Under the pieces are notes generated by a model that was given only the letters and a program-made list of their open reading frames with translations, had not been told where the DNA came from and did no database searches. A stretch of 63,759 nt of DNA, counting the filler, from Stramenopiles sp. TOSAG23-3 (Eukaryota): NCBI GenBank assembly GCA_900128585.1. It is 10 parts of 10 records of this genome, joined end to end, with 100 filler letters (N's around TTAATTAATTAA, not from the genome) between each part and the next. Parts side by side here need not be neighbours in the genome. Positions count along the whole stretch, not along the records: positions 47,749 to 57,160 come from LT642921.1; 9 more parts are not named here. The stretch is one strand, 5' to 3'. Made by a program: the position numbers and the translations under genes. Shown here piece by piece: positions 1 through 63,759 of this stretch (its first letter is position 1; every line of letters begins with the position of its first letter).

Positions 1-741
1 TGTTCTTGAACTGACACCTTCTTTTTTTCTTTAATTTTAATTACTATAAAAAATAACAGCCAAATTTTTCTTGTTTTAAAATATTTACATTTTTTATGTT
101 TATTTTAGTGGGCTTTATAAAAATTATCGAATTCTTCTTCCACTTGTCTGACGGAGAAGTCCAAGAACCAAGAAGTTGAGAGCCGACTGACTGCTTCCGA
201 AGACGTGTTTGTTGTGTCATTATCGCATTATAATAAGAGAGACACTACATTACATTCAACGAAACGAAAGAAGGTCGCATAAAACAGATCGTGTAGTGAT
301 TTTCCTTTGTTGACTGAAAGAGTCCAATTAATTGTTTCTGTAACTGTTTTTGGATTTCTATTGGTTGTGCCTTTTACTGTATTGTTATACTTCGAGACAG
401 CATCGCAATCAAAATTTCAAAATCATCACGGCAGGTGGTGGTAGTAGGTCTTAATACAATGGAGTACGGTAACACTTAATACAGGGGAATACCATTCAGT
501 TGTGGCAGTTTCTTTTTTCTCTCTTATCTCAACTGTACAACGTGACTGCTAATCGATTTGCATTTGAATCAGAGCTCATGCAAGCTAGCGGTTGAAGTGG
601 AAAACAGCAATCTTCGTTCCCGGGCGGTACTCCCCGTTTCACAACTAAACAAGGGAACGTACACCCGGCGCAAAAGAAGGCGTGCCGTGATCTATTTATC
701 CACGAACAGAGAACCGTCGCAAAGGGGGGTTGGGAACTACT

Positions 742-2520
742 ATGGCCGGGGCACCTAAAAAAGGGCTTACTTCCGTGCAGCCGTATGACGACGAGGAAGA
801 AGACGAGGACGATTTTGACTTTGACGAGGGGCTGCTAGAGTCCCCGAAACGCTCGAAACGAAAGTTAAAAAGAGGCTGCTGTTCACGCTGCATCTTGGAA
901 TTGGAGCATCGTCTAGTTGTCGGGTACAAAGACAAAGGCTTGCAAGACGTTATTGAAAAGTTTCAAATTCGGGACCAGGGGGTCAGTGTCAAAGAACTCT
1001 CGTCGTTTGAGGAGTCCCACAGCATCAGGCACGTAAAGGACGCCGACAAAGACCATGCGAAACGAACTAGCTGTTGCCCGTTCCCGATATTTCCCAATTC
1101 GAAAACGCGGGCAATCGTCGACATGGCCATGATCCTATGCGTAGTGATCGACGCATTTTACATCCCTTTCAGCGTCGCATTTATCGACAGCAATACGGTC
1201 AAATGGGAGCAACAGCTTCTTGCGGAGAGCATCATCGACGGGATTTTCTTGCTCGACTGGGCGTCCTATTTTGTGACTGCCTACGTGGCCGGGGACGCTG
1301 CCATTGAAGTTCGGATCACGCACATATTTTGGAACTATTTACGGAGCTGGAAGTTTGTGTTGAACCTCTTGTGCGCGTTTCCGTTCCAGTTGCTGGCCTA
1401 CTTCAACCAAACCTCTTTCGACGGATACAAGCTCTTCAGTTTAATTCGTATTGTTCGACTTTATGACCTTTTCCCCGTAGTGTTCCGCTGGTTTAGCGGG
1501 TCTGCATTGTTCGACGGGTGCATGAACAAGATGCGAATCTCTCGGAAGGGGTTTATATTTGAAATTTTAAAGCTGCTCGTCGCGCTGCTGATACTGTTGC
1601 ATTTTAGTGGATGCTGGTGGATAATTGTGAACAAGCAGTTCGACGAGGAGGCCCACAATGCCTGGTTGGAATCGCATCATATTCAACAGGGAGATGGGTA
1701 CTTCGATTCCGAAACTTTGAACGTCTACTTGGTGTCCATAGAAACAGTCGTCGGGTGTCTGATCGGCGAAACTTCCGATTTTTCGTCCAACGCGCAGAAG
1801 TTGAACGCGCTCGTATTTCAAATAGGAGGAATTTTTGTCATTGCGTACATTTTTGGAAAAGTGGCGATCATTTTGCACGATCTCCACACCCGCACGTACA
1901 CGTACAACGAAAAGATTGCACGAGTGACCCAGACCATGGAGTACTTGAGGTTACCGAAAGCGACGCAGTACAGAGTGCGCAAATACTACGAGTACCTCTG
2001 GTCGCAGTTCGGAGGGTTTGACCAAAACATGGCAAACAAGCTCGCCAGCGAAGTTTCGGAACCGCTCGGGCTAGAAATGTCTTTGTATTTGCACGAGAAA
2101 CAGATGAGAGGAATCTCCATTTTTAAGGACATTGGGCGAGAAGTCATCAAGTCACTGGTCCAGCAGATGCAAGTGGAAATATACATGCCTGGCGATTACA
2201 TCGCGAGAAAAGGGGAAAGGGTGAACAAACTCTTCATGGTAACCCGAGGGCGATGTGAATTGATAGAAAACACGGCGGATGGAACGCACGTGGAGATCAT
2301 CAGGCGGTTGAAGGAAGGTGACCACTTTGGGGAAATTAGCTTGTTGGACGGGCGTAAATGCGAAGCGACGGTGAGGGCAGTGACGTACTGCAACTTTAAC
2401 ACGATTTCGAAGTATGCATTCCAAGTAATACGGAAAGCCCATCCAAGCTACGGCGCTACGTTGGATAAAATTATGATCCAACAAATTCAAATTCGGGGAG
2501 CCGCAAAGACTGTGGGGTAA
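742..2520 (+). CDS. Cyclic-nucleotide-binding-domain cation channel (CNG/HCN/KCNH superfamily)
   Basis: Six hydrophobic segments, S4-like LIRIVRL, pore segment VGCLIGET, C-linker (QTMEYLRLPKATQYRVRKYYEYLW) and CNBD (YMPGDYIARKGE...HFGEISLL...ATVRAVTYC). First ATG at 742. Confidence 0.9.
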   Translation: MAGAPKKGLTSVQPYDDEEEDEDDFDFDEGLLESPKRSKRKLKRGCCSRCILELEHRLVVGYKDKGLQDVIEKFQIRDQGVSVKELSSFEESHSIRHVKDADKDHAKRTSCCPFPIFPNSKTRAIVDMAMILCVVIDAFYIPFSVAFIDSNTVKWEQQLLAESIIDGIFLLDWASYFVTAYVAGDAAIEVRITHIFWNYLRSWKFVLNLLCAFPFQLLAYFNQTSFDGYKLFSLIRIVRLYDLFPVVFRWFSGSALFDGCMNKMRISRKGFIFEILKLLVALLILLHFSGCWWIIVNKQFDEEAHNAWLESHHIQQGDGYFDSETLNVYLVSIETVVGCLIGETSDFSSNAQKLNALVFQIGGIFVIAYIFGKVAIILHDLHTRTYTYNEKIARVTQTMEYLRLPKATQYRVRKYYEYLWSQFGGFDQNMANKLASEVSEPLGLEMSLYLHEKQMRGISIFKDIGREVIKSLVQQMQVEIYMPGDYIARKGERVNKLFMVTRGRCELIENTADGTHVEIIRRLKEGDHFGEISLLDGRKCEATVRAVTYCNFNTISKYAFQVIRKAHPSYGATLDKIMIQQIQIRGAAKTVG

Positions 2521-2698
2521 CTGCCAAAGAGAGTTTAATAAGTAAAAGTTGACCGAGGACAAATGAGTAGATTCATTTTCGCGGTATATGAGGAATCACA
2601 CGCTAACTTTTAATTTACTTTAAATGGCAGCCAATTTTTTGTTTTTCAATTTAATCTCATCAAAATATTTTACCTTTCTGCGCGTCTTCTCTCAAACT

Positions 2699-4813
2699 CT
2701 ACCCAGTCGTTTTCGTCACTATACTTGACAGTGATATGCCCAGGGCTTGGACGGGAGAGAGGGGGTAACGAACGTCCATGGTAAACTCTCTGTTTTCAAC
2801 TCGGCCAAAACGACAATAAATTTCTTCCAAGGCATGCGAGCTAACCAAGAGGTAATTTTTTGAAGAGGCCATGGTTACCCTACCATCGAAGTCCAACGTA
2901 TAAGCCCCAATGGACTCATCAAAATGAGGCTTCTTATTTTCATAAAACGACATGTGCTCGAAATTCCCCTCCTTCCACTGCATAAGTATTTCTTCCTTTG
3001 AATGCAACGGCTTCCAGAGAAACGGCTCTTCCACCTCGTCTGGGCCTTCTACTTCCACCATTTCCGGCAAAATCACGGTCATGTGCCTGGGGCAATCTTT
3101 CGTGTTCGTTATTTGTATGGCCCCGATCTGCTTTCTTTGGGCGGCAAATGGGTCCGCATTTTTCTTCGACGGCGTGCTAAAGACACTGTCGGTTCCCGTG
3201 GCAGCGTGATCGTAAATGTTGAATTGGAGGATTTTACCTGTTTGTGTTTGCTCAAATCTTCCTACCACCTGGTTTTCTGCCCGGATGGTGAACTTGCTCT
3301 TCTTTGACCGAATCATCGACTTGTCACGCTTCGCCGTCATGACAAGGTCTGTGACTGACTTTTCGTCGTAGTCTAAAATCACGAACAGTTCGCTTTGTTT
3401 ATGATCCCCAATGACACGAAAATAGCACATCCCCAATTCTTCTGGGACTGGGTTTAGCAGAAAGTCTTTGAAATTAAACGAGGAGGACGAAAAAAAATTC
3501 CGTAGCTTCCGCGGCATCCGTATCGCATCGTCGCTGGGCGATGGCGATTCTGGCGGTGACTCGTACGGGGACATTTTCCTAGGGAAGTCAGTTTCCATCC
3601 CCAGCTCTTCTAGGGGGCTTGGAGCTCGGGCGCCGTCGGCCTTTGCAGACTTAGGGCTGCTCCGTTCCCTACTGGAGGCACGGCTTCTCTTTGTCGTACC
3701 GTTGTCCAAGAACGAACCGATGTCCGTTGACATTTTCTCACATGAATCGGCAAAGAGTCCCAGCACACCGTCATCAACAGCATGGTCCTTATCAGATTCT
3801 AATATGGCTTTCATGTCATCAAAATGTTTCAGTACCCGAGTAATATGATCGCCCAGGAACAATTTTTCCTTCTTTTTCTTGCTCTTCTTGCGACTCTTTA
3901 CCTTGTCTTGCTTCACTTCCCCCTCCTCGCCGGCATCTTCCTCCTCGTCGTCGTCACCGAAAAAGTCACGAGCAAGCCGACGGGGCGTCTTCTTGTTCGA
4001 GAGAGGCACTCTCCGTTGGTCATCCTCATCATCCTCGTCGTCGTCCCCCATCGTTCCTGGCGGCGGGGCTTTTCGAATCGAGGACATAAGGTCGTGCATA
4101 TCGATGGGCACCACATTGTGAGACTCGTCTTCGTCGCTACTTGCTGACCGAAACACTCGTTCATGCGGACTGTTCATTGCCCCGCTCGGTGCAGAGGCTG
4201 CTGCCATGGCAGTCGGGGACTTGCCCCGCGAGCTATGGTGCAGGTCGACCTTTTTCAACGAGACGTTCAGGTCAAAATTGTTGGCATCGTCGGACGAGTC
4301 CCCGAGCGCGTTGTCCATGGTTTTGCCCTCACTGAAGGTTTCCGCGTCGCGGGTTTCACCCCCATCTTTTTTACTATCCTTTGGGGGCTTAGAACTAGGC
4401 GTCCTCGGGGTAGCCTTGTCCTTTTTTTTCTTCTTTTTCTTGGGATTTTTTTTTGCCTTTGGAACACCTAGCCGGGAGCGCTGGGATCGTGCCCCCATGT
4501 CTAAAAAACTGCCCCCGGCCCCAATATCTTCGTCCGAGTCTCCGCCCATCATAAACAGTCCCGGAGACTGCATGTCTTCGTCAGACGGAGGTCGAAACGG
4601 TTTCGTCTTCTTTTCCTTTGAGCGGCCTTTCTTCGAACTGCTGGAACTACTTTTCTTCTGCCCCCCACTCTCAGACGAGAAGGGGTTCGTACTATTGTTG
4701 TCTGCCCCATCCTTGCCTTCTACCACCGTGCCCTCGCCCGAAGGCGGCGGCTTTGGCCCCGAGCCGCCTCCCGGCGGGCGAGGCTTGCTCTTTTTCTTTC
4801 CGCTACTACTCAT
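2699..4813 (-). CDS. Tubby-domain protein with long low-complexity K/S/D-rich N-terminus
   Basis: C-terminal Tubby signature NKKPHFDESIGAYTLDFDGRVTMASSKNYLL...RFGRV...FTMDVRYPLSPVQALGISLSS. First ATG at 4813. Confidence 0.9.
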   Translation of the reverse strand: MSSSGKKKSKPRPPGGGSGPKPPPSGEGTVVEGKDGADNNSTNPFSSESGGQKKSSSSSSKKGRSKEKKTKPFRPPSDEDMQSPGLFMMGGDSDEDIGAGGSFLDMGARSQRSRLGVPKAKKNPKKKKKKKDKATPRTPSSKPPKDSKKDGGETRDAETFSEGKTMDNALGDSSDDANNFDLNVSLKKVDLHHSSRGKSPTAMAAASAPSGAMNSPHERVFRSASSDEDESHNVVPIDMHDLMSSIRKAPPPGTMGDDDEDDEDDQRRVPLSNKKTPRRLARDFFGDDDEEEDAGEEGEVKQDKVKSRKKSKKKKEKLFLGDHITRVLKHFDDMKAILESDKDHAVDDGVLGLFADSCEKMSTDIGSFLDNGTTKRSRASSRERSSPKSAKADGARAPSPLEELGMETDFPRKMSPYESPPESPSPSDDAIRMPRKLRNFFSSSSFNFKDFLLNPVPEELGMCYFRVIGDHKQSELFVILDYDEKSVTDLVMTAKRDKSMIRSKKSKFTIRAENQVVGRFEQTQTGKILQFNIYDHAATGTDSVFSTPSKKNADPFAAQRKQIGAIQITNTKDCPRHMTVILPEMVEVEGPDEVEEPFLWKPLHSKEEILMQWKEGNFEHMSFYENKKPHFDESIGAYTLDFDGRVTMASSKNYLLVSSHALEEIYCRFGRVENREFTMDVRYPLSPVQALGISLSSIVTKTTG

Positions 4814-5815
4814 CTCTGGTACCAATGTACGTAACCACAATGTTTGCCCAGTTCGTTGGTGGGTATGAATATTCTATTTCTTAAAGAAAGACAGCAAAGA
4901 AAGACAGCATACATCATGCACACAAAATCAATACATGTTAACTTAGACGACTGTCACCCTCTTCTCTCTGTAGAGGAATATTTTCTTGGTACTCCTAAAA
5001 AATACGTTTTAAAAAATAATATAATAATAATAATAATAATAAATACTGAATTAATAAACCACCCTCCTCGTCGCTCGTCGCGTACTACTCGTACTTCTTC
5101 TTTCTTTCTTCTTCTTTCTTCTTCTTCTTCTTTCTTCTTCTTCTTATTTTTTTTGAATATATAAATACACAGCCACCCAGCATATAGTTAGTTTAATAGA
5201 AATAGCAGAGAGATATTATAATAACACAGAATAGATACAGCAGGAGCTTCTCCTTGTACTTCGATAAATAAATAAAACTATTTAAAACAAAGACAGTTAG
5301 AGTTTTGAATAGGTTATTAATTTGAATTTAGAAATAATGAAATATATAGTCTAATAGATTACTATAATAATGTTTATACTTATAAATATCCTATATTTTT
5401 TTCTGTAATCAATTAAATAGAAGAAGAAGAGGTGACAATAATATTTACACAGAACACAAAAACACAATATTAGTTTTTAAATATTTTATTATTACCTTTT
5501 GGTATAATTCAACTAAAGCTCTCTAAGAATGGATAATAAAATCATTCAAAAGAAATTAAACACGTTGGATATATAGGAATATTTGCAAATCATTTCCCAG
5601 TAATCCAGGAGAGACAGAGAGAGTTAGAGGGCTTTGAAGGATTAGTGCAGCGGAGTATAGTTTCAGCAAATACCAAGGTAATACCAGAACAGAGGAGGTT
5701 TTACCCGGACCGTGGCATTTTCGGGCTCGAGGTATCTGGACTACACGCACTGCCCAATTTTCCTGGAGAACTTCGCTGGGCTGGTCCGCCTATGCGCGTG
5801 CGTGGTACCTCAAAT

Positions 5816-6718
5816 ATGTTTGAGGAAAAGTGCGGCTTGGTGTTAATATGTTTTGTTTTATTGGCAATGCGCACGGATTTCGCAGACGGCCGCGAGAAAC
5901 CTCCACCAGGTTGTAGCATTTCCGCCGCCTATCGCTGTGACGATAGCTTGCGAGCTTGTGAAAAGAAAAACAACAGCGTCCACGAAGAGTTCTGTCAATG
6001 CTACGAGCAGTACACGGCATGTCTGGTGGCCATCAACCCGAAAGCATGCATGAGAGGCGCATATTGCTATTTGAATGACCACCGTTGCGTGCATTTCAAC
6101 TGCGCGTTTAATGCAAAACGGTGCCGAAAATGTTTCGCCAGGACCGAGTACGATATGGACGCGGAGCCAGAGGACGATATACTACAGGCCTTTGTTCACC
6201 ACACGGCGATTTCGATTCCCGCCTCACTTGTATTTATTATTGGCGTGTACGTTGGAATTGGGCAGTATAGAAATGTAAAGTATTTTGATAAAACGTGGGG
6301 CTGGGATGCATGCCCACACAAGAATTTTTGGAAGTTGTGGTGCTGCTGCATCATGCCAAAGAAAAAAAGAAAGAAGAAAAAGCGGCGGAAAAGCAAGAAA
6401 AAGTTGTTGAAGAAAGGAAAGGAAAAGACGACAGAACTACCACAGCTGCCAGCAAAGGCCGCAAAACTAGACCTAGAGCAAGGGGAGATAGAGATTGACC
6501 TACAAAACGACGAGGGACGGTACACGTATTCCGATATGGAGGATGGCAGTGTCTCAGGGGATTCCGATGGCGGCGTCGAAAAGTACGTTGGGGATCCTGA
6601 AAATGACGACGGGGGTGGAACTGGCGGGACGTCGGGGGGGATCGATTTCCCCCCGATCAAAGATGAGCACACTGCTTTCGAAGATGAAACTATAAGTGAG
6701 ACATCACAATTTTTGTAA
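5816..6718 (+). CDS. Type I membrane protein: Cys-rich luminal domain, ATG27/CD-MPR-like TM-juxtamembrane segment, basic then acidic tail
   Basis: Hydrophobic leader (GLVLICFVLLAM), Cys-rich domain, TM followed by YVGIGQYRN...GWDACPHKNFW, WCCC, poly-K. Start could be ATG 5792 or 5816. Confidence 0.6.
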   Translation: MFEEKCGLVLICFVLLAMRTDFADGREKPPPGCSISAAYRCDDSLRACEKKNNSVHEEFCQCYEQYTACLVAINPKACMRGAYCYLNDHRCVHFNCAFNAKRCRKCFARTEYDMDAEPEDDILQAFVHHTAISIPASLVFIIGVYVGIGQYRNVKYFDKTWGWDACPHKNFWKLWCCCIMPKKKRKKKKRRKSKKKLLKKGKEKTTELPQLPAKAAKLDLEQGEIEIDLQNDEGRYTYSDMEDGSVSGDSDGGVEKYVGDPENDDGGGTGGTSGGIDFPPIKDEHTAFEDETISETSQFL

Positions 6719-6893
6719 ATTAGGCGTCCGCAAGATCTCCCGCAAACTTTATTAACCCACAAACTTTAAAAAATATTACCACAAGTTGAAAGATAGTTTT
6801 AGATTTATTTTTAGATTATAAATTTTATGATATAATTACTTAAATATCAGCCGATTTTTTGTTTAAGATTTATTTTAATTAATCTCGTCTGTT

Positions 6894-7315
6894 TTACTCG
6901 TTGTACTCTTCATCCAGGACATCATAAAGTGCGCTGTAAACAGTCATGATCTTTGCTGCCTCTTCATTATTGGTTCCCTTGTAGCCGTCAGAGAATTTGT
7001 CCCTCAATGCCTCTGGGAGAAGCGAGATTCGATACTCCGGGTTGTGCACTTGCTCGTATAGATCGTTTAACAATATTTTTGTGCTCTCAACGAGCTCCTT
7101 CGGTGGTGACGTCTGAAAGCTAATTGCTTGGATGATCGATTTAGTAAACTCTGGCTTGCTTAACCCGGCAAACATTTTACTAAATGCAACACGGTGTAAA
7201 TTTGGCACATGGTGTGCCGATTTTTCTTATTTTCGTGTAAAACCTGCGCTTCTTTTCCTAAACCAAAGGATGGATCGCGTAATTGTTTCAAATATTGCTT
7301 CAAAGTCGCTTTGAT
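6894..7315 (-). CDS. Hypothetical protein; 5' structure uncertain (possible frameshift and upstream exon)
   Basis: 104-codon ORF 6894-7208 with protein-like composition. A different frame upstream (IKATLKQYLKQLRDPSFGLGKEAQVLHENKK) meets it at an A5 run (7221-7225) and is preceded by CTAAT-TACAG, which resembles a branch point plus 3' splice site. Confidence 0.45.
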
Positions 7316-7638
7316 CTGTAATTAGTTTGCAGCGCCCACTTGATATATTATGATTTTATTATAAAATAGATACCAGTACCACCATAATAGTATAATATCA
7401 TACTATGGTAGTCTACAACGATGAGAAAAATAAATTGATTATAGATATGATTGTAAACAGCACAAAAGTGTTTGTTGGTTATGATGTTATGATTTGCGAT
7501 TGATTATAAAATTGAAAAACATAAGTACAGAAGGAGAAATTTACTAAACACCTGCAAACCTTTGTACAGAACTTCGTTGCCCCAGAAAACCACCACGATT
7601 GTTTACTCTTGTACACACGCATTAGTAGATAGTGCAGC

Positions 7639-9336
7639 ATGGCTTGGTTTAGAATGACTCCTTCGATTTTCTTGATTTGCCTTTTCGCATGCCTTTGCCA
7701 ACGTTCATGTGTTGCAGAAGGCAGCGAAGTATTGTCTACTCACGCAGTTGTGCTTGGAAACTTCACGTTGCCCAACATTGAGATTACAAAAAAAGCAGGG
7801 GTCTTGCAATCAGTTGAACATTACTGCAATGTGCATAAGCTTGATGTCGGAGTGCGAGTGCATTTGGCCCACCGGCTCCAATACGAACTGAACGGTGAAA
7901 AGAACAGGCCTTTGGAGACAAAATTGGCATTTGCGGCCAAACTATACACCTCCAACGATTATGAAGTGGCCATTGAAATGTATACCGAGTTATTGGCCTC
8001 GCTCTCTATCGTCCACAAAGCCGTTTCACCCCTCATCCTCCGAGATACGCTACTAGGACTCGGGGACAGTTACCTCAAGAAAGGCCAGCTTCAGCTAGCA
8101 AAGAAAATGTACGACAAAGCACTGATTATCCACCCGACTTCTCCCGATGCCTTGGACCGGATGGGGAAATACCTTTTTATGAGGAACAATGTGGACGATT
8201 GCATCATTTACTTATCCAAGGCCCTGGCGATCGTCCCTGACGATCATTTGACCGTGTTGAAGCTGGCCCGTGTGTACGCATTCGGCAAAGGGGACAATAA
8301 ACAAGCCCTCGCGCTGCTTTCAAAAGTACTGGAGGTGTCTCCAAAGATAGTTGTTCTGGCCTGCGCATTGGCCCAATTCCGCGACCTTTCCGCGAATGAA
8401 ACGAAGAGTTTAACGCCTCTGCTTTATTCCGAAAGATTCATTCGTGGTGACGTCCAGCACGAAACGTTTTACCAGGACGTCGAACGTTTCAAGTCGGACA
8501 AAAGTTTGGCCCCATTAATCTCGTTCGCATCTCTGCTAGGAGACCGTTTGGGCGAGACCCGAAGGGTGGTGGAGTTGCTGAAGGGTTGCCTCCGGCCTGC
8601 GACTCCAGAAAAGGCAGATAAAGCAGTTGATACCGCTGAAAATGGAACGAAATACACTCCCTCGGAAATGCATTTGTTTGTATCCTACAAGTCCCCTGAA
8701 ACCTCAGCGGATAGCACGAGCGAGATGTCAATTGTTGCGCACTTAAATAGCAAGGCGGTACTCACTGTGTACATCGTAGCGCAGGCGGGCGACTTCGAAC
8801 AGTTAAAGAGCCAAATCGTGGAGGCGTACGGGCAGAAACTAGCAGCAAAGCTGGAGTTATTTTCGCTGTCTCGGAATCCTACGTATAGCGACATATTTGC
8901 ATTTGCAAACAACAAGTTGGAGCCAGGAAGCATCATCGTGATCGCAAGCAAGGGTGTTCAATTCGACCAATCTTTGGAAAAGCTAATCCAGCACCCCTTT
9001 CCAAAACAGTCTGCTTTCGCGTTGCTGCCCTACGAATCCGATCGTTTGGGGATACCACACATGCAATTTGCGGGGGGGGAATTCGCTGCATTAGTCATTG
9101 AAACACCTGTCACCGTCAGAGTCGATAGATATGTGGGAAGCTACGGGTCTGCAAATTTCGTCACCCATAGGTTGCAACGAAATGGCATTAAGGTTTCGAG
9201 CCCAAGCATTGGAATTCGAGCGGTTCGGTTGGAGAGCGAAAGATTGAAAGTGCCCCCCGATGCCATGTTTGACACCGTGTACGAGGATGGGTTCTCACGG
9301 GTCACCGACCGTTTTATGAATGAAAACGACCTGTGA
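7639..9336 (+). CDS. Secreted TPR protein with C-terminal degenerate glycosyltransferase-like domain
   Basis: Signal peptide; TPR repeats (LGDSYLKKGQLQLAKKMYDKALIIHP, ALDRMG...LSKALAIVP); C-terminal RNPTYSDIFAFANNKL...IIVIASKGVQFDQSL. Confidence 0.7.
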   Translation: MAWFRMTPSIFLICLFACLCQRSCVAEGSEVLSTHAVVLGNFTLPNIEITKKAGVLQSVEHYCNVHKLDVGVRVHLAHRLQYELNGEKNRPLETKLAFAAKLYTSNDYEVAIEMYTELLASLSIVHKAVSPLILRDTLLGLGDSYLKKGQLQLAKKMYDKALIIHPTSPDALDRMGKYLFMRNNVDDCIIYLSKALAIVPDDHLTVLKLARVYAFGKGDNKQALALLSKVLEVSPKIVVLACALAQFRDLSANETKSLTPLLYSERFIRGDVQHETFYQDVERFKSDKSLAPLISFASLLGDRLGETRRVVELLKGCLRPATPEKADKAVDTAENGTKYTPSEMHLFVSYKSPETSADSTSEMSIVAHLNSKAVLTVYIVAQAGDFEQLKSQIVEAYGQKLAAKLELFSLSRNPTYSDIFAFANNKLEPGSIIVIASKGVQFDQSLEKLIQHPFPKQSAFALLPYESDRLGIPHMQFAGGEFAALVIETPVTVRVDRYVGSYGSANFVTHRLQRNGIKVSSPSIGIRAVRLESERLKVPPDAMFDTVYEDGFSRVTDRFMNENDL

Positions 9337-9472
9337 GTGGTAAATCACAGAAAACGATACGGCGGGCACGAAAAAAGAAAAGATACGCTCCCTGTTATTT
9401 ACAAAGTAAGCATTAGACCACTAGTACCCAAAGTTACATATCATAGTAGGGTTGGATTTGAAGTAGTATTTG

Positions 9473-9572
9473 NNNNNNNNNNNNNNNNNNNNNNNNNNNN
9501 NNNNNNNNNNNNNNNNTTAATTAATTAANNNNNNNNNNNNNNNNNNNNNNNNNNNNNNNNNNNNNNNNNNNN
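9473..9572. other. Artificial contig linker N44-TTAATTAATTAA-N44. Identical linkers at 19041-19140, 28602-28701, 38137-38236, 47649-47748, 57161-57260, 58814-58913, 60466-60565, 62113-62212
   Basis: Identical 100-nt spacer with stops in all six frames; ORFs are truncated at these points; flanking segments fall in descending length order. Confidence 0.98.
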
Positions 9573-9741
9573 GTGTCGAAAAATACAACAATAAAAATAA
9601 TTGCTGATACGAACGAAACGGATTGTTCTATGGCTCGCCATGATCAAAATAGAAAGCTTGTGTTCGTGCCCCTAAATTCAGTTCATGACATGTCGAAAGT
9701 TGTTGTCGGGTGAAACATTCACAATGCACAAAAGTACAGCA

Positions 9742-12700
9742 ATGTTCGCCAAATACATTGTCCTCGTGTATTGTTTGCTCGCGGGCGCGGCTGCCTCCCA
9801 TTTTCGCTTTGGCAGCCTCTCGTGGTCGCGCGATACTTCTAGTCCTGGGTATACAATAAAATTAAAAGTACACTTTGCGTACCGAAGGGGGTTCTTCCGC
9901 CCTCAGCGGAATGTTGGCGACGAATTTTATGGGGGGAGAATCAAATGGGGAGATGGAAAGTCCAGCACATGCGGGCCGTTGAAAGTCAATCCCGGTGGAG
10001 TTTACACCGCTGACTCGGCGGCCGACGAATGGACGGACGCTACGGGTGAAATGACGCACACGTACTCTCAGGATTTCATCGACAAAAACCTTGCCGACTG
10101 GGAAATTTATCTTTCCAGCTGCTGCAGGATTTCAACTTTGATGAAAAACAAAAACTCGGGGTACAAAGTCTATACCGTAGTGCCCGCCCTGGAGTTTTTA
10201 AACAACAAAGCAGGCCCGAGTATGAACGTTTTCCCGCTCCTTACCATACCTATCCAGAAAGGGATTGTTACGCAAGAGATTGCTGCATCGGATCCCTACG
10301 GCGCAGACAATTTGACATTTGCGTGGGCGTCCAAGAAATATGCGTGCGGGTGCACGACGTGTTCATGTGCTCTGCCAAACACTTATAAAGGGTCTCTGGC
10401 GATAAACGCATCCACGGGGGCGCTGTCATGGGACACGGACGCATTAGGAAAGAGTGATGTCGGCACGTATCCAGTCCAAGTGAAAGTCACGAACAGCAAG
10501 GGGAGTGTATCTGTCGTTGATTTTATTATTAACTTAATAGACAGTTCTCCAAAGTACTTTTGCGCGCTTACTGGCACACGGTGCGATAAGGATTTTGGGT
10601 GCGGAACGCGCTCAGTGGTAACCAAAAAAACCGTTTCGACATGGCATTACTCGGACAACAAGAAGTATCAAAACTTGTATTTGGCCAGTCCAATACTCGA
10701 TGTACGACTGCTCCAAAAGCGAGGGGTCGTGAAATCCTTACCAGGCAAGAATTGGGGGTTCACTTCAAAGTCCATATGGACTAGCGGAAAATTTCGTGGA
10801 AAGTTTGAGGTCAAGTACGGCAAAAACGATACTGCGCATGATTTAACGCTTGTCAAGAAAGGCAAGATTTGTTTTTTCAGAGGCCTACGATACAAACGTG
10901 TTCCCAGTGTTTGCAGGATCCAGTTTATGGGCGTATACCGTGACAAACAAACTCGAGCCATACCAGGGGGCATGGACCGAGTACGACCAAACACGGACGA
11001 AAACCGGAAAAAGAAGCTTGAGGCTTTTATCCAAGAGCTCTCGAAACGGGGCGAAAAGGTCGGTTACTACGCCATCCAATACGGCAACCAAGTGTTTAAA
11101 ACCGTTGGCGACCAAATGAACCTTGATTACGAAAAGTACGGCCTAGTAGATGCGCAAAAATCAAGCGGCAGGTTTTCAGAAAACTCTCTCGGTTTATCGA
11201 TTGACGGCTGCGTCGGCGCCGTAAACGTAGCCGGGGGCTCCTGGGAGAATGCAGTATACCGTATTACGCTGGGCGGGGCTCCGCTGTACAGGCGCACAAA
11301 ATACATTGAGATCCACAACCGATACTACTTTAACTCAAAGCGAAAAATTGAGTTCGATAAGATGAGCATTGTCGATGGCAACGATACGAAGGTGTCTGTG
11401 TCTTCCGATGCTACCGTTTCGTGCAGTGGAACTTGTCCCACTGGAATTAAAGCTGCTGCTTTAGCCGCGCTGGATCCATCTTCTGTTACAGAAGGTCCTC
11501 GGTCGACGAAGGGGAAAAGTGTCACCCTAACGGTGACTTTAAAGGATACCCTTGTCGTGAAGAAGATTGAATTCTCAGAAGTGCCAAAAAGCATGTACAG
11601 AACGTACGTTCAGCTGTACGATTCGGAGCATAGTTTGATCCACACAAAGGTAATAAGGTACCGGGGGAGTGGCAAAAAGAATCAACCCTTGACCTTTGCA
11701 ACAACAAAGACTGTCGGCAAGTACGTCGAAGGAAACGCAATCGATTGCCACAATCAACTCAAGGCAGCCAAAACTCCAGCGCCATTTATGCAGATGATAG
11801 GGAGATATTGTTATGTTCCGTATTACAACAAGACGTACGTAGAAGGTGACATGCCGGACCTGTTCTGTAACCAGTACGGCGCAAAGTGGTACACATGGTC
11901 GATGTTGGACTTATATATGCGGAAGGGGGCCAACAACGAATGCGTGAAGGACGCGTCTCCAACGTTTGAAGGTGTTCCACAGAGCTTAATAAGAAAAAAC
12001 GAAGGCGATATTTTGGAGTTTGAAATAAATGTGACCGACGTCAATACTCTTACCTCCGTTAGTCTGATGGGATCAGACATTCCTACAGGCGCCAATTTTC
12101 GACCACACCCAAAACACATCAGCCGTTCGTTTCAAAATGGTCGGTGTGTTTTACAAAACGACAAATACGATGTCTCGTCGGGTGTGTACCAATTGGACAC
12201 TCTTTCAAATGGACTTGGCGATTCTAGGCTAGAGGAATGTCTAGCAAAATGCAAGAACTATACGATTCACGGAGACCCCACTGGCTGTCAAATAGTGTAT
12301 AACAAAAAACGCAACGATGGCTGTTTTGTTCACACAAAGCCAGTGTCGCATAGCAAAGGGGACACGGAGTACACCAAATGCGCGATCATACTCGAGAACT
12401 CGAAAATGAGTCCCGTGTTCGATGCCGGTGGAATTGGAAAGATTTCGGGGACCTTTTCGTGGGCGATCCCCCAAGGATCTGTGGGGGCGTACAACATCAT
12501 GCTGGAGGCGCGAAGCGGTCTATCCGATGAAATGCCTGTCTATCGATCTTTAAAGATTCTTGTAACGCAGATCAACGCGCCCCCAACCGATATAGTGGCG
12601 AGTCCAGCGGGGGTACTGTACGTACACGAGCATGCTGTACCAGGAACTCGCGTTGCATCTCTTACCACAGTTGATGTAAACGCGGGGGACACGCACGAAT

Positions 12701-15700
12701 ACGTACTTTCGGACAACGCAAACGGAAAGTTTGATATCACGTCGAACATATTACGCGTCGGGCAGCAAACTATTGATTTTGAAAGTTTACAGACGACAAC
12801 ACTTGAAGTAAAGGTAAGAGCCAGTGACGGAAAGGGAGGAAACATCACTAAAATATTTAAAATTCAAATCGTTGATGTTAACGAGTCTCCCACTGATATT
12901 TTGTTGAGCAACACTACCATTCCTGAAAATGCTCCAAAAGGAACTCTTGTGGGGTTATTGTCTGCCGTTGACCCAGACAGGCATCTATACAATTGGTGGA
13001 AGCGTGACTTTTACATAGAAACTCGGGGAGCCATGCACTTGTGGTTGAAAATTGAAGGCAACAGACTCATACAAAACGTAAACGCTTTCGACTTTGAACG
13101 TGTGAAGGAATTATCCGTATTTGTAAAAGTAGTAGACTCGGGGGGGCTTGTCGTTGTCAAAAAAAGTTACAGTGAACATTCTCGATGTGAACGAGCCACC
13201 AACAGCTATTCTTATCGGGGGGGCGATTCAAATTTTGTCCGCTGAATACGGCACAAATTGTTTGCCAGAATCACACTACTGCAATGCAAGTAATTCTAAC
13301 TGTCAATGTCTACGTCCAATGTGTATGGACCTAAAATTGAAATGCAACGGAAGAAGCTATTGTGACTACAATATCACAAATGCTCCAGCGTACAAGAAAG
13401 AGACCCATGCGGACGGTTGCAAAAATGATTATTTTGTTATTTATCGATGCGGTTCTACGGGGCATGAACAAACGTTGCACATGACAGGAAATCAGATGGC
13501 GGCGGGAACTGTGACAATATCTTGCACCACCCATGGAACCATCGCAGAGAATTCGGCAGCGGGGGCTGTTGTTGCCAATCTATCGGCAGTTGATCCTGAC
13601 GTGGACCAGACGTTCCAATTCAGCATTGTGTCAAAAGAGATGTCAAACTATGCTTTCATGCTCGAAGCCAATGCTCTTGTGACAAATTCAACGGAACCGC
13701 TGAACTATGAATTGAACCGGGCGCTTCTTGTAGATATTCTTGTCGTGGACTCGGGAGTGCCTGCCCTATCGTACCAACAGTCCGTTTTGGTAAATATTGA
13801 AAACGTGCAAGAAGCCCCTCTATTGAACCCCGACTCATTTTCAGTATTGGAACAAAGCCTTGTAGGGACAATTGTAGGGACTGTGAAGGCGACTGCCGAC
13901 TCGGCATACTCCGAAGGAATTAAATTCTCTATTGTTGGTGGTTCCCAATCCGATTATTTTGGAATCCACTCGTGCTCTGGGGTATTGTTTGTGAAGCGCC
14001 GTGTACCATACCAAAATGACATAGGGTCCCACACGATTACCGTTCAAGCGGAAACTGAGAAGCCAGTAACTGCCACAATCACAATTAATGTCAACAGACC
14101 AAATCAGGCGCCAGTCGTGCCACTAGTAGACGTAAAAGTTGCGGTTCGTGAAAATGTAAAGCAAGGCTTCTCCGTCGTTGCCTTGCCCCTGTACGCAAGC
14201 GATCCCGATGGTGATGATATGACGTTTACTTTACTGGAAGGAAACGAGGAAAATCTATTTTACATTGAAAATTTGCACAGCAATAATTTGACAATGTCAT
14301 CAAATAGACTCAATTTCGAAGCGAAGGGCACCCATCGTTTAGCCGTTCGTGTTTCTGATACGGCCGGGTTATTTTCTATATTCATAGTAGAAATTGAAGT
14401 AATCGACCAAAACGATCCCCCCTATTTACGAGATGGTTACTCTCGCATTTCTGAAAACGCTGCCTTTGGGCATAATGTCGGCAAATTGGAAGTAGTTGAC
14501 GAGGACACTAGAAACCAACAGTTTACGTTTCATATTCTGTCTGGAAACGACGGGGATGCTTTCAGGATCAATTCTGCCACGGGCGAATTGACGGTGAATG
14601 ATCCGAATACTCTTGATTTTGAATCGGACCGTCGAGTTTATGCAATTGTTGTAAGTGCCAGTGATCATTCCAATGCATTTGGGGGAAACAGTGGTCATGT
14701 ACGGTCATTTTCGCTCGTAAACATATCAGGTAGCGTTGGCGGCAACGCTACGCTGCGCAAAGCCGCTAAATTACCGCTTGAAGAATCATTACCAACCAGT
14801 GGAACCCAGATAGCTACTGGGAGAATAATAAATAACCAAATAGTCATTCATTTCACAGAGGCATTGACAAGTCGGGGGGCTTACCCGCATATTGATGATT
14901 TTACAGTATTGGTGGAAATGAAAGTAGCTGCAATTGACAGCGTTGCTATAGACGCCACTGATAACCGGAAACTTGTTCTAAGTATGCAGACTGGGGTTAG
15001 TCTTGGGGCCGGCGACAAGCATGTTGCTGTTCACTACATGCATTTTGGAGCAAACCAAACCAGCAATGCGGCAACAATTCACGTTGCTGTGGAAGATGCG
15101 AACGATGCCCCAGATTTAAAACTTTCTAACGTCAGTTTTTTGGTGTCAGAAAGTGCAGTTCCCCAGCAGTATTTTTCTGATCCTCTGCTTTTGCACACAT
15201 TTGACCAGGACGAGCGAACTATGTTTTCTTATATGCTTGGAAATACAACAGGGGGTGAAGCCAATATTTTTTATATTAACCCGACTGATGGTAGATTGGG
15301 AACATTTGGGGGCTACCACCAACTTGATTACGAGTCAAAGGCAACATACAATTTGATAGTTCGTGTTGAAGACAACAACGGTTTATCTGCCGAAGCAGCT
15401 ATAGTTGTTCAAGTAGTAGACGTGAATGAAGAGCCAGAATTGCCTCACATGATAAATAGATACGTTTCTGAAGGAGAAGCGGCTGGGTCCCATGCAACCG
15501 TTGACACATCTGGTGTGTATATTGATGGGGCAGAAGTTGAAAATCAGTTCTGTGGATCTGACGAAGACGGGGGGCAAAACGGCTTGCTTAATATATCTCT
15601 TACGGATACAATTGACGGTAAATTTATTCTCTCCAAGTCGAATTTAAACATGTCGCTGTTTTGTTATTTCATAAATATAACTGAAAAACTGGACTTTGAG

Positions 15701-18700
15701 GATAGTGCATTTCCACCACTTCAGCATTTTTATGAGCCAACGATAGAGGCGACAGATGGGGGTCAACCCAGGTTGTTAGAGACCGTATCAGCGCGCATTA
15801 ATGTTGTTAATAAAAATGAGCCCCCTTTATTTCCCCCCGGCCCTTTAGCAATTAACTTGCCTAGTAACACCCCGGTTAATTCGGAGTTCGGCCCGGTTCT
15901 CTTTGCAACCGATCCAGACATGCCGGATACAATAAAATACACGCTCGATTCAGACGTCTATGCATTAAGAAATATATCGAAGGGGAAGAACGGGGCAAGT
16001 CTGGTATTAAAATCGGGCAGTGTAAGCGGAAGCTATAACTTGAAAATATACGCAAATGATACGCTAGGGTCATATGGTACCCTTGATGTTGTTATAACAA
16101 TTATCAACACAAACAATGCACCAAATGTATCATCTGATACATTTATGATAGAAGAAAATATTGCTAGTGGGGCCTTTATCGGTTCTGTGCAAAGTGTGGA
16201 TTATAATGGGGATCGTATGGCATTCGCTATCAGCAGTGGAAACGAAGAAAAATTATTTAGCATAGAACCTTCCTCTGGCAACATAAAATACGCCCCCAGC
16301 GGCTTGCAAACTATAGACTTCGAACGTTCTACTACATATTCATTGATGGTACAGGTCACGGATGACAATGAAAGTCCTCTACATTCATATGGGGTTATCA
16401 CTATTGAAGTTTTAAATGTTAACGAGGCACCTTACATTAAAGGGGCACAGTTGTATGAAAAAGAGGGGTTTCCAAAAGGTTGCCTGCACACTGTCGGCGC
16501 GGCAGACGTTGACAAAAACGACAAGCTCCGGTTCAGTATCCGTGCGCCTCCTAGCACACTAGCTATGTCTACAACAAACTCATTACCAGGATACAACTCC
16601 AATGGAACAAAATTTAAAAGCGAGCACGTCCAAACCGTATCGTCAGCTAACGAGGCAGCATATAATGTGCCTCTTCGTATTGACGCTGTTACAGGTAAGA
16701 TTTACGCCACAGAACCATTCAATTTCGAAGTGCGTCAAGAGCATAGATTCGTTGTATCCGTCAGAGATACGGAAGGGGCCTCTGCAAGCGCATATTTCGT
16801 CCTTTTTGTATCCGATGTGAATGAACGACCAAGGCTGCTTCCTCAGACATTTTATGTTATGGAGAATAGCCCTGCGGGCACAACAATTGGGCATGCATTG
16901 TCATACGAAGATGAGGACAACGGACAACTGCACAATTTTGAAATTTTGTCGGGCAATACAAACAACCTCTTTACGCTGAGCAAATCGGGGGTCTTAAGTG
17001 TGGAATCAGGTGAACAGCTTGATTTTGAAAATTCGAAATTTTATTCTCTAAAAATTAGAATCACTGACTCGGGCCTCAAGATGCAAAATCGTTTGTCTAG
17101 TTCCGCAGAGGTAAAAATAAATGTACTTGATGAAAATGAACCACCAGTGTTTCCAGAACGTGTATCCCATATTAGGTACGTAAGCGAAAGATCACAACCA
17201 GGGGAATTGGTTGGGAACCCAGTAATTGCAGCGGATCCTGACCAATCCCAGAGTTTAGTATATTCGTTAAGGCAGTCAAATCTTGCCGCATCGGACCAAT
17301 GCTCGTGCTCGGGCATGTCACCATGTAAAGAAAAGGATGGTACACCCCCGTCTTGTATTGCTAAGCGGTTTTCCAAAGAATCAGAATGGCGTTGTCCTTC
17401 AGATACGATCGATTGCTCCGGCGGTCGACCATCTAGCGTGGAACTGGATAAACTAAGGGATATAAAATGGAAGATTTTATTTCGTCAAACGTATGAAACA
17501 CTGTGCAATAAACCTCTTGGTGTTAACCTAGTGAGTGACAAAAATAATTCTATGCTGGTTTTGGGCGGAATTTTGAACCCTGTTTCATCTGGTATTTTGG
17601 TTGCAGTGATCGAAGACGGGACCTTCTCGATTGAGACGTTTGCTATTTTTGATATATATGGGGACGATTCTGAAAATAAGAACCTTGTAAAGTTCTTGAG
17701 GAGTATTGAAAATGGTAAAATAGTATTCATTGTTTCGAACTCTCGCCCGTTTGAATATGACAATGTTCCGCGCCACATAAAACGGAGAGTGGTAAAACAA
17801 ATAAAAAAAGTGGGGGGCTCAGACAGTTTTCGGTACCACCACTTGGACAATCACCATGCGTTTGTACTGGCGGGTAGAAAAGGTGCAAATGCGGGTTCTG
17901 TTCCACAACGTTTGGCGTATAAAAGCAACGTAGAGTTATCCTGCGCCGACATGGACAGCTTTACCATTAGCTTTAACGATCGAGGAAATTCTGTCCTTGA
18001 TACAACCAAAACATATAGTTACCACTACCCAAATTTTCAGGTCGATTTGAAGGGCTGGACGCACAGCAGAAAAAAATACGATGGATTTTCGTTAGAAAAA
18101 GGAGGGGCGGCGTCGGCGACCGTTCGCGGGCTTGTGCCGCACTCCATTTACACGTACGATATCTACCAGCGCTCCGATACCACAGAATCAGGCAAACGTT
18201 TTGTTTATGTGAATGGCAAATCTGTGACGACCGAGCGGCCATCTTCAAACAATCTTCCGTCTGCTTCCGGTGATGCTAGGTCGAATTCAGAGGGGGAAAT
18301 CTCTTTTTTGTTCTCTCATGAAAATTTTTACGTCTCCTTATCTGCACTGAAGATCAAAGCGAGGGAAGCCGACCCCTCATCGTTTTTGAGAGTAAACCCA
18401 GGAAACCCCAGTGCCGCCTTGTATTCAATACTGGACCACATTGAAAACTATCGAAATTTAGATGGGACTTTTATTTTCAAGTTGGTATGGCCAAAAATGA
18501 AATTTGATGCTGCAACATCGACGAATAGTATAGTTTGGAGGCAGACAACAAACCCTATAAACGCCGATGAACTTCTGTGTGAGATTGAGTTTCTTGGTAT
18601 CTGGAAAGACAACAAAGATAGTCGAGTATTCCCTGGGGACGGCAAGCGCGTTACAACCGATATGGGAAGTACAATTGCTAATTTTGTGAATTCCGTACGA

Positions 18701-19040
18701 GATGATGGTGCTGTCTCTGGGGTCTTTGCGATTCAGGATGGGGATCAAGTCTGGACAAGCATCGACGAAAATTTGAGTTATAAAATCCACGGAAAAATAT
18801 CTAACCAAAAAGCTACTGGACCGCGCTCAAACAACAACCTGGGAATAACGACAAGCAACTGTCAAGGGACCGTAAACGTGGCGGGTGGTTATCTTCAAAA
18901 TGCTATCTACAAAGTATCTATTGGCGCTGCCGTGAAGGGACTGGAAGTATCGAACCAACAGTTCAAAAATTTTCAAGGCCTCAGTAGAACCCGGCGGGCT
19001 GGTAATTATGTAAATCCAACTGGCCGGCAGCGAACATATT
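9742..19040 (+). CDS. Giant secreted/surface cadherin-repeat adhesin, split by one apparent +1 frameshift at about 13140-13165 and truncated at the contig end
   Basis: Signal peptide then SHFRFGSLSW; many cadherin motifs (DFE, DxNExP, DPD, ENS); ORFs 9685-13245 and 13148-19096 overlap, and the join restores DSGG..KKVTVNILDVNEPP. Confidence 0.88.
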
Positions 19041-19236
19041 NNNNNNNNNNNNNNNNNNNNNNNNNNNNNNNNNNNNNNNNNNNNTTAATTAATTAANNNN
19101 NNNNNNNNNNNNNNNNNNNNNNNNNNNNNNNNNNNNNNNNTACCGAAAAAAACAAAACAAAAAGTAGCAGGTGTACCTCCTATATATTTAAAATTTACGG
19201 AAGATTTACATTTTATATAGTCTATGATAATGAGGA

Positions 19237-19280
19237 TAATTTAGGCACAGATTATGTGCCTAAATTACCTCCTCCCTAGT
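19237..19280 (+). repeat. Perfect 13-bp inverted repeat followed by CTAG|T (Helitron 3'-end-like)
   Basis: TAATTTAGGCACA-gatta-TGTGCCTAAATTA (19237-19267), 8-nt spacer, CTAG at 19276-19279, then T. Confidence 0.5.
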
Positions 19281-20220
19281 AAAAAACCAAAATATATAGT
19301 AGTCCTCCCTAGTAATACACTGTATTTACTATTTTATACCAAAACAGAGTAAATTTTTTGTCGTGATGAGAGTTTGGTATTTCAATGTTAACGTAGCTGA
19401 ATGCATCTCAAAAAACAGCGCAATGCTTTCGAAGTATAAGTTTGAGATAAACTGAATTATACTTTTAAAAAAAAAATAGTTTTTTTCTTATTTTGTAAAA
19501 CACACGCATAATATAATTAAAAACAAATTATATATTAGTATGTTTTAAGTCAAAAAAGAAAAGAAAAAAGAAGGTAAAACCGTTCACAAACTAGAAAGTT
19601 TTGTTTTGCGATTTCTAGTTCATAGCCAAAAAATGAGAGGAAAAGGTCCAGTACTTTTGGAGAAAAGTCTATATTTGTGTGTCCAGATTAACCGTCATTT
19701 CGGGGATTTAACCAGACGTTTTCCATTTCAGGCTTGAGTGCTACATGCGGGACAATTTTCTTTGTTGTGCTTGCGGTGTGGTTCTGTTTTCACGATAGTA
19801 AAGAAGATTTGGACAACGATGTCGCAGAAAAAAATGGCAATGAGGATAAAAAGTCTCAATGATGAGAACTCCTCGCAATCTCACTCTACTGCTAAAAGTT
19901 ATGCTGACGTTCGATTTTGTTTCTTTTGTGAATTATTCATTCAAAAATAAAGTTGTATCATTAAATTAAGCTATATCAAATGATAAGAATTATAGTGTGT
20001 GTACGATAACGTATGTTAAGTGGCATTCCTTTGATGTACTGCACGACCACCAATTAGTGGCGGAGCCTTGTTATTCCTAATTCTTGGCACGGTTAGGGGG
20101 GCTACCCCACCCAACTGATTCAGCCTTAAAGTCGAAACGTCCGTCCTCAATAAACAACTGATTGATCCTCAAACACGTCCTCATATTCCATGTCATCGAC
20201 CGTAGATTATTTCCTATTAA

Positions 20221-20892
20221 TCAAATAGTCACATTGGCCATCATTCTCGGCTTTCCAGCCATGCAACGGGTTCTGCACTGATCATACTCGTCCCATGTTA
20301 GCCTTCGCCCCTCGAGACTTGATTCGATGGATTCAAGCGACCGTTCACCTCGCAAGCGTTGTGTATCGAACCCTCTCATTCGCGGTAAAACGTCGCAACC
20401 TTCTTCATCAGAAAGCATGCCTTTGCACCTGCAGGAAAACACGCACACACCCTGTGTTTCCCACCACGCACCGGGAAGCACCCCCGCGGCCTTTAGCGCC
20501 TTTGTTGCTTGCCTTACGTAGCGTTTGCCTTTTATGCCTACGCCACAGATATCGCGGCATCGATCAAAGTTATCGCTTTTTACCAAACACGACGGTTTGG
20601 GACAACCTGGCTCCCTTTCTTGTTGGTCATAGAAAAAAGGTGACCACCTAGTGCAACGGTCGCAGCTTTGCTCACAATTCCTCCTGCAACCTGCCGCGGT
20701 CGCTAGGAAGCCGTCGGGCGGTACGCAGCCATTTCTACTAGAAATGCAATTTTCGTAGCACGAAATTTTAATTTCGCCAGTCCCGACGTAGGGTTTTCTG
20801 AATCCAGCATTACATCTTGCTGGAGTTCGAGAGGCGGTCGCACTGATAGTACAAAGGCCTGCCACCAATAGTAAAGTAGGAATGGATCTCAT
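20221..20892 (-). CDS. Secreted cysteine-rich protein
   Basis: Signal peptide MRSIPTLLLVAGLCTISATAS; many Cys; RLRGERSL and GRRL motifs near the C-terminus. Confidence 0.75.
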   Translation of the reverse strand: MRSIPTLLLVAGLCTISATASRTPARCNAGFRKPYVGTGEIKISCYENCISSRNGCVPPDGFLATAAGCRRNCEQSCDRCTRWSPFFYDQQEREPGCPKPSCLVKSDNFDRCRDICGVGIKGKRYVRQATKALKAAGVLPGAWWETQGVCVFSCRCKGMLSDEEGCDVLPRMRGFDTQRLRGERSLESIESSLEGRRLTWDEYDQCRTRCMAGKPRMMANVTI

Positions 20893-21159
20893 GATAGATA
20901 TTGGTTTTACTGTGTATTCAATTGTTTTTCTTTATTGCTTTCGTTTCTTCGTTCTTATGTAAATGTTTGTTTTGAAAATTCTGTGTTTTGTGTACATGAC
21001 CATTTGACTAGAAGTGATCGCGTGGTGATCGTGTGGATGAGTGTGGGTGCGTGCACGTGCATGGGATGGATCATTTTGAAGGAAGAACTGACAACGAACA
21101 CAAACAAATAACTTCAATGCTATTCTCTCTATTAATTATTATTAATTAATAATATTCTT

Positions 21160-21290
21160 NNNNNNNNNNNNNNNNNNNNNNNNNNNNNNNNNNNNNNNNN
21201 NNNNNNNNNNNNNNNNNNNNNNNNNNNNNNNNNNNNNNNNNNNNNNNNNNNNNNNNNNNNNNNNNNNNNNNNNNNNNNNNNNNNNNNNNN
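21160..21290. other. Intra-scaffold N gap (smaller gaps at 21925-21928, 22755-22765, 23596-23609)
   Basis: N runs without the TTAATTAATTAA core. Confidence 0.95.
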
Positions 21291-21697
21291 TATTAAAATA
21301 TTATAGTCCTCTCCTTGACATACCAGACAGCTGAACTGTTTGTTAATTTATATAGAACCTCGTATACTTATTAGAGTACGTGTACGTATACGAGTTACTT
21401 CGACCTCAAAATTAACAGACAGACAGCTGAATGCTATAATACGAGGATTGCACCATAGATCAATTTTGGATTTAGTATGCATCTTTCATTATTTATTATG
21501 ATTGGTTAGCAAATTGTCCAGAGTTAATTAATATTATTACAGCATTAATGCTATTGTTATATACATAAAATAATAAAAAATATAGTCGTCTAGTCTACGA
21601 GGTATATACTCTAAAAAATCATTATCAATCAAAATTAGTACTAATCAAATCCCCAATATTCCCTTAAATTTCCCCAATATTACTATGGGGACCTGGA

Positions 21698-21742
21698 TGT
21701 AATGTTTGTAATGTTTGTAATGTTTGTAATGTTTGTAATGTT
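21698..21742 (+). repeat. Tandem 9-mer (TGTAATGTT)x5
   Basis: Read directly from the sequence. Confidence 0.9.
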
Positions 21743-21998
21743 TCTGGTGAATTTATTAACGACGCCTTCGGCTCCGTATACTTGCAACAACATTCTTTGC
21801 GTTGTTAATCCGTTCTTTAGCATTTTTGACTGTGTGCAAGCCTGCCTGGCTTCCCTGCGATCCTTGCAGCTTCACTTCATTTGCGGGGATATTCTGGATA
21901 GACTTGCAAAGGATTAGACGTCTTNNNNTATCTGTTATCATATATGATACTTAATTTATTTTAAAATTATGTAATAATTTTGGACCACTCTCCTCTTA

Positions 21999-23240
21999 TT
22001 AGACCGTGGTTGAGCGCTGCCGTTGGATCGTGGTTGGGGCCTGTACCAAACTTTGGATTTGTCTTTGCTGTATTTGTGGTCTCTGCGCTGGTTGGGCTGG
22101 CCGGGCGGACGTCGCCGGTCCTTGTGCGACGGTACTGTGAAACATACCAGCAAGGGCTTGGTTTGCTTCGTGCAATACTTGCTGGTCTTTATTTTCTTGT
22201 GCCTGGTTTTTCTTCTGTTCGATCTCTTTCGCCAAAGCCGCGTTTTGCTGGGCTCTCACGTCTTTTTCTTCCTTGATGGCACGTTCGACCTCGGCCTCGA
22301 CACCTTTGTTCGAATTGCCCCCAGTGGCGGCAGCTTTCACTTCTTGGTCCCGCTTTTGCTCGGCTTCTGCTTGCGCGGTGGCGGTCGCGGCTTTCACGAT
22401 GGTCTGGGTGACCGTTTTCGTTTTGTGAAGCAACCGCGTGCCGCCCGTGGCACCGGTCACACCCGTCGCGCCGGTGGCGCCCGTAGCACCCTGGACGCCG
22501 CGCGCGCCAGTTGCCCCTTGAGGCCCGGTCAAACCAGTCTCGCCTTTCAACCCGGTCGCCCCCGTGGCTCCCGTTGCCCCGGTGATGGAGGCACCCATCG
22601 CGCCGGTGGCGCCCGCCTTTCCGCGCTTGCCTTCTACTCCGGTTGGGCCTTGCTTCCCGCGCGCGCCCGTGGCGCCGCGGGTTCCGGTCGCCCCCCGCAA
22701 CCCGGTCGCGCCATGCTTTCCCTTTTCGCCTTTTGGCCCACGCTTTAGCTCTTTNNNNNNNNNNNATCGTGTCATTTGCTTGACCAAGAGCGAGTGTTTG
22801 GTCGCGACTTGCTTGGCAACGGTGCCGACGTCGGCGGAGTCTTCGATGGTGAGCATTTCTACGTGGTGCATGGCTTTGGAAACGCACATCTTCTTCGGGC
22901 CCTTTAGTACCACACCAGTGGACTTGTCCTGGTTGGAGTACACCCCAGAGGCCGATACGGCCTTGGAGTAAAGGTTCACGACGCAGTTTTCCGGCACCAC
23001 GATACCCTGCATCTTCTTGTCTCCACCTTTCAACGGCACGACCGTCATGCCCTCTTTTTTCTCGAAGCGCTTGGCTTGCCCCGCAAAGTCGCAGGTCTGG
23101 AAGACCTCGACCGCACCGGCACAATGGACGGGCGCGGATACGTCCACGATGTGCGCCAGCTCCGAGTCCTCGGGCGATTGCGCCGAGGCCATGGCGGTTG
23201 CAGCCGCAGCGGCAACAACGATGCGTAACGAACGTTTCAT
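21999..23240 (-). CDS. Secreted collagen-like protein with N-terminal betagamma-crystallin-like domain and C-terminal coiled coil
   Basis: Signal peptide; [11 protein letters not shown]...[13 protein letters not shown]; about 33 Gly-X-Y triplets, many GAT; E/K/Q-rich helix. Contains an 11-N gap. Confidence 0.8.
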
Positions 23241-23565
23241 CTTGAAATGGTAATCAATGGATGGGATGATCTTTACGCGTACAGACAGTTACTCGTTCGG
23301 GTGCAGAGTTTCTTCGTTCTCGATCTTACCTTCCTTCGAACTTTGTGCTAGAATGGGCAATCAATCATTCTTTCTTGTGAAATGACTCAACTCAAATGGA
23401 ATAAATACGAACTAATGAGTATGCTATAATCTGGAGTCACATAGCCTTTACTTACACATAGGAATAATATAGAAATATAAATGAAAGATGATATAGATAA
23501 GCTATAATCTCTATTCATAATAAAGTATAAGAATACTATTCGTATGTTAGAATAAATGAATAGTC

Positions 23566-23782
23566 CCCCCCCCCCCCCCCCCCTTTTTTTTTTTTNNNNN
23601 NNNNNNNNNTCTTCTTTCTTCTTTCTTCTTTCTTCTTTCTTCTTTCTTCTTCTTTCTTCTTTCTTCTTTCTTCTTTCTTCTTTCTTCTCTTTTCTTCTTT
23701 CTTCTTTTTCTTCTTCTTCTTTTTCTTCTTTCTTCTTCTTCTTTCTTCTTCTTCTTTCTTCTTCTTCTTCTTTCACTTCTTC
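23566..23782 (+). repeat. Poly-C/poly-T plus (TTC)/(TTTC) polypyrimidine tract between divergent genes
   Basis: Read directly from the sequence. Confidence 0.9.
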
Positions 23783-24560
23783 TGAATAAGAATGATGTAG
23801 TCGGTCGGTCTACTACAGTTTATAGCTTTATATTATATAACTCCTATGATTCTACATTATAAATATGTATATAAAAGCCTATTTAAATAATAATATATAA
23901 TTATACAGTATGGATTTTAAAATGAGGAAGAGAAATAGAAATGCTCAAATGAAAGAGACGAAACTCATTGAAAAAGGGGGGTTACCCTATATTAAACACT
24001 ATTTTAAATAAGAAACATCATGTTTTCCTTCAAAACCCCTACCCTTACCATACCCTATTCAATGTAATAAATTAGGGTAGACAATGTACACGACCTAGCC
24101 TTGATCCTGAACGGTTCGTAGTAAAAAAGAAGAAGGTTTTTAATTTTAGTGAGATTTAGGAAAAGTAAAAAAGAGGGGGGAGAGAATTAAGGTAAGAGAT
24201 TGATCGAGAATTCACATTTGTACATATTATATCTATTCAACATAGATATATCGTTAAAATGTAATATTCCTTCATTATTTTCTTCTCTTCTTGTCCTTAT
24301 TTTATGCATCAATAAGATAATTAAACGAAAAGTTCATATTTTTTAATCATTAAAAAATAACATTTAACTAATTTGATTGATTTTGAATATGTGTGTAGGG
24401 GGAGGAGAAGGAAGGAAGGGAAGTGAATGAGACTGGATTACGAAGACATGGTTGGATTGGTCGATCGGTTGAAACAAAGGGCATCGATTGATTTGTCTGG
24501 CTTCGTTTTGAGTTGGTGATATTTGAAACTTCAACACTTACACCACAAACGTTTTACAAG

Positions 24561-26966
24561 ATGGTGCGCGTCTTGAGTGCGGTGGTCCTGTCCGTGTGCG
24601 TAGCCGTGGCTGCGGCCCACGGGGTACGAAAGCCATCCCCAGGGCAGCAGATGTACAACACGATCAAAACGTTGGAGAAAACGGAGGTGATGATGAAGAA
24701 GACCCAGGCGTCGATGCAGGCAAAGATAGACAAGCTGAACGGCAACTTGGCCGAGGGGCTGGACGTTCACATCGATCGGACGGTCAAGAAGATCGTCAAC
24801 GCCTTCCACATGCAAGAGAAGAGCACCGTGAAGAAGGCGGCCATGGAACGCTTGAGGCAGTGGGCCGCCGGGAAAAATACCACCCTGCCCTTGGTCCCGG
24901 ACAACAGCTCGTCCATCGTCGACCCAGCGCAAATCATCGCCGAGGAGAATAAAGTAGACGACAAGAAAGAGGAGAAGAAAGAGAACGTCGAGCGGCGCTG
25001 CCGCCGGGACGAGCAGGCCGGCTTGAAAATGATACAGAAGGCCAAGGACCGGTTGGCCTCCGAGGACGAAATGTGCGAAGTGAAGCAGGTCTACAACACC
25101 GCACGAATCTGCCTGACCAACGTCAAGAAGTCTAGGGCCCAGAGCAAAGTCGACGACCTGAAGACGAAGATCTCCGGCTCCGGGTGGAACGGCGACGTCA
25201 GCGCCACCCAGCAGAGCAAGTGGTACGCGGACCTGGACAAGGCCCAGGGGTACGTCCACGCCCTCGACCGGGCGGTCCTCGCCATGCAGGCCAGCTCCGA
25301 CGGCTGCAAGGCCAAGCTCAGCGACGAGAGGAAGCAGGGACTCGAGCGCAACGCGGCCGACGCAATGACCGAGGCCGATCAAGTGGAGACCGGAACGGAG
25401 GACTCGTCCGAGCTCACCAACGCGAAGAAGGACAGCTCCGACGCGGAAAAGGCCGCCGAGGAGCAGCAGAAGCGGATGGACCGCGCCAAAGAGGCCGAGG
25501 AACAGGCGAAGCAGGAGACCAAATCCGCGTTTGAAGAAACCAAGAAACAGACCGCCAAGCGGCAGCTGGAGGAGTCCAAGAAGGCCCTCGGCGCCATGTC
25601 GAAGAGCGAAGAGGCCGCGAAGAAGGCCGTCAGCTCGCGCGAAGCCGAGTTGTCAGAAAAGCACAAGCTGGAACTCGCCAAGGCGAGTGGGAAGAGCGCC
25701 GAACAGATGCAAAAGATGAAGGCGAAGCTCGGAAAGCTGAAAGAGGAAGCAAACAAGAAGCTTGCGGCCCAAAAAGCAGACGAGCAGGCTGCCAAGGCGG
25801 AGGCCAACAAGGAAGCGAAGGCCCGCGAAGCCGCAAACGAGAAGGAGCAAGAGCAGACCCAAAAGGCAATGGACAAGCGCACCGAGGAGCAAGAGAAGGC
25901 CAACCAAAAGCAAGAAGAGTCCAACAAGGCCGACAAGATTGCTATGCAGGAAGAAATGAAAGCCAAAGATAGGCTGCTACGGGCAAAAGCCAGCGGGGAC
26001 AAAGAACTGTTGAAGATGGCCCAGGAGGAGCAGAAGAAGGCCCTTGCCAAGCAGCAAATGGCCGCAAAGAAGGCAGAGGAGGCCGCAAAAGCTGCCCAGC
26101 AGGCTATGAAGCGCGAAAAGGAAGCGAAGAAAAAGATGGACGAGGAGAGCATCAAAAACAAGCAAACGATACACGAGCTGTCCTTCAAGTTGAAAGAAAA
26201 GGAGAGGCAGGCCAGCGAAATGGAAAAGAAGCAGCAGATGATGCTCGACTGCAAGGACAAGAAGGGCGATTGCGAGAAGAATGTCGGCCAAGGGCAACTG
26301 CTGGACAAGATATCAGACATTGTGTCTGCCGCCGTCAACAGGCCAGACGCCGCCGCAGTCGCCGCCGCCCCGGCAAGCCCCCAAGGCACCGCCGCGGCAC
26401 CACAAGTCGTCGCTGCCGCCCCAGCGGCCGGAAACCAGCAAATGGTTGAAATGATGAAGACGATGCGCACCATGGTCGAGAAGATGCAGCAGCCCGCTGC
26501 TGCCGCCCCCGCCCCCGCGGCGGCCGCCGCCGAACAGTCCTCGGACAAGCCCGCGCCATCCGCCAATGTGAATAATAAAGATAATACCGACCAAATTCAA
26601 CGCGCCGTAGATTCTGCCGTCGATAGGTTATTAAAGAAGACCCAGCAGAGGAAGGCAGCCGAAGAGAAGAAAGACGAAAAAGACAGGGAAGAAGCCGAGC
26701 GCGTCGAACGCCGCCGCCTGGAATTGGAAGCCGTAAATCAGAAAGCCGACGAAGCTGCCAAAAAGGAGAAAGAGGCGGACCAAAAGGCCAAGGATGCTCA
26801 AGCGGACGAAGAATTAATGAAGGCGCAGATGAAGAAACAAAAGGCAGAAACGAAGAAATTGAAAGATTCTGCGCTGAAGCAGCAGCAATTGATTACAGAA
26901 ATGGGAGAAAGGGCGAAGGAAAAAGACGACCGCCTTAAAGATTTGACCGAAGCCGCTTCGTTTTAA
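24561..26966 (+). CDS. Secreted long charged coiled-coil protein with Ala/Pro-rich linkers
   Basis: Signal peptide MVRVLSAVVLSVCVAVAAAHG; long K/E/A/Q helical runs; AAAPA repeats; strong GC3 bias. Confidence 0.8.
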   Translation: MVRVLSAVVLSVCVAVAAAHGVRKPSPGQQMYNTIKTLEKTEVMMKKTQASMQAKIDKLNGNLAEGLDVHIDRTVKKIVNAFHMQEKSTVKKAAMERLRQWAAGKNTTLPLVPDNSSSIVDPAQIIAEENKVDDKKEEKKENVERRCRRDEQAGLKMIQKAKDRLASEDEMCEVKQVYNTARICLTNVKKSRAQSKVDDLKTKISGSGWNGDVSATQQSKWYADLDKAQGYVHALDRAVLAMQASSDGCKAKLSDERKQGLERNAADAMTEADQVETGTEDSSELTNAKKDSSDAEKAAEEQQKRMDRAKEAEEQAKQETKSAFEETKKQTAKRQLEESKKALGAMSKSEEAAKKAVSSREAELSEKHKLELAKASGKSAEQMQKMKAKLGKLKEEANKKLAAQKADEQAAKAEANKEAKAREAANEKEQEQTQKAMDKRTEEQEKANQKQEESNKADKIAMQEEMKAKDRLLRAKASGDKELLKMAQEEQKKALAKQQMAAKKAEEAAKAAQQAMKREKEAKKKMDEESIKNKQTIHELSFKLKEKERQASEMEKKQQMMLDCKDKKGDCEKNVGQGQLLDKISDIVSAAVNRPDAAAVAAAPASPQGTAAAPQVVAAAPAAGNQQMVEMMKTMRTMVEKMQQPAAAAPAPAAAAAEQSSDKPAPSANVNNKDNTDQIQRAVDSAVDRLLKKTQQRKAAEEKKDEKDREEAERVERRRLELEAVNQKADEAAKKEKEADQKAKDAQADEELMKAQMKKQKAETKKLKDSALKQQQLITEMGERAKEKDDRLKDLTEAASF

Positions 26967-27318
26967 ACGGAGGGGAGTCTACACACTTATATATGATATT
27001 TCTAAAAAATATTTTAATATAAAAACCAAAATATATAGAGTATGTTTTAAGACTCTCATATTTTAATATATATTAAAAGACACTACACTTTTATTCAATG
27101 TTCGTATTCCTTACCACCTTTCTAAACTTAAACACCTCCGAACACCCCCTCTCCTCAAATTTTGAGACAAGCTCGCTTTAATCATCCATCATATCGTAAT
27201 CATACCTCGCGAAATTAGACGTCCCCCATTGATGACGATCCCTCCACACCCTGGCTGTCCGCCCCGCCCTCCCGTCGTTTATTTACATGGCGGCAAGCAA
27301 CGCCACCCTGCCATTAGG

Positions 27319-28383
27319 CTACTGCTTCACAAAGTTGCTAAGAATGCAATGGTAATCGGCCGCAAAGCTCGCAACGCTTTTTGTTTGTCGGACCCAAGTG
27401 TGACTGTTCGCCTCTGCGCCCAGTACCGTCAGCTTACTATGGTCAAAAGGGGTTTCCTTCATCTCCGCCAGCCCTCCTTCGTCGGCAAAAAATGTCATCG
27501 TGAAACGTTTCGGTTTGAAAAACGCCAACACTTTTTTCACGATCATATTGTACGACTTTGCCTGAAAATTTGTTTCAAAGCTCGCATAGCTAAAATCCTT
27601 CTCCGGCGTTATGTGAATGGTCTCGTACGACCCGTCGTCCATTAGGCCATTCATTGAGTACCCGCACGGGTCGAACAAGAAATCATCCATTTGTGCTTTT
27701 CTTGGCAAAAGGTTTTGAAACGCAGAAACAGCCTTTTGGACGTTCGAGCCCGTACTCTCGGTGTCCGCTTTCCAGAACAGCTTGGCAACGTCTTCGTCCA
27801 AACCGTACATCATTATATTCAGCGTGCGGTCCTTGCTATCGACCATAGGCCGTTCGCAGTGGTCCCACACGTATATGAACCAGTGTTCCCCCGACAAGGG
27901 CCCGAGCACGTACGCTTCTCCTTCCAGGCCGCATTTTTCCTTCAAAAAGTTGCACTCTTGCTGAAAGTCCTGGTGAGGGTACACCTGGTACTGCGGAAAC
28001 AGCAGATTTTTTCGCGTGTACCCGATCCATTCTAACTGGAGCCCTACCTCGTTGGTGAACTGTACCAACGACGGCACGCACCCGAGCAGCGTGGTGGTGC
28101 CGCAGGTTTTAATAACTACTTTATGGCTGTACACGAACAAGGAACTCTCCGACAACAAATAGCTGTCGCAGTGCTCGTTCGACAGCGTCGACAAAATAGT
28201 CGCTTTTGCGTGGGACACTACGATTTCCCACTTCTCCTTCGGGATGTCCCGTAAGCCGTTGCTAGGACCCACCGTAGGGACAAAGTCTATTTCCAAAGTT
28301 TTTTCCGGCCCCTCAAACGGGTTGTCGCCCGCACCGCTATTTACCGTACTGCTACTTTTCACCTCCCCCGCCGCTACATTCAT
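27319..28383 (-). CDS. AMD1: S-adenosylmethionine decarboxylase proenzyme (eukaryotic type)
   Basis: FEGPEKTLEIDF, autocleavage motif YLLSESSLFV, IKTCGTT, PCGYSMN, TIHITPEKDFSYASFE. Confidence 0.96.
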   Translation of the reverse strand: MNVAAGEVKSSSTVNSGAGDNPFEGPEKTLEIDFVPTVGPSNGLRDIPKEKWEIVVSHAKATILSTLSNEHCDSYLLSESSLFVYSHKVVIKTCGTTTLLGCVPSLVQFTNEVGLQLEWIGYTRKNLLFPQYQVYPHQDFQQECNFLKEKCGLEGEAYVLGPLSGEHWFIYVWDHCERPMVDSKDRTLNIMMYGLDEDVAKLFWKADTESTGSNVQKAVSAFQNLLPRKAQMDDFLFDPCGYSMNGLMDDGSYETIHITPEKDFSYASFETNFQAKSYNMIVKKVLAFFKPKRFTMTFFADEGGLAEMKETPFDHSKLTVLGAEANSHTWVRQTKSVASFAADYHCILSNFVKQ

Positions 28384-28425
28384 CGTTCCTTTTCCGACAA
28401 AAAAATATTCCACCGATGATTCGAA

Positions 28426-28479
28426 TCAATGGGCCATGTACGATTCTATTGTTTCAGACAAATAAACCTTCCTCTCCAT
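28426..28479 (-). promoter_or_regulatory. Candidate uORF (MERKVYLSETIESYMAH*) upstream of AdoMetDC
   Basis: ATG at 28479, TGA at 28428-28426, in frame with and 42 nt upstream of the main ATG. Transcription start is unknown. Confidence 0.45.
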
Positions 28480-28701
28480 TCTTCGTTGTAAATCTACATC
28501 TTGATAATTCCAATTGTAATAAAGTCCTACATTCTTTTCTTTCCCTGCTTCTTCTTCTTCTTCTTTTTGTTGTTGTTGTTTTGTTGGTCTCCTCCTCGCT
28601 CNNNNNNNNNNNNNNNNNNNNNNNNNNNNNNNNNNNNNNNNNNNNTTAATTAATTAANNNNNNNNNNNNNNNNNNNNNNNNNNNNNNNNNNNNNNNNNNN
28701 N

Positions 28702-28703
28702 GA

Positions 28704-28775
<72 letters not shown>

Positions 28776-28776
28776 A
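28702..28776 (+). repeat. (GAAA)n microsatellite at contig start
   Basis: Read directly from the sequence. Confidence 0.95.
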
Positions 28777-29258
28777 AATTGGATGGAGGAGGAACTCCCT
28801 CCATCTAAACTAACCTATATATTTATGTACTTGAAATAAACTACAATACAATACAAAAGAAACAAACAAACAAACAAAGAAAGAAGGAATCCTCATTTAT
28901 TTTATACTTATATTATTATTATAATTCTAAAGGGTATTTATTTATTATATCCTCGTATTGGAGTACCATACTTCATACTTCATCCCTTTTTTTTAAAGAC
29001 CTCCTTCAATGATTTCAAGTCAGTACGGTACACTACTACAGGTTTTAAAAGGAACCGAAGAACAGGTAGGATTATATAATAGGAGTTTAACATCGAACTG
29101 CTGTACTGCCAACTATCATATTACTATATATAATTTGTTTTTCATATTGAAGGAGTACTGTTCACATAATATAATTACCTTAGATTAGCCTTATTTGTTT
29201 TAGAACAAACTTTAATTGAATTAGTAGATATTGGAACATCCCATCACTCACTCGCTGT

Positions 29259-30968
29259 TTACATGGCGGTTCCAAAATTAAACTGCATGTTCCTACCATC
29301 AAACCCACTGTTCGCGCTGTTCGCTCCCCCAAAATTGAACGACATCGGGGCGCTCGGGGCCGCCGGCGCGTCGTCCCCGAAACAAAAAGCCTTTCCGTTG
29401 CTCGTCGGGGCAAAAGTCTCCTCGGCCGCGTTCTCCTCGTCCTCCGCGTCGAAGAAGTTCCGCATCAGGTCGACCGCCTTCTCATAGATCGTTTCGTTCT
29501 GGTGGTCCTGCAAGTTGCTCAAGCAGTCCAAACCGTTCAAATCCGCACCGTTGCCTTCCTCAAACGCGTCCGAGAACTTCAGACCCCGGTCCTCCCCGAC
29601 CCGGAGCCCCTTCTCGGTCGACTCGAGGGCCAGGGTCACGATCTTCGCGTCGGCCACCGTCAGCAGGCCGACGATGCCGCCCCACGCCCCGGCCAGGGAG
29701 AAGAGCTCGGCGACCATGTCCTCGGTTCCCCCCGTCGCAACGTTGCAGAACGCCCACGCGGCCTCCTTGCGGACGTCCCACTCGGCCTCGGTGACGTGCC
29801 CAATGATCTTCCCCATCATCTCCCGGTTCGACAGGATGCAGCGGATCTGGTCGTGGGTCCCCGCGCTGATGTTGGAGGCGGCCCAGCAGGCCTCCTTCCG
29901 GATGCCCTTCTTCTTGTGGGACAGGAGGTACGTGAGGGCGTCCAGGGCGCCCCCATCGATGACCGCCTGGGTCGACGTGTCGCTCCCGGACACCAGGTTC
30001 CCGATCACCCGCAGCGCCGGGGTCACCACCTTGCTGTTCGGGTGGCGAAGGAGGGCCACCAGCTTGGGCACCGCGCCCGCCTTGATGCAGGCCTCGATCC
30101 GGCTGTCCTCCCCGTCCGACACGTACGAGAGCGCCCAGGCTGCGTCCGTCAGCACCTCCGCGTCGTCGTGGTCTAACAGGTACACCAGAGCCGGGATGGC
30201 CGGGGCGATGGACTCTAGCTTTGGCTGCGGTTTCCCGCGGCAAAAATTGCTCAGGCACCACGTGACGTTCTTCAGCAGCGACACGTTGGCGGGCGTCTGG
30301 ATGTTCAGGAGCAGGTTGTTGATGCTGTCCGGGCTGGAGAGCAGCATGTCCCGGTAGTTCGACCGGTCCCCGGCAATGTTTCCCAAGCACCAGGCCGCCT
30401 GCTCGCGAATGTTCGCGTCGTTCGAGCGCAGCAGGTTCACCAGGTGCGGGCACGCGCCGCTGTCCACCACGGTGTGCGTGTAGTCCGTCGAGGCGATGTT
30501 GGTGATGGCCCACGTGGCCTCAAAAACCGTTTTTATCTGGTCCATCCGCTTCGTCGCTTCGACCAAGTACGGCAACAGGCCAGCCTCCAAAATGTCGTTG
30601 ACCGGTGGATCCTGTGCGCGGGACAAAAGTTTTCGGACGTATCGCACACCCTCGTACTGAACCAGGGCGTTGTCCGTCGTCTTCGCTGCCTCGGCGAACT
30701 TTGGCAGGTTCTCGATCGTGCACGGCAAGTCGCCAAAAACGGGCGACTTCTTGGACGAGGAGGCCGCCGCGGCCCCGCCGGCGGCGCCGTCGCTCCCGAC
30801 GTTCCCGGCGGTTTCCTTGCGCATGTTTCGCCTCTTCGCCAACGACTCTTGCCGCTTGTTCTTTCTTATTTGTACAACAGTATCCTGCCTGTTTCTACGC
30901 CCTTCTTCTACAGAAACGCCTTTCTTGTAGTTCGCGTGGTGCGTCCGGTCGGAAGTATTCGTCGGCAT
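29259..30968 (-). CDS. Importin subunit alpha
   Basis: IBB domain (EEGRRNRQDTVVQIRKNKRQESLAKRR); ARM repeats (FEATWAITNIAS, EQAAWCLGNIAGD, WCLSNFCRGKP, RKEACWAASNISAG); FNFG tail. Confidence 0.96.
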   Translation of the reverse strand: MPTNTSDRTHHANYKKGVSVEEGRRNRQDTVVQIRKNKRQESLAKRRNMRKETAGNVGSDGAAGGAAAASSSKKSPVFGDLPCTIENLPKFAEAAKTTDNALVQYEGVRYVRKLLSRAQDPPVNDILEAGLLPYLVEATKRMDQIKTVFEATWAITNIASTDYTHTVVDSGACPHLVNLLRSNDANIREQAAWCLGNIAGDRSNYRDMLLSSPDSINNLLLNIQTPANVSLLKNVTWCLSNFCRGKPQPKLESIAPAIPALVYLLDHDDAEVLTDAAWALSYVSDGEDSRIEACIKAGAVPKLVALLRHPNSKVVTPALRVIGNLVSGSDTSTQAVIDGGALDALTYLLSHKKKGIRKEACWAASNISAGTHDQIRCILSNREMMGKIIGHVTEAEWDVRKEAAWAFCNVATGGTEDMVAELFSLAGAWGGIVGLLTVADAKIVTLALESTEKGLRVGEDRGLKFSDAFEEGNGADLNGLDCLSNLQDHQNETIYEKAVDLMRNFFDAEDEENAAEETFAPTSNGKAFCFGDDAPAAPSAPMSFNFGGANSANSGFDGRNMQFNFGTAM

Positions 30969-32529
30969 GGTAGTGGGGGCGGGGGGGGGCTGGGGGTGGG
31001 GTACGTTACGGGGGGTTGTTTGGAAAAATCCTAACACTAAACGTTTGTATAGTTTAATGCCTGTATATATATGTGTGTGTGTGTATTATTTGAACGTTTA
31101 ACAAAAAATGAAAGAAAGTTGTACATTTAAAACATTACCTTTGATGACAATCCAAGTGAGAGATAGTTGGAATAGTATAAAACATTATTTAACAACAGTA
31201 ACTACTACGAACCTATCTTCCACTATCTTACTGGTACTACTTCGAACTTTTTTTTTTTTGTCGCAGCTAGCTATTACGGTAATAATAGCTTATACAGTGC
31301 GTATAGTTTAGGAGGAAGAGGAAAGAATGTACGATGTGATGATAATATGACAAAACAAAACACACTTCTTGCTTCTTCTACTACAAAACTATGCTATTTA
31401 GCTGTTAATAATAAAATAATAATAATGGGTTTTTTTTTTCTTTTTTTTTTTTTTTTCTCCTACTCGCTCTACGATGCTATTACTATAGTAAATGTTTTTT
31501 ATATATCTAAAAAAAAATGAATTTCATAAAAAAATTAATCATCGTTTCCCTCTTTCTTTCTTTCGTCATTTCTTAATATCGACGGAACGAACTACATTAT
31601 ATTATACAACAACAGAAGAAGAGGAAAGAAAAATAAAAAATAAAAAAAGAGAAGAAGAAGAAGAAGAAGAAGATACACAAACAACAATTACATTACAATA
31701 TTTAATACAGGAGAGAGGATAGAAGTAAAGGATGAAAAAGCAATCAATCCCCAACCAACTAACTACAAACTCAACCCCCAACGATCTTATTTCTTTCGTA
31801 TAGAAGCAAGCTACTTGCTACTAATATTTTAGATCCTCACAATGCTGTCTTCTACCAATTGATTATAATTTTACATTAATAGTACATATATTATCAGGCA
31901 ATTGTTCATTATTAAAGTTTATCTAATGATTATGATTGTGTGTATTTAAATCAGTAGGTAATGTTAATTAAAGCCATCCTTTCCCAACGTACGGAATCGA
32001 AACCTGTACTTTTGTAAACAAATTAGGCAATGGTTCATAGATAGGTATTAATGAGAGAGACTAATATACATTTCGATCTTTTCCTCATATTGTATCTATA
32101 CTTCTATGAAAGGGTTGAAACGCATGAAGAATACAATATCCAATTAGACTACATTTTATTAATACTAATTATACATATTATCCTATCTAAAAGTAATTCG
32201 TGTACTTGGAAATGCTAACGTTAGCAATTCGAAAAATAAGTTTAGTAATAATTATATAGTGTCTATATAGTACTATATAGTACTAATAATAAATAAATGA
32301 AGTATATCTAAATCGTATAGTTTAAACTTCTTCACTTTTAGCTAGTTTGATTTTACAATAAGAATATCACCAATTATATATTATTACCTATATATAATAT
32401 TATAGACCTAACCCTACCTAACTTATATTAATTTAATTCTTTATCTCATCAGTCCTAAGCTCCTAAGCTGTAAGCTGTAAGCTGATAAGGAACGACATGA
32501 GGATTACAATATATATGACCGATGTACAA

Positions 32530-32590
32530 CAAGAAGAAGAAAGAAAGAAAGAAAGAAAGAAGAAGAAGAAGAAGAAGAAGAAGAAGAAGA

Positions 32591-32628
<38 letters not shown>

Positions 32629-32741
32629 AGAAAGAAAGAAGAAGAAGAAAAAAGAAGAAGAAGAAGAAAGAAGAAGAAGAAGAAGAAAAGAAAGAAGAAG
32701 TAGTACCATAGTACCATAGTAGAAGAAATAAAGAAGAAGAA
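32530..32741 (+). repeat. (GAA)n/(GAAA)n polypurine tract upstream of the coiled-coil gene
   Basis: Read directly from the sequence. Confidence 0.9.
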
Positions 32742-33064
32742 GTGATGATGATGGAATTTATTATTATTTTATTATTTTTTTTTTATGGAAATAATAATAA
32801 TAAAATGGTAATATAAATATATACATTGCGATGTACGTAACTTTACTTTCTTTTTACGAATAATTGTACGTACATAGTTTCATTTATTGTCTTCTTGTAT
32901 TCTGTTTATAGTCAAAGGCCATTTTGAACGGAACGAAAAAAGAGTAGTTGATTTGTTGAATACTACTACTTTCTACTGCTGCAGCACTCAAACTCAACCC
33001 ACACCAGTACAAGTGCGTGGTGGACGACCGACCGGTGGCCGACGTACGTTAGGAGAGAATTGCG

Positions 33065-36000
33065 ATGGAATCTGCCTCAAAAGAGCTGGAGCAGTTGCGG
33101 GCGCAGTATGGTGTGACCGTGAAAGTCGTCAAGGCCCAAGGGGAGTACATAAGCGACCTTGAGTCGAAGAATCTCGCGCTCACGAAGCACATCAAGGAGG
33201 GAAAGTCGGACGACTCGGAAGGGAACACGGTCCGACGCATGGCAGACCTGAAGCGCGGCGTGGAGTACTACAAAGCGCAAAGCGAGCAGGCGAAGAGGGA
33301 GAACGAGGACCTCCGCGCCAAGCTCTCGCTCTCAGAGGCGGAGGTGGAGGCGGCGGGCGGGATGAGGAATTCGTCGCTGTCCTCCTCCATCAACAGCTCC
33401 CGGCAGCAGGAGAGGATGACCCAGCTGGAAAAGGTCCACATGGACTCCGCGCAGTCGTGGGCGGCCGAAAAGGGGTCCCTCCAGGCGCTCATTGAAAAAA
33501 AACCAAGCGATGACGCTGGACCTTCAGAAGGCCCTGGCCCAGGAACGGGCGTCCAAGGAAATGGAGATAGAGGCCCAGGTCCAGGCCAGGGTTGACACGA
33601 TCACGTCCGCCGCCCGGGCCGGCGCGGAAACCGTGGAGCTCGCCTCGTTGCGCGTGGAGTGCGACCGCCTCCGGGGGATCGTAGGGGAGAAGGACGCCAG
33701 CGTGGCCAGCACGACCGACATGCTGGCGGAGGAGGTCACCAAGCTCCGGGACGCGCTGAACGAGGAGCGCCAGGACAACAGTTCGAAAAGGCACAAAATG
33801 GATTCCCACGTCAAGCGAACCCGCAAGCTGTTCCAAGAGCGAGAGATGGTCATCGCGGAGGAGCGGAAGGCGTTCGAGGACGAGATCGACCTCGTCAAGG
33901 AGACCTCCAAAAAGAAGGAGGGCGCGCTCCGAAAGCAGATACGGGAGCTGTCCCAGCAACTGGAGTCTCTGACCAACCATTTGGCCCAAAAGGGGGCCTC
34001 CGACGACCCCGCGGAGCGTGAGGAAATTTCCAGTGTGAAGGACGAGTACGAGCAAAGGCTCCGGAACGTCCTGAAAATGAGGGAGGAGAGCGAGACCAGG
34101 ACGCTGCAGGAGAAGAAGGACCTGATCGCCGAGTTCAAGCGGATGGAGGAACTCCGGGACCAGCGGGACGAGCAGAAAGAGAAAGAGGTGAAGGCGCGGT
34201 TTGCAGAGGCTGACGCCATGCTCCAAGCGTGGGAGCAGCGAGACAGCTCGCTGAAGGCCGACGCCCGGGCCTCCAAAGAGCGAATGGAGCAGGTGAGCCG
34301 CCTCGCGCAAGAACGGGACCAGTCCCTCCTGGAAGAGATCGAAAACATTCGAAAGGCCAACCAGCGCATGGAGGCGTTGACGGAGGGCCGCGAGAAGGCG
34401 AACGCGATGGAGGTGGAGGCCCTCCGGGCAGAAATGGTCCGGCTGCAAACGGCGTACACGAACCGGGAGCTCGGCACGAACGACCTGCGCGCGATCCACG
34501 AGGATGAGATGTCGAAGCTGAACGAGCTCCTCGACATGGCACGCGCCCGGATGGAGGACGGCCCGGGAGAGCAAACCTTGCACAAAGTCGAGGCAGAGCG
34601 CAAGGCCATTTTGAAAGAGCTGGACCAGGCCCGCCAGTCAAACTTGAAGCGCGAAGTCCAGCTCTCGGAACTCTCCGACAAGCACAGCAGAAGCGAGATG
34701 GAGCTGCGGCGCGCACTCTCCGAGGCGGTGGACGCCCTGGAGGCGGAGCAGGTGAACAAGCAAGAGTCGGTGAACCAAGCATTAGAAGAGATCGCCGCGC
34801 TGCGCAAACATTTAGAGGGGGCAAACTCTGCCCACAGCCGGTCGGAGGCCGCCGCGGCCAACGAGATCCGGCGCCTGACCGAGGAAAATAGCCGCCTCAA
34901 GTCAAAGCTGAAGGAGCAGCGCCAGTCGTTCGAGAAAGGGATCCAATCGCAAGAGAAGATCGTCCGGCAGCACATCAACCAACTCACTGGAGAGACGAAC
35001 ACGCTCCGGGAAACGATGGAGAAACTCCACCGAAACTTTCGCCTTTACCGGGAAAACGCGGAGAGGGAGCGAAAACGGTTGGTCGCGGAAATAGAAAAGT
35101 ACGATGCGGAGAAGATTAGCATCTATGAACTGATGCGAAAGAAGGAGGAGATGCACAAGCTTACCACCAACGAACTGGAAGGCCGATCCGATGTCCAGAG
35201 AAAAGAAATCGACGAGCTGGAAGCCGAGAACGCGCTGCTTCGCGACCAGGTCCACACGGAGACCTCGCTCAGCTTGCCGGGGCTGTGGCAAAGCCGCCAG
35301 CACGAAATGACAGAGGCCTTCGGCCGAACGTCCGAAGAGCTGATCATGCTGCGCGAGCGACTGTTCGAGCAAGAGGAGGAGCGCCGTGCAGAGGTGAAAC
35401 CGCTGCTGGTGGAGATCCAAATGCTTCGAGAAGCGCAGAAGCAGCATGAGAAGCAGCTGGAAGAAAGAAACAAGTTGTGGATCGAGGAGCGGGAACGGTT
35501 GCACAAAGATTTTGATGCCGCGCAGAAGCGCTCGGAGAAGGCCGAGGATTTGTTCAAGATGAAGACCGAAGTGCTGGTAGAAGAAATCAAAGTAATAGGA
35601 GAAACCAAAAAGCGCAATTTAACGCTGGAGGAAAATAGAAAGAATTTTGTGGAAGCAGAGCGCGAGTCGCTGGCCCGACAACGGGAGACCATGGAGTCCA
35701 ACTACGCAGCGAAAGTCGGGGCGGTGGAAGGGCACACACAGGGCCTAGAGGACGAGCTGAACCGTTTCAAAAAGGCAGTGGAAATGCAACGCCAACTCCT
35801 GGAAGTCACGAAGGAGGCAATAGACGCCCAGTACAAAGAGGAGATAGTAGTAGCCAACATGCGCGCTGTCACGGCAGAACAAATGCTGGCGACTGAGCAA
35901 GAGCAAATGGCGCGCCAGAAAACATTAACGGCCGAGTCAGAGATGATCATGACCTCGGAGCTGAGGGAATTGCGCGACGAGCTGAACCACCTGCGGCAAG

Positions 36001-36746
36001 TCACCACGGAGAAACACCTGGAACTTTCGAAAGAAAAAGCCTTGCTGGTGGGGGAAATCGAGCGCCTCGCCACCGCCCCAGGCGACCAGACGTCCGTTGC
36101 CTTTACGTACAAAGAACAGTTGCAGCTGGCGGAGGAAGCCACCAGGGAGAGGGAGGCCGCGATGGAGCAGCAGGTCGCGGCTCTTGAAGACTCGCTGTCC
36201 AAGCAGCGGCGGCTGAATGAGGAGCGTGCCGTCCAGCACGAAACCGAACTGCGCTCGTTCAAAGAAATCGCCCTGAACTCGCAAATCAAGCCCGCGGTGG
36301 AGTCTGCCAGCGATGCCAGCACCACGGCTACGATCTTTGCCCTTCGCGAACAAATTCGCCATGTCCGAAGCCAGGCCGACCGTGAGAAGAAAGACGTTCA
36401 GTCGCAAATGACGGAAATGCAACAATCCATGGGACGTCGCGAAGAACACTTGAAGCAACAAATCCTTAGTCTCCAGAGCAGGAACGATGTCATGACAACC
36501 CAACTGGACAAAAGTATACAAGAAATTACTAGGAACGGGAGCAACGTGGACGAACTGTTGCATGAGGTTAGAGCAAAATCGACGATAGAAATATCGTCCC
36601 TGCGCCAGCAAAACATGTTGCTTTCCAAGCAGGTTAGAGAGATGCAAGATGAAATGGAGCAACGAGAACGAATTTATCGGCAAAAGCACGATAAGATTGT
36701 TCGTTCTTTTCAACAGTTCAAAGCTGGTGGCGAGGCGAGGGCTTGA
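33065..36746 (+). CDS. Long cytoplasmic coiled-coil protein (about 1200 aa), apparent +1 frameshift at A8 run 33495-33502
   Basis: ORFs 33065-33595 and 33492-36746 overlap; removing one A gives ...ALIEKNQAMTLDLQ...; E/K/L/R-rich heptads throughout. Confidence 0.8.
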
Positions 36747-37117
36747 CACAATTATTTATAAATCTTTCACGAAATAAAATAGAAGAATATTAAATAGTTG
36801 AACTTATATATATATATAATTTTACCTATCATATCAATACACTGTTCTCATTATTATTTAAATACAAACAATTGATTTCTTCTTCTCTTTTGTCTTCTTC
36901 TTCCTCCCATTCTTCTTCTTTCTTCTTCTTCCTCCTCTCCTAATAATAGTCAAAACAATGTGACCAATCTATACAACCAATAAATTCCGTAAGTTTTGTC
37001 GAAATGATATAGAATATGCTTTGTTTTTCCAGCAAACGAATGTGAGCACCTTAGGAAAACTATTGCCATGCATCTTGGGTCATAAACGCTGGATTAAACG
37101 CCAAACCGAGCGCTATT

Positions 37118-38136
37118 ATGGCAGAGCGTTTGCTGCAGCACGCTGAGTTTATATGTGCACCCATGGTCCGTGGATCAGAGCTTCCTTTTAGAATGATGGT
37201 GCGGAAACATGGGGTGAAGTTGTGCTATTCACCCATGGTCAAATCGGAGCTATTGGTCAAGGGTTATGCGGGTGAACTTGCCTTGCTAGACACATGTCCA
37301 GAAGACCGGCCCCCTTGTCGTCCAACTGAGCGGTCGAGACCCAGGAACGTTGCGAATGGCCTGCCAAGTGATCCTCGAGAAAATCCCCGACGTGGACGCA
37401 GTGGATTTCAACCTAGGTTGCCCTCAAGAGTGCGCTTCGAAAGGAAAATATGGGGCATTCTTGTTGGAAGAACCTAGCGTTACTGAAGATTGCGTGAAGG
37501 CGTTGTGTGAATCCCTGCCTAGCACAGTACCAGTGTTTTGTAAAATTAGAAGAGCGGAGACTATCGAGGAGACTATTAAATACGGACGACTTCTGGAACA
37601 CTCTGGTTGCAAGTTGCTTGCAATTCACTGTAGGCTACGGAAAGATAAGCATGCATCCGTGCCTGATTATTCGTTTGCAAAAGCGTTGGTTGAGAATCTT
37701 GGCATACCGATCGTTGCGAATGGAGGCATTAATTCCAGGGGTATGGCGAGAAAGGTCATGGAAAAGACTGGCTGTGTCGGTTGTATGGTGGCAACTGAAT
37801 TGCTTCGTAACCCAAAATGTGGAACGCTAGGGGACAGTACGCCACCGGACCCCCGCCAGTCTTGCTTTGGAGTACCTCTATTTTTGTGAAAAGTATCCTC
37901 CTCCCAGTAGCTTGTACATAAGAAAACATTTGCGCTGGATTTTCCGGATGGAACTAGAACCGTCCATGCACGACTCCTCTCGTTCTTTTTCAGAGGCTGT
38001 CGAGAGCGAAGGCGGCTGGCGAATTAAGTTATGGACATTCTTGGTCCGACCCTACTTAGACAGTCTGTGGCAATTTCGGAAACTTATCGAGTACTACCAG
38101 TACATGGCCTCTGGGGTGGATTTTCGTCCTAAAGCC
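37118..38136 (+). CDS. tRNA-dihydrouridine synthase (DUS1-like), two apparent +1 frameshifts, 3' truncated
   Basis: APMVRGSELPFR, CYSPMV, EDRP|LVVQL, VDFNLGCPQ, YGAFLL, VPVFCKIR, IPIVANGGI. Frame changes at C5 runs 37310-37314 and 37850-37854. Confidence 0.88.
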
Positions 38137-38398
38137 NNNNNNNNNNNNNNNNNNNNNNNNNNNNNNNNNNNNNNNNNNNNTTAATTAATTAANNNNNNNN
38201 NNNNNNNNNNNNNNNNNNNNNNNNNNNNNNNNNNNNCTTCGGCGTTTCCCTGGTCTTCTCTGAACTCATTCCATGCTTTCGCGTATTTTTGGCCTTTGGC
38301 TCGTTCGTTGGTCAGATCTTTGCTGCATTTAAATACATAGCCAATTTTCTTGTTTTTATTTTATACCAAAATAACAGCCAATTTTCTTGTTTTTATTA

Positions 38399-40075
38399 TT
38401 ACAACCTGCTCCTCTTGTTCAGGAGCTTTGCTTTCTCTCGCAAGACGAATTTTTGAATTTTTCCCGTGGACGTTTTTGGGAGTGGCATGAAAACAACCGT
38501 TTTTGGACATTTAAATTTGGCTAATTTTGACCTGCAAAAAGCGATTAGTTCCTTTTCAGTTGCGACGGCCCCTGGTTTCAACTCCACAAATGCGCAAGGG
38601 GTCTCCCCCCACTTCTCGTCGGGGCGGGCAACTACCGCCGCGTCGGCCACGCTTGCGTGACCATACAGCACATCTTGGATTTCCACCGAACTGATGTTTT
38701 CCCCGCCCGATATGATAATGTCTTTGCTCCTGTCCGCTATTTGTACATACCCATCTTCGTGGATAACGGCGAGGTCGCCTGTGTGGAACCAGCCTCCCTT
38801 GAAGGCTTTCTCTGTCGCACTTTCGTTTTTCAGGTATCCTTTCATCACAATGTTCCCCCGCATGAATATCTCCCCGATGGTTTTCCCGTCCTTTTGGACA
38901 GGGCGCAAAGTCTCCGGGTCGGCGACCATTAAACCCTCCAACGAATGATACCTGACCCCCTGGCGTGACTTTTTCAACGCCCGCGCGGAAGAGTCCAGCG
39001 CGTCCCACTCTTTCTTCCAGCTGCAGACGACGGCAGGGCCGTACACCTCGCTCAGGCCGTAGACATGCGTTATGTCAATGTTCTGCTCTTTCATCGCAGC
39101 AAGAACCGGGGCAGGCGGCGGGGCGGCGGCGGTCATCATGTAAACGTTGTGGCGAAATACCCGGCGCTCGTTGTCCGTTGCGTTTATGATCATCTGCATG
39201 ATGATGGGGGCGCCACAAAAATGTGTCACCTTGTGGCTTTCGATGGCGCGGAAAATGTTCCCTGCGTTCACGTTGCGCAGGCAAACGTGGGTCCCGCAGA
39301 CCGCGGCAATAGTCCACGGGAAGCACCACCCATTGCAGTGAAACATTGGCAGCGTCCAAAGCATGACGACTTGTTGCTCTGTACTGAGGCTCCACGACAT
39401 TATGTTGCCAATGCTATTCAGGTATGCACCGCGGTGGTGGAGCAGGACTCCCTTTGGATTCCCCGTCGTCCCGCTCGTATAATTCAAAGCGATCGAATCC
39501 CACTCACTGCTTGGCCCGGGAAAATGTTCCCAGGACATCATCGAAGCCCCGCTCCCTGCCCCCAGCAATTCTTCGTACGTCATGTCGAAGCGCAAGGAAG
39601 GGTTCTCGGAAAATCCGGCCTGGGAATCCACAGCCTTTATCCTGCATGCGAGACGCTCCTGTTCGCCAGGTGCGAGCAGCGTCAGGGCCTCTGCTACGAC
39701 ACTGTCGTACTCCGAGTCCCATATGAACACTTTGGCCTCGCTGTGCTTTAGTATGAACGCGACGCCGGCAGGGTCGAGGCGAGTGTTTATCGAGCACAAG
39801 CAGGCACCGACTAGGGGTGCGGAAAAGTGCATTTCAAGCATCTCCGGGGTGTTGTTCAACATGACAGCGACTTGGTCTCCGACTTGTACCCTGCACGTAC
39901 CCTGCAAGGCCGTTGCTACTCCAATTACACGGTGAAAATACTCGGACCATGACCGGCGTATACTGCCATGAACAATGGCTAATTTTTTCGGGTACACGGA
40001 CGCCGCCCGCTGAAGAAACGTTAGCGGCGACAGAACGGCGTAGTTGCTTTCGCGCCTGCGCAGAAAGTCTGCCAT
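38399..40075 (-). CDS. Short/medium-chain acyl-CoA synthetase (DmdB/AAE-like) with PTS1 -SRL
   Basis: YTSGTTGNPKG, LPMFHCNGW, YGLSEVYGP, GWFHTGD, DRSKDIIISGGENISS, LPKTSTGKIQK; ends RSRL*. Confidence 0.93.
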   Translation of the reverse strand: MADFLRRRESNYAVLSPLTFLQRAASVYPKKLAIVHGSIRRSWSEYFHRVIGVATALQGTCRVQVGDQVAVMLNNTPEMLEMHFSAPLVGACLCSINTRLDPAGVAFILKHSEAKVFIWDSEYDSVVAEALTLLAPGEQERLACRIKAVDSQAGFSENPSLRFDMTYEELLGAGSGASMMSWEHFPGPSSEWDSIALNYTSGTTGNPKGVLLHHRGAYLNSIGNIMSWSLSTEQQVVMLWTLPMFHCNGWCFPWTIAAVCGTHVCLRNVNAGNIFRAIESHKVTHFCGAPIIMQMIINATDNERRVFRHNVYMMTAAAPPPAPVLAAMKEQNIDITHVYGLSEVYGPAVVCSWKKEWDALDSSARALKKSRQGVRYHSLEGLMVADPETLRPVQKDGKTIGEIFMRGNIVMKGYLKNESATEKAFKGGWFHTGDLAVIHEDGYVQIADRSKDIIISGGENISSVEIQDVLYGHASVADAAVVARPDEKWGETPCAFVELKPGAVATEKELIAFCRSKLAKFKCPKTVVFMPLPKTSTGKIQKFVLREKAKLLNKRSRL

Positions 40076-40554
40076 TTGGTATTGTGGTGGGGTGGGGTAG
40101 TAAGGAATGGATTTACTTCAACATCAATCGTAAACGTAAACGAAAAGAAGTGCAAACTCTTTTTCCTACGATTGGGTTATTCTGGTTCGTTGTATGTATA
40201 TTTATAGTTTATATATATACTCGGTTTAAGCGATTATTAAATAGTCGTCTTCTACTATAATAATATATTGAAGAAGAGCGAGAGAAACGACCGCGACGAC
40301 GACACGACGAAGAAAAAAAAAACAAAAAAAACAACAACAAAAAAAAACAAAAAGAAGAAGAAGAAGAAGTGCCGACGACGAAATTTGTATATTTATAAAT
40401 TAAGGATTTATTTCATAATACAAAACAAAAACAAAATACTTTGGTGTTAATTAAAATGGTTTATATTGTAACATTATATACTGTAAACTAAAAGATAAAC
40501 TAATTATTCTTTAAATCTCTATATATTTTTAAATACATTAAAATACCTTAATAT

Positions 40555-40797
40555 AGAAGAAAGAAAGAAATCTAAAAAAGAAAGAAAGAAATCTAAAAAA
40601 GAAAGAAATCTAAAAAAGAAAGAAATCTAAAAAAGAAAGAAAGAAAGAAATCTAAAAAAGAAAGAAAGAAAGAAAAGAAAGAAAGAGTCGAAAGAAAGAA
40701 AGGAAAGAAAGAAAGAAATCTAAGAAGAAAGAAAGAAATCTAAAAAAGAAAGAAGAAATCTAAAAAAGAAAGAAGAAAGAAAGAAAGAAAGAGAAGA
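40555..40797 (+). repeat. Compound minisatellite of (GAAA)n interspersed with ATCTAAAAAA units
   Basis: About seven GAAATCTAA(AAAA) units embedded in GAAA repeats. Confidence 0.85.
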
Positions 40798-41158
40798 ACC
40801 TCCGTCCCTTCTTCTTCTCTCCTCCCGATTCTTCTTCTTCTTTCTTCTTTCTCCTTTTTGTCTAATGTTATTATTATATAGATAAAAAAAAATAATGAAA
40901 AAGAAGAAGAAGAGTGAGTGAGTGAGGAGTAGAGTAGTGTTTGTTTTGTTAAAATATATTATTAGTTAATAAAATGTAAATATTAACACAGAAAATTCAC
41001 TTGTTTTATTACATCAATAGATTATCATCTAATGGAAAAAATAAGCACACCCAAAGATTGTTGCAATTTTTCATGTTCACATTTATATTTGCATTGTTCT
41101 CTCCAACGTTACGCCCTTCTTTCCCATTGGTGATATATATATATACGCCCGTTATAGA

Positions 41159-42664
41159 ATGAGCACTGAAGGGTTAGTGTCGTTCGAGTCGGCGTGGGCG
41201 TCCGTGGCGGGGGTCGTGGGGGGGGGTGGCGAAGGAGGCTCGTGCGCGGCGATTCTGTTTGACCTCGATGGGACTCTGTGTGACTCGTTTCAGTTAGGAT
41301 TTCAATCCACAAAAGAAGTGCTGGGCGTTGACTACCCAATTACTGAAGACGATTACCACCAAGGGACAAAGTTCTGCACTCCCGAACGCTTGGCACGACA
41401 CGTTGGGCTTGTACCAGGGACCGATGACTTTCAACGGACGGGCAAGCGCTTGGGGGAAAGCTTTGACAAACTGTACATAGCTAAAGTCAGCAAAGAGACG
41501 GCCCCGTTGTTCTCGGGCATTAAAGCCCTGTTGACCGCGCTTTCAAAGGAGAACGTACGCTTGGGTTGCTTGACGAATGCGGCGGTAGCCTACGCCCACG
41601 CGGTATTGGGAACGAACGAGATCAAAACACTATTTTCTTCCATTCATGGCGCGGACGACGTGCCAGAGCCGAAACCGTCGCCGCTAGGCCTGCTGCAATG
41701 TTGCTCTGATCTGGAGGACATCCATCCCTCCAAATGCATCTACATCGGGGATTCTCCCTCGGACGGTGCGGCGGGGAAAAGGGCGGGAATGATGACCGTC
41801 GGGTGCACCTGGGGAAGCCACAAACGGAACGTCCTTGAAGATTCCGGTAGTTTCGATTTCGTCATCGATGGGATCATTGAACTCTCTTTGATATTGGAAC
41901 AATTTGTCAAGGACATGCACCACCAGCCTGGTGGTGGCGGAATGGGGGGAGTCGCACCGGTTCGCCCCAATGCAGAAGAAGGCGTCGATGCGACGCTTGT
42001 CCAAGGTTTTTGTCGCATGGCGTGGCTGAATGAGCCAGGTGTAGCCGCCGACGGGAGCTGGTCCATGGAGAGCCCGAGAAAGTTGTGCCTGTGCCCTGGA
42101 AGCAAGACGGACTTGTGGCGCAAAACGTACTACACACCATTGCTGGTGATGGACAACGCGCCGGCATTGGTGGCAAAGATTGACCCGAACATTGCATTAA
42201 CGGCACAAGTGGAAGTTACGATGCGAAACGTGGGCAACAATTTTGACCAGGCTGGGATATACATCCGTTTTGATGCCTTGAACTGGATTAAAACCGGAAT
42301 TGAATTCGTCGAAGGGGAACCACGCCTCTCGTGCGTTGTCACGCGGAAAACCAGCGATTGGTCCACCCAGCCATGGGTCCACAATAGGAGCGAAACGTTG
42401 AGCCCGTCGGAGTTTACGAACTTCCACATTCGACTTACGCAGACCGGAGACGGCAGTTATGCTGTGGAGGCGTCGTTGTCTGGGCTTGAAAAGTCTTGGG
42501 AGTTCATTCGGATAACCCACATGGACCTGGTTGGGTTTCGGGAGGGATCCGTTGGAGTCTACGCATGCTGCCCTGTAAAGCAAAACGGTGGCGCCAAAGG
42601 CTTTAGTGCAACGTTTCAAGACTTTTCAGTGCAGAGAGGTGTAAAGTTCAGCCACACCAACTGA
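41159..42664 (+). CDS. HAD-family phosphatase (Gph/PpaX-like) fused to a DUF1349/Ree1-like domain
   Basis: ILFDLDGTLCDS, LTN, KPSP, YIGDSPSD; then KTDLWRKTYY...FDQAGIYIR...WIKTGIEF...LSCVVT..SDWS...VGVYACCP. Confidence 0.88.
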   Translation: MSTEGLVSFESAWASVAGVVGGGGEGGSCAAILFDLDGTLCDSFQLGFQSTKEVLGVDYPITEDDYHQGTKFCTPERLARHVGLVPGTDDFQRTGKRLGESFDKLYIAKVSKETAPLFSGIKALLTALSKENVRLGCLTNAAVAYAHAVLGTNEIKTLFSSIHGADDVPEPKPSPLGLLQCCSDLEDIHPSKCIYIGDSPSDGAAGKRAGMMTVGCTWGSHKRNVLEDSGSFDFVIDGIIELSLILEQFVKDMHHQPGGGGMGGVAPVRPNAEEGVDATLVQGFCRMAWLNEPGVAADGSWSMESPRKLCLCPGSKTDLWRKTYYTPLLVMDNAPALVAKIDPNIALTAQVEVTMRNVGNNFDQAGIYIRFDALNWIKTGIEFVEGEPRLSCVVTRKTSDWSTQPWVHNRSETLSPSEFTNFHIRLTQTGDGSYAVEASLSGLEKSWEFIRITHMDLVGFREGSVGVYACCPVKQNGGAKGFSATFQDFSVQRGVKFSHTN

Positions 42665-42885
42665 ACAGAGAATTGCCTTGTGCATCGGAGTGGATATAAA
42701 ATGAGTTCTACGATTGTGCCAGAGTAGCTTTTATCAGCATTGTTCACGTAAAAATTTGCCCGAATTTCTGTAACCGTAAGTATTAAAATTATTTTATGAT
42801 AAATAAAATGTACACAAGTTGAGAATTTTATCTTGAAAAATTACTCTGGACCATTTGCACAAGACCTAATTCCAATTAAGGGCAT

Positions 42886-43524
42886 TTAGTGGGGATCAAA
42901 ATGACCGTGGGGGTGAGAATGGCCGTGTGGTTCATGGTGATGGTGGTAGTGGTGGTGGTGCACAGTCTGACGGTGGCCAGCCACAACAGGGCGCGTGTAC
43001 AGTTTATTGGTGGTCTCGTTCAAAACTCCTCCTACCAATCCTATCTCTTCAAACGGTGTTGATTTGATGACATCTTTTGCTCGTATTGAGATTTGGTTCA
43101 GTCCTTGACTTGCTATAAACGGTATAGAGGTACCATAGTATACGCGCCCAATGCCCGACCACGCCAGCGCGCTCATGCACATGGAGCATGGTTCCGCGGA
43201 CGTGTACAGTTCCAACTTTGGCGCAACTTGGTACACTGTTAAGCCTTCCTTTTCCACCATTCCTGCTAGTTTGTTCAAAGCGTCCATCTCGCCGTGCCAA
43301 ATTGGGTTCGAGCTTGCATGGTTGTTTCCCTGAACAATTATTTCATTCTTCTCTGGGTCTACAATCACTGCGCCGTACGGAGCCCCCCCATCTTTTACGG
43401 CAGCCTGAGCCAGTTGCACGCAAACCTCCATGTAGGCTTGCTGCCGGGTTTCGTTGCTCCAACCGTGAGAGCCCTCACAGAGCAAAAACAGCAGGGAAAC
43501 GGTGACAAAACCCCACTGCAACAT
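42886..43524 (-). CDS. Secreted Zn-dependent nucleoside/nucleobase deaminase (cytidine-deaminase fold) with His-rich tail
   Basis: Signal peptide; PYGAVIV, HGE, LYTSAEPCSMC; C-terminal HHHHYHHHHEPHGHSHPHGHFDPH. Confidence 0.88.
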   Translation of the reverse strand: MLQWGFVTVSLLFLLCEGSHGWSNETRQQAYMEVCVQLAQAAVKDGGAPYGAVIVDPEKNEIIVQGNNHASSNPIWHGEMDALNKLAGMVEKEGLTVYQVAPKLELYTSAEPCSMCMSALAWSGIGRVYYGTSIPFIASQGLNQISIRAKDVIKSTPFEEIGLVGGVLNETTNKLYTRPVVAGHRQTVHHHHYHHHHEPHGHSHPHGHFDPH

Positions 43525-43872
43525 TTGTTGGTGTGAAAGAGCAATAGCCTGCAGGGGTGGGTACAGTACAGGTTTGGATTTGGGTTTACGTTGGAACTGA
43601 ATCGTTGGTTAAAAAACGATGGCAGCTTTCTATTCATATACAAACACTTTTTTGATCTTGTATATATATATTATAAACATCTTTGCTTCTTATTATTAGA
43701 AGAAGAAGAAGACTCCTCTTTCTGAAAAAAGAAGAAGGGAAGAAGAAGAAAAAGAAGAAGAAGAAATATAAAAAAAGAAGAAGCGAATTCGATTTGTGTT
43801 CTTTTTCAATTTATACTTGTATTGTATTTAGATTACACAATATACATAGGAGTAGTATGTAATTATGATACT

Positions 43873-46860
43873 TCAACAAAAAAGGATGAAGGTGGTAAAC
43901 AGAAGCAAGCCACCTGTAAAACCGGCAAGAAAGGTGGAAGTACTGGCAGAAGACGAACCCCCGGATGTAAGTTCGTTATTGTGGTCCTTGTACTCTGGCC
44001 AAGAATCTGGACTGGTCCCGAACGCAACCATGGTCGAGCTTGCGGTTAGCTCAATGTTGAAAATAATTTCATACGTTCCCAACGCCCTGTTGTAATTCGT
44101 TTGCCAAAAGTCATTCCCCCCGACCGCACTGTCTCCTTGGCGAACCAGCGTATAATTTGAAGCGCCGCTTGGCCAAACCCAGAGCCCTGTCCCGCTGGGC
44201 ACCGATGGGCTGATCAGACCGCAGACAACGACCGGAACGAAGCCCAAAGGGTTCCCTACCACTTTGACCCTCATGCGATCTTGGGAAGTAGCGCATGCTC
44301 TGATTGGGTACTTTGATTCAACACGGGTACCGTACTCCCCAGTCACATCGATCTGCCCCTTTGTTGCCTGCTCCTTGACTCGCTCCCAAGAGGTCATGGA
44401 GGCCAAAGCGTTCAATGTTCTGGATTGGATGTTGGACTTTGCAAGGTCATACTCACTTCCCATGCGTGGAAGGACCAAAAATTCCAGATCAATTTCTACA
44501 AAATCGTCTTTGACCAAATTAAGCAAACCTTTGGGGGTTCCAAGCTCAACCTTGTCGCAGAGAATTGAGAACGACGGGCCTGCCTGTTCTGTGCCCCCAA
44601 GCGTTGCCTTGTAGCTTCGTATCACCAAACCACGGTCGCCGACTACCATCTTGTTGCTGTTCGAAATAACGGCAGTGTCTTTGTTGTCGTTAAATGCAAA
44701 CCACCACGGCCCAGCGTTGCCCATAGTTTCCCGAAAGGGTCCACCAGTGTACATCTTCGAGCTGCTCCGGTCTGTTCCTCCCGTGCACGTTCGCGTGTGC
44801 ACGGTGTGGGTAGAGGCTTCCCCCACTACAACCTCCTTGTGGACTGCACGATAGTTGTACGTCTCGCTTCCAGCTTGGAAAAATGCCAAACGCGAAAATT
44901 TAAAGCTCTTCAAAGCTTTGTACCTTAGCTTCATGAATATCCGGACAAAATCATCAGTGCGGGATCCACTAATTTCTACGTGACTGGATAGGGCGCCATC
45001 GTTCGTTACCGATGAATACGATGCATTGGATAGGCAGGGACCGCTCGCGTGAATGAGAGGATCGAGCTCCTTCAAGTATTGCATCGCGCCGGATTCGCCA
45101 AACAAGAGCAAAAAGTCTCCCCCGCCTACATTTTCTTTCCAGTTTCCATCGAACAGCTTCGGTCGTACGTCTGTTATCATAGCCCTAGTGTGCGCCCCAA
45201 TTGGATCGAAGCACATGTTCTCTCCGCCGGTGCCCAATGCCGACTCTTCCCAGAGCCACTTGTCGGAGTAACCGACAATTGAAAGTTGAGCATGGGACCA
45301 TGCAGGAACACCACCGTACCGCTCGTAGTTGAGTGCCAAGGAGAGAGAAACCTTAGAGTTCGGGGGAAGGCGCAAAAACGAGCTTGCCGTCCACCAGTTC
45401 CCATCGTACCCAGCCCAGTAAGCGGCCGTCGCACCTGAATGCCAGTTTTTTGAAATCTGGACTGGGATGCCCGTCGCCTGCTTCGTGGAAGAATCAAAAA
45501 TCTGCACGGAGAATCCCGTGATCTCGGCCGACGGATGGGATTTGGTTACCGATGGATCGCGAGTGTGATACCCACGTGAAAAGGAGAGTCGCAGCGTTTG
45601 CGTTTCTGTTTGGTGGGGGTTTGTAGCCACAATATCAAAGAGCATCAAGGGTACAGTCGCGCAGTCCATATTGTACCCGCACTTTTTCGTGGACGTTGGA
45701 ATTTCCACAAACACGTCCTCCATGTGTTTCCTGGATAACACTTGAGTCCCTGAGTTTGGGCTCGTTACTGTGATTGGGTTCGCGACGGAAGCCGACGGGT
45801 CCCCCACAAATGATGCGCCACCTTTGCCCACCTTTACTAGCAAACCAACGCGGCCACCCAAAGATGCGGTAGCCGACGCCGAGCGTGTGACAGCCGCGCC
45901 ACCATTGAGCGTCAGGGATGCAGAGACAGTGGCCGTGCAGGTCACCTGCTGCGAAATTTGCTGGCTTGTCCTGAAAGTTGCCACATCGTAGGCACTGTCC
46001 CATGCCAGCTCAATGGAGACAGAGTCTCCCCACACGGACACTTCCGCCCATAAGTTTGGCAGCGGCGTGCAAGAAGTGTAACATTTTCCCCAGTTCTGGC
46101 CTTCGACAAAACCTTGACAATCAGGGTAGCCGGACGGGCACGCATGGGCTGAGACGCCAGGCTTGCAGTTGTTGTTCCCCGGGTCCTTTGTTTTTGTAAA
46201 CGTGCCACAGGGGCCAACGATAGCCCCCGTCCCACTGTCGTGAAATGTCAGCGCACTCAGCGTGACTTGCGTGACTGTATGGCCTTGGCGCACAAGCCCT
46301 GCCTGGACGAACTTGGGCGCGGTCGTTCCCAGCACATACGTTTTGGTCGTTCCATCGGAACACGTCATCTTGAAGTTAAAGCTGCTGTCAGACGACGGGA
46401 GCGAATCGTATATTTTTCGTGCAGAACCGCCGCTTGTGCTTCCCATTTTCGGGAAGAGTTCTCGGTCTGCGATCTCCAAAGTTGGATCCAACCCTCTCGC
46501 ATCCACGACGACACCCAAACGGCCCGACGCCAGCAGCAAATGCGCGTTCTTGTCCAGAGCATCGCTGGAGCGCTCGCAGTAACTATTTCCGGCTGCGTTG
46601 TAACCGGTAAACTTGTCATCCTTCGTCGTGCACTGAGTGTCCGTCTTTAAACTTCCCGTTCCAAACTTGGGAAGCTTGCGCCCAACAAATTTTCCGGAGT
46701 GCGACGGGCCATTTATCCACACTGTGCGGACAGTGTCACGCACCGTGGGCTGCACTTCAGTGATGCTGACAGAACGCTGCGCAGACGCCCCCCCGGCCAG
46801 GGCCAAGAAAAAAAGCAAATGAAGCACGGTGGGGATGAGGTAATGCGGATACCGAACCAT
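43873..46860 (-). CDS. Large secreted, probably GPI- or tail-anchored surface protein of unknown function
   Basis: Signal peptide MVRYPHYLIPTVLHLLFFLALAGGASA; long beta-rich globular region; Ser/Gly spacer and hydrophobic C-terminus with no cytoplasmic tail. Confidence 0.8.
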   Translation of the reverse strand: MVRYPHYLIPTVLHLLFFLALAGGASAQRSVSITEVQPTVRDTVRTVWINGPSHSGKFVGRKLPKFGTGSLKTDTQCTTKDDKFTGYNAAGNSYCERSSDALDKNAHLLLASGRLGVVVDARGLDPTLEIADRELFPKMGSTSGGSARKIYDSLPSSDSSFNFKMTCSDGTTKTYVLGTTAPKFVQAGLVRQGHTVTQVTLSALTFHDSGTGAIVGPCGTFTKTKDPGNNNCKPGVSAHACPSGYPDCQGFVEGQNWGKCYTSCTPLPNLWAEVSVWGDSVSIELAWDSAYDVATFRTSQQISQQVTCTATVSASLTLNGGAAVTRSASATASLGGRVGLLVKVGKGGASFVGDPSASVANPITVTSPNSGTQVLSRKHMEDVFVEIPTSTKKCGYNMDCATVPLMLFDIVATNPHQTETQTLRLSFSRGYHTRDPSVTKSHPSAEITGFSVQIFDSSTKQATGIPVQISKNWHSGATAAYWAGYDGNWWTASSFLRLPPNSKVSLSLALNYERYGGVPAWSHAQLSIVGYSDKWLWEESALGTGGENMCFDPIGAHTRAMITDVRPKLFDGNWKENVGGGDFLLLFGESGAMQYLKELDPLIHASGPCLSNASYSSVTNDGALSSHVEISGSRTDDFVRIFMKLRYKALKSFKFSRLAFFQAGSETYNYRAVHKEVVVGEASTHTVHTRTCTGGTDRSSSKMYTGGPFRETMGNAGPWWFAFNDNKDTAVISNSNKMVVGDRGLVIRSYKATLGGTEQAGPSFSILCDKVELGTPKGLLNLVKDDFVEIDLEFLVLPRMGSEYDLAKSNIQSRTLNALASMTSWERVKEQATKGQIDVTGEYGTRVESKYPIRACATSQDRMRVKVVGNPLGFVPVVVCGLISPSVPSGTGLWVWPSGASNYTLVRQGDSAVGGNDFWQTNYNRALGTYEIIFNIELTASSTMVAFGTSPDSWPEYKDHNNELTSGGSSSASTSTFLAGFTGGLLLFTTFILFC

Positions 46861-47524
46861 CCCTTTTCGCACACGGTTGGTGTAGGTGACTGCGCAGAAA
46901 GGGTTGAAAACGAAAGGAGGGAAAAGAAAGCGTAGAACAAATAAATTGTTAACTTGTAGGAATAGATATATAACAGTATTATATATCTTTGTCTTTGCAC
47001 GACGATCAACAAAGTATTAATATGTGCGGCGGAACGAAAGGGAAAAGGGATAATAAAATGGATCGATCGTCCGCCGCTGTCGTTTTTTTTTAATAAAAAA
47101 ATAGATGATAAAAAAATTGTTTTTTTACGATCGACGACGACATATTATTAATACAATTCTCTTCTTCTTTTTTCTTTAATAAGGACACAGTATAAGAAAT
47201 AAAAAATAAAAGAAGAAGAAGAAGAAAGAATGCAAATATAATATTATTATTATTTTTATTATTATTTTGTCTTCTTTTTTTTTTCTTTTTTTTTTTCATG
47301 TTGTTCTGTTTAGTTGTTGTCCTGTTCGTAGTTGAGGAGTTGTGTTGTTCTTTTTTGAAAATAATAAAATATTACTTTAATGCTGTGTATATATAATATA
47401 ATACTGAATTTCAATTAAATTCCGAAATAATAAAAAAAACTTCTTCTTTTTTTTATTTAACACAAAATATTAGCATTGAAATAGCATTGATAAAAATGGC
47501 CAACAACATGAAGAAACGATTGTG

Positions 47525-47579
47525 AGAAGAAGAAGAAGAAGAAGAAGAAGAAGAAGAAGAAGAAGAAGAAAAGAGTCGA

Positions 47580-47615
<36 letters not shown>

Positions 47616-47648
47616 GTCGAAAGAAAGAAAGAAAGAAAGAGTCGAAAG
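47525..47648 (+). repeat. (GAA)n/(GAAA)n tract at contig end
   Basis: Read directly from the sequence. Confidence 0.9.
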
Positions 47649-47748
47649 NNNNNNNNNNNNNNNNNNNNNNNNNNNNNNNNNNNNNNNNNNNNTTAATTAA
47701 TTAANNNNNNNNNNNNNNNNNNNNNNNNNNNNNNNNNNNNNNNNNNNN

Positions 47749-48180
47749 ATATTTAATTATTTCTTTTCGGTTTTTTTCCCTCCGTTCGTTGAGTATGACA
47801 AGGTGGCGCTTGGTTGTGAGGCGCATACGCAGAGACAAAAGCGAGAAAGCTAATGCAAAGAATGAAACCCCGACACAGACTAGACTGAGTACCAAGGTGG
47901 AAATGCTAGCATCTACGAGCGCGTAACCGCTGCCAACATAAATAGAAATACTTGAAAATACAATTCCGAAACTCGAGCGAATCAAGAAAGTGCCGCAAGG
48001 CCCGTATGACTTCACGCAACAAATGTTACTGAGTGCAAAATAGTCTTTTGCACTGGTCAGTAAGACGCCCAAGGAGATGAAAGTGCTGATTGACACTAAA
48101 ATCATCACTCCGTCGCGCAGGACTTTTTGCTCACTCGCGGCGTACGCGATGTAACGTGCATCAGTCGTGTCGGTTGCCAT
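47749..48180 (-). CDS. Multi-pass membrane protein, 3' truncated
   Basis: Three hydrophobic helices; the ORF runs into the linker. Confidence 0.55.
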
Positions 48181-48883
48181 CACGAGTTAAAATCTACAAA
48201 ATGCTCCCTTGGCATACACAATTATATTCAACACCGAATCGTTGGTGCGCTACATCAAAGCGTACGCCCTAATCGCACTCTTTGTACGTTACACCCGGCA
48301 GACGAACTTGTTTTCGCCCGGCCCCGAATTTTTGTAAGTTATAAAGAACAACAAATTCTCGCCCGTGCATACAAATGAAACAATGTTTTTGGAAAGCGTG
48401 TGTGTTTTTCTTGAATTTCTAGATTGCGGATTGGAAAGTGTAAAGAAGCATGAAGATTCATTGACCTGATGAGGCAAGTGACACATCATGTGCATGCATC
48501 GTATAGTTAAGTAGCTCGTTCGTCGTCGTTTATATTATTTTTATTAAATAAATTTTTTCAAATAATAAAAATATAATTCACTCATCTCATCATCATCTGA
48601 AGAAGAAGATGATGTAAGGAAGGAGAGGAAAAAAGGAGGAGTTAATAAATAGCACTGCCGTCGGTATACTTTACTTACTCGCACTTTTATCAATGAAAAA
48701 TACAAGGGAATACCTTTGAAAGGGACCAGGGAACGGTGCCATCAATGGCGGGGGAGTAAATTTATTATATTATAGGTTTACGAGAGACGAACTTCGTTCT
48801 CACAAGCCAACAACTATTGATCTCTTTAATGTAGACAGCTTCGAGAAAAATGCTTTTGTAAAAGATAACATAGTTAGATTAAT

Positions 48884-49222
48884 TTACTTTTGGGATCCAC
48901 GAAGAAGGGCAGATTCCTTGTGGGCGCAGCAACTGCAAACAGTTTGGGCACAGCAGCCACACTTTGGCGCTTCAACAACGACTGGGGCAACGGTCTTTTC
49001 TTGGCACGGGCATGGCTTTGGCTTCTCGTTTGGGATTTCTTTGACGATGGTCGCTTTCTTCATTTCTTGGGCACATCCGCATGGCTTTTCCGTCGATGCG
49101 ATCGTTTCATTTGTCATGATAACACTAACCATTTTGGGGCAGCCCGTTTCACCTGGGCACTTCAGCCCGTTGGCAGTGACGGCGGCCAACGCAACCAAGG
49201 CAATAAGAAAGTAAGACTTCAT
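48884..49222 (-). CDS. Small secreted Cys-cluster protein
   Basis: Signal peptide MKSYFLIALVALAAVTANG; CxC and CC clusters (KPCGCA, KPCPCQ, KCGCCA, CSCCA); ends LLRGSQK. Confidence 0.75.
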   Translation of the reverse strand: MKSYFLIALVALAAVTANGLKCPGETGCPKMVSVIMTNETIASTEKPCGCAQEMKKATIVKEIPNEKPKPCPCQEKTVAPVVVEAPKCGCCAQTVCSCCAHKESALLRGSQK

Positions 49223-49439
49223 GTTTGATAAAGAAGGTTCAACTATAACTATATTCACGCGTGTATGTATGTGTGTGTTTTTTTTTGTAAAGATATATAT
49301 ATTATGGGATTTACTCGTTGAAACTTGTTGAAACTTCTTTGTTCCTCCTCTGTTAGTCTGTTCGTTCCATCTGTAACAATTAATAGAACCTCGTCTTTCT
49401 TTCGTTCTTCTTTCTTTTATAAATAAATATTATACTATT

Positions 49440-49712
49440 TAACAAAGAGAAGAAGAGAAATATAAAGAAGAGAAGAAGAAGAAGAAGAAGAAGAAGAGAA
49501 GAAGAAAGAAAGAACAGAAAAAAAGAAGAGAAGAATAAAAAAAAAGAAGTTCTATTCTATTACTATTTCTTCTTTCTTTCTTTCTTTCTTTCTTTTACTT
49601 TCTTTCTTTCTTTTACTTTCTTTCTTTTACGTTCTTTTACTTTCTTTCTTTTACTTTCTTTCTTCCTTTCTTTCTTTTACTTTCTTTCTTTTACTTTCTT
49701 TCTTTCTTACTC
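49440..49712. repeat. Polypurine (GAA) tract followed by polypyrimidine (CTTT/CTTTTA) tract
   Basis: Read directly from the sequence. Confidence 0.85.
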
Positions 49713-50279
49713 ATAGCTTCATATGTACATAACAATAGCAATGCCAAACTAATATGGGAATAACATAAAAGAATGAATATATTCTCCCTCCCTCTCTTTT
49801 AATTAATTCTTCGACTTCTCTTTTTCCTTCTTTCTCCTTCTTTCTACTTTCTTTCTTTCCTTTTAATTTATAATTAAGTAGTGTATTAGAATACTACTGT
49901 TATTCCTATGTTTTAAACCGACAAGATGGACCCTATTATATAACTCTATCTTTAGAGAAGAGAGAAGAGAAGAGAGAAGAGAAGAATAGAGAATGAAGAA
50001 TTTAAGAAAAGAAAAAAAGGAAAAAATAACAACCCTATTATTATTAACTTGTTGTTGTTTTATTATTATTATATTATAAAATAAAATATTATTATTTTGA
50101 ATTTCATTTCTTTCTTTTTCTTCTAAATGAAAGATATTGTTAATATATATGTATAGGCAGAAGTAAGTTCGATTGTTGATGGAATGAAAAAAGGAATTTG
50201 AAATTGTTTCAGGACTATATTTAGCAGTAGTGATAGGATTTTAGTTTTTTGTGTTTTTACAGATTAGGAATGAAATAAA

Positions 50280-51314
50280 ATGGCGTCAAAAATAGGACTC
50301 GAAGTTGGCGATACCGTTTCCGTCGCTTCTGCAGATGGGAAAACCCAAAAACGTGCGGTGGTCTCCTGGTTGGATGAGGGGACGGCGGACGTGGTGTATG
50401 AAAAAATAAGCTATGCTCCAATCATATCCTCTGCGAGCTTCGTCGCGGAAGAGGAATCCAAAGTAACTTTTGACCGCATAGTTGGGCAGGCGCCCGTTGA
50501 GGTCGACGAGAGCAAATTCAACCACGACGCCGAAAAACACAAAGCGATAGGCGGCGTACACTTTCGAAACAAGAACTTCGTGGCTGCGTACAACGAGTAC
50601 TTGAAGGCGCTGGGCCTTCTGCAGAGCGGGCCCGTGAGGGCACTGGCTGCAAGATCTGGTTCGGTGGAGGCGAAAACCAAGGTCATAAACTCGATCGTAG
50701 GTGCCAGTGTGTTAGTACAAGTGAAGCGTTCAGGGCCATCGTGCAAGTTCACTTCGGCAACTGTTGCAACCGTTGGCGATAAGACAGCAGACGTGATGTT
50801 CGAGGATGGAGACGCGGAAGAAGACGGGGTTGCTATTGAGCGACTCGTGTTGGTCTCAAGCGACAAGAGCATTGGGCAGCTGCAGTGCAACCTGTACCTG
50901 AACCTTGCGCGGTGCTGCGCCAAATTCAAAGACAATGCAAGTGCGGCATGGTTCGCAACGATTGCCATCTCCCTTGGAAACTATTTCGTAGCCTTGAAGA
51001 AAGCGACCAAGCAGTCGAGCGGTGGCGTGGAAAGCAAAACAGACCTTTCCGCGATGACGATATCACGAGAGACGTGGGTCAAAGCCTTTTACATTCGTGC
51101 AAAGTCCCATTTAACCATGCGCCATTTTAAACAGGCGCGAACGGACGGGAACAAAATACTAAAGTTGGATCCAGACAACAGGGATGCACAAAAGCTGCTG
51201 GACTCGATCAAACCATTGGAAGAGCGGCAGTTCAAAAAGGATAAGAAATTAGTGAAGGAAGTGTGCAAAATGGTCGATGAAGCGATGAGTAAGTCTCCGA
51301 GTAAGAAAAAATGA
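50280..51314 (+). CDS. TPR co-chaperone-like protein with two Tudor/SH3-like repeats; candidate readthrough extension to 51494
   Basis: AEKHKAIGGVHFRNKNFVAAYNEYLKAL, LYLNLARC, KAFYIRAKSHL...ILKLDPDNRDA; duplicated VG..V.V...A.V....TADV.(Y/F)E...EE..V...R(I/L) unit. Confidence 0.85.
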   Translation: MASKIGLEVGDTVSVASADGKTQKRAVVSWLDEGTADVVYEKISYAPIISSASFVAEEESKVTFDRIVGQAPVEVDESKFNHDAEKHKAIGGVHFRNKNFVAAYNEYLKALGLLQSGPVRALAARSGSVEAKTKVINSIVGASVLVQVKRSGPSCKFTSATVATVGDKTADVMFEDGDAEEDGVAIERLVLVSSDKSIGQLQCNLYLNLARCCAKFKDNASAAWFATIAISLGNYFVALKKATKQSSGGVESKTDLSAMTISRETWVKAFYIRAKSHLTMRHFKQARTDGNKILKLDPDNRDAQKLLDSIKPLEERQFKKDKKLVKEVCKMVDEAMSKSPSKKK

Positions 51315-52159
51315 CATGAATCGCCTGAGAGTAGCGTGCGAAGTAGACATACTTCTCAGGCGGCAAAAATTGAAATTGAGGGAACGTCCATGGCGGGTGC
51401 TGGGCAAAGGAACCCGACCTTCTTTTCGTTTTCATTCACTGTTGCGGTTCTGGCCACCGTTTATTATTGGTGGTTTTGGTTGTCGCAAGAATGATAAATT
51501 ATGATCTATGTATTTACATAACTCTATATAATTTGTTTTTTGTATTTACTAAACCTGAAGTTGAAGGAAAAGAAATAAATGTTTCTTTGACGTGCCGGGC
51601 TAATAATAAATCATCAATCAAATTATAAAACTCATTTTTTTGAAATTTACTTTTTGTCCATGTTAGTATTACTGGTAATATATAAATTTGTACAGAAGAA
51701 GAAGAAGGCACGTGCTCCTCCCCTTGTATTTGTATGTTGTTGTTGTTGAAAAAGAAAAAAAGAAACATGTGATGCTCATGGTATGCGCCTGCAAAAAGTT
51801 TGAATTCTTCTTCTTCTTCATTTTCAGGAAGAAAAAAAAAGAAAGAAAGAAGAAGAACAACAACAACAACAACGAGAGAGAGAGAGAAAAAAGATAATAA
51901 TAATAATAATATAGATAGAAGAAGAAAAAGAATCCATTCTTCCTTCAAGGAAAGGAATGGGTTTGATAACCACCCATTTAGATACATAAACGATTTTCAT
52001 GTTTGATAAGCACCCTTTTAGATAAATAAACGATTTTTTTGTTTAAAGATTATGGTATTCGTTTACGTGAGGGTGCATTTCTTTAGAGAACCTTTGTGCA
52101 TGTACGAAAATAATTAGTTGAAGTTTTAATCGACCGACTACGGCGTCTTCAACCTTTTT

Positions 52160-54316
52160 ATGGCACCAGGTTATGACTTGGTTATTGTAGGGGCAGGTGT
52201 TTCTGGGCTGGCCGCTCTTCAATACTTGAAATCCCACATGCTCCTGCCGTTGAAAATCCTTGTTCTTGAAGCCAGGGCGTATGTTGGTGGAAGAGTGAAG
52301 ACCGCACACATCCACAGCCCAGCGGCCGGAGCAACGTACCATGTAGATTTAGGGGCGACGTGGCTGCATGGGGTTGACGGTCATCCGCTGCTAGTGCACA
52401 ACATTGTTGACGAAAAAGATACGCAGGCTGTTTCGCGTCAAAATTTTTGGACCTCGCGTAAGGTCGGAGGGGAAGACGGGAATATAAAATTGTTTACCGT
52501 GGATGGGAGTGAAGTTGTTAGCGGGAATGTGGACAGTCTGATTCACACTGCAATGGATAGGATCAACGCCGCCGCTGAGGATGCCGAGGACGCCCCTGCA
52601 ATTTCCTCTGTTGTTGACGCAGTCCTGAAGGACATGGATCTAGACCAACGGCAAGCATCTATTGTACGCTGGGTTCTAGATTGTCACGGGTTGTGGTTGG
52701 GAGTGTCCCTGGGTACTGTCTCGTGCGAGGATTGGGTAAGCATGGCGAAACCAAATGAATGGGGGGATTACCCTGGGGCGCACAGTATTGTTACTAACAG
52801 TGGGCTAGGTGACCAGATTGTTGCAAAACTGTTAACCGATTCGGACGATGTGCGCTTATCCCATCGCGTAGAATGTATGAAGCAGCGAGGTGAATTGTGT
52901 GAAGTGGAGTACACTGTGGTTGGCGAGGGGGCGATTGGAGGCAACCGTGTGAAAATTGCAAAGTCAAGGTATGTCATTTCAACGATTCCTATAGGAACAC
53001 TAAAAGCGTGCGCAAAAGGCCGCCTGTTTCTCCCCCCCCTTGCTCCTGATAAATTGAAGGCCTTAGGCCGCGTCGAAATGACCCACTATTTAAAGGTTGT
53101 TATGGTGCTGGACCAGAATGAAATGGTGCTCTTGGCGGATCTCCAACGTGTAGGATGGTTCGGGCTAGCATGTGGTAAAGCGGAGAAAGAAGGCAGCCCG
53201 TTTCGAGTCTTTTTCAACTATTTTAAGTATACCAAGCAACCCGTACTTGTCGGCTTTGCTTATGGTGCTGAAGCTCGCGAGCTGGAGCTGAACTGTGCTG
53301 ATGCGGACATCTTTGCGCTTGCAGCAAAGTCCTTGTCTCTTGTTTTTAAAAGGGACTTCGAGTCTTGTGTGGAGACGTATGAAATTACGAAATGGGCAAA
53401 CGATCCCTATTCAATGGGGGCATATCCGCTAGGAGATCCCGAAGACTTCAAGGTGTTAAAGAGACCGCACGGGCGGGTCTATTTTGCGGGAGATGGGATG
53501 ACCGATGCCGCTGACGAAGGAAGTGTTGCGGCAGCATACAACACCGGGGTTGAAGTGGCAAAAGATTTGCTAAGGTTGTTGGATTATTCCAGAGCAAGTT
53601 CGATGATGAAGAGGGGAAAGCATGTCCACGCAAGACTAACAACTGGGGGGGGTGAAGAAAAGCGAAAGCATGCTCATTTTGCAAAGCAGTTGAAACAGCT
53701 GGACATCCGCACGGTCTGTTTTGACATGGATCAATGCGCAGTCCGGCAACACTCGTATGGCCGATTGGAACGGGGTGATATGCTACTAAAATTTGTTGAA
53801 AATGCGACTGAAGATTTTATTGCTATCGTCCCAAAATTGATAGCGTGCGGCGTTAATGTAGCAATTACTACGCACTCCGATGCCCAAGAGTACATTGCAA
53901 ACAACAAGCCTTCGACCAAGTACATAATTGGGACGGACCTGGTCCAAGCAGTTTTGAACCATCACTTTGCCCCCGAGCTAGTTGCAAAGATATTCATATA
54001 TGCTTGGAAAGCAAGGCTTCACAATGATCACCGAACGGAGAATCAGCACAAGAAGAAGCACGTGCGCCTCGCATCTGCCCACTTTAATCACTTACCTAGG
54101 CATTCGATCCTTTTCGACGATTTGGTGAGAAATGTTGACGAGCGTGGAGACGAAGGGTGGATGGCATGGCGTGTGAACCCTTTGAGGGGGTTCTGCATTG
54201 ACACCATTGACTGGAAGGAAGTGCGCGCGTCTTCAAACATAACACTGGGGGGGCGGGAGAATCTACGGTACGATGAAATGAACTTACGATTGGTGATGCC
54301 ATACACTGTCCGATAA
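52160..54316 (+). CDS. Flavin-containing amine oxidase (polyamine oxidase-like) fused to a C-terminal HAD-like domain
   Basis: IVGAGVSGLAA, LEARAYVGGRVKT, DLGATWLHG, WANDPYSMGAY, VYFAGD; then VCFDMDQC, ITTHSD, ILFDDLVRNV. Confidence 0.85.
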   Translation: MAPGYDLVIVGAGVSGLAALQYLKSHMLLPLKILVLEARAYVGGRVKTAHIHSPAAGATYHVDLGATWLHGVDGHPLLVHNIVDEKDTQAVSRQNFWTSRKVGGEDGNIKLFTVDGSEVVSGNVDSLIHTAMDRINAAAEDAEDAPAISSVVDAVLKDMDLDQRQASIVRWVLDCHGLWLGVSLGTVSCEDWVSMAKPNEWGDYPGAHSIVTNSGLGDQIVAKLLTDSDDVRLSHRVECMKQRGELCEVEYTVVGEGAIGGNRVKIAKSRYVISTIPIGTLKACAKGRLFLPPLAPDKLKALGRVEMTHYLKVVMVLDQNEMVLLADLQRVGWFGLACGKAEKEGSPFRVFFNYFKYTKQPVLVGFAYGAEARELELNCADADIFALAAKSLSLVFKRDFESCVETYEITKWANDPYSMGAYPLGDPEDFKVLKRPHGRVYFAGDGMTDAADEGSVAAAYNTGVEVAKDLLRLLDYSRASSMMKRGKHVHARLTTGGGEEKRKHAHFAKQLKQLDIRTVCFDMDQCAVRQHSYGRLERGDMLLKFVENATEDFIAIVPKLIACGVNVAITTHSDAQEYIANNKPSTKYIIGTDLVQAVLNHHFAPELVAKIFIYAWKARLHNDHRTENQHKKKHVRLASAHFNHLPRHSILFDDLVRNVDERGDEGWMAWRVNPLRGFCIDTIDWKEVRASSNITLGGRENLRYDEMNLRLVMPYTVR

Positions 54317-54584
54317 TATTTACGAAAATGTTCGGTGTAAGAGTATATTTTTGTTTTTAAATAATTGTGGTTTTAAAACACTGTATATATGAAGAAGATA
54401 ACTAGTTTAACTACTTGTACCCTTTTGTACTTAATATAACAGCCAATTTTTTGTTTTTATAAATACCTACCCTCGTATTAAGGCCCAATGGAAAAAGTGA
54501 GTGCAGTGCAGTGCCTGGGTACAGAGTAGCGTTTTTTTTGCAGGGCGCTCAGAAGGGTCATCAGATAGGATGATATATTATTCA

Positions 54585-54660
54585 TAATACCAAAAACTAA
54601 ATACAAGTTAATGTGAGACCGTCGTAATACCAAAACTAAATACAAGTTAATGTGAGAACG
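54585..54660 (+). repeat. Tandem duplication of about 40 bp in the TMEM260 3' region
   Basis: TAATACCAAAA(A)CTAAATACAAGTTAATGTGAGA twice. Confidence 0.85.
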
Positions 54661-54671
54661 GCAAAAACAGG

Positions 54672-57128
54672 TCAAGACCGCTTCTTTCGCTTCTTTTTGG
54701 ACTTTTTCTTCTTTGTTTTTTTACTTTTCTTGGGTGCATTTTTTGTCGACTCCCACTCCCCGGTTGATCGCTTCCTGGCCGGTGGGGCGTTCCCCAAGCT
54801 GGCCTGGTTCACCCCCGACAAGTATTCGACGACATTCTTAATTGTAGGATACGCCGGGTCTGACTTTGCGCCGTCCATGGACAAAAACTTTGACCACGTG
54901 TCCAACGTCCGGTAACTCGCATGATTCTTGTAGTCGTCTCCCCCAGGGCGGCCTTCGTACATTTTGTACAGAAATGCTGGGAACGGATATGGGGCCGATG
55001 CCGGGAGCCTTTGTTTGCTCTGGACGATTCTAGAATACGCAATGCCTAGGTTTTTGTACACGCTGGCGGTGACATGGTCTGGATTCTTGCTTTTTACGAA
55101 CAGTTCCAGCTGCGTCGCAACGTGCGCCAGCGCCATCACATTTTCTTCCGAACTCGTGCATATGCTTTCCTTGCAACTGCTGTCCGCAATCATGTCCAAA
55201 ACGTACGTGGCAGTGTCCCCCACATGGTCCCAGTAGTCGATGTGCACTGTCGATTCCCACGTTTCCTCGGTGTATTTGGTAAGGTTGGGCATAGAAGGGA
55301 GTGCCTTGTTGATCACCTTCCAAACATTTGCGTTCATTACGAAGGCTTGCTTTGCCGTTAGCGGCGGCGTCCGATCAAGTTTGCGGAAACGTACCAGCAT
55401 TCCGTACGGCACTTCTTCGTAGTGCTGCTTCAAACTACCCTCCTCGTTGAAACCGACCTTTCCGCCAAGATATATCCCGCCTGGGTACCGGTCTATATTT
55501 GCGTCAAGAAACTCTTTGAAGGAGAAGGCTTCCCCTCGCTTGTACTGCTTGCTGTTCATTCTTGCCAGATAGAACTTTTCTTTCCCGTTGAACACGAAAG
55601 ACATTTTAGGGGCGTACAGAGGCCGTTGCACATGGAACCACTGAAATGTCATCATAGAAAGGTTCAACGTTTCAACGTCTGGTCTTTTCTTTTCGCATAT
55701 TTGCAAATACCGCGACGCGGTCCACTGCTGGTCATAATTTGTCAGGAACAACGAATTCTTCGGGATAGTGTTCAGCAAGGCATTGGCGTAATTTTGCAAG
55801 TACCAATTTTCGCTTTGGTCCATGTTATGGAACCATGATCCGAACTGGAGGGATGCGACCACGACCGTGACTATCGACGAAATGTTGCTCTTGATGAAGC
55901 TCGGGAAGGACGCCGACACGACCGTTGCGAGCGACACGATTCCGATCCCAAAATATGCAAACACGATTAAATTCGGCTGCATCCAAAACCTCGCGTGCAC
56001 ACCAAATAGCAACGGGTTGCTTAGCGGCAAATTAGACAAGGAGTGGAACCCGACTTGGTAGAATACGTACGCCCCCATCAACGCCACGCCGAAAGAGTTT
56101 TTCGGGATGGGCGGTGGGCCTACCGCCGGTGCCTTGATGGCCTTTTTCTTTCCCTTCCTAGACGACGAGGCTGCGGCGGCAGACGCTGGCTTCTCTTCTA
56201 ACCCAGGGTTGCGCAGGCTGTGCACCAAACCAAACAGGGCGGGAAGTGGGCCGAACCCCAAGGACTGGCGATACGTAAAGTCTTTCAAATGGGCCAGCAA
56301 CCGGTCGGCCAACCCTTCGACCTCCCTTCCATCGTTCCCAGAAAACAATTGGAAAGTGCCATAGTCTGCCCGAGTCAAGTGTCGCCAGAAACCTTTCAAG
56401 TTGGAACTGTCTCCCCAGCTTCCTTTCTTCATCGCGTACGTGTCGGACCAGTACAGGAAGATGTACGGTAGCAGACCAACCAAAAACAGGACTGCCAAGG
56501 CCAAGGTCCGCGCGACCGTCACCTTGCCGGAAGCATATTGGGTGTACAGGATCCAACAGACCAACGGTATCTCGTACAAAATTAACGTATGCTGGTTGCA
56601 CATGCCGAGCCCACACACTAGTGCCCCAACGTACATGTAAAAATCCCCGCTGCATGTACCACCTCGCGCCTTGGCCGTGGCGTATTTTGCCGTCAAATTT
56701 AGCACCAGCGATGCGAACAGGTTGTTCAGTGCAAAAACTTCACTCCCGACCGCATACGTCCATACCAACGGGGAAAAGCCGTACATGGCACCGGCCAACA
56801 TTCCCGCCCACGTGTAGTTGATTCCAGGCACGTCTGTTCGAATGTACTGGAACGTCTGGACCATGCTGCATAACAGTGCGCACGCGGCGGCAGTGCATGT
56901 TGCGCAGAAAAAGTTTGCCCGGTAGGCCATGGTACCGTAAGGGATGTAAGTTATCAAGTGCACGACCAGGGTGTACAGAGGATACCCTGGTGGGTGAGCA
57001 GTCCCAAGCTCGCATGCCTCTGCAACAAGTTCACCACTGTCCCCGCCCGGTATGGAGGGCATCAGCGTTTGAGCGTAGCCGTATAATACGACACAAAAGA
57101 CTAGAAACGGGGCAACCCGAGACAACAA
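54672..57128 (-). CDS. TMEM260: TMEM260/DUF2723 family protein O-mannosyltransferase (start may lie slightly upstream, near the contig end)
   Basis: SIPGGDSGELVAEACELGTAHPPGYPLYTL, EVFALNN, GLGMCNQHTLIL, SWGD, DYGTFQL, RFWMQPN; multiple TM helices. Confidence 0.92.
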   Translation of the reverse strand: MLSRVAPFLVFCVVLYGYAQTLMPSIPGGDSGELVAEACELGTAHPPGYPLYTLVVHLITYIPYGTMAYRANFFCATCTAAACALLCSMVQTFQYIRTDVPGINYTWAGMLAGAMYGFSPLVWTYAVGSEVFALNNLFASLVLNLTAKYATAKARGGTCSGDFYMYVGALVCGLGMCNQHTLILYEIPLVCWILYTQYASGKVTVARTLALAVLFLVGLLPYIFLYWSDTYAMKKGSWGDSSNLKGFWRHLTRADYGTFQLFSGNDGREVEGLADRLLAHLKDFTYRQSLGFGPLPALFGLVHSLRNPGLEEKPASAAAASSSRKGKKKAIKAPAVGPPPIPKNSFGVALMGAYVFYQVGFHSLSNLPLSNPLLFGVHARFWMQPNLIVFAYFGIGIVSLATVVSASFPSFIKSNISSIVTVVVASLQFGSWFHNMDQSENWYLQNYANALLNTIPKNSLFLTNYDQQWTASRYLQICEKKRPDVETLNLSMMTFQWFHVQRPLYAPKMSFVFNGKEKFYLARMNSKQYKRGEAFSFKEFLDANIDRYPGGIYLGGKVGFNEEGSLKQHYEEVPYGMLVRFRKLDRTPPLTAKQAFVMNANVWKVINKALPSMPNLTKYTEETWESTVHIDYWDHVGDTATYVLDMIADSSCKESICTSSEENVMALAHVATQLELFVKSKNPDHVTASVYKNLGIAYSRIVQSKQRLPASAPYPFPAFLYKMYEGRPGGDDYKNHASYRTLDTWSKFLSMDGAKSDPAYPTIKNVVEYLSGVNQASLGNAPPARKRSTGEWESTKNAPKKSKKTKKKKSKKKRKKRS

Positions 57129-57260
57129 TGGCTCTGCCGCTGCTCCTAGTTTATGTTGCGNNNNNNNNNNNNNNNNNNNNNNNNNNNNNNNNNNNNNNNN
57201 NNNNTTAATTAATTAANNNNNNNNNNNNNNNNNNNNNNNNNNNNNNNNNNNNNNNNNNNN

Positions 57261-58023
57261 CCTCTACTTGCAAGACAACCGCATCGTTTCCATGGCGCCG
57301 CTCCAGTGCTGCGCAAGGCTGACCAACTTACACCTCAGCCGCAATGGGATAAAAGTAATAGAGGGCTTAAACGTTTGTGTGAATTTGAGAAAACTTTTTT
57401 TAGAGGGAAACGAAATCAGCCACGTTTCCGGCCTAGAGAACAACGCCATGCTTGAGGAGTTGAACCTCAGCAACCAGAAACTTGCGAACGGTGACAGCCT
57501 CACCTTCGACGAGACTTGCCTGGACATACTCGGCGGAAACTTGCAAACTCTGACCATTGACGGGAACAACATAAAGACGGCAACGCAGTTCTTGCGCCTG
57601 GCAGAAATCCAAATCTTTCAGTGCAGAAAGAACAAGCTCGAGGACGTGGGCGAGCTCGTGGAACTCATTGCAAGCCTTTCGGAAGTGAAGAAGGTCGACT
57701 TGTCAGGAAACCCCGCATGCCGTGCTCCAAAGTTCAGAGAAACCTTATTGATCAACTGTTCCAACCGGCTGCAGGCGTTGAACGGCAAAGACATTGATAT
57801 GAAACAGCGGGACGCACTCATCCGCTTTGCACAGCACAGGCAACAGCGCTCGGAGAGAAAGGCCGCCGCAAAGCAGCAGCAGCAGTTGCACCAACAGCAA
57901 CAGGGAATGCCAAAACACCACCATCAACAACGTCAACCGTTGTCCAACCAGCACGCGAATAATTTCCACGGAAGCGCGCACCAACAGTTTGGGAATGGGG
58001 ACGTCCAGGGATACCATCAGTAA
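57261..58023 (+). CDS. SDS22-type LRR protein resembling PPP1R42/LRRC67, 5' truncated
   Basis: LYLQDNRI, LHLSRNGIKVIEGL, LFLEGNEISHVSGL, LNLSNQKL....LTFD, VDLSGNPAC..PKFRE, LNGKDI; Q/H-rich tail. Confidence 0.8.
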
Positions 58024-58525
58024 GCGCAGAAAGGCCGTAAACGTACATATGCAACAAAATTAATACCATGGAGAGTCGCCCCACACACATGAAACAATAC
58101 AAAACGATATGGTGGATATACTTAATTTGGATTAATTACATCTAAGTATTTACTTTATAATTATTAATTTATTAAGGTACTATAATAATATGAACCAATT
58201 CATGATGTAGTGAATCCTTCGTATACGGTATTACGGTATTAATACCTGGTATTACCACCCCTCCTCCCTCCTCGTCGTAATATATAAACACAATGTTATA
58301 CTTGGTACTATTATATCACCGTCGTTGGCCTCCAAATAATAATAATAAAAAAAATGAAGAACATTTTTTTTGAAACAACATTCTACTTTGCAAGAATTAT
58401 ATATCTTACTTACGCAAAAGTTTGAGACGACTAACGTTAACGTGGTTTGCCCGCAGAAAGGAAAGAAAAGGCCAGCAGTGTTGATTATTTTTAATCGAAA
58501 GCAGGGGAAGATTTTTTTGTTCTAG

Positions 58526-58813
58526 ATGGGTTCGTTTATGAGCACTCGAACGAGGTATGCACTTATATTTGTGTTTTGTGTCGGGGCGGTGAATCACGAC
58601 ACCGTCCTTCCGTTTTTGAAAAGTTGGTACAAACACTATTTTGGTCGTCGAAAGCAGATAAAGCCGTCTACGAATGAAAAAATGGGAAAGAGCGATAAGG
58701 TGAAAAAAGAAAAGGCAGTTGTAGAGAAAACAAATAGAGGTAAGAAAGAGGTGAAACCAGCGAAGCCTCAGGCGGCCCCGGAAAGCCCAGGCAAGGTGAG
58801 TCCACAAGGAGTT
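58526..58813 (+). CDS. Hypothetical protein with N-terminal hydrophobic segment, 3' truncated
   Basis: ATG ORF running into the linker; YALIFVFCVGAV then K-rich region. Confidence 0.45.
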
Positions 58814-58913
58814 NNNNNNNNNNNNNNNNNNNNNNNNNNNNNNNNNNNNNNNNNNNNTTAATTAATTAANNNNNNNNNNNNNNNNNNNNNNNNNNNNNNN
58901 NNNNNNNNNNNNN

Positions 58914-60022
58914 GCTTCTTGCGCTAGCCGTTCCATTTCCTCCTTGTGGTCATCGTGGTCTTGCATAATTGCTCTATTTCTGGCGATTTCTTTCGGATGC
59001 TGACCACGTGCAATTTTTGTAACTTTGTAAGAATGTTTTTTCTTCATTCTTGGTTTCATTTTTTTCAATGGGAGAAGTTTGCCAACCCGGTGCCTACGGT
59101 CGAAAGGTTTTGACACCAACTGTGCCAGGTCAGAAAGTCTGCTCCCTGTTTCGGTAACGTTCAACTGTTTCTTTTTTATTTCTCTTTTCACGGAGTTAGC
59201 CAGAATATCGTACAATTTCTCTTGAGGACCGTGGATATCGAACACCTTCCCGTGCTCATCTACTATATGAAAATATATGTCTCCATGGTGCCCTTCTGCA
59301 ATCTTTTTACACTCCACAAAATGGTTCTGGGCCCGAATTACTTTTATGTACCGCCCAATTGTCCCCACGCCAAACGGTAAGCGGAGGATTCCGCCTCTTT
59401 TGCCTGTTGCTAGTTCGTCTCCCATAATAGAACACGACGGTAAGTAAGTTGATGCTGTGCTTCCAGACGTGTCTGGGCGAGCTGCCTTAGATACATCTAC
59501 ATGCCCGCTCAAAGCTTGTGACATATCGCTCGAGTCTTCCCCGCCAAAGCCTTCATAAGCAGCACGCGCAGGCGAGACTAAACTGGACCCTCCAGAAGGT
59601 GACAATATTACGCTGGATCCATTTGGTGAATATACCTGGGGCATAAACTTGTCAAGTAGTAGAGGCTCTCCAAACGCGGACGACTTAGGTGTTGGAAGCA
59701 AATATTTGCCTTCTTCCGAATTCGACCGAAAAAACCATAAATTTCTGTTTGGAGTGGCTGTCAAAAAACTCAGGAAGTCGGTAAGACTGGCCTTTTGTGT
59801 GCGCTCAAAGAAACCTACAAGCGAGTCACCATTCAATCCCACTAAAACATCGTCAGTGAATATTGTGTTCCTTTCTAATGCATCGCCCTTTAAACCGTTG
59901 ACGACGACATATTTTGAACCGTTAATCTGTTTCACCACTAAGTTCAGGCCAAGCGCTCCTTCCTCAAAACGTTCCCGGACAACGTTACCCCTGGCGATCG
60001 GCCCAGTTTTGGTTTCAGCCAT
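58914..60022 (-). CDS. Hypothetical protein with degenerate N-terminal PDZ-like domain, 3' truncated
   Basis: FEEGALGLNL...YVVVNGL...DDVLVGLNGDSL resembles the PDZ GLG and GD.I..VNG motifs. Confidence 0.6.
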
Positions 60023-60565
60023 CCTCTATTGCTGCGGTGCGCTCGTTAACCTGAATGATTCCAAAGCAATGTGTATTTCTTAGTACACCCGCCTCTGGTA
60101 ACCCGGTTTATAACGGGTGTGTGAAAGGACAGCATCTTCTCTTGTAGCGATTTTTTGACTTACTTCCAGTTGGTTGAATACGCAAAAAAATGATGATAAT
60201 ATATGTGTAATAATATAATTAATAATTATTAATAATTTTTTCTACTCTCTACTTACTACTTGGTGTATTAGACTAATAGATGTTCGATGATGATGGTGAG
60301 AGTGATTATTGTTATTATTATGATGAGATGATTGCGGTGTGGCAGGAACAAATCATCGGTACCTGGTAGGTACCGGGTACCGTACCAACGCCTGTTCGCA
60401 TTGTATAATTAAATTAATAGTAGCGCAGGGGTTACAACAAGTTAAGTATACGGGTGGGTGGGTAGNNNNNNNNNNNNNNNNNNNNNNNNNNNNNNNNNNN
60501 NNNNNNNNNTTAATTAATTAANNNNNNNNNNNNNNNNNNNNNNNNNNNNNNNNNNNNNNNNNNNN

Positions 60566-61892
60566 TAGTTGTAGTAGTAGTAGAAGTAGTAGTAGTAGAA
60601 ACAGCAGGGGAAAGAGGTCGTTGGAAATTATCGTGCTGACTATCGGCACGCGTGGGGACGTGCAGCCGTTCGTTGCCCTGTGCAAGGGGCTGAAACGTGC
60701 GGGGCACCGGCCTAGGATTGCCTCCCACGGGTGTTTCAAGGCATGGGTAGAAGGGGAAGGCATTGCGTTCAAAGACATCGGCAGCGAGCGCATCAACCAG
60801 CCCGACGAGTGGCTGACTGCCAAGAACATCAAAGACTTCTTCATGGCAATGAAGCCGGAGATGGTAAAGTCCAAGCTGGCGTGCGAAGCGTTCTACAAGG
60901 AGTCCAAGGGGATGGACCTGATTCTGTGCACGTCCCACACGGTGTCCTTCGGGCTGGACATATCGGAGAAACTCGCGCTGCCGTGCTACGTCGTCAAGCT
61001 CGCCCCCGACCTGCCTACGCGGGCATTTGGTCCGTTCTCAAAGGGCACCTCCAGCTTTGGGTGGATCAACTTGCTGAACCACTACTCGTTCCTCGTCGAA
61101 GTCGGAAACGCGTACAAAGAGGCGGGCATGGACACCATGGAGGACGAGTTTCGAAAGAACGTCCTTGGCCTAAAAGATTCCATTGGCATGAAACGCCTCC
61201 AGCTGCTCCGCGATATGCCCACGATAGTTGCGGTTGGAAAGGACATCATCCCGGACCCGCAGTGGCAGCGAAACGTTGCCGTTTGCGGGTGGCTGTTCCT
61301 GGACAACGAAGCCTTCAGCCCGCCGCCCGACGTGGTGAAATTTTTGAACGGCCCCGGCGGACCGCCGGTCTGCGTTAACTTTGGCTCCATGGTCCTGGCG
61401 TCGGAAGCGAACATTATCCTAAACTCCGTAAAGGCGGCCAGAAAGCTCGGGTACAGGGTGCTCCTGATTACCGGGTGGGGGAAGGCCCCCGAGTGCGACC
61501 TGTTCGAGGACGCGGACAACTGCATGCTGGTGAAAGGGTTGCCCCACGAGTGGATCTTTCCGCAGTGCCGCTGCATCGTTCACCACGGCGGCGCGGGGAC
61601 CACTGCCCGGGCCCTGCAAAGCGGGGTGCCCTCGGTCATCGTCCCCATACTGAAATGGGCCGACCAGACCTTTTGGGCGCGGCGCGTAGAAGCCGCGGAC
61701 TGCGGGCTGCACGCTCCGGACCCGTCGCAGGAAAAGCTGGAGGCCGCCATTGACATGGTCTGCACTAGTGCGAGCGTGCGGAGAGGCTGCGAGGCCATGA
61801 AGCGGTGCGTCGGGAACGAGACCGGGCTGGAAACGGCGGTGGAAATGATCGAAACGGCGTGGGACTGGAGCGAGCAAGAGAGGAATGCGTAA
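60566..61892 (+). CDS. Sterol 3-beta-glucosyltransferase-like glycosyltransferase (GT1, GT28_N domain), 5' truncated
   Basis: IIVLTIGTRGDVQPFVAL, PVCVNFGSM, PHEWIFPQC..IVHHGGAGTTARALQSGVPSVIVP...DQTFWA. Confidence 0.92.
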
Positions 61893-62212
61893 AAAGATAT
61901 TTTTTATTTTACATTGTTCTTACTTCTGTGAGTAAGATATCGTACAAACTCTTAAATTATTACGAACCAGAAATCCCCCCTGCTCAGTATATTTGTGTTC
62001 CATTTTTAAAATATGGACTGACAGATTTGAAGTAGTTTTCTCTTGTAAAAAGTAAAAAAGGGTAAAAATCCTATTATCAACACAAATTATATCCTATTAT
62101 CATATATAGCATNNNNNNNNNNNNNNNNNNNNNNNNNNNNNNNNNNNNNNNNNNNNTTAATTAATTAANNNNNNNNNNNNNNNNNNNNNNNNNNNNNNNN
62201 NNNNNNNNNNNN

Positions 62213-63759
62213 CCCGTTGTGCACTGGTCGTCTGGGGATGTATTTATCACGCCACCTTCGCACTCCCTTGCACGATGGCAAGCAAAGAAGACGTCTGTGT
62301 CGGCGGACGCCCGCCAGAACCCTGGCTTTGTGCGAAGAGTGGACACCAAAGTATTTGGATTCGTGCACAGTGCGGCATCGGGGCACGGGATGCAATAATC
62401 TTCCCTGCCCGATGGGCGAACATTTCGGTAAAACTTGGCCTGGCACACGCACCCGGTAGTGTTGGACACGCCAATCGAACCGTTCGTGGTTGTCGATACG
62501 GCAAAGTCGGTGCATTTGGTGCACTGGGCTGGTGCCGTGCTTCCAGGCTGTTCGTTGTAGGTGTCGGCAGGGCAAGGCAGGCATGTGGGCTGCCCCTTGA
62601 CGTTCTGGTAGGTGCCCGGCTTGCATTTTTGACAGGTGCTTCCCTGCAATTCTTGGCCTACTGAGCACGCAATCGGTTTGCATTTGATGTAGTCCAACTC
62701 ATACTGCCAGGAAGTCCCAGAAGGGCAAATCGACGGTTTCAGATGTTGAACGGACAAAATGTCCGTCGATTCCTCTGTGGACACGTTCAAATTTTTGTTC
62801 GTGTACAGAATCCCTGCGTAAATCTGCGTTTTGGAAAGGTCGGTCAGTTCTGATTTTTGGCAGCAATTTGGGAAGAAAATTGAGCATAGGCCTCCTTCCA
62901 CTGCCTCCCTAGACGATAAATCTGCATTTTGTACAACGCGAACCAGGTTGGAACTGTTCACTCTGGCCATGACGGGATGTTTGTTTTCTCCCCATAGAAC
63001 ATGATATGCCCGAACGTGCTCTATTGTGGTGTTTTGGAAGACCACCGGCACGTACACGTTTGTCACGCCGCATACGGTGTACGTTGACCCATCCTGCCAT
63101 TGAAAAACGTTGTTGTATTTAATGCGGACAACGGCTTTTGCGCTGATGTTTAGAAACATGCAGTCCACAAACGTTAGCGGGCTGGCTTCGGAGAAGATTG
63201 CCACACTTGAGGTAGTCAAATGTTGAAAGTCAACGTTGCGAAAAATAATAGGTGCAAGGGAGAACCCTTCTTTTTCACTGGATGCCCGAAAAAAAGGCAT
63301 AGTGGTAGACGTCCCGTCAAGGATTAAGTTTTCGATGTATAGTGGGGATGTCCCTGTCCCACTGGCGCGAATACACGCAACTTTGCTACACAAACAGTGT
63401 AGTTTAGAACGACCGTTCCTGCGATTGGTTTTTGTGCGAAACACCACACGAGCATTTTTTAAATAAACGGGCACATCTTTGACGAAATAAAATGTATCTT
63501 CAATGAGATACTGGAGGAAATGGGAGCGCCCCGGGAGCAGTTGGATTTGTTTGCCGAGGGTACCTGGAATAGTCACCGTTTGAACGTGGTTTTTGTACCA
63601 TGCAATTTTATTGTCACTAGAAGAAGCACTTGCAAGGTCCATGTCTCCATCTCCGTCGATGTCGGCGGCAAATACACTATAGGCAGCACTCGCACTCGTC
63701 GACACTACGTTAGGACTTCCAAAGGTTCCTTTGCCGTCCGTGTTTTCGTACCATGCAAT
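62213..63759 (-). CDS. Fragment of a large surface protein: FG-GAP/VCBS repeats, beta-helix-like region and GCC2/GCC3 (ephrin-receptor-like) Cys repeats; both ends truncated
   Basis: IAWYENTDGKGTFG...VFAADIDGDGDMDLASASSSDNKIAWYKN; CQKCKPGTYQN..GQPTCLPCPADTYN; CIPCPDAALC; PGFWR. Confidence 0.85.

Follow-up and report, generated by a model that had tools for sequence, protein, structure and literature searches.

Read-through of a leaky stop codon that exposes a PTS1 is already established in fungi and mammals, where the signal lies hidden behind the stop of fungal PGK and GAPDH and of mammalian LDHB and MDH1 (reviewed in PMC9549241). The read-through extensions listed for Drosophila include eight with predicted transmembrane domains and that of Syx17 with a prenylation signal (Dunn et al. 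2013, PMC3840789). Hydrophobic tails are frequent in translated 3'UTRs and have been reported as a mark of read-through products for BAG6-dependent removal (PMC10364623; bioRxiv 10.1101/2022.07.20.500724). As to the signals themselves, UGAC is described as one of the most read-through-prone in yeast, and two adenines at positions -2 and -1 gave the highest read-through in work covered by the same review (PMC7764779). UGA-C sites with stem-loops placed after spacers of 7-9 nt in viruses and of 6 nt in SEPN1 have also been described, with read-through raised up to 10-fold (Firth et al. 2011, PMC3159437).

The gene described here lies on the plus strand of the window, i.e., the whole stretch of 63,759 nucleotides from Stramenopiles sp. 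TOSAG23-3 that was analysed. As in PGK/GAPDH, LDHB/MDH1, and the Drosophila extensions, a C-terminal sorting signal would stand behind a leaky stop, and one gene would supply two compartments; unlike in those cases, the hidden signal would be an ancestral tail-anchor, constitutive in relatives, and not a newly added short motif, and it is predicted here from the sequence. The locus likewise recalls the alphavirus, furovirus, and coltivirus-type signals, as these are described in PMC3159437, by its UGA followed by C and by a predicted stem of ~13 bp 7 nt past the stop. It departs from them in being a cellular protist gene, in its bases at +5/+6 (AU, where the viral consensus is CUA or CGG), and in the size of the stem-loop, predicted at 41 nt against an extended viral structure of ~100-140 nt. 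On balance we lean, with some reserve, towards a programmed read-through of the UGA, which would give a soluble and a tail-anchored isoform of the protein and through which the tail would be translated. The features concerned are listed below.

50280-51311, plus strand: core coding sequence of 344 codons, with its ATG at 50280 (ORF call)
51303-51311, plus strand: Lys-Lys-Lys (AAG AAA AAA), the last sense codons, with A at -1 and -2 (and farther upstream) of the stop
51312-51315, plus strand: UGA stop with C at +4 (TGA 51312-51314, C 51315)
51315-51491, plus strand: in-frame extension of 59 codons, in which a linker of 34 residues, disordered in the model, leads into a helix
51322-51362, plus strand: predicted RNA hairpin, starting 7 nt past the UGA, with an MFE of -19.8 kcal/mol
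51417-51482, plus strand: candidate tail-anchor TM helix (residues 380-401 in the read-through product); its 22 residues are all uncharged, with just Ser-Gln-Glu after them
51492-51497, plus strand: tandem terminators TGA (51492-51494) and TAA (51495-51497), which close the extension, with AT-rich DNA after them

The core protein and its in-frame extension

The AlphaFold2 model of the core protein (344 residues; pLDDT 88, pTM 0.80) has two small five-stranded β-barrels, the first at the N-terminus (residues 12-69) and the second set in between TPR1 and TPR2 (residues 143-191), as well as a TPR domain of three repeats and, towards the C-terminus, a long helix (residues 301-337). Foldseek returned 42 matches at E <= 0.001, led by the TPR domains of FKBP52/51/38, Cns1, Cyp40, SGT, RPAP3, and PP5, and the predicted model shows a TPR fold of three repeats that belongs to the EEVD-binding type. 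The top matches are the FKBP52/51 TPR domains (1qz2, FKBP52 with MEEVD, E 1.7e-7), FKBP38 with the Hsp90 MEEVD peptide ranks tenth (5mgx, E 4.6e-5), and the OM64 TPR domain is found at E 5.3e-4 (6q3q), with 12-16% sequence identity between the core protein and the matched FKBP/OM64 chains. The Pfam TPR_2 family scores 25.6 bits on the core protein, under the cutoff of 27. Residues K88, N208, and R273, which we take to be the carboxylate-clamp positions, are invariant or nearly so in an alignment of 45 sequences.

Both FKBP38, through a helix at its C-terminus, and OM64 are anchored to membranes. According to the model, the window protein shares with FKBP38/FKBP8 and plant OM64 the three-repeat TPR fold of the Hsp90/Hsp70-peptide-binding type; it differs from FKBP38/FKBP8 in having no FKBP (PPIase) domain and in carrying two Tudor-like barrels. 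The likeness to anchored TPR co-chaperones put forward in the original prediction agrees with the Foldseek ranking, as does the TPR half of its Tudor/TPR description. The Tudor half is a call from the predicted fold, through the match of the barrels to the FMRP N-terminal tandem domain (Foldseek, E 7.5e-4); no Tudor family was found in the protein by Pfam at E <= 0.01. The gene product is best explained as a protein that resembles TPR co-chaperones, bears two Tudor-like barrels, and may bind chaperones. A predicted protein of equal length in a public protein set (P0001, 100% identical as tabulated, with one V/L difference) terminates at the same stop, and an Atlas look-up gave just eukaryote clusters labelled 'hypothetical protein'.

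The core ORF ends AAA-TGA-CAT and the same frame stays open for 59 codons up to TGA-TAA, as originally predicted and with a peptide identical to the one then quoted. The predicted passage from coding-like composition to AT-rich DNA at the end of the extension is also observed, GC being 0.52-0.53 over 51330-51464 and 0.24-0.29 past 51465. The extension as a whole has a GC of 0.49, against 0.23-0.53 in the other 3' flanks, 2 of 16 of which reach at least 0.45; all 16 of these flanks contain in-frame stops, 1-7 per 59 codons. An open frame is by itself weak evidence of coding: among GC-matched off-frame 59-codon windows from the genes of the window, 498 of 3598 (14%) are open, and forward frame +1 is open here as well (51289..51504, 71 codons). 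In codon usage the extension, with a score of -0.02, ranks first among the six frames (-0.21 in frame +1). This score lies below 97% of the in-frame coding windows (0.25 +/- 0.17; 3% as low) and is reached by 1% of the off-frame ones (-0.51 +/- 0.27), and GC3 is 0.47 vs 0.60 in the core.

The end of the extension was modelled by AlphaFold2 as a helix (residues 380-403, pLDDT 80-94) preceded by a segment of pLDDT ~50 (residues 341-380). Its Kyte-Doolittle 19-mer mean of 1.40 makes it moderately hydrophobic compared with the 2.0-3.3 of several relatives; the 19-mer ends 5 residues from the C-terminus, and the longest uncharged run is 26 residues. A C-terminal hydrophobic 19-mer at least as strong is found in 15 of 310 (4.8%) GC-matched spurious ORFs. 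The model fits a tail-anchored protein, with one hydrophobic helix within ~30 residues of the C-terminus, 3 residues after it, and a β-barrel, not a signal sequence, at the N-terminus; the helix may insert into a membrane. A Pfam search of the extension gave no family. Residues 340-404 of the read-through product, compared with a set of 5.8 billion proteins, shared words with six candidates, none of them at E <= 1, and a phmmer search of 1.84 billion representatives gave no match confined to the extension among the best 150 of 203 at E <= 0.001. Within the limits of the search tool for the 5.8-billion set, no recorded allele with the tail fused to the core was found.

The stop codon and the predicted hairpin

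The original prediction had allowed for a base-call error at the stop. Such an error is excluded, since the TGA stands unchanged in a metagenome DNA contig of independent origin (X4 record 12, 50670-51421) and, unspliced, in a metatranscriptome contig from an RNA library (X15 record 3, 51184-51334), both with 0 differences and no joint. A further RNA-library contig (X15 record 4) spans 51329-51479 of the extension, again with 0 differences and no joint. The seven RNA-library contigs, all inside 50338-51479, are assembled, single-read-sized, and of depth 2-2.6, and may include DNA carry-over; coverage of the stop region comes from run X15, runs X16 and X19 not reaching it, which carries no weight either way. 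The independent DNA run reaches the flanks too, and its length differences occur only downstream of the tandem terminators (2 bases absent at 51522 and one extra A at 51615).

The termination context is a leak-prone one, with UGA, a pyrimidine at +4, and adenines at -1 and -2 (AAG AAA AAA UGA C), and the adenines and a stable predicted hairpin 7 nt downstream add to the leaky UGA-C pointed out originally. The hairpin, a compact structure of 41 nt, has a stem of 13 bp, made up of 9 perfect pairs (51322-51330 with 51354-51362) and 4 more past a one-base bulge, and a small apical stem of 3 bp. The 60 nt that follow the stop fold at -19.9 kcal/mol, a stability equalled in 3 of 1021 (0.3%) GC-matched coding windows for a hairpin that was noticed post hoc, and in 8.4% of all coding windows (n = 2767). 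None of the other post-stop 60-mers (n = 19) falls under -15.8 kcal/mol. The fold of the whole 121 nt has a z-score of -1.71, with 13 of 200 shuffles as stable.

Two other ways of decoding the UGA were rejected. The 26 longest ORFs of the window, uninterrupted under the standard code, end in TGA (9), TAA (15), or TAG (2), so that TGA is an ordinary terminator and a reassigned code with UGA as a sense codon does not apply; among the TGA-ended ones, this gene is the only one with a long open frame past its stop at a GC similar to that of coding DNA. A selenoprotein, with UGA read as Sec, was set aside because an Rfam search of 51000-52200, with 25 matches at E <= 10, gave no SECIS family.

Relatives of the gene

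The C-terminus normally fixes members of the family to a membrane, through either a tail-anchor helix or a CaaX-like box: of 156 sequences examined, 56 show a hydrophobic 19-mer within the final 45 residues, and a CaaX-like box closes 12. Not every member has an anchor; P0009, e.g., ends in a basic tail. In the sister clade (P0004 and the ORFs of loci L001 and L002; SH-aLRT 96), core, linker, and helix form one ORF with no intervening stop, and the tails measure 57-70 residues vs 59 for the extension. The extension seems to resemble these tails in architecture, not in residues: with linker and helix shuffled separately, the comparisons gave p = 0.52, 0.30, and 0.03, and the residue-level likeness, which is not significant, was dropped as evidence.

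The window protein groups with P0002 (70% identity, SH-aLRT 99) and with P0003 and P0008 (46% and 63% identity, SH-aLRT 95). All three are predicted proteins of its clade and stop where it does, at ...SKK(K), and their C-termini and that of P0025 are KK or KKK, the position of the stop being common to them at the protein level. The stop is therefore probably older than these splits, yet the window retains a putative anchor-encoding tail with an open frame, coding-like GC, and a helix. A recent nonsense allele, the other caveat of the original prediction, loses ground through this common end and the contiguous tail of the sister clade. A metagenome scan brought two loci, both of the sister-clade form and none from close relatives; 0 loci came from the scans of viral contigs and genome contigs, and P0041 was the sole addition of the profile search with A1. 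P0048, which looks chimeric past KDKKLV, was left out, and P0025 was too short to be placed in the tree.

Proposed read-through and other explanations of the tail

According to the read-through model, most ribosomes would terminate at the UGA and release the soluble protein of 344 residues, and a fraction would decode it by a near-cognate tRNA (if yeast and mammals are a guide, one for Trp, Arg, or Cys) and add the 59 codons, giving a tail-anchored isoform of 404 residues. The leak would be aided by the UGA-C, the adenines at -1 and -2, and the stable hairpin. We infer that the hairpin would stimulate read-through and that the helix would enter a membrane. It is conceivable, and we propose it tentatively, that an ancestral constitutive anchor was made conditional in this marine-protist clade by a UGA inserted between core and anchor, both of which would have been kept since, and that read-through at the alphavirus-like signal (AA-UGA-C with a close hairpin) would set the shares of membrane-docked and soluble chaperone receptor. 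The two isoforms of the original prediction are partly supported: the in-silico tests that were run all favour read-through, and the codon context, the helix, and the anchors of the family agree with it; the residue-level similarity of the tails is not significant.

The UGA may instead be a true terminator, the protein soluble only, and the 59 codons an undecayed, untranslated leftover of the ancestral tail-anchor. Such a reading would accommodate the anchorless members of the family (P0009 with its basic tail), the codon score and GC3 below core values, the lack of significant residue likeness to the tails of relatives, and an openness that alone has p ~0.14. We nevertheless hold it to be unlikely. 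The clade in which P0002 (70% identity) and P0003/P0008 (46-63%) have this stop position in common is supported by an SH-aLRT of 95, and since those splits a neutral tail would have had time to become AT-rich and stop-rich like the other flanks, 16/16 of which have 1-7 in-frame stops; in this one, the GC is still 0.49, the helix at the C-terminus is still uncharged (4.8% by chance), and the position of the stable hairpin is that of known read-through signals (0.3%). Chance features of a GC-richer 3'UTR, or a hairpin-driven +1 shift at AAA-AAA-UGA into the open frame 51289..51504, are improbable explanations. In their favour, 14% of GC-matched off-frame windows are open, 2/16 other flanks have a GC of at least 0.45, and frame +1 runs open over 71 codons. 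Against them, a tail length like that of relatives is unlikely to coincide with an open frame, with a helix at the C-terminus (4.8%), and with a hairpin (0.3%), and the frame +1 peptide has a codon score of -0.21 vs -0.02 and no family-like end.

A small intron or another RNA-level change could also remove the stop, the anchored form then arising from processed mRNA and not from read-through. As originally stated, reading of the sequence reveals no AG before the helix that would join the GTAAG sites at 51289 (GTAAGT) or 51301, which are AGT-AAG (Ser-Lys) codons, both in phase 1, to the extension frame. The stop does lie inside other GT..AG pairs of a length divisible by three, from GT 51293 to AG ending at 51331, 51334 (42 nt), 51343, or 51346, and from GT 51261 or 51273 to AG ending at 51329 or 51359, and the bare sequence therefore leaves room for an intron. 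It becomes very improbable in view of the poor in-frame donors (GTCTCC, GTCGAT, GTGTGC), the long uninterrupted ORFs of the window genes, and the two RNA-library contigs of the region, both of them collinear with the DNA and free of differences and joints. Most improbable of all is that the tail alone is translated into a membrane micro-protein of 35 residues, through re-initiation or off a separate transcript. An in-frame ATG at 51387, covered by RNA-library contigs, does precede the helix, but eukaryotic re-initiation after a 344-codon ORF is inefficient, the coding-like GC starts at ~51330, upstream of this ATG, the linker and helix fit the one-piece tails of relatives, and the searches of the protein sets brought up no such small protein.

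If read-through does operate here, an ancestral tail-anchor as the hidden signal would represent a simple evolutionary route from single to dual location, for which one nonsense change in a leaky context would suffice, with neither gene duplication nor splicing. The gene would be a case of cellular, evolutionarily conserved read-through controlling membrane anchoring, in an intron-poor protist and with a virus-like UGA-C and hairpin signal, and would add a compact cellular read-through cassette of ~70 nt. Were the tail a mere leftover, it would be an ordinary truncated gene.

Elsewhere in the window, inspection of the boundary at 13245/13319 yielded no intron model, and no tRNA genes were found. 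The open frames that follow the stops of 20221..20892 and 58862..60022, both on the minus strand, were rejected as not coding-like, the second of them reaching an N gap.

The core ORF, its stop codon and the in-frame extension

The relevant features are arranged as follows.

50280–51311 (+): core ORF, ATG at 50280, 344 codons, last codons AAG AAA AAA (window sequence, ORF list and translation)
51312–51314 (+): stop TGA, next base C (window sequence)
51315–51491 (+): extension, 59 open codons in the frame of the core ORF (ORF list and translation)
51322–51362 (+): predicted RNA hairpin, −19.8 kcal/mol, starting 7 nt after the UGA (folding)
51492–51494 and 51495–51497 (+): TGA and TAA, tandem terminators of the extension (translation)

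The sequence, the ORF list and the translation thus bear out the original prediction, which described an ORF ending at TGA-C, a 59-codon in-frame extension and a closing TGA-TAA. The second TGA is codon 405 counted from ATG 50280, and the translated extension is made up of a polar linker (34 residues), 22 uncharged residues and Ser-Gln-Glu. GC remains at coding level (0.52–0.53) over 51330–51464 and is 0.24–0.29 beyond 51465. In the window, coding regions have a GC of 0.5–0.6, in sharp contrast to the AT-rich intergenic DNA; at 49440–49720, 47526–47750 and 51800–51920 the latter is very rich in AT and contains long simple repeats of the AAG/CTT type as well as assembly gaps, the window having 952 N in all.

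The sole Pfam match is a TPR_2 that, at 25.6 bits, stays below the cutoff of 27; the extension has none. Built on an alignment of 45 sequences, the AlphaFold2 model has high confidence (pLDDT 88, pTM 0.80) and predicts two five-stranded barrels (residues 12–69 and 143–191), the second inserted after TPR1, followed by TPR helices, a long helix (301–337), a low-confidence linker and a C-terminal helix (380–403) at pLDDT 80–94. Foldseek returned 42 PDB matches at E ≤ 0.001, headed by the TPR domains of FKBP52 and FKBP51, with FKBP38 bound to the Hsp90 MEEVD peptide, Cns1, Cyp40, AIP, SGT, Sec72, OM64 and PP5 also among the leading ones; the N-terminal tandem Tudor/Agenet domain of FMRP was matched at E 7.5e-4. 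The nearest Atlas clusters are eukaryotic, most commonly from Chlorophyta and Haptophyta, and labelled only "hypothetical protein". Together, these results point to an uncharacterised eukaryotic family with a predicted TPR domain of the Hsp70/Hsp90 co-chaperone type and two Tudor-like barrels.

Authenticity and age of the stop

TGA is an ordinary terminator in the window, because it ends 9 of the 26 longest non-overlapping ORFs (TAA 15, TAG 2) and, this gene apart, no TGA-terminated ORF continues into a long open stretch whose GC looks coding, and because genes read under the standard code are long uninterrupted ORFs. An Rfam scan of 51000–52200 (E ≤ 10) found no SECIS element in favour of selenocysteine decoding. 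The window contains no tRNA genes.

Parts of the stretch are present in 20 of the 24 public runs listed (16 studies), nearly all of them marine or seawater metagenomes; contigs were compared for four of the 24, namely an independent metagenome DNA run (X4) and three RNA libraries. A 752-nt X4 contig over 50670–51421 shows no differences, length differences in the X4 run falling solely downstream of the extension (51522 and 51615), and metatranscriptome contigs (X15) over 51184–51334 and 51329–51479 are likewise free of differences and without a joint. P0001, a public predicted protein with 10 member sequences, also terminates at ...SKKK; it is tabulated at 100% identity, with one residue differing (V/L). 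A base-call error at the TGA, which the original prediction had kept as an alternative, is therefore excluded. Editing of the stop at the RNA level is excluded as well, if only for the single RNA-library contig that covers it. Since all seven contigs of the three RNA libraries lie inside 50338–51479, whereas the DNA run also reaches both flanks, they speak for transcripts rather than DNA carry-over, at a depth of just 2–2.6.

Core columns only (query residues 80–338) went into a maximum-likelihood tree (LG+C20+F+G4 in an IQ-TREE quick search, with SH-aLRT values as support), which comprised the 48 best-scoring of 106 core-spanning sequences plus the predicted proteins P0008 and P0025. The window protein pairs with P0002 (support 99), the pair joins P0003 and P0008 (95), and this clade is sister (96) to a tail-anchored clade composed of P0004 and the ORFs of two metagenome loci, L001 and L002. 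P0025 (43% identity, 83 residues), which ends ...NSKK, is too short to be placed. Since ...SKK(K) is the C-terminus of each of the four proteins in the window's clade, the simplest reading would be one old stop at the core–linker junction, the relatives' ends being known from proteins alone.

Family anchors and candidate read-through signals

A phmmer search of 1.84 billion representatives gave 203 proteins at E ≤ 0.001. In a survey of 156 C-termini, which took in the proteins listed (of the phmmer matches, the best 150), the product of read-through and the ORFs at both loci but not P0005, 56 carry a hydrophobic 19-mer (mean ≥ 1.4) within the final 45 residues, 12 a CaaX-like box and 5 an [NS]KK(K) end; the remaining 83 are fragments, generic TPR proteins or forms of another kind. 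Tail-anchor helix and CaaX-like box (P0017, P0021, P0032, P0047, P0061, P0063, P0074, P0077, P0078, P0097, P0140 and P0151) seem to have been swapped for one another during the evolution of the family. The three nearest outgroup forms, P0004 (39% identity to the window protein), L001 (34%) and L002 (31%), encode core, linker and terminal helix in a single uninterrupted ORF, with tails of 57–70 residues versus 59 in the window. When linker and helix were shuffled separately, no significant residue-level likeness of the extension to these tails emerged (p = 0.52, 0.30 and 0.03, respectively), and its helix is less hydrophobic than those of several relatives.

The stop context is AAA-AAA-UGA-C. 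In the review PMC7764779, UGA is given as the leakiest stop, read by tRNAs for Trp, Arg or Cys, with the highest read-through for two adenines at −2/−1; in yeast, UGAC ranks with the tetranucleotides most prone to read-through. The predicted hairpin has nine perfect pairs, a one-base bulge and four further pairs. The 60 nt behind the stop fold at −19.9 kcal/mol, a stability equalled by 8.4% of all 2767 coding windows and by 3 of 1021 GC-matched ones (0.3%, a rarity to be read in the light of the hairpin's post hoc identification); none of 19 other post-stop 60-mers falls below −15.8, and the whole 121-nt fold is less striking (z = −1.71). According to Firth et al. 2011 (PMC3159437), UGA-C read-through sites have 3′ stem-loops with spacers of 7–9 nt (6 nt in SEPN1), which boost read-through up to 10-fold; the window's UGA-C and predicted hairpin, with its 7-nt spacer, resemble this viral type.

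C-terminal sorting signals revealed by read-through are already known, namely PTS1 cases (PMC9549241), and eight Drosophila extensions have predicted transmembrane domains (PMC3840789). The candidate would join this known kind, a C-terminal sorting signal hidden behind a leaky stop, its distinctive traits being a putative ancestral tail-anchor in place of PTS1 and the viral-like UGA-C/stem-loop signal. Among the papers that a full-text search joining both topics listed, none is, going by title and abstract opening, about a read-through-made tail-anchor; a published case may still exist.

Competing explanations and neighbouring genes

Programmed UGA read-through of a TPR co-chaperone-like gene, in which termination would yield a major soluble form and read-through a minor tail-anchored one, appears to be the best explanation and is somewhat favoured. 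Against it count the insignificant likeness to the sister tails, intermediate codon usage, the less hydrophobic helix and the reported removal of read-through products through hydrophobic 3′UTR-encoded tails (PMC10364623 and bioRxiv 10.1101/2022.07.20.500724). That the extension is an untranslated relic we regard as unlikely, the main argument being that, if the stop is old, a long-untranslated tail would be expected to resemble AT-rich, stop-filled flanks, and the window tail does not: the 16 other testable 3′ flanks all have 1–7 in-frame stops within 59 codons, and only two reach a GC of 0.45.

Chance, or a +1 shift, is very unlikely to account for the extension. Its openness by itself is not beyond chance, because 498 of 3598 GC-matched off-frame windows from the window's genes (14%) are open over 59 codons and frame +1 is open as well (51289–51504, +, 71 codons across stop and extension). 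That frame is reachable only through a +1 shift at AAA-AAA-UGA, and its peptide has poorer codon usage and lacks a family-like end. More telling than openness are the flank stops, codon usage and the hydrophobic C-terminus. The extension's codon-usage log-odds (−0.02) are the highest of the six frames; just 1% of off-frame windows score higher, but so do 97% of 637 true in-frame windows. Its C-terminal 19-mer (Kyte-Doolittle 1.40, ≤12 residues from the end) is equalled or surpassed in 15 of 310 GC-matched spurious ORFs of 45–90 residues (4.8%); among AT-rich spurious ORFs the count is 13 of 60. Splicing or other RNA processing is a shade less credible still: a few poor in-frame GT..AG pairs span the stop, but the RNA-library contigs are collinear with the DNA, and the two GTAAG sites (Ser-Lys codons, phase 1) have, as originally predicted, no in-frame acceptor ahead of the helix. 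Independent production of a micro-protein from ATG 51387 is the least probable reading.

Elsewhere in the window, a flavin amine oxidase ORF (52160–54316, +; PF01593, E 8.9e-33, residues 14–471) has about 240 C-terminal residues without a Pfam match. A 796-aa ORF (54672–57062, −) with an N-terminal TMEM260-like protein O-mannosyltransferase domain (PF11028, E 9.9e-35) ends in TGA-C, followed by only 11 open codons. Two very long plus-strand ORFs, 9685–13245 (1186 aa) and 13319–19096 (1925 aa), are separated by 73 nt and differ in frame, with no clear GT..AG between them; they may be one giant gene in which a short intron, a frameshift or an assembly error breaks the reading frame. Two small cysteine-rich ORFs, 48884–49222 (−), which matches no Pfam family, and 20221–20892 (−), have hydrophobic, signal-sequence-like N-termini.
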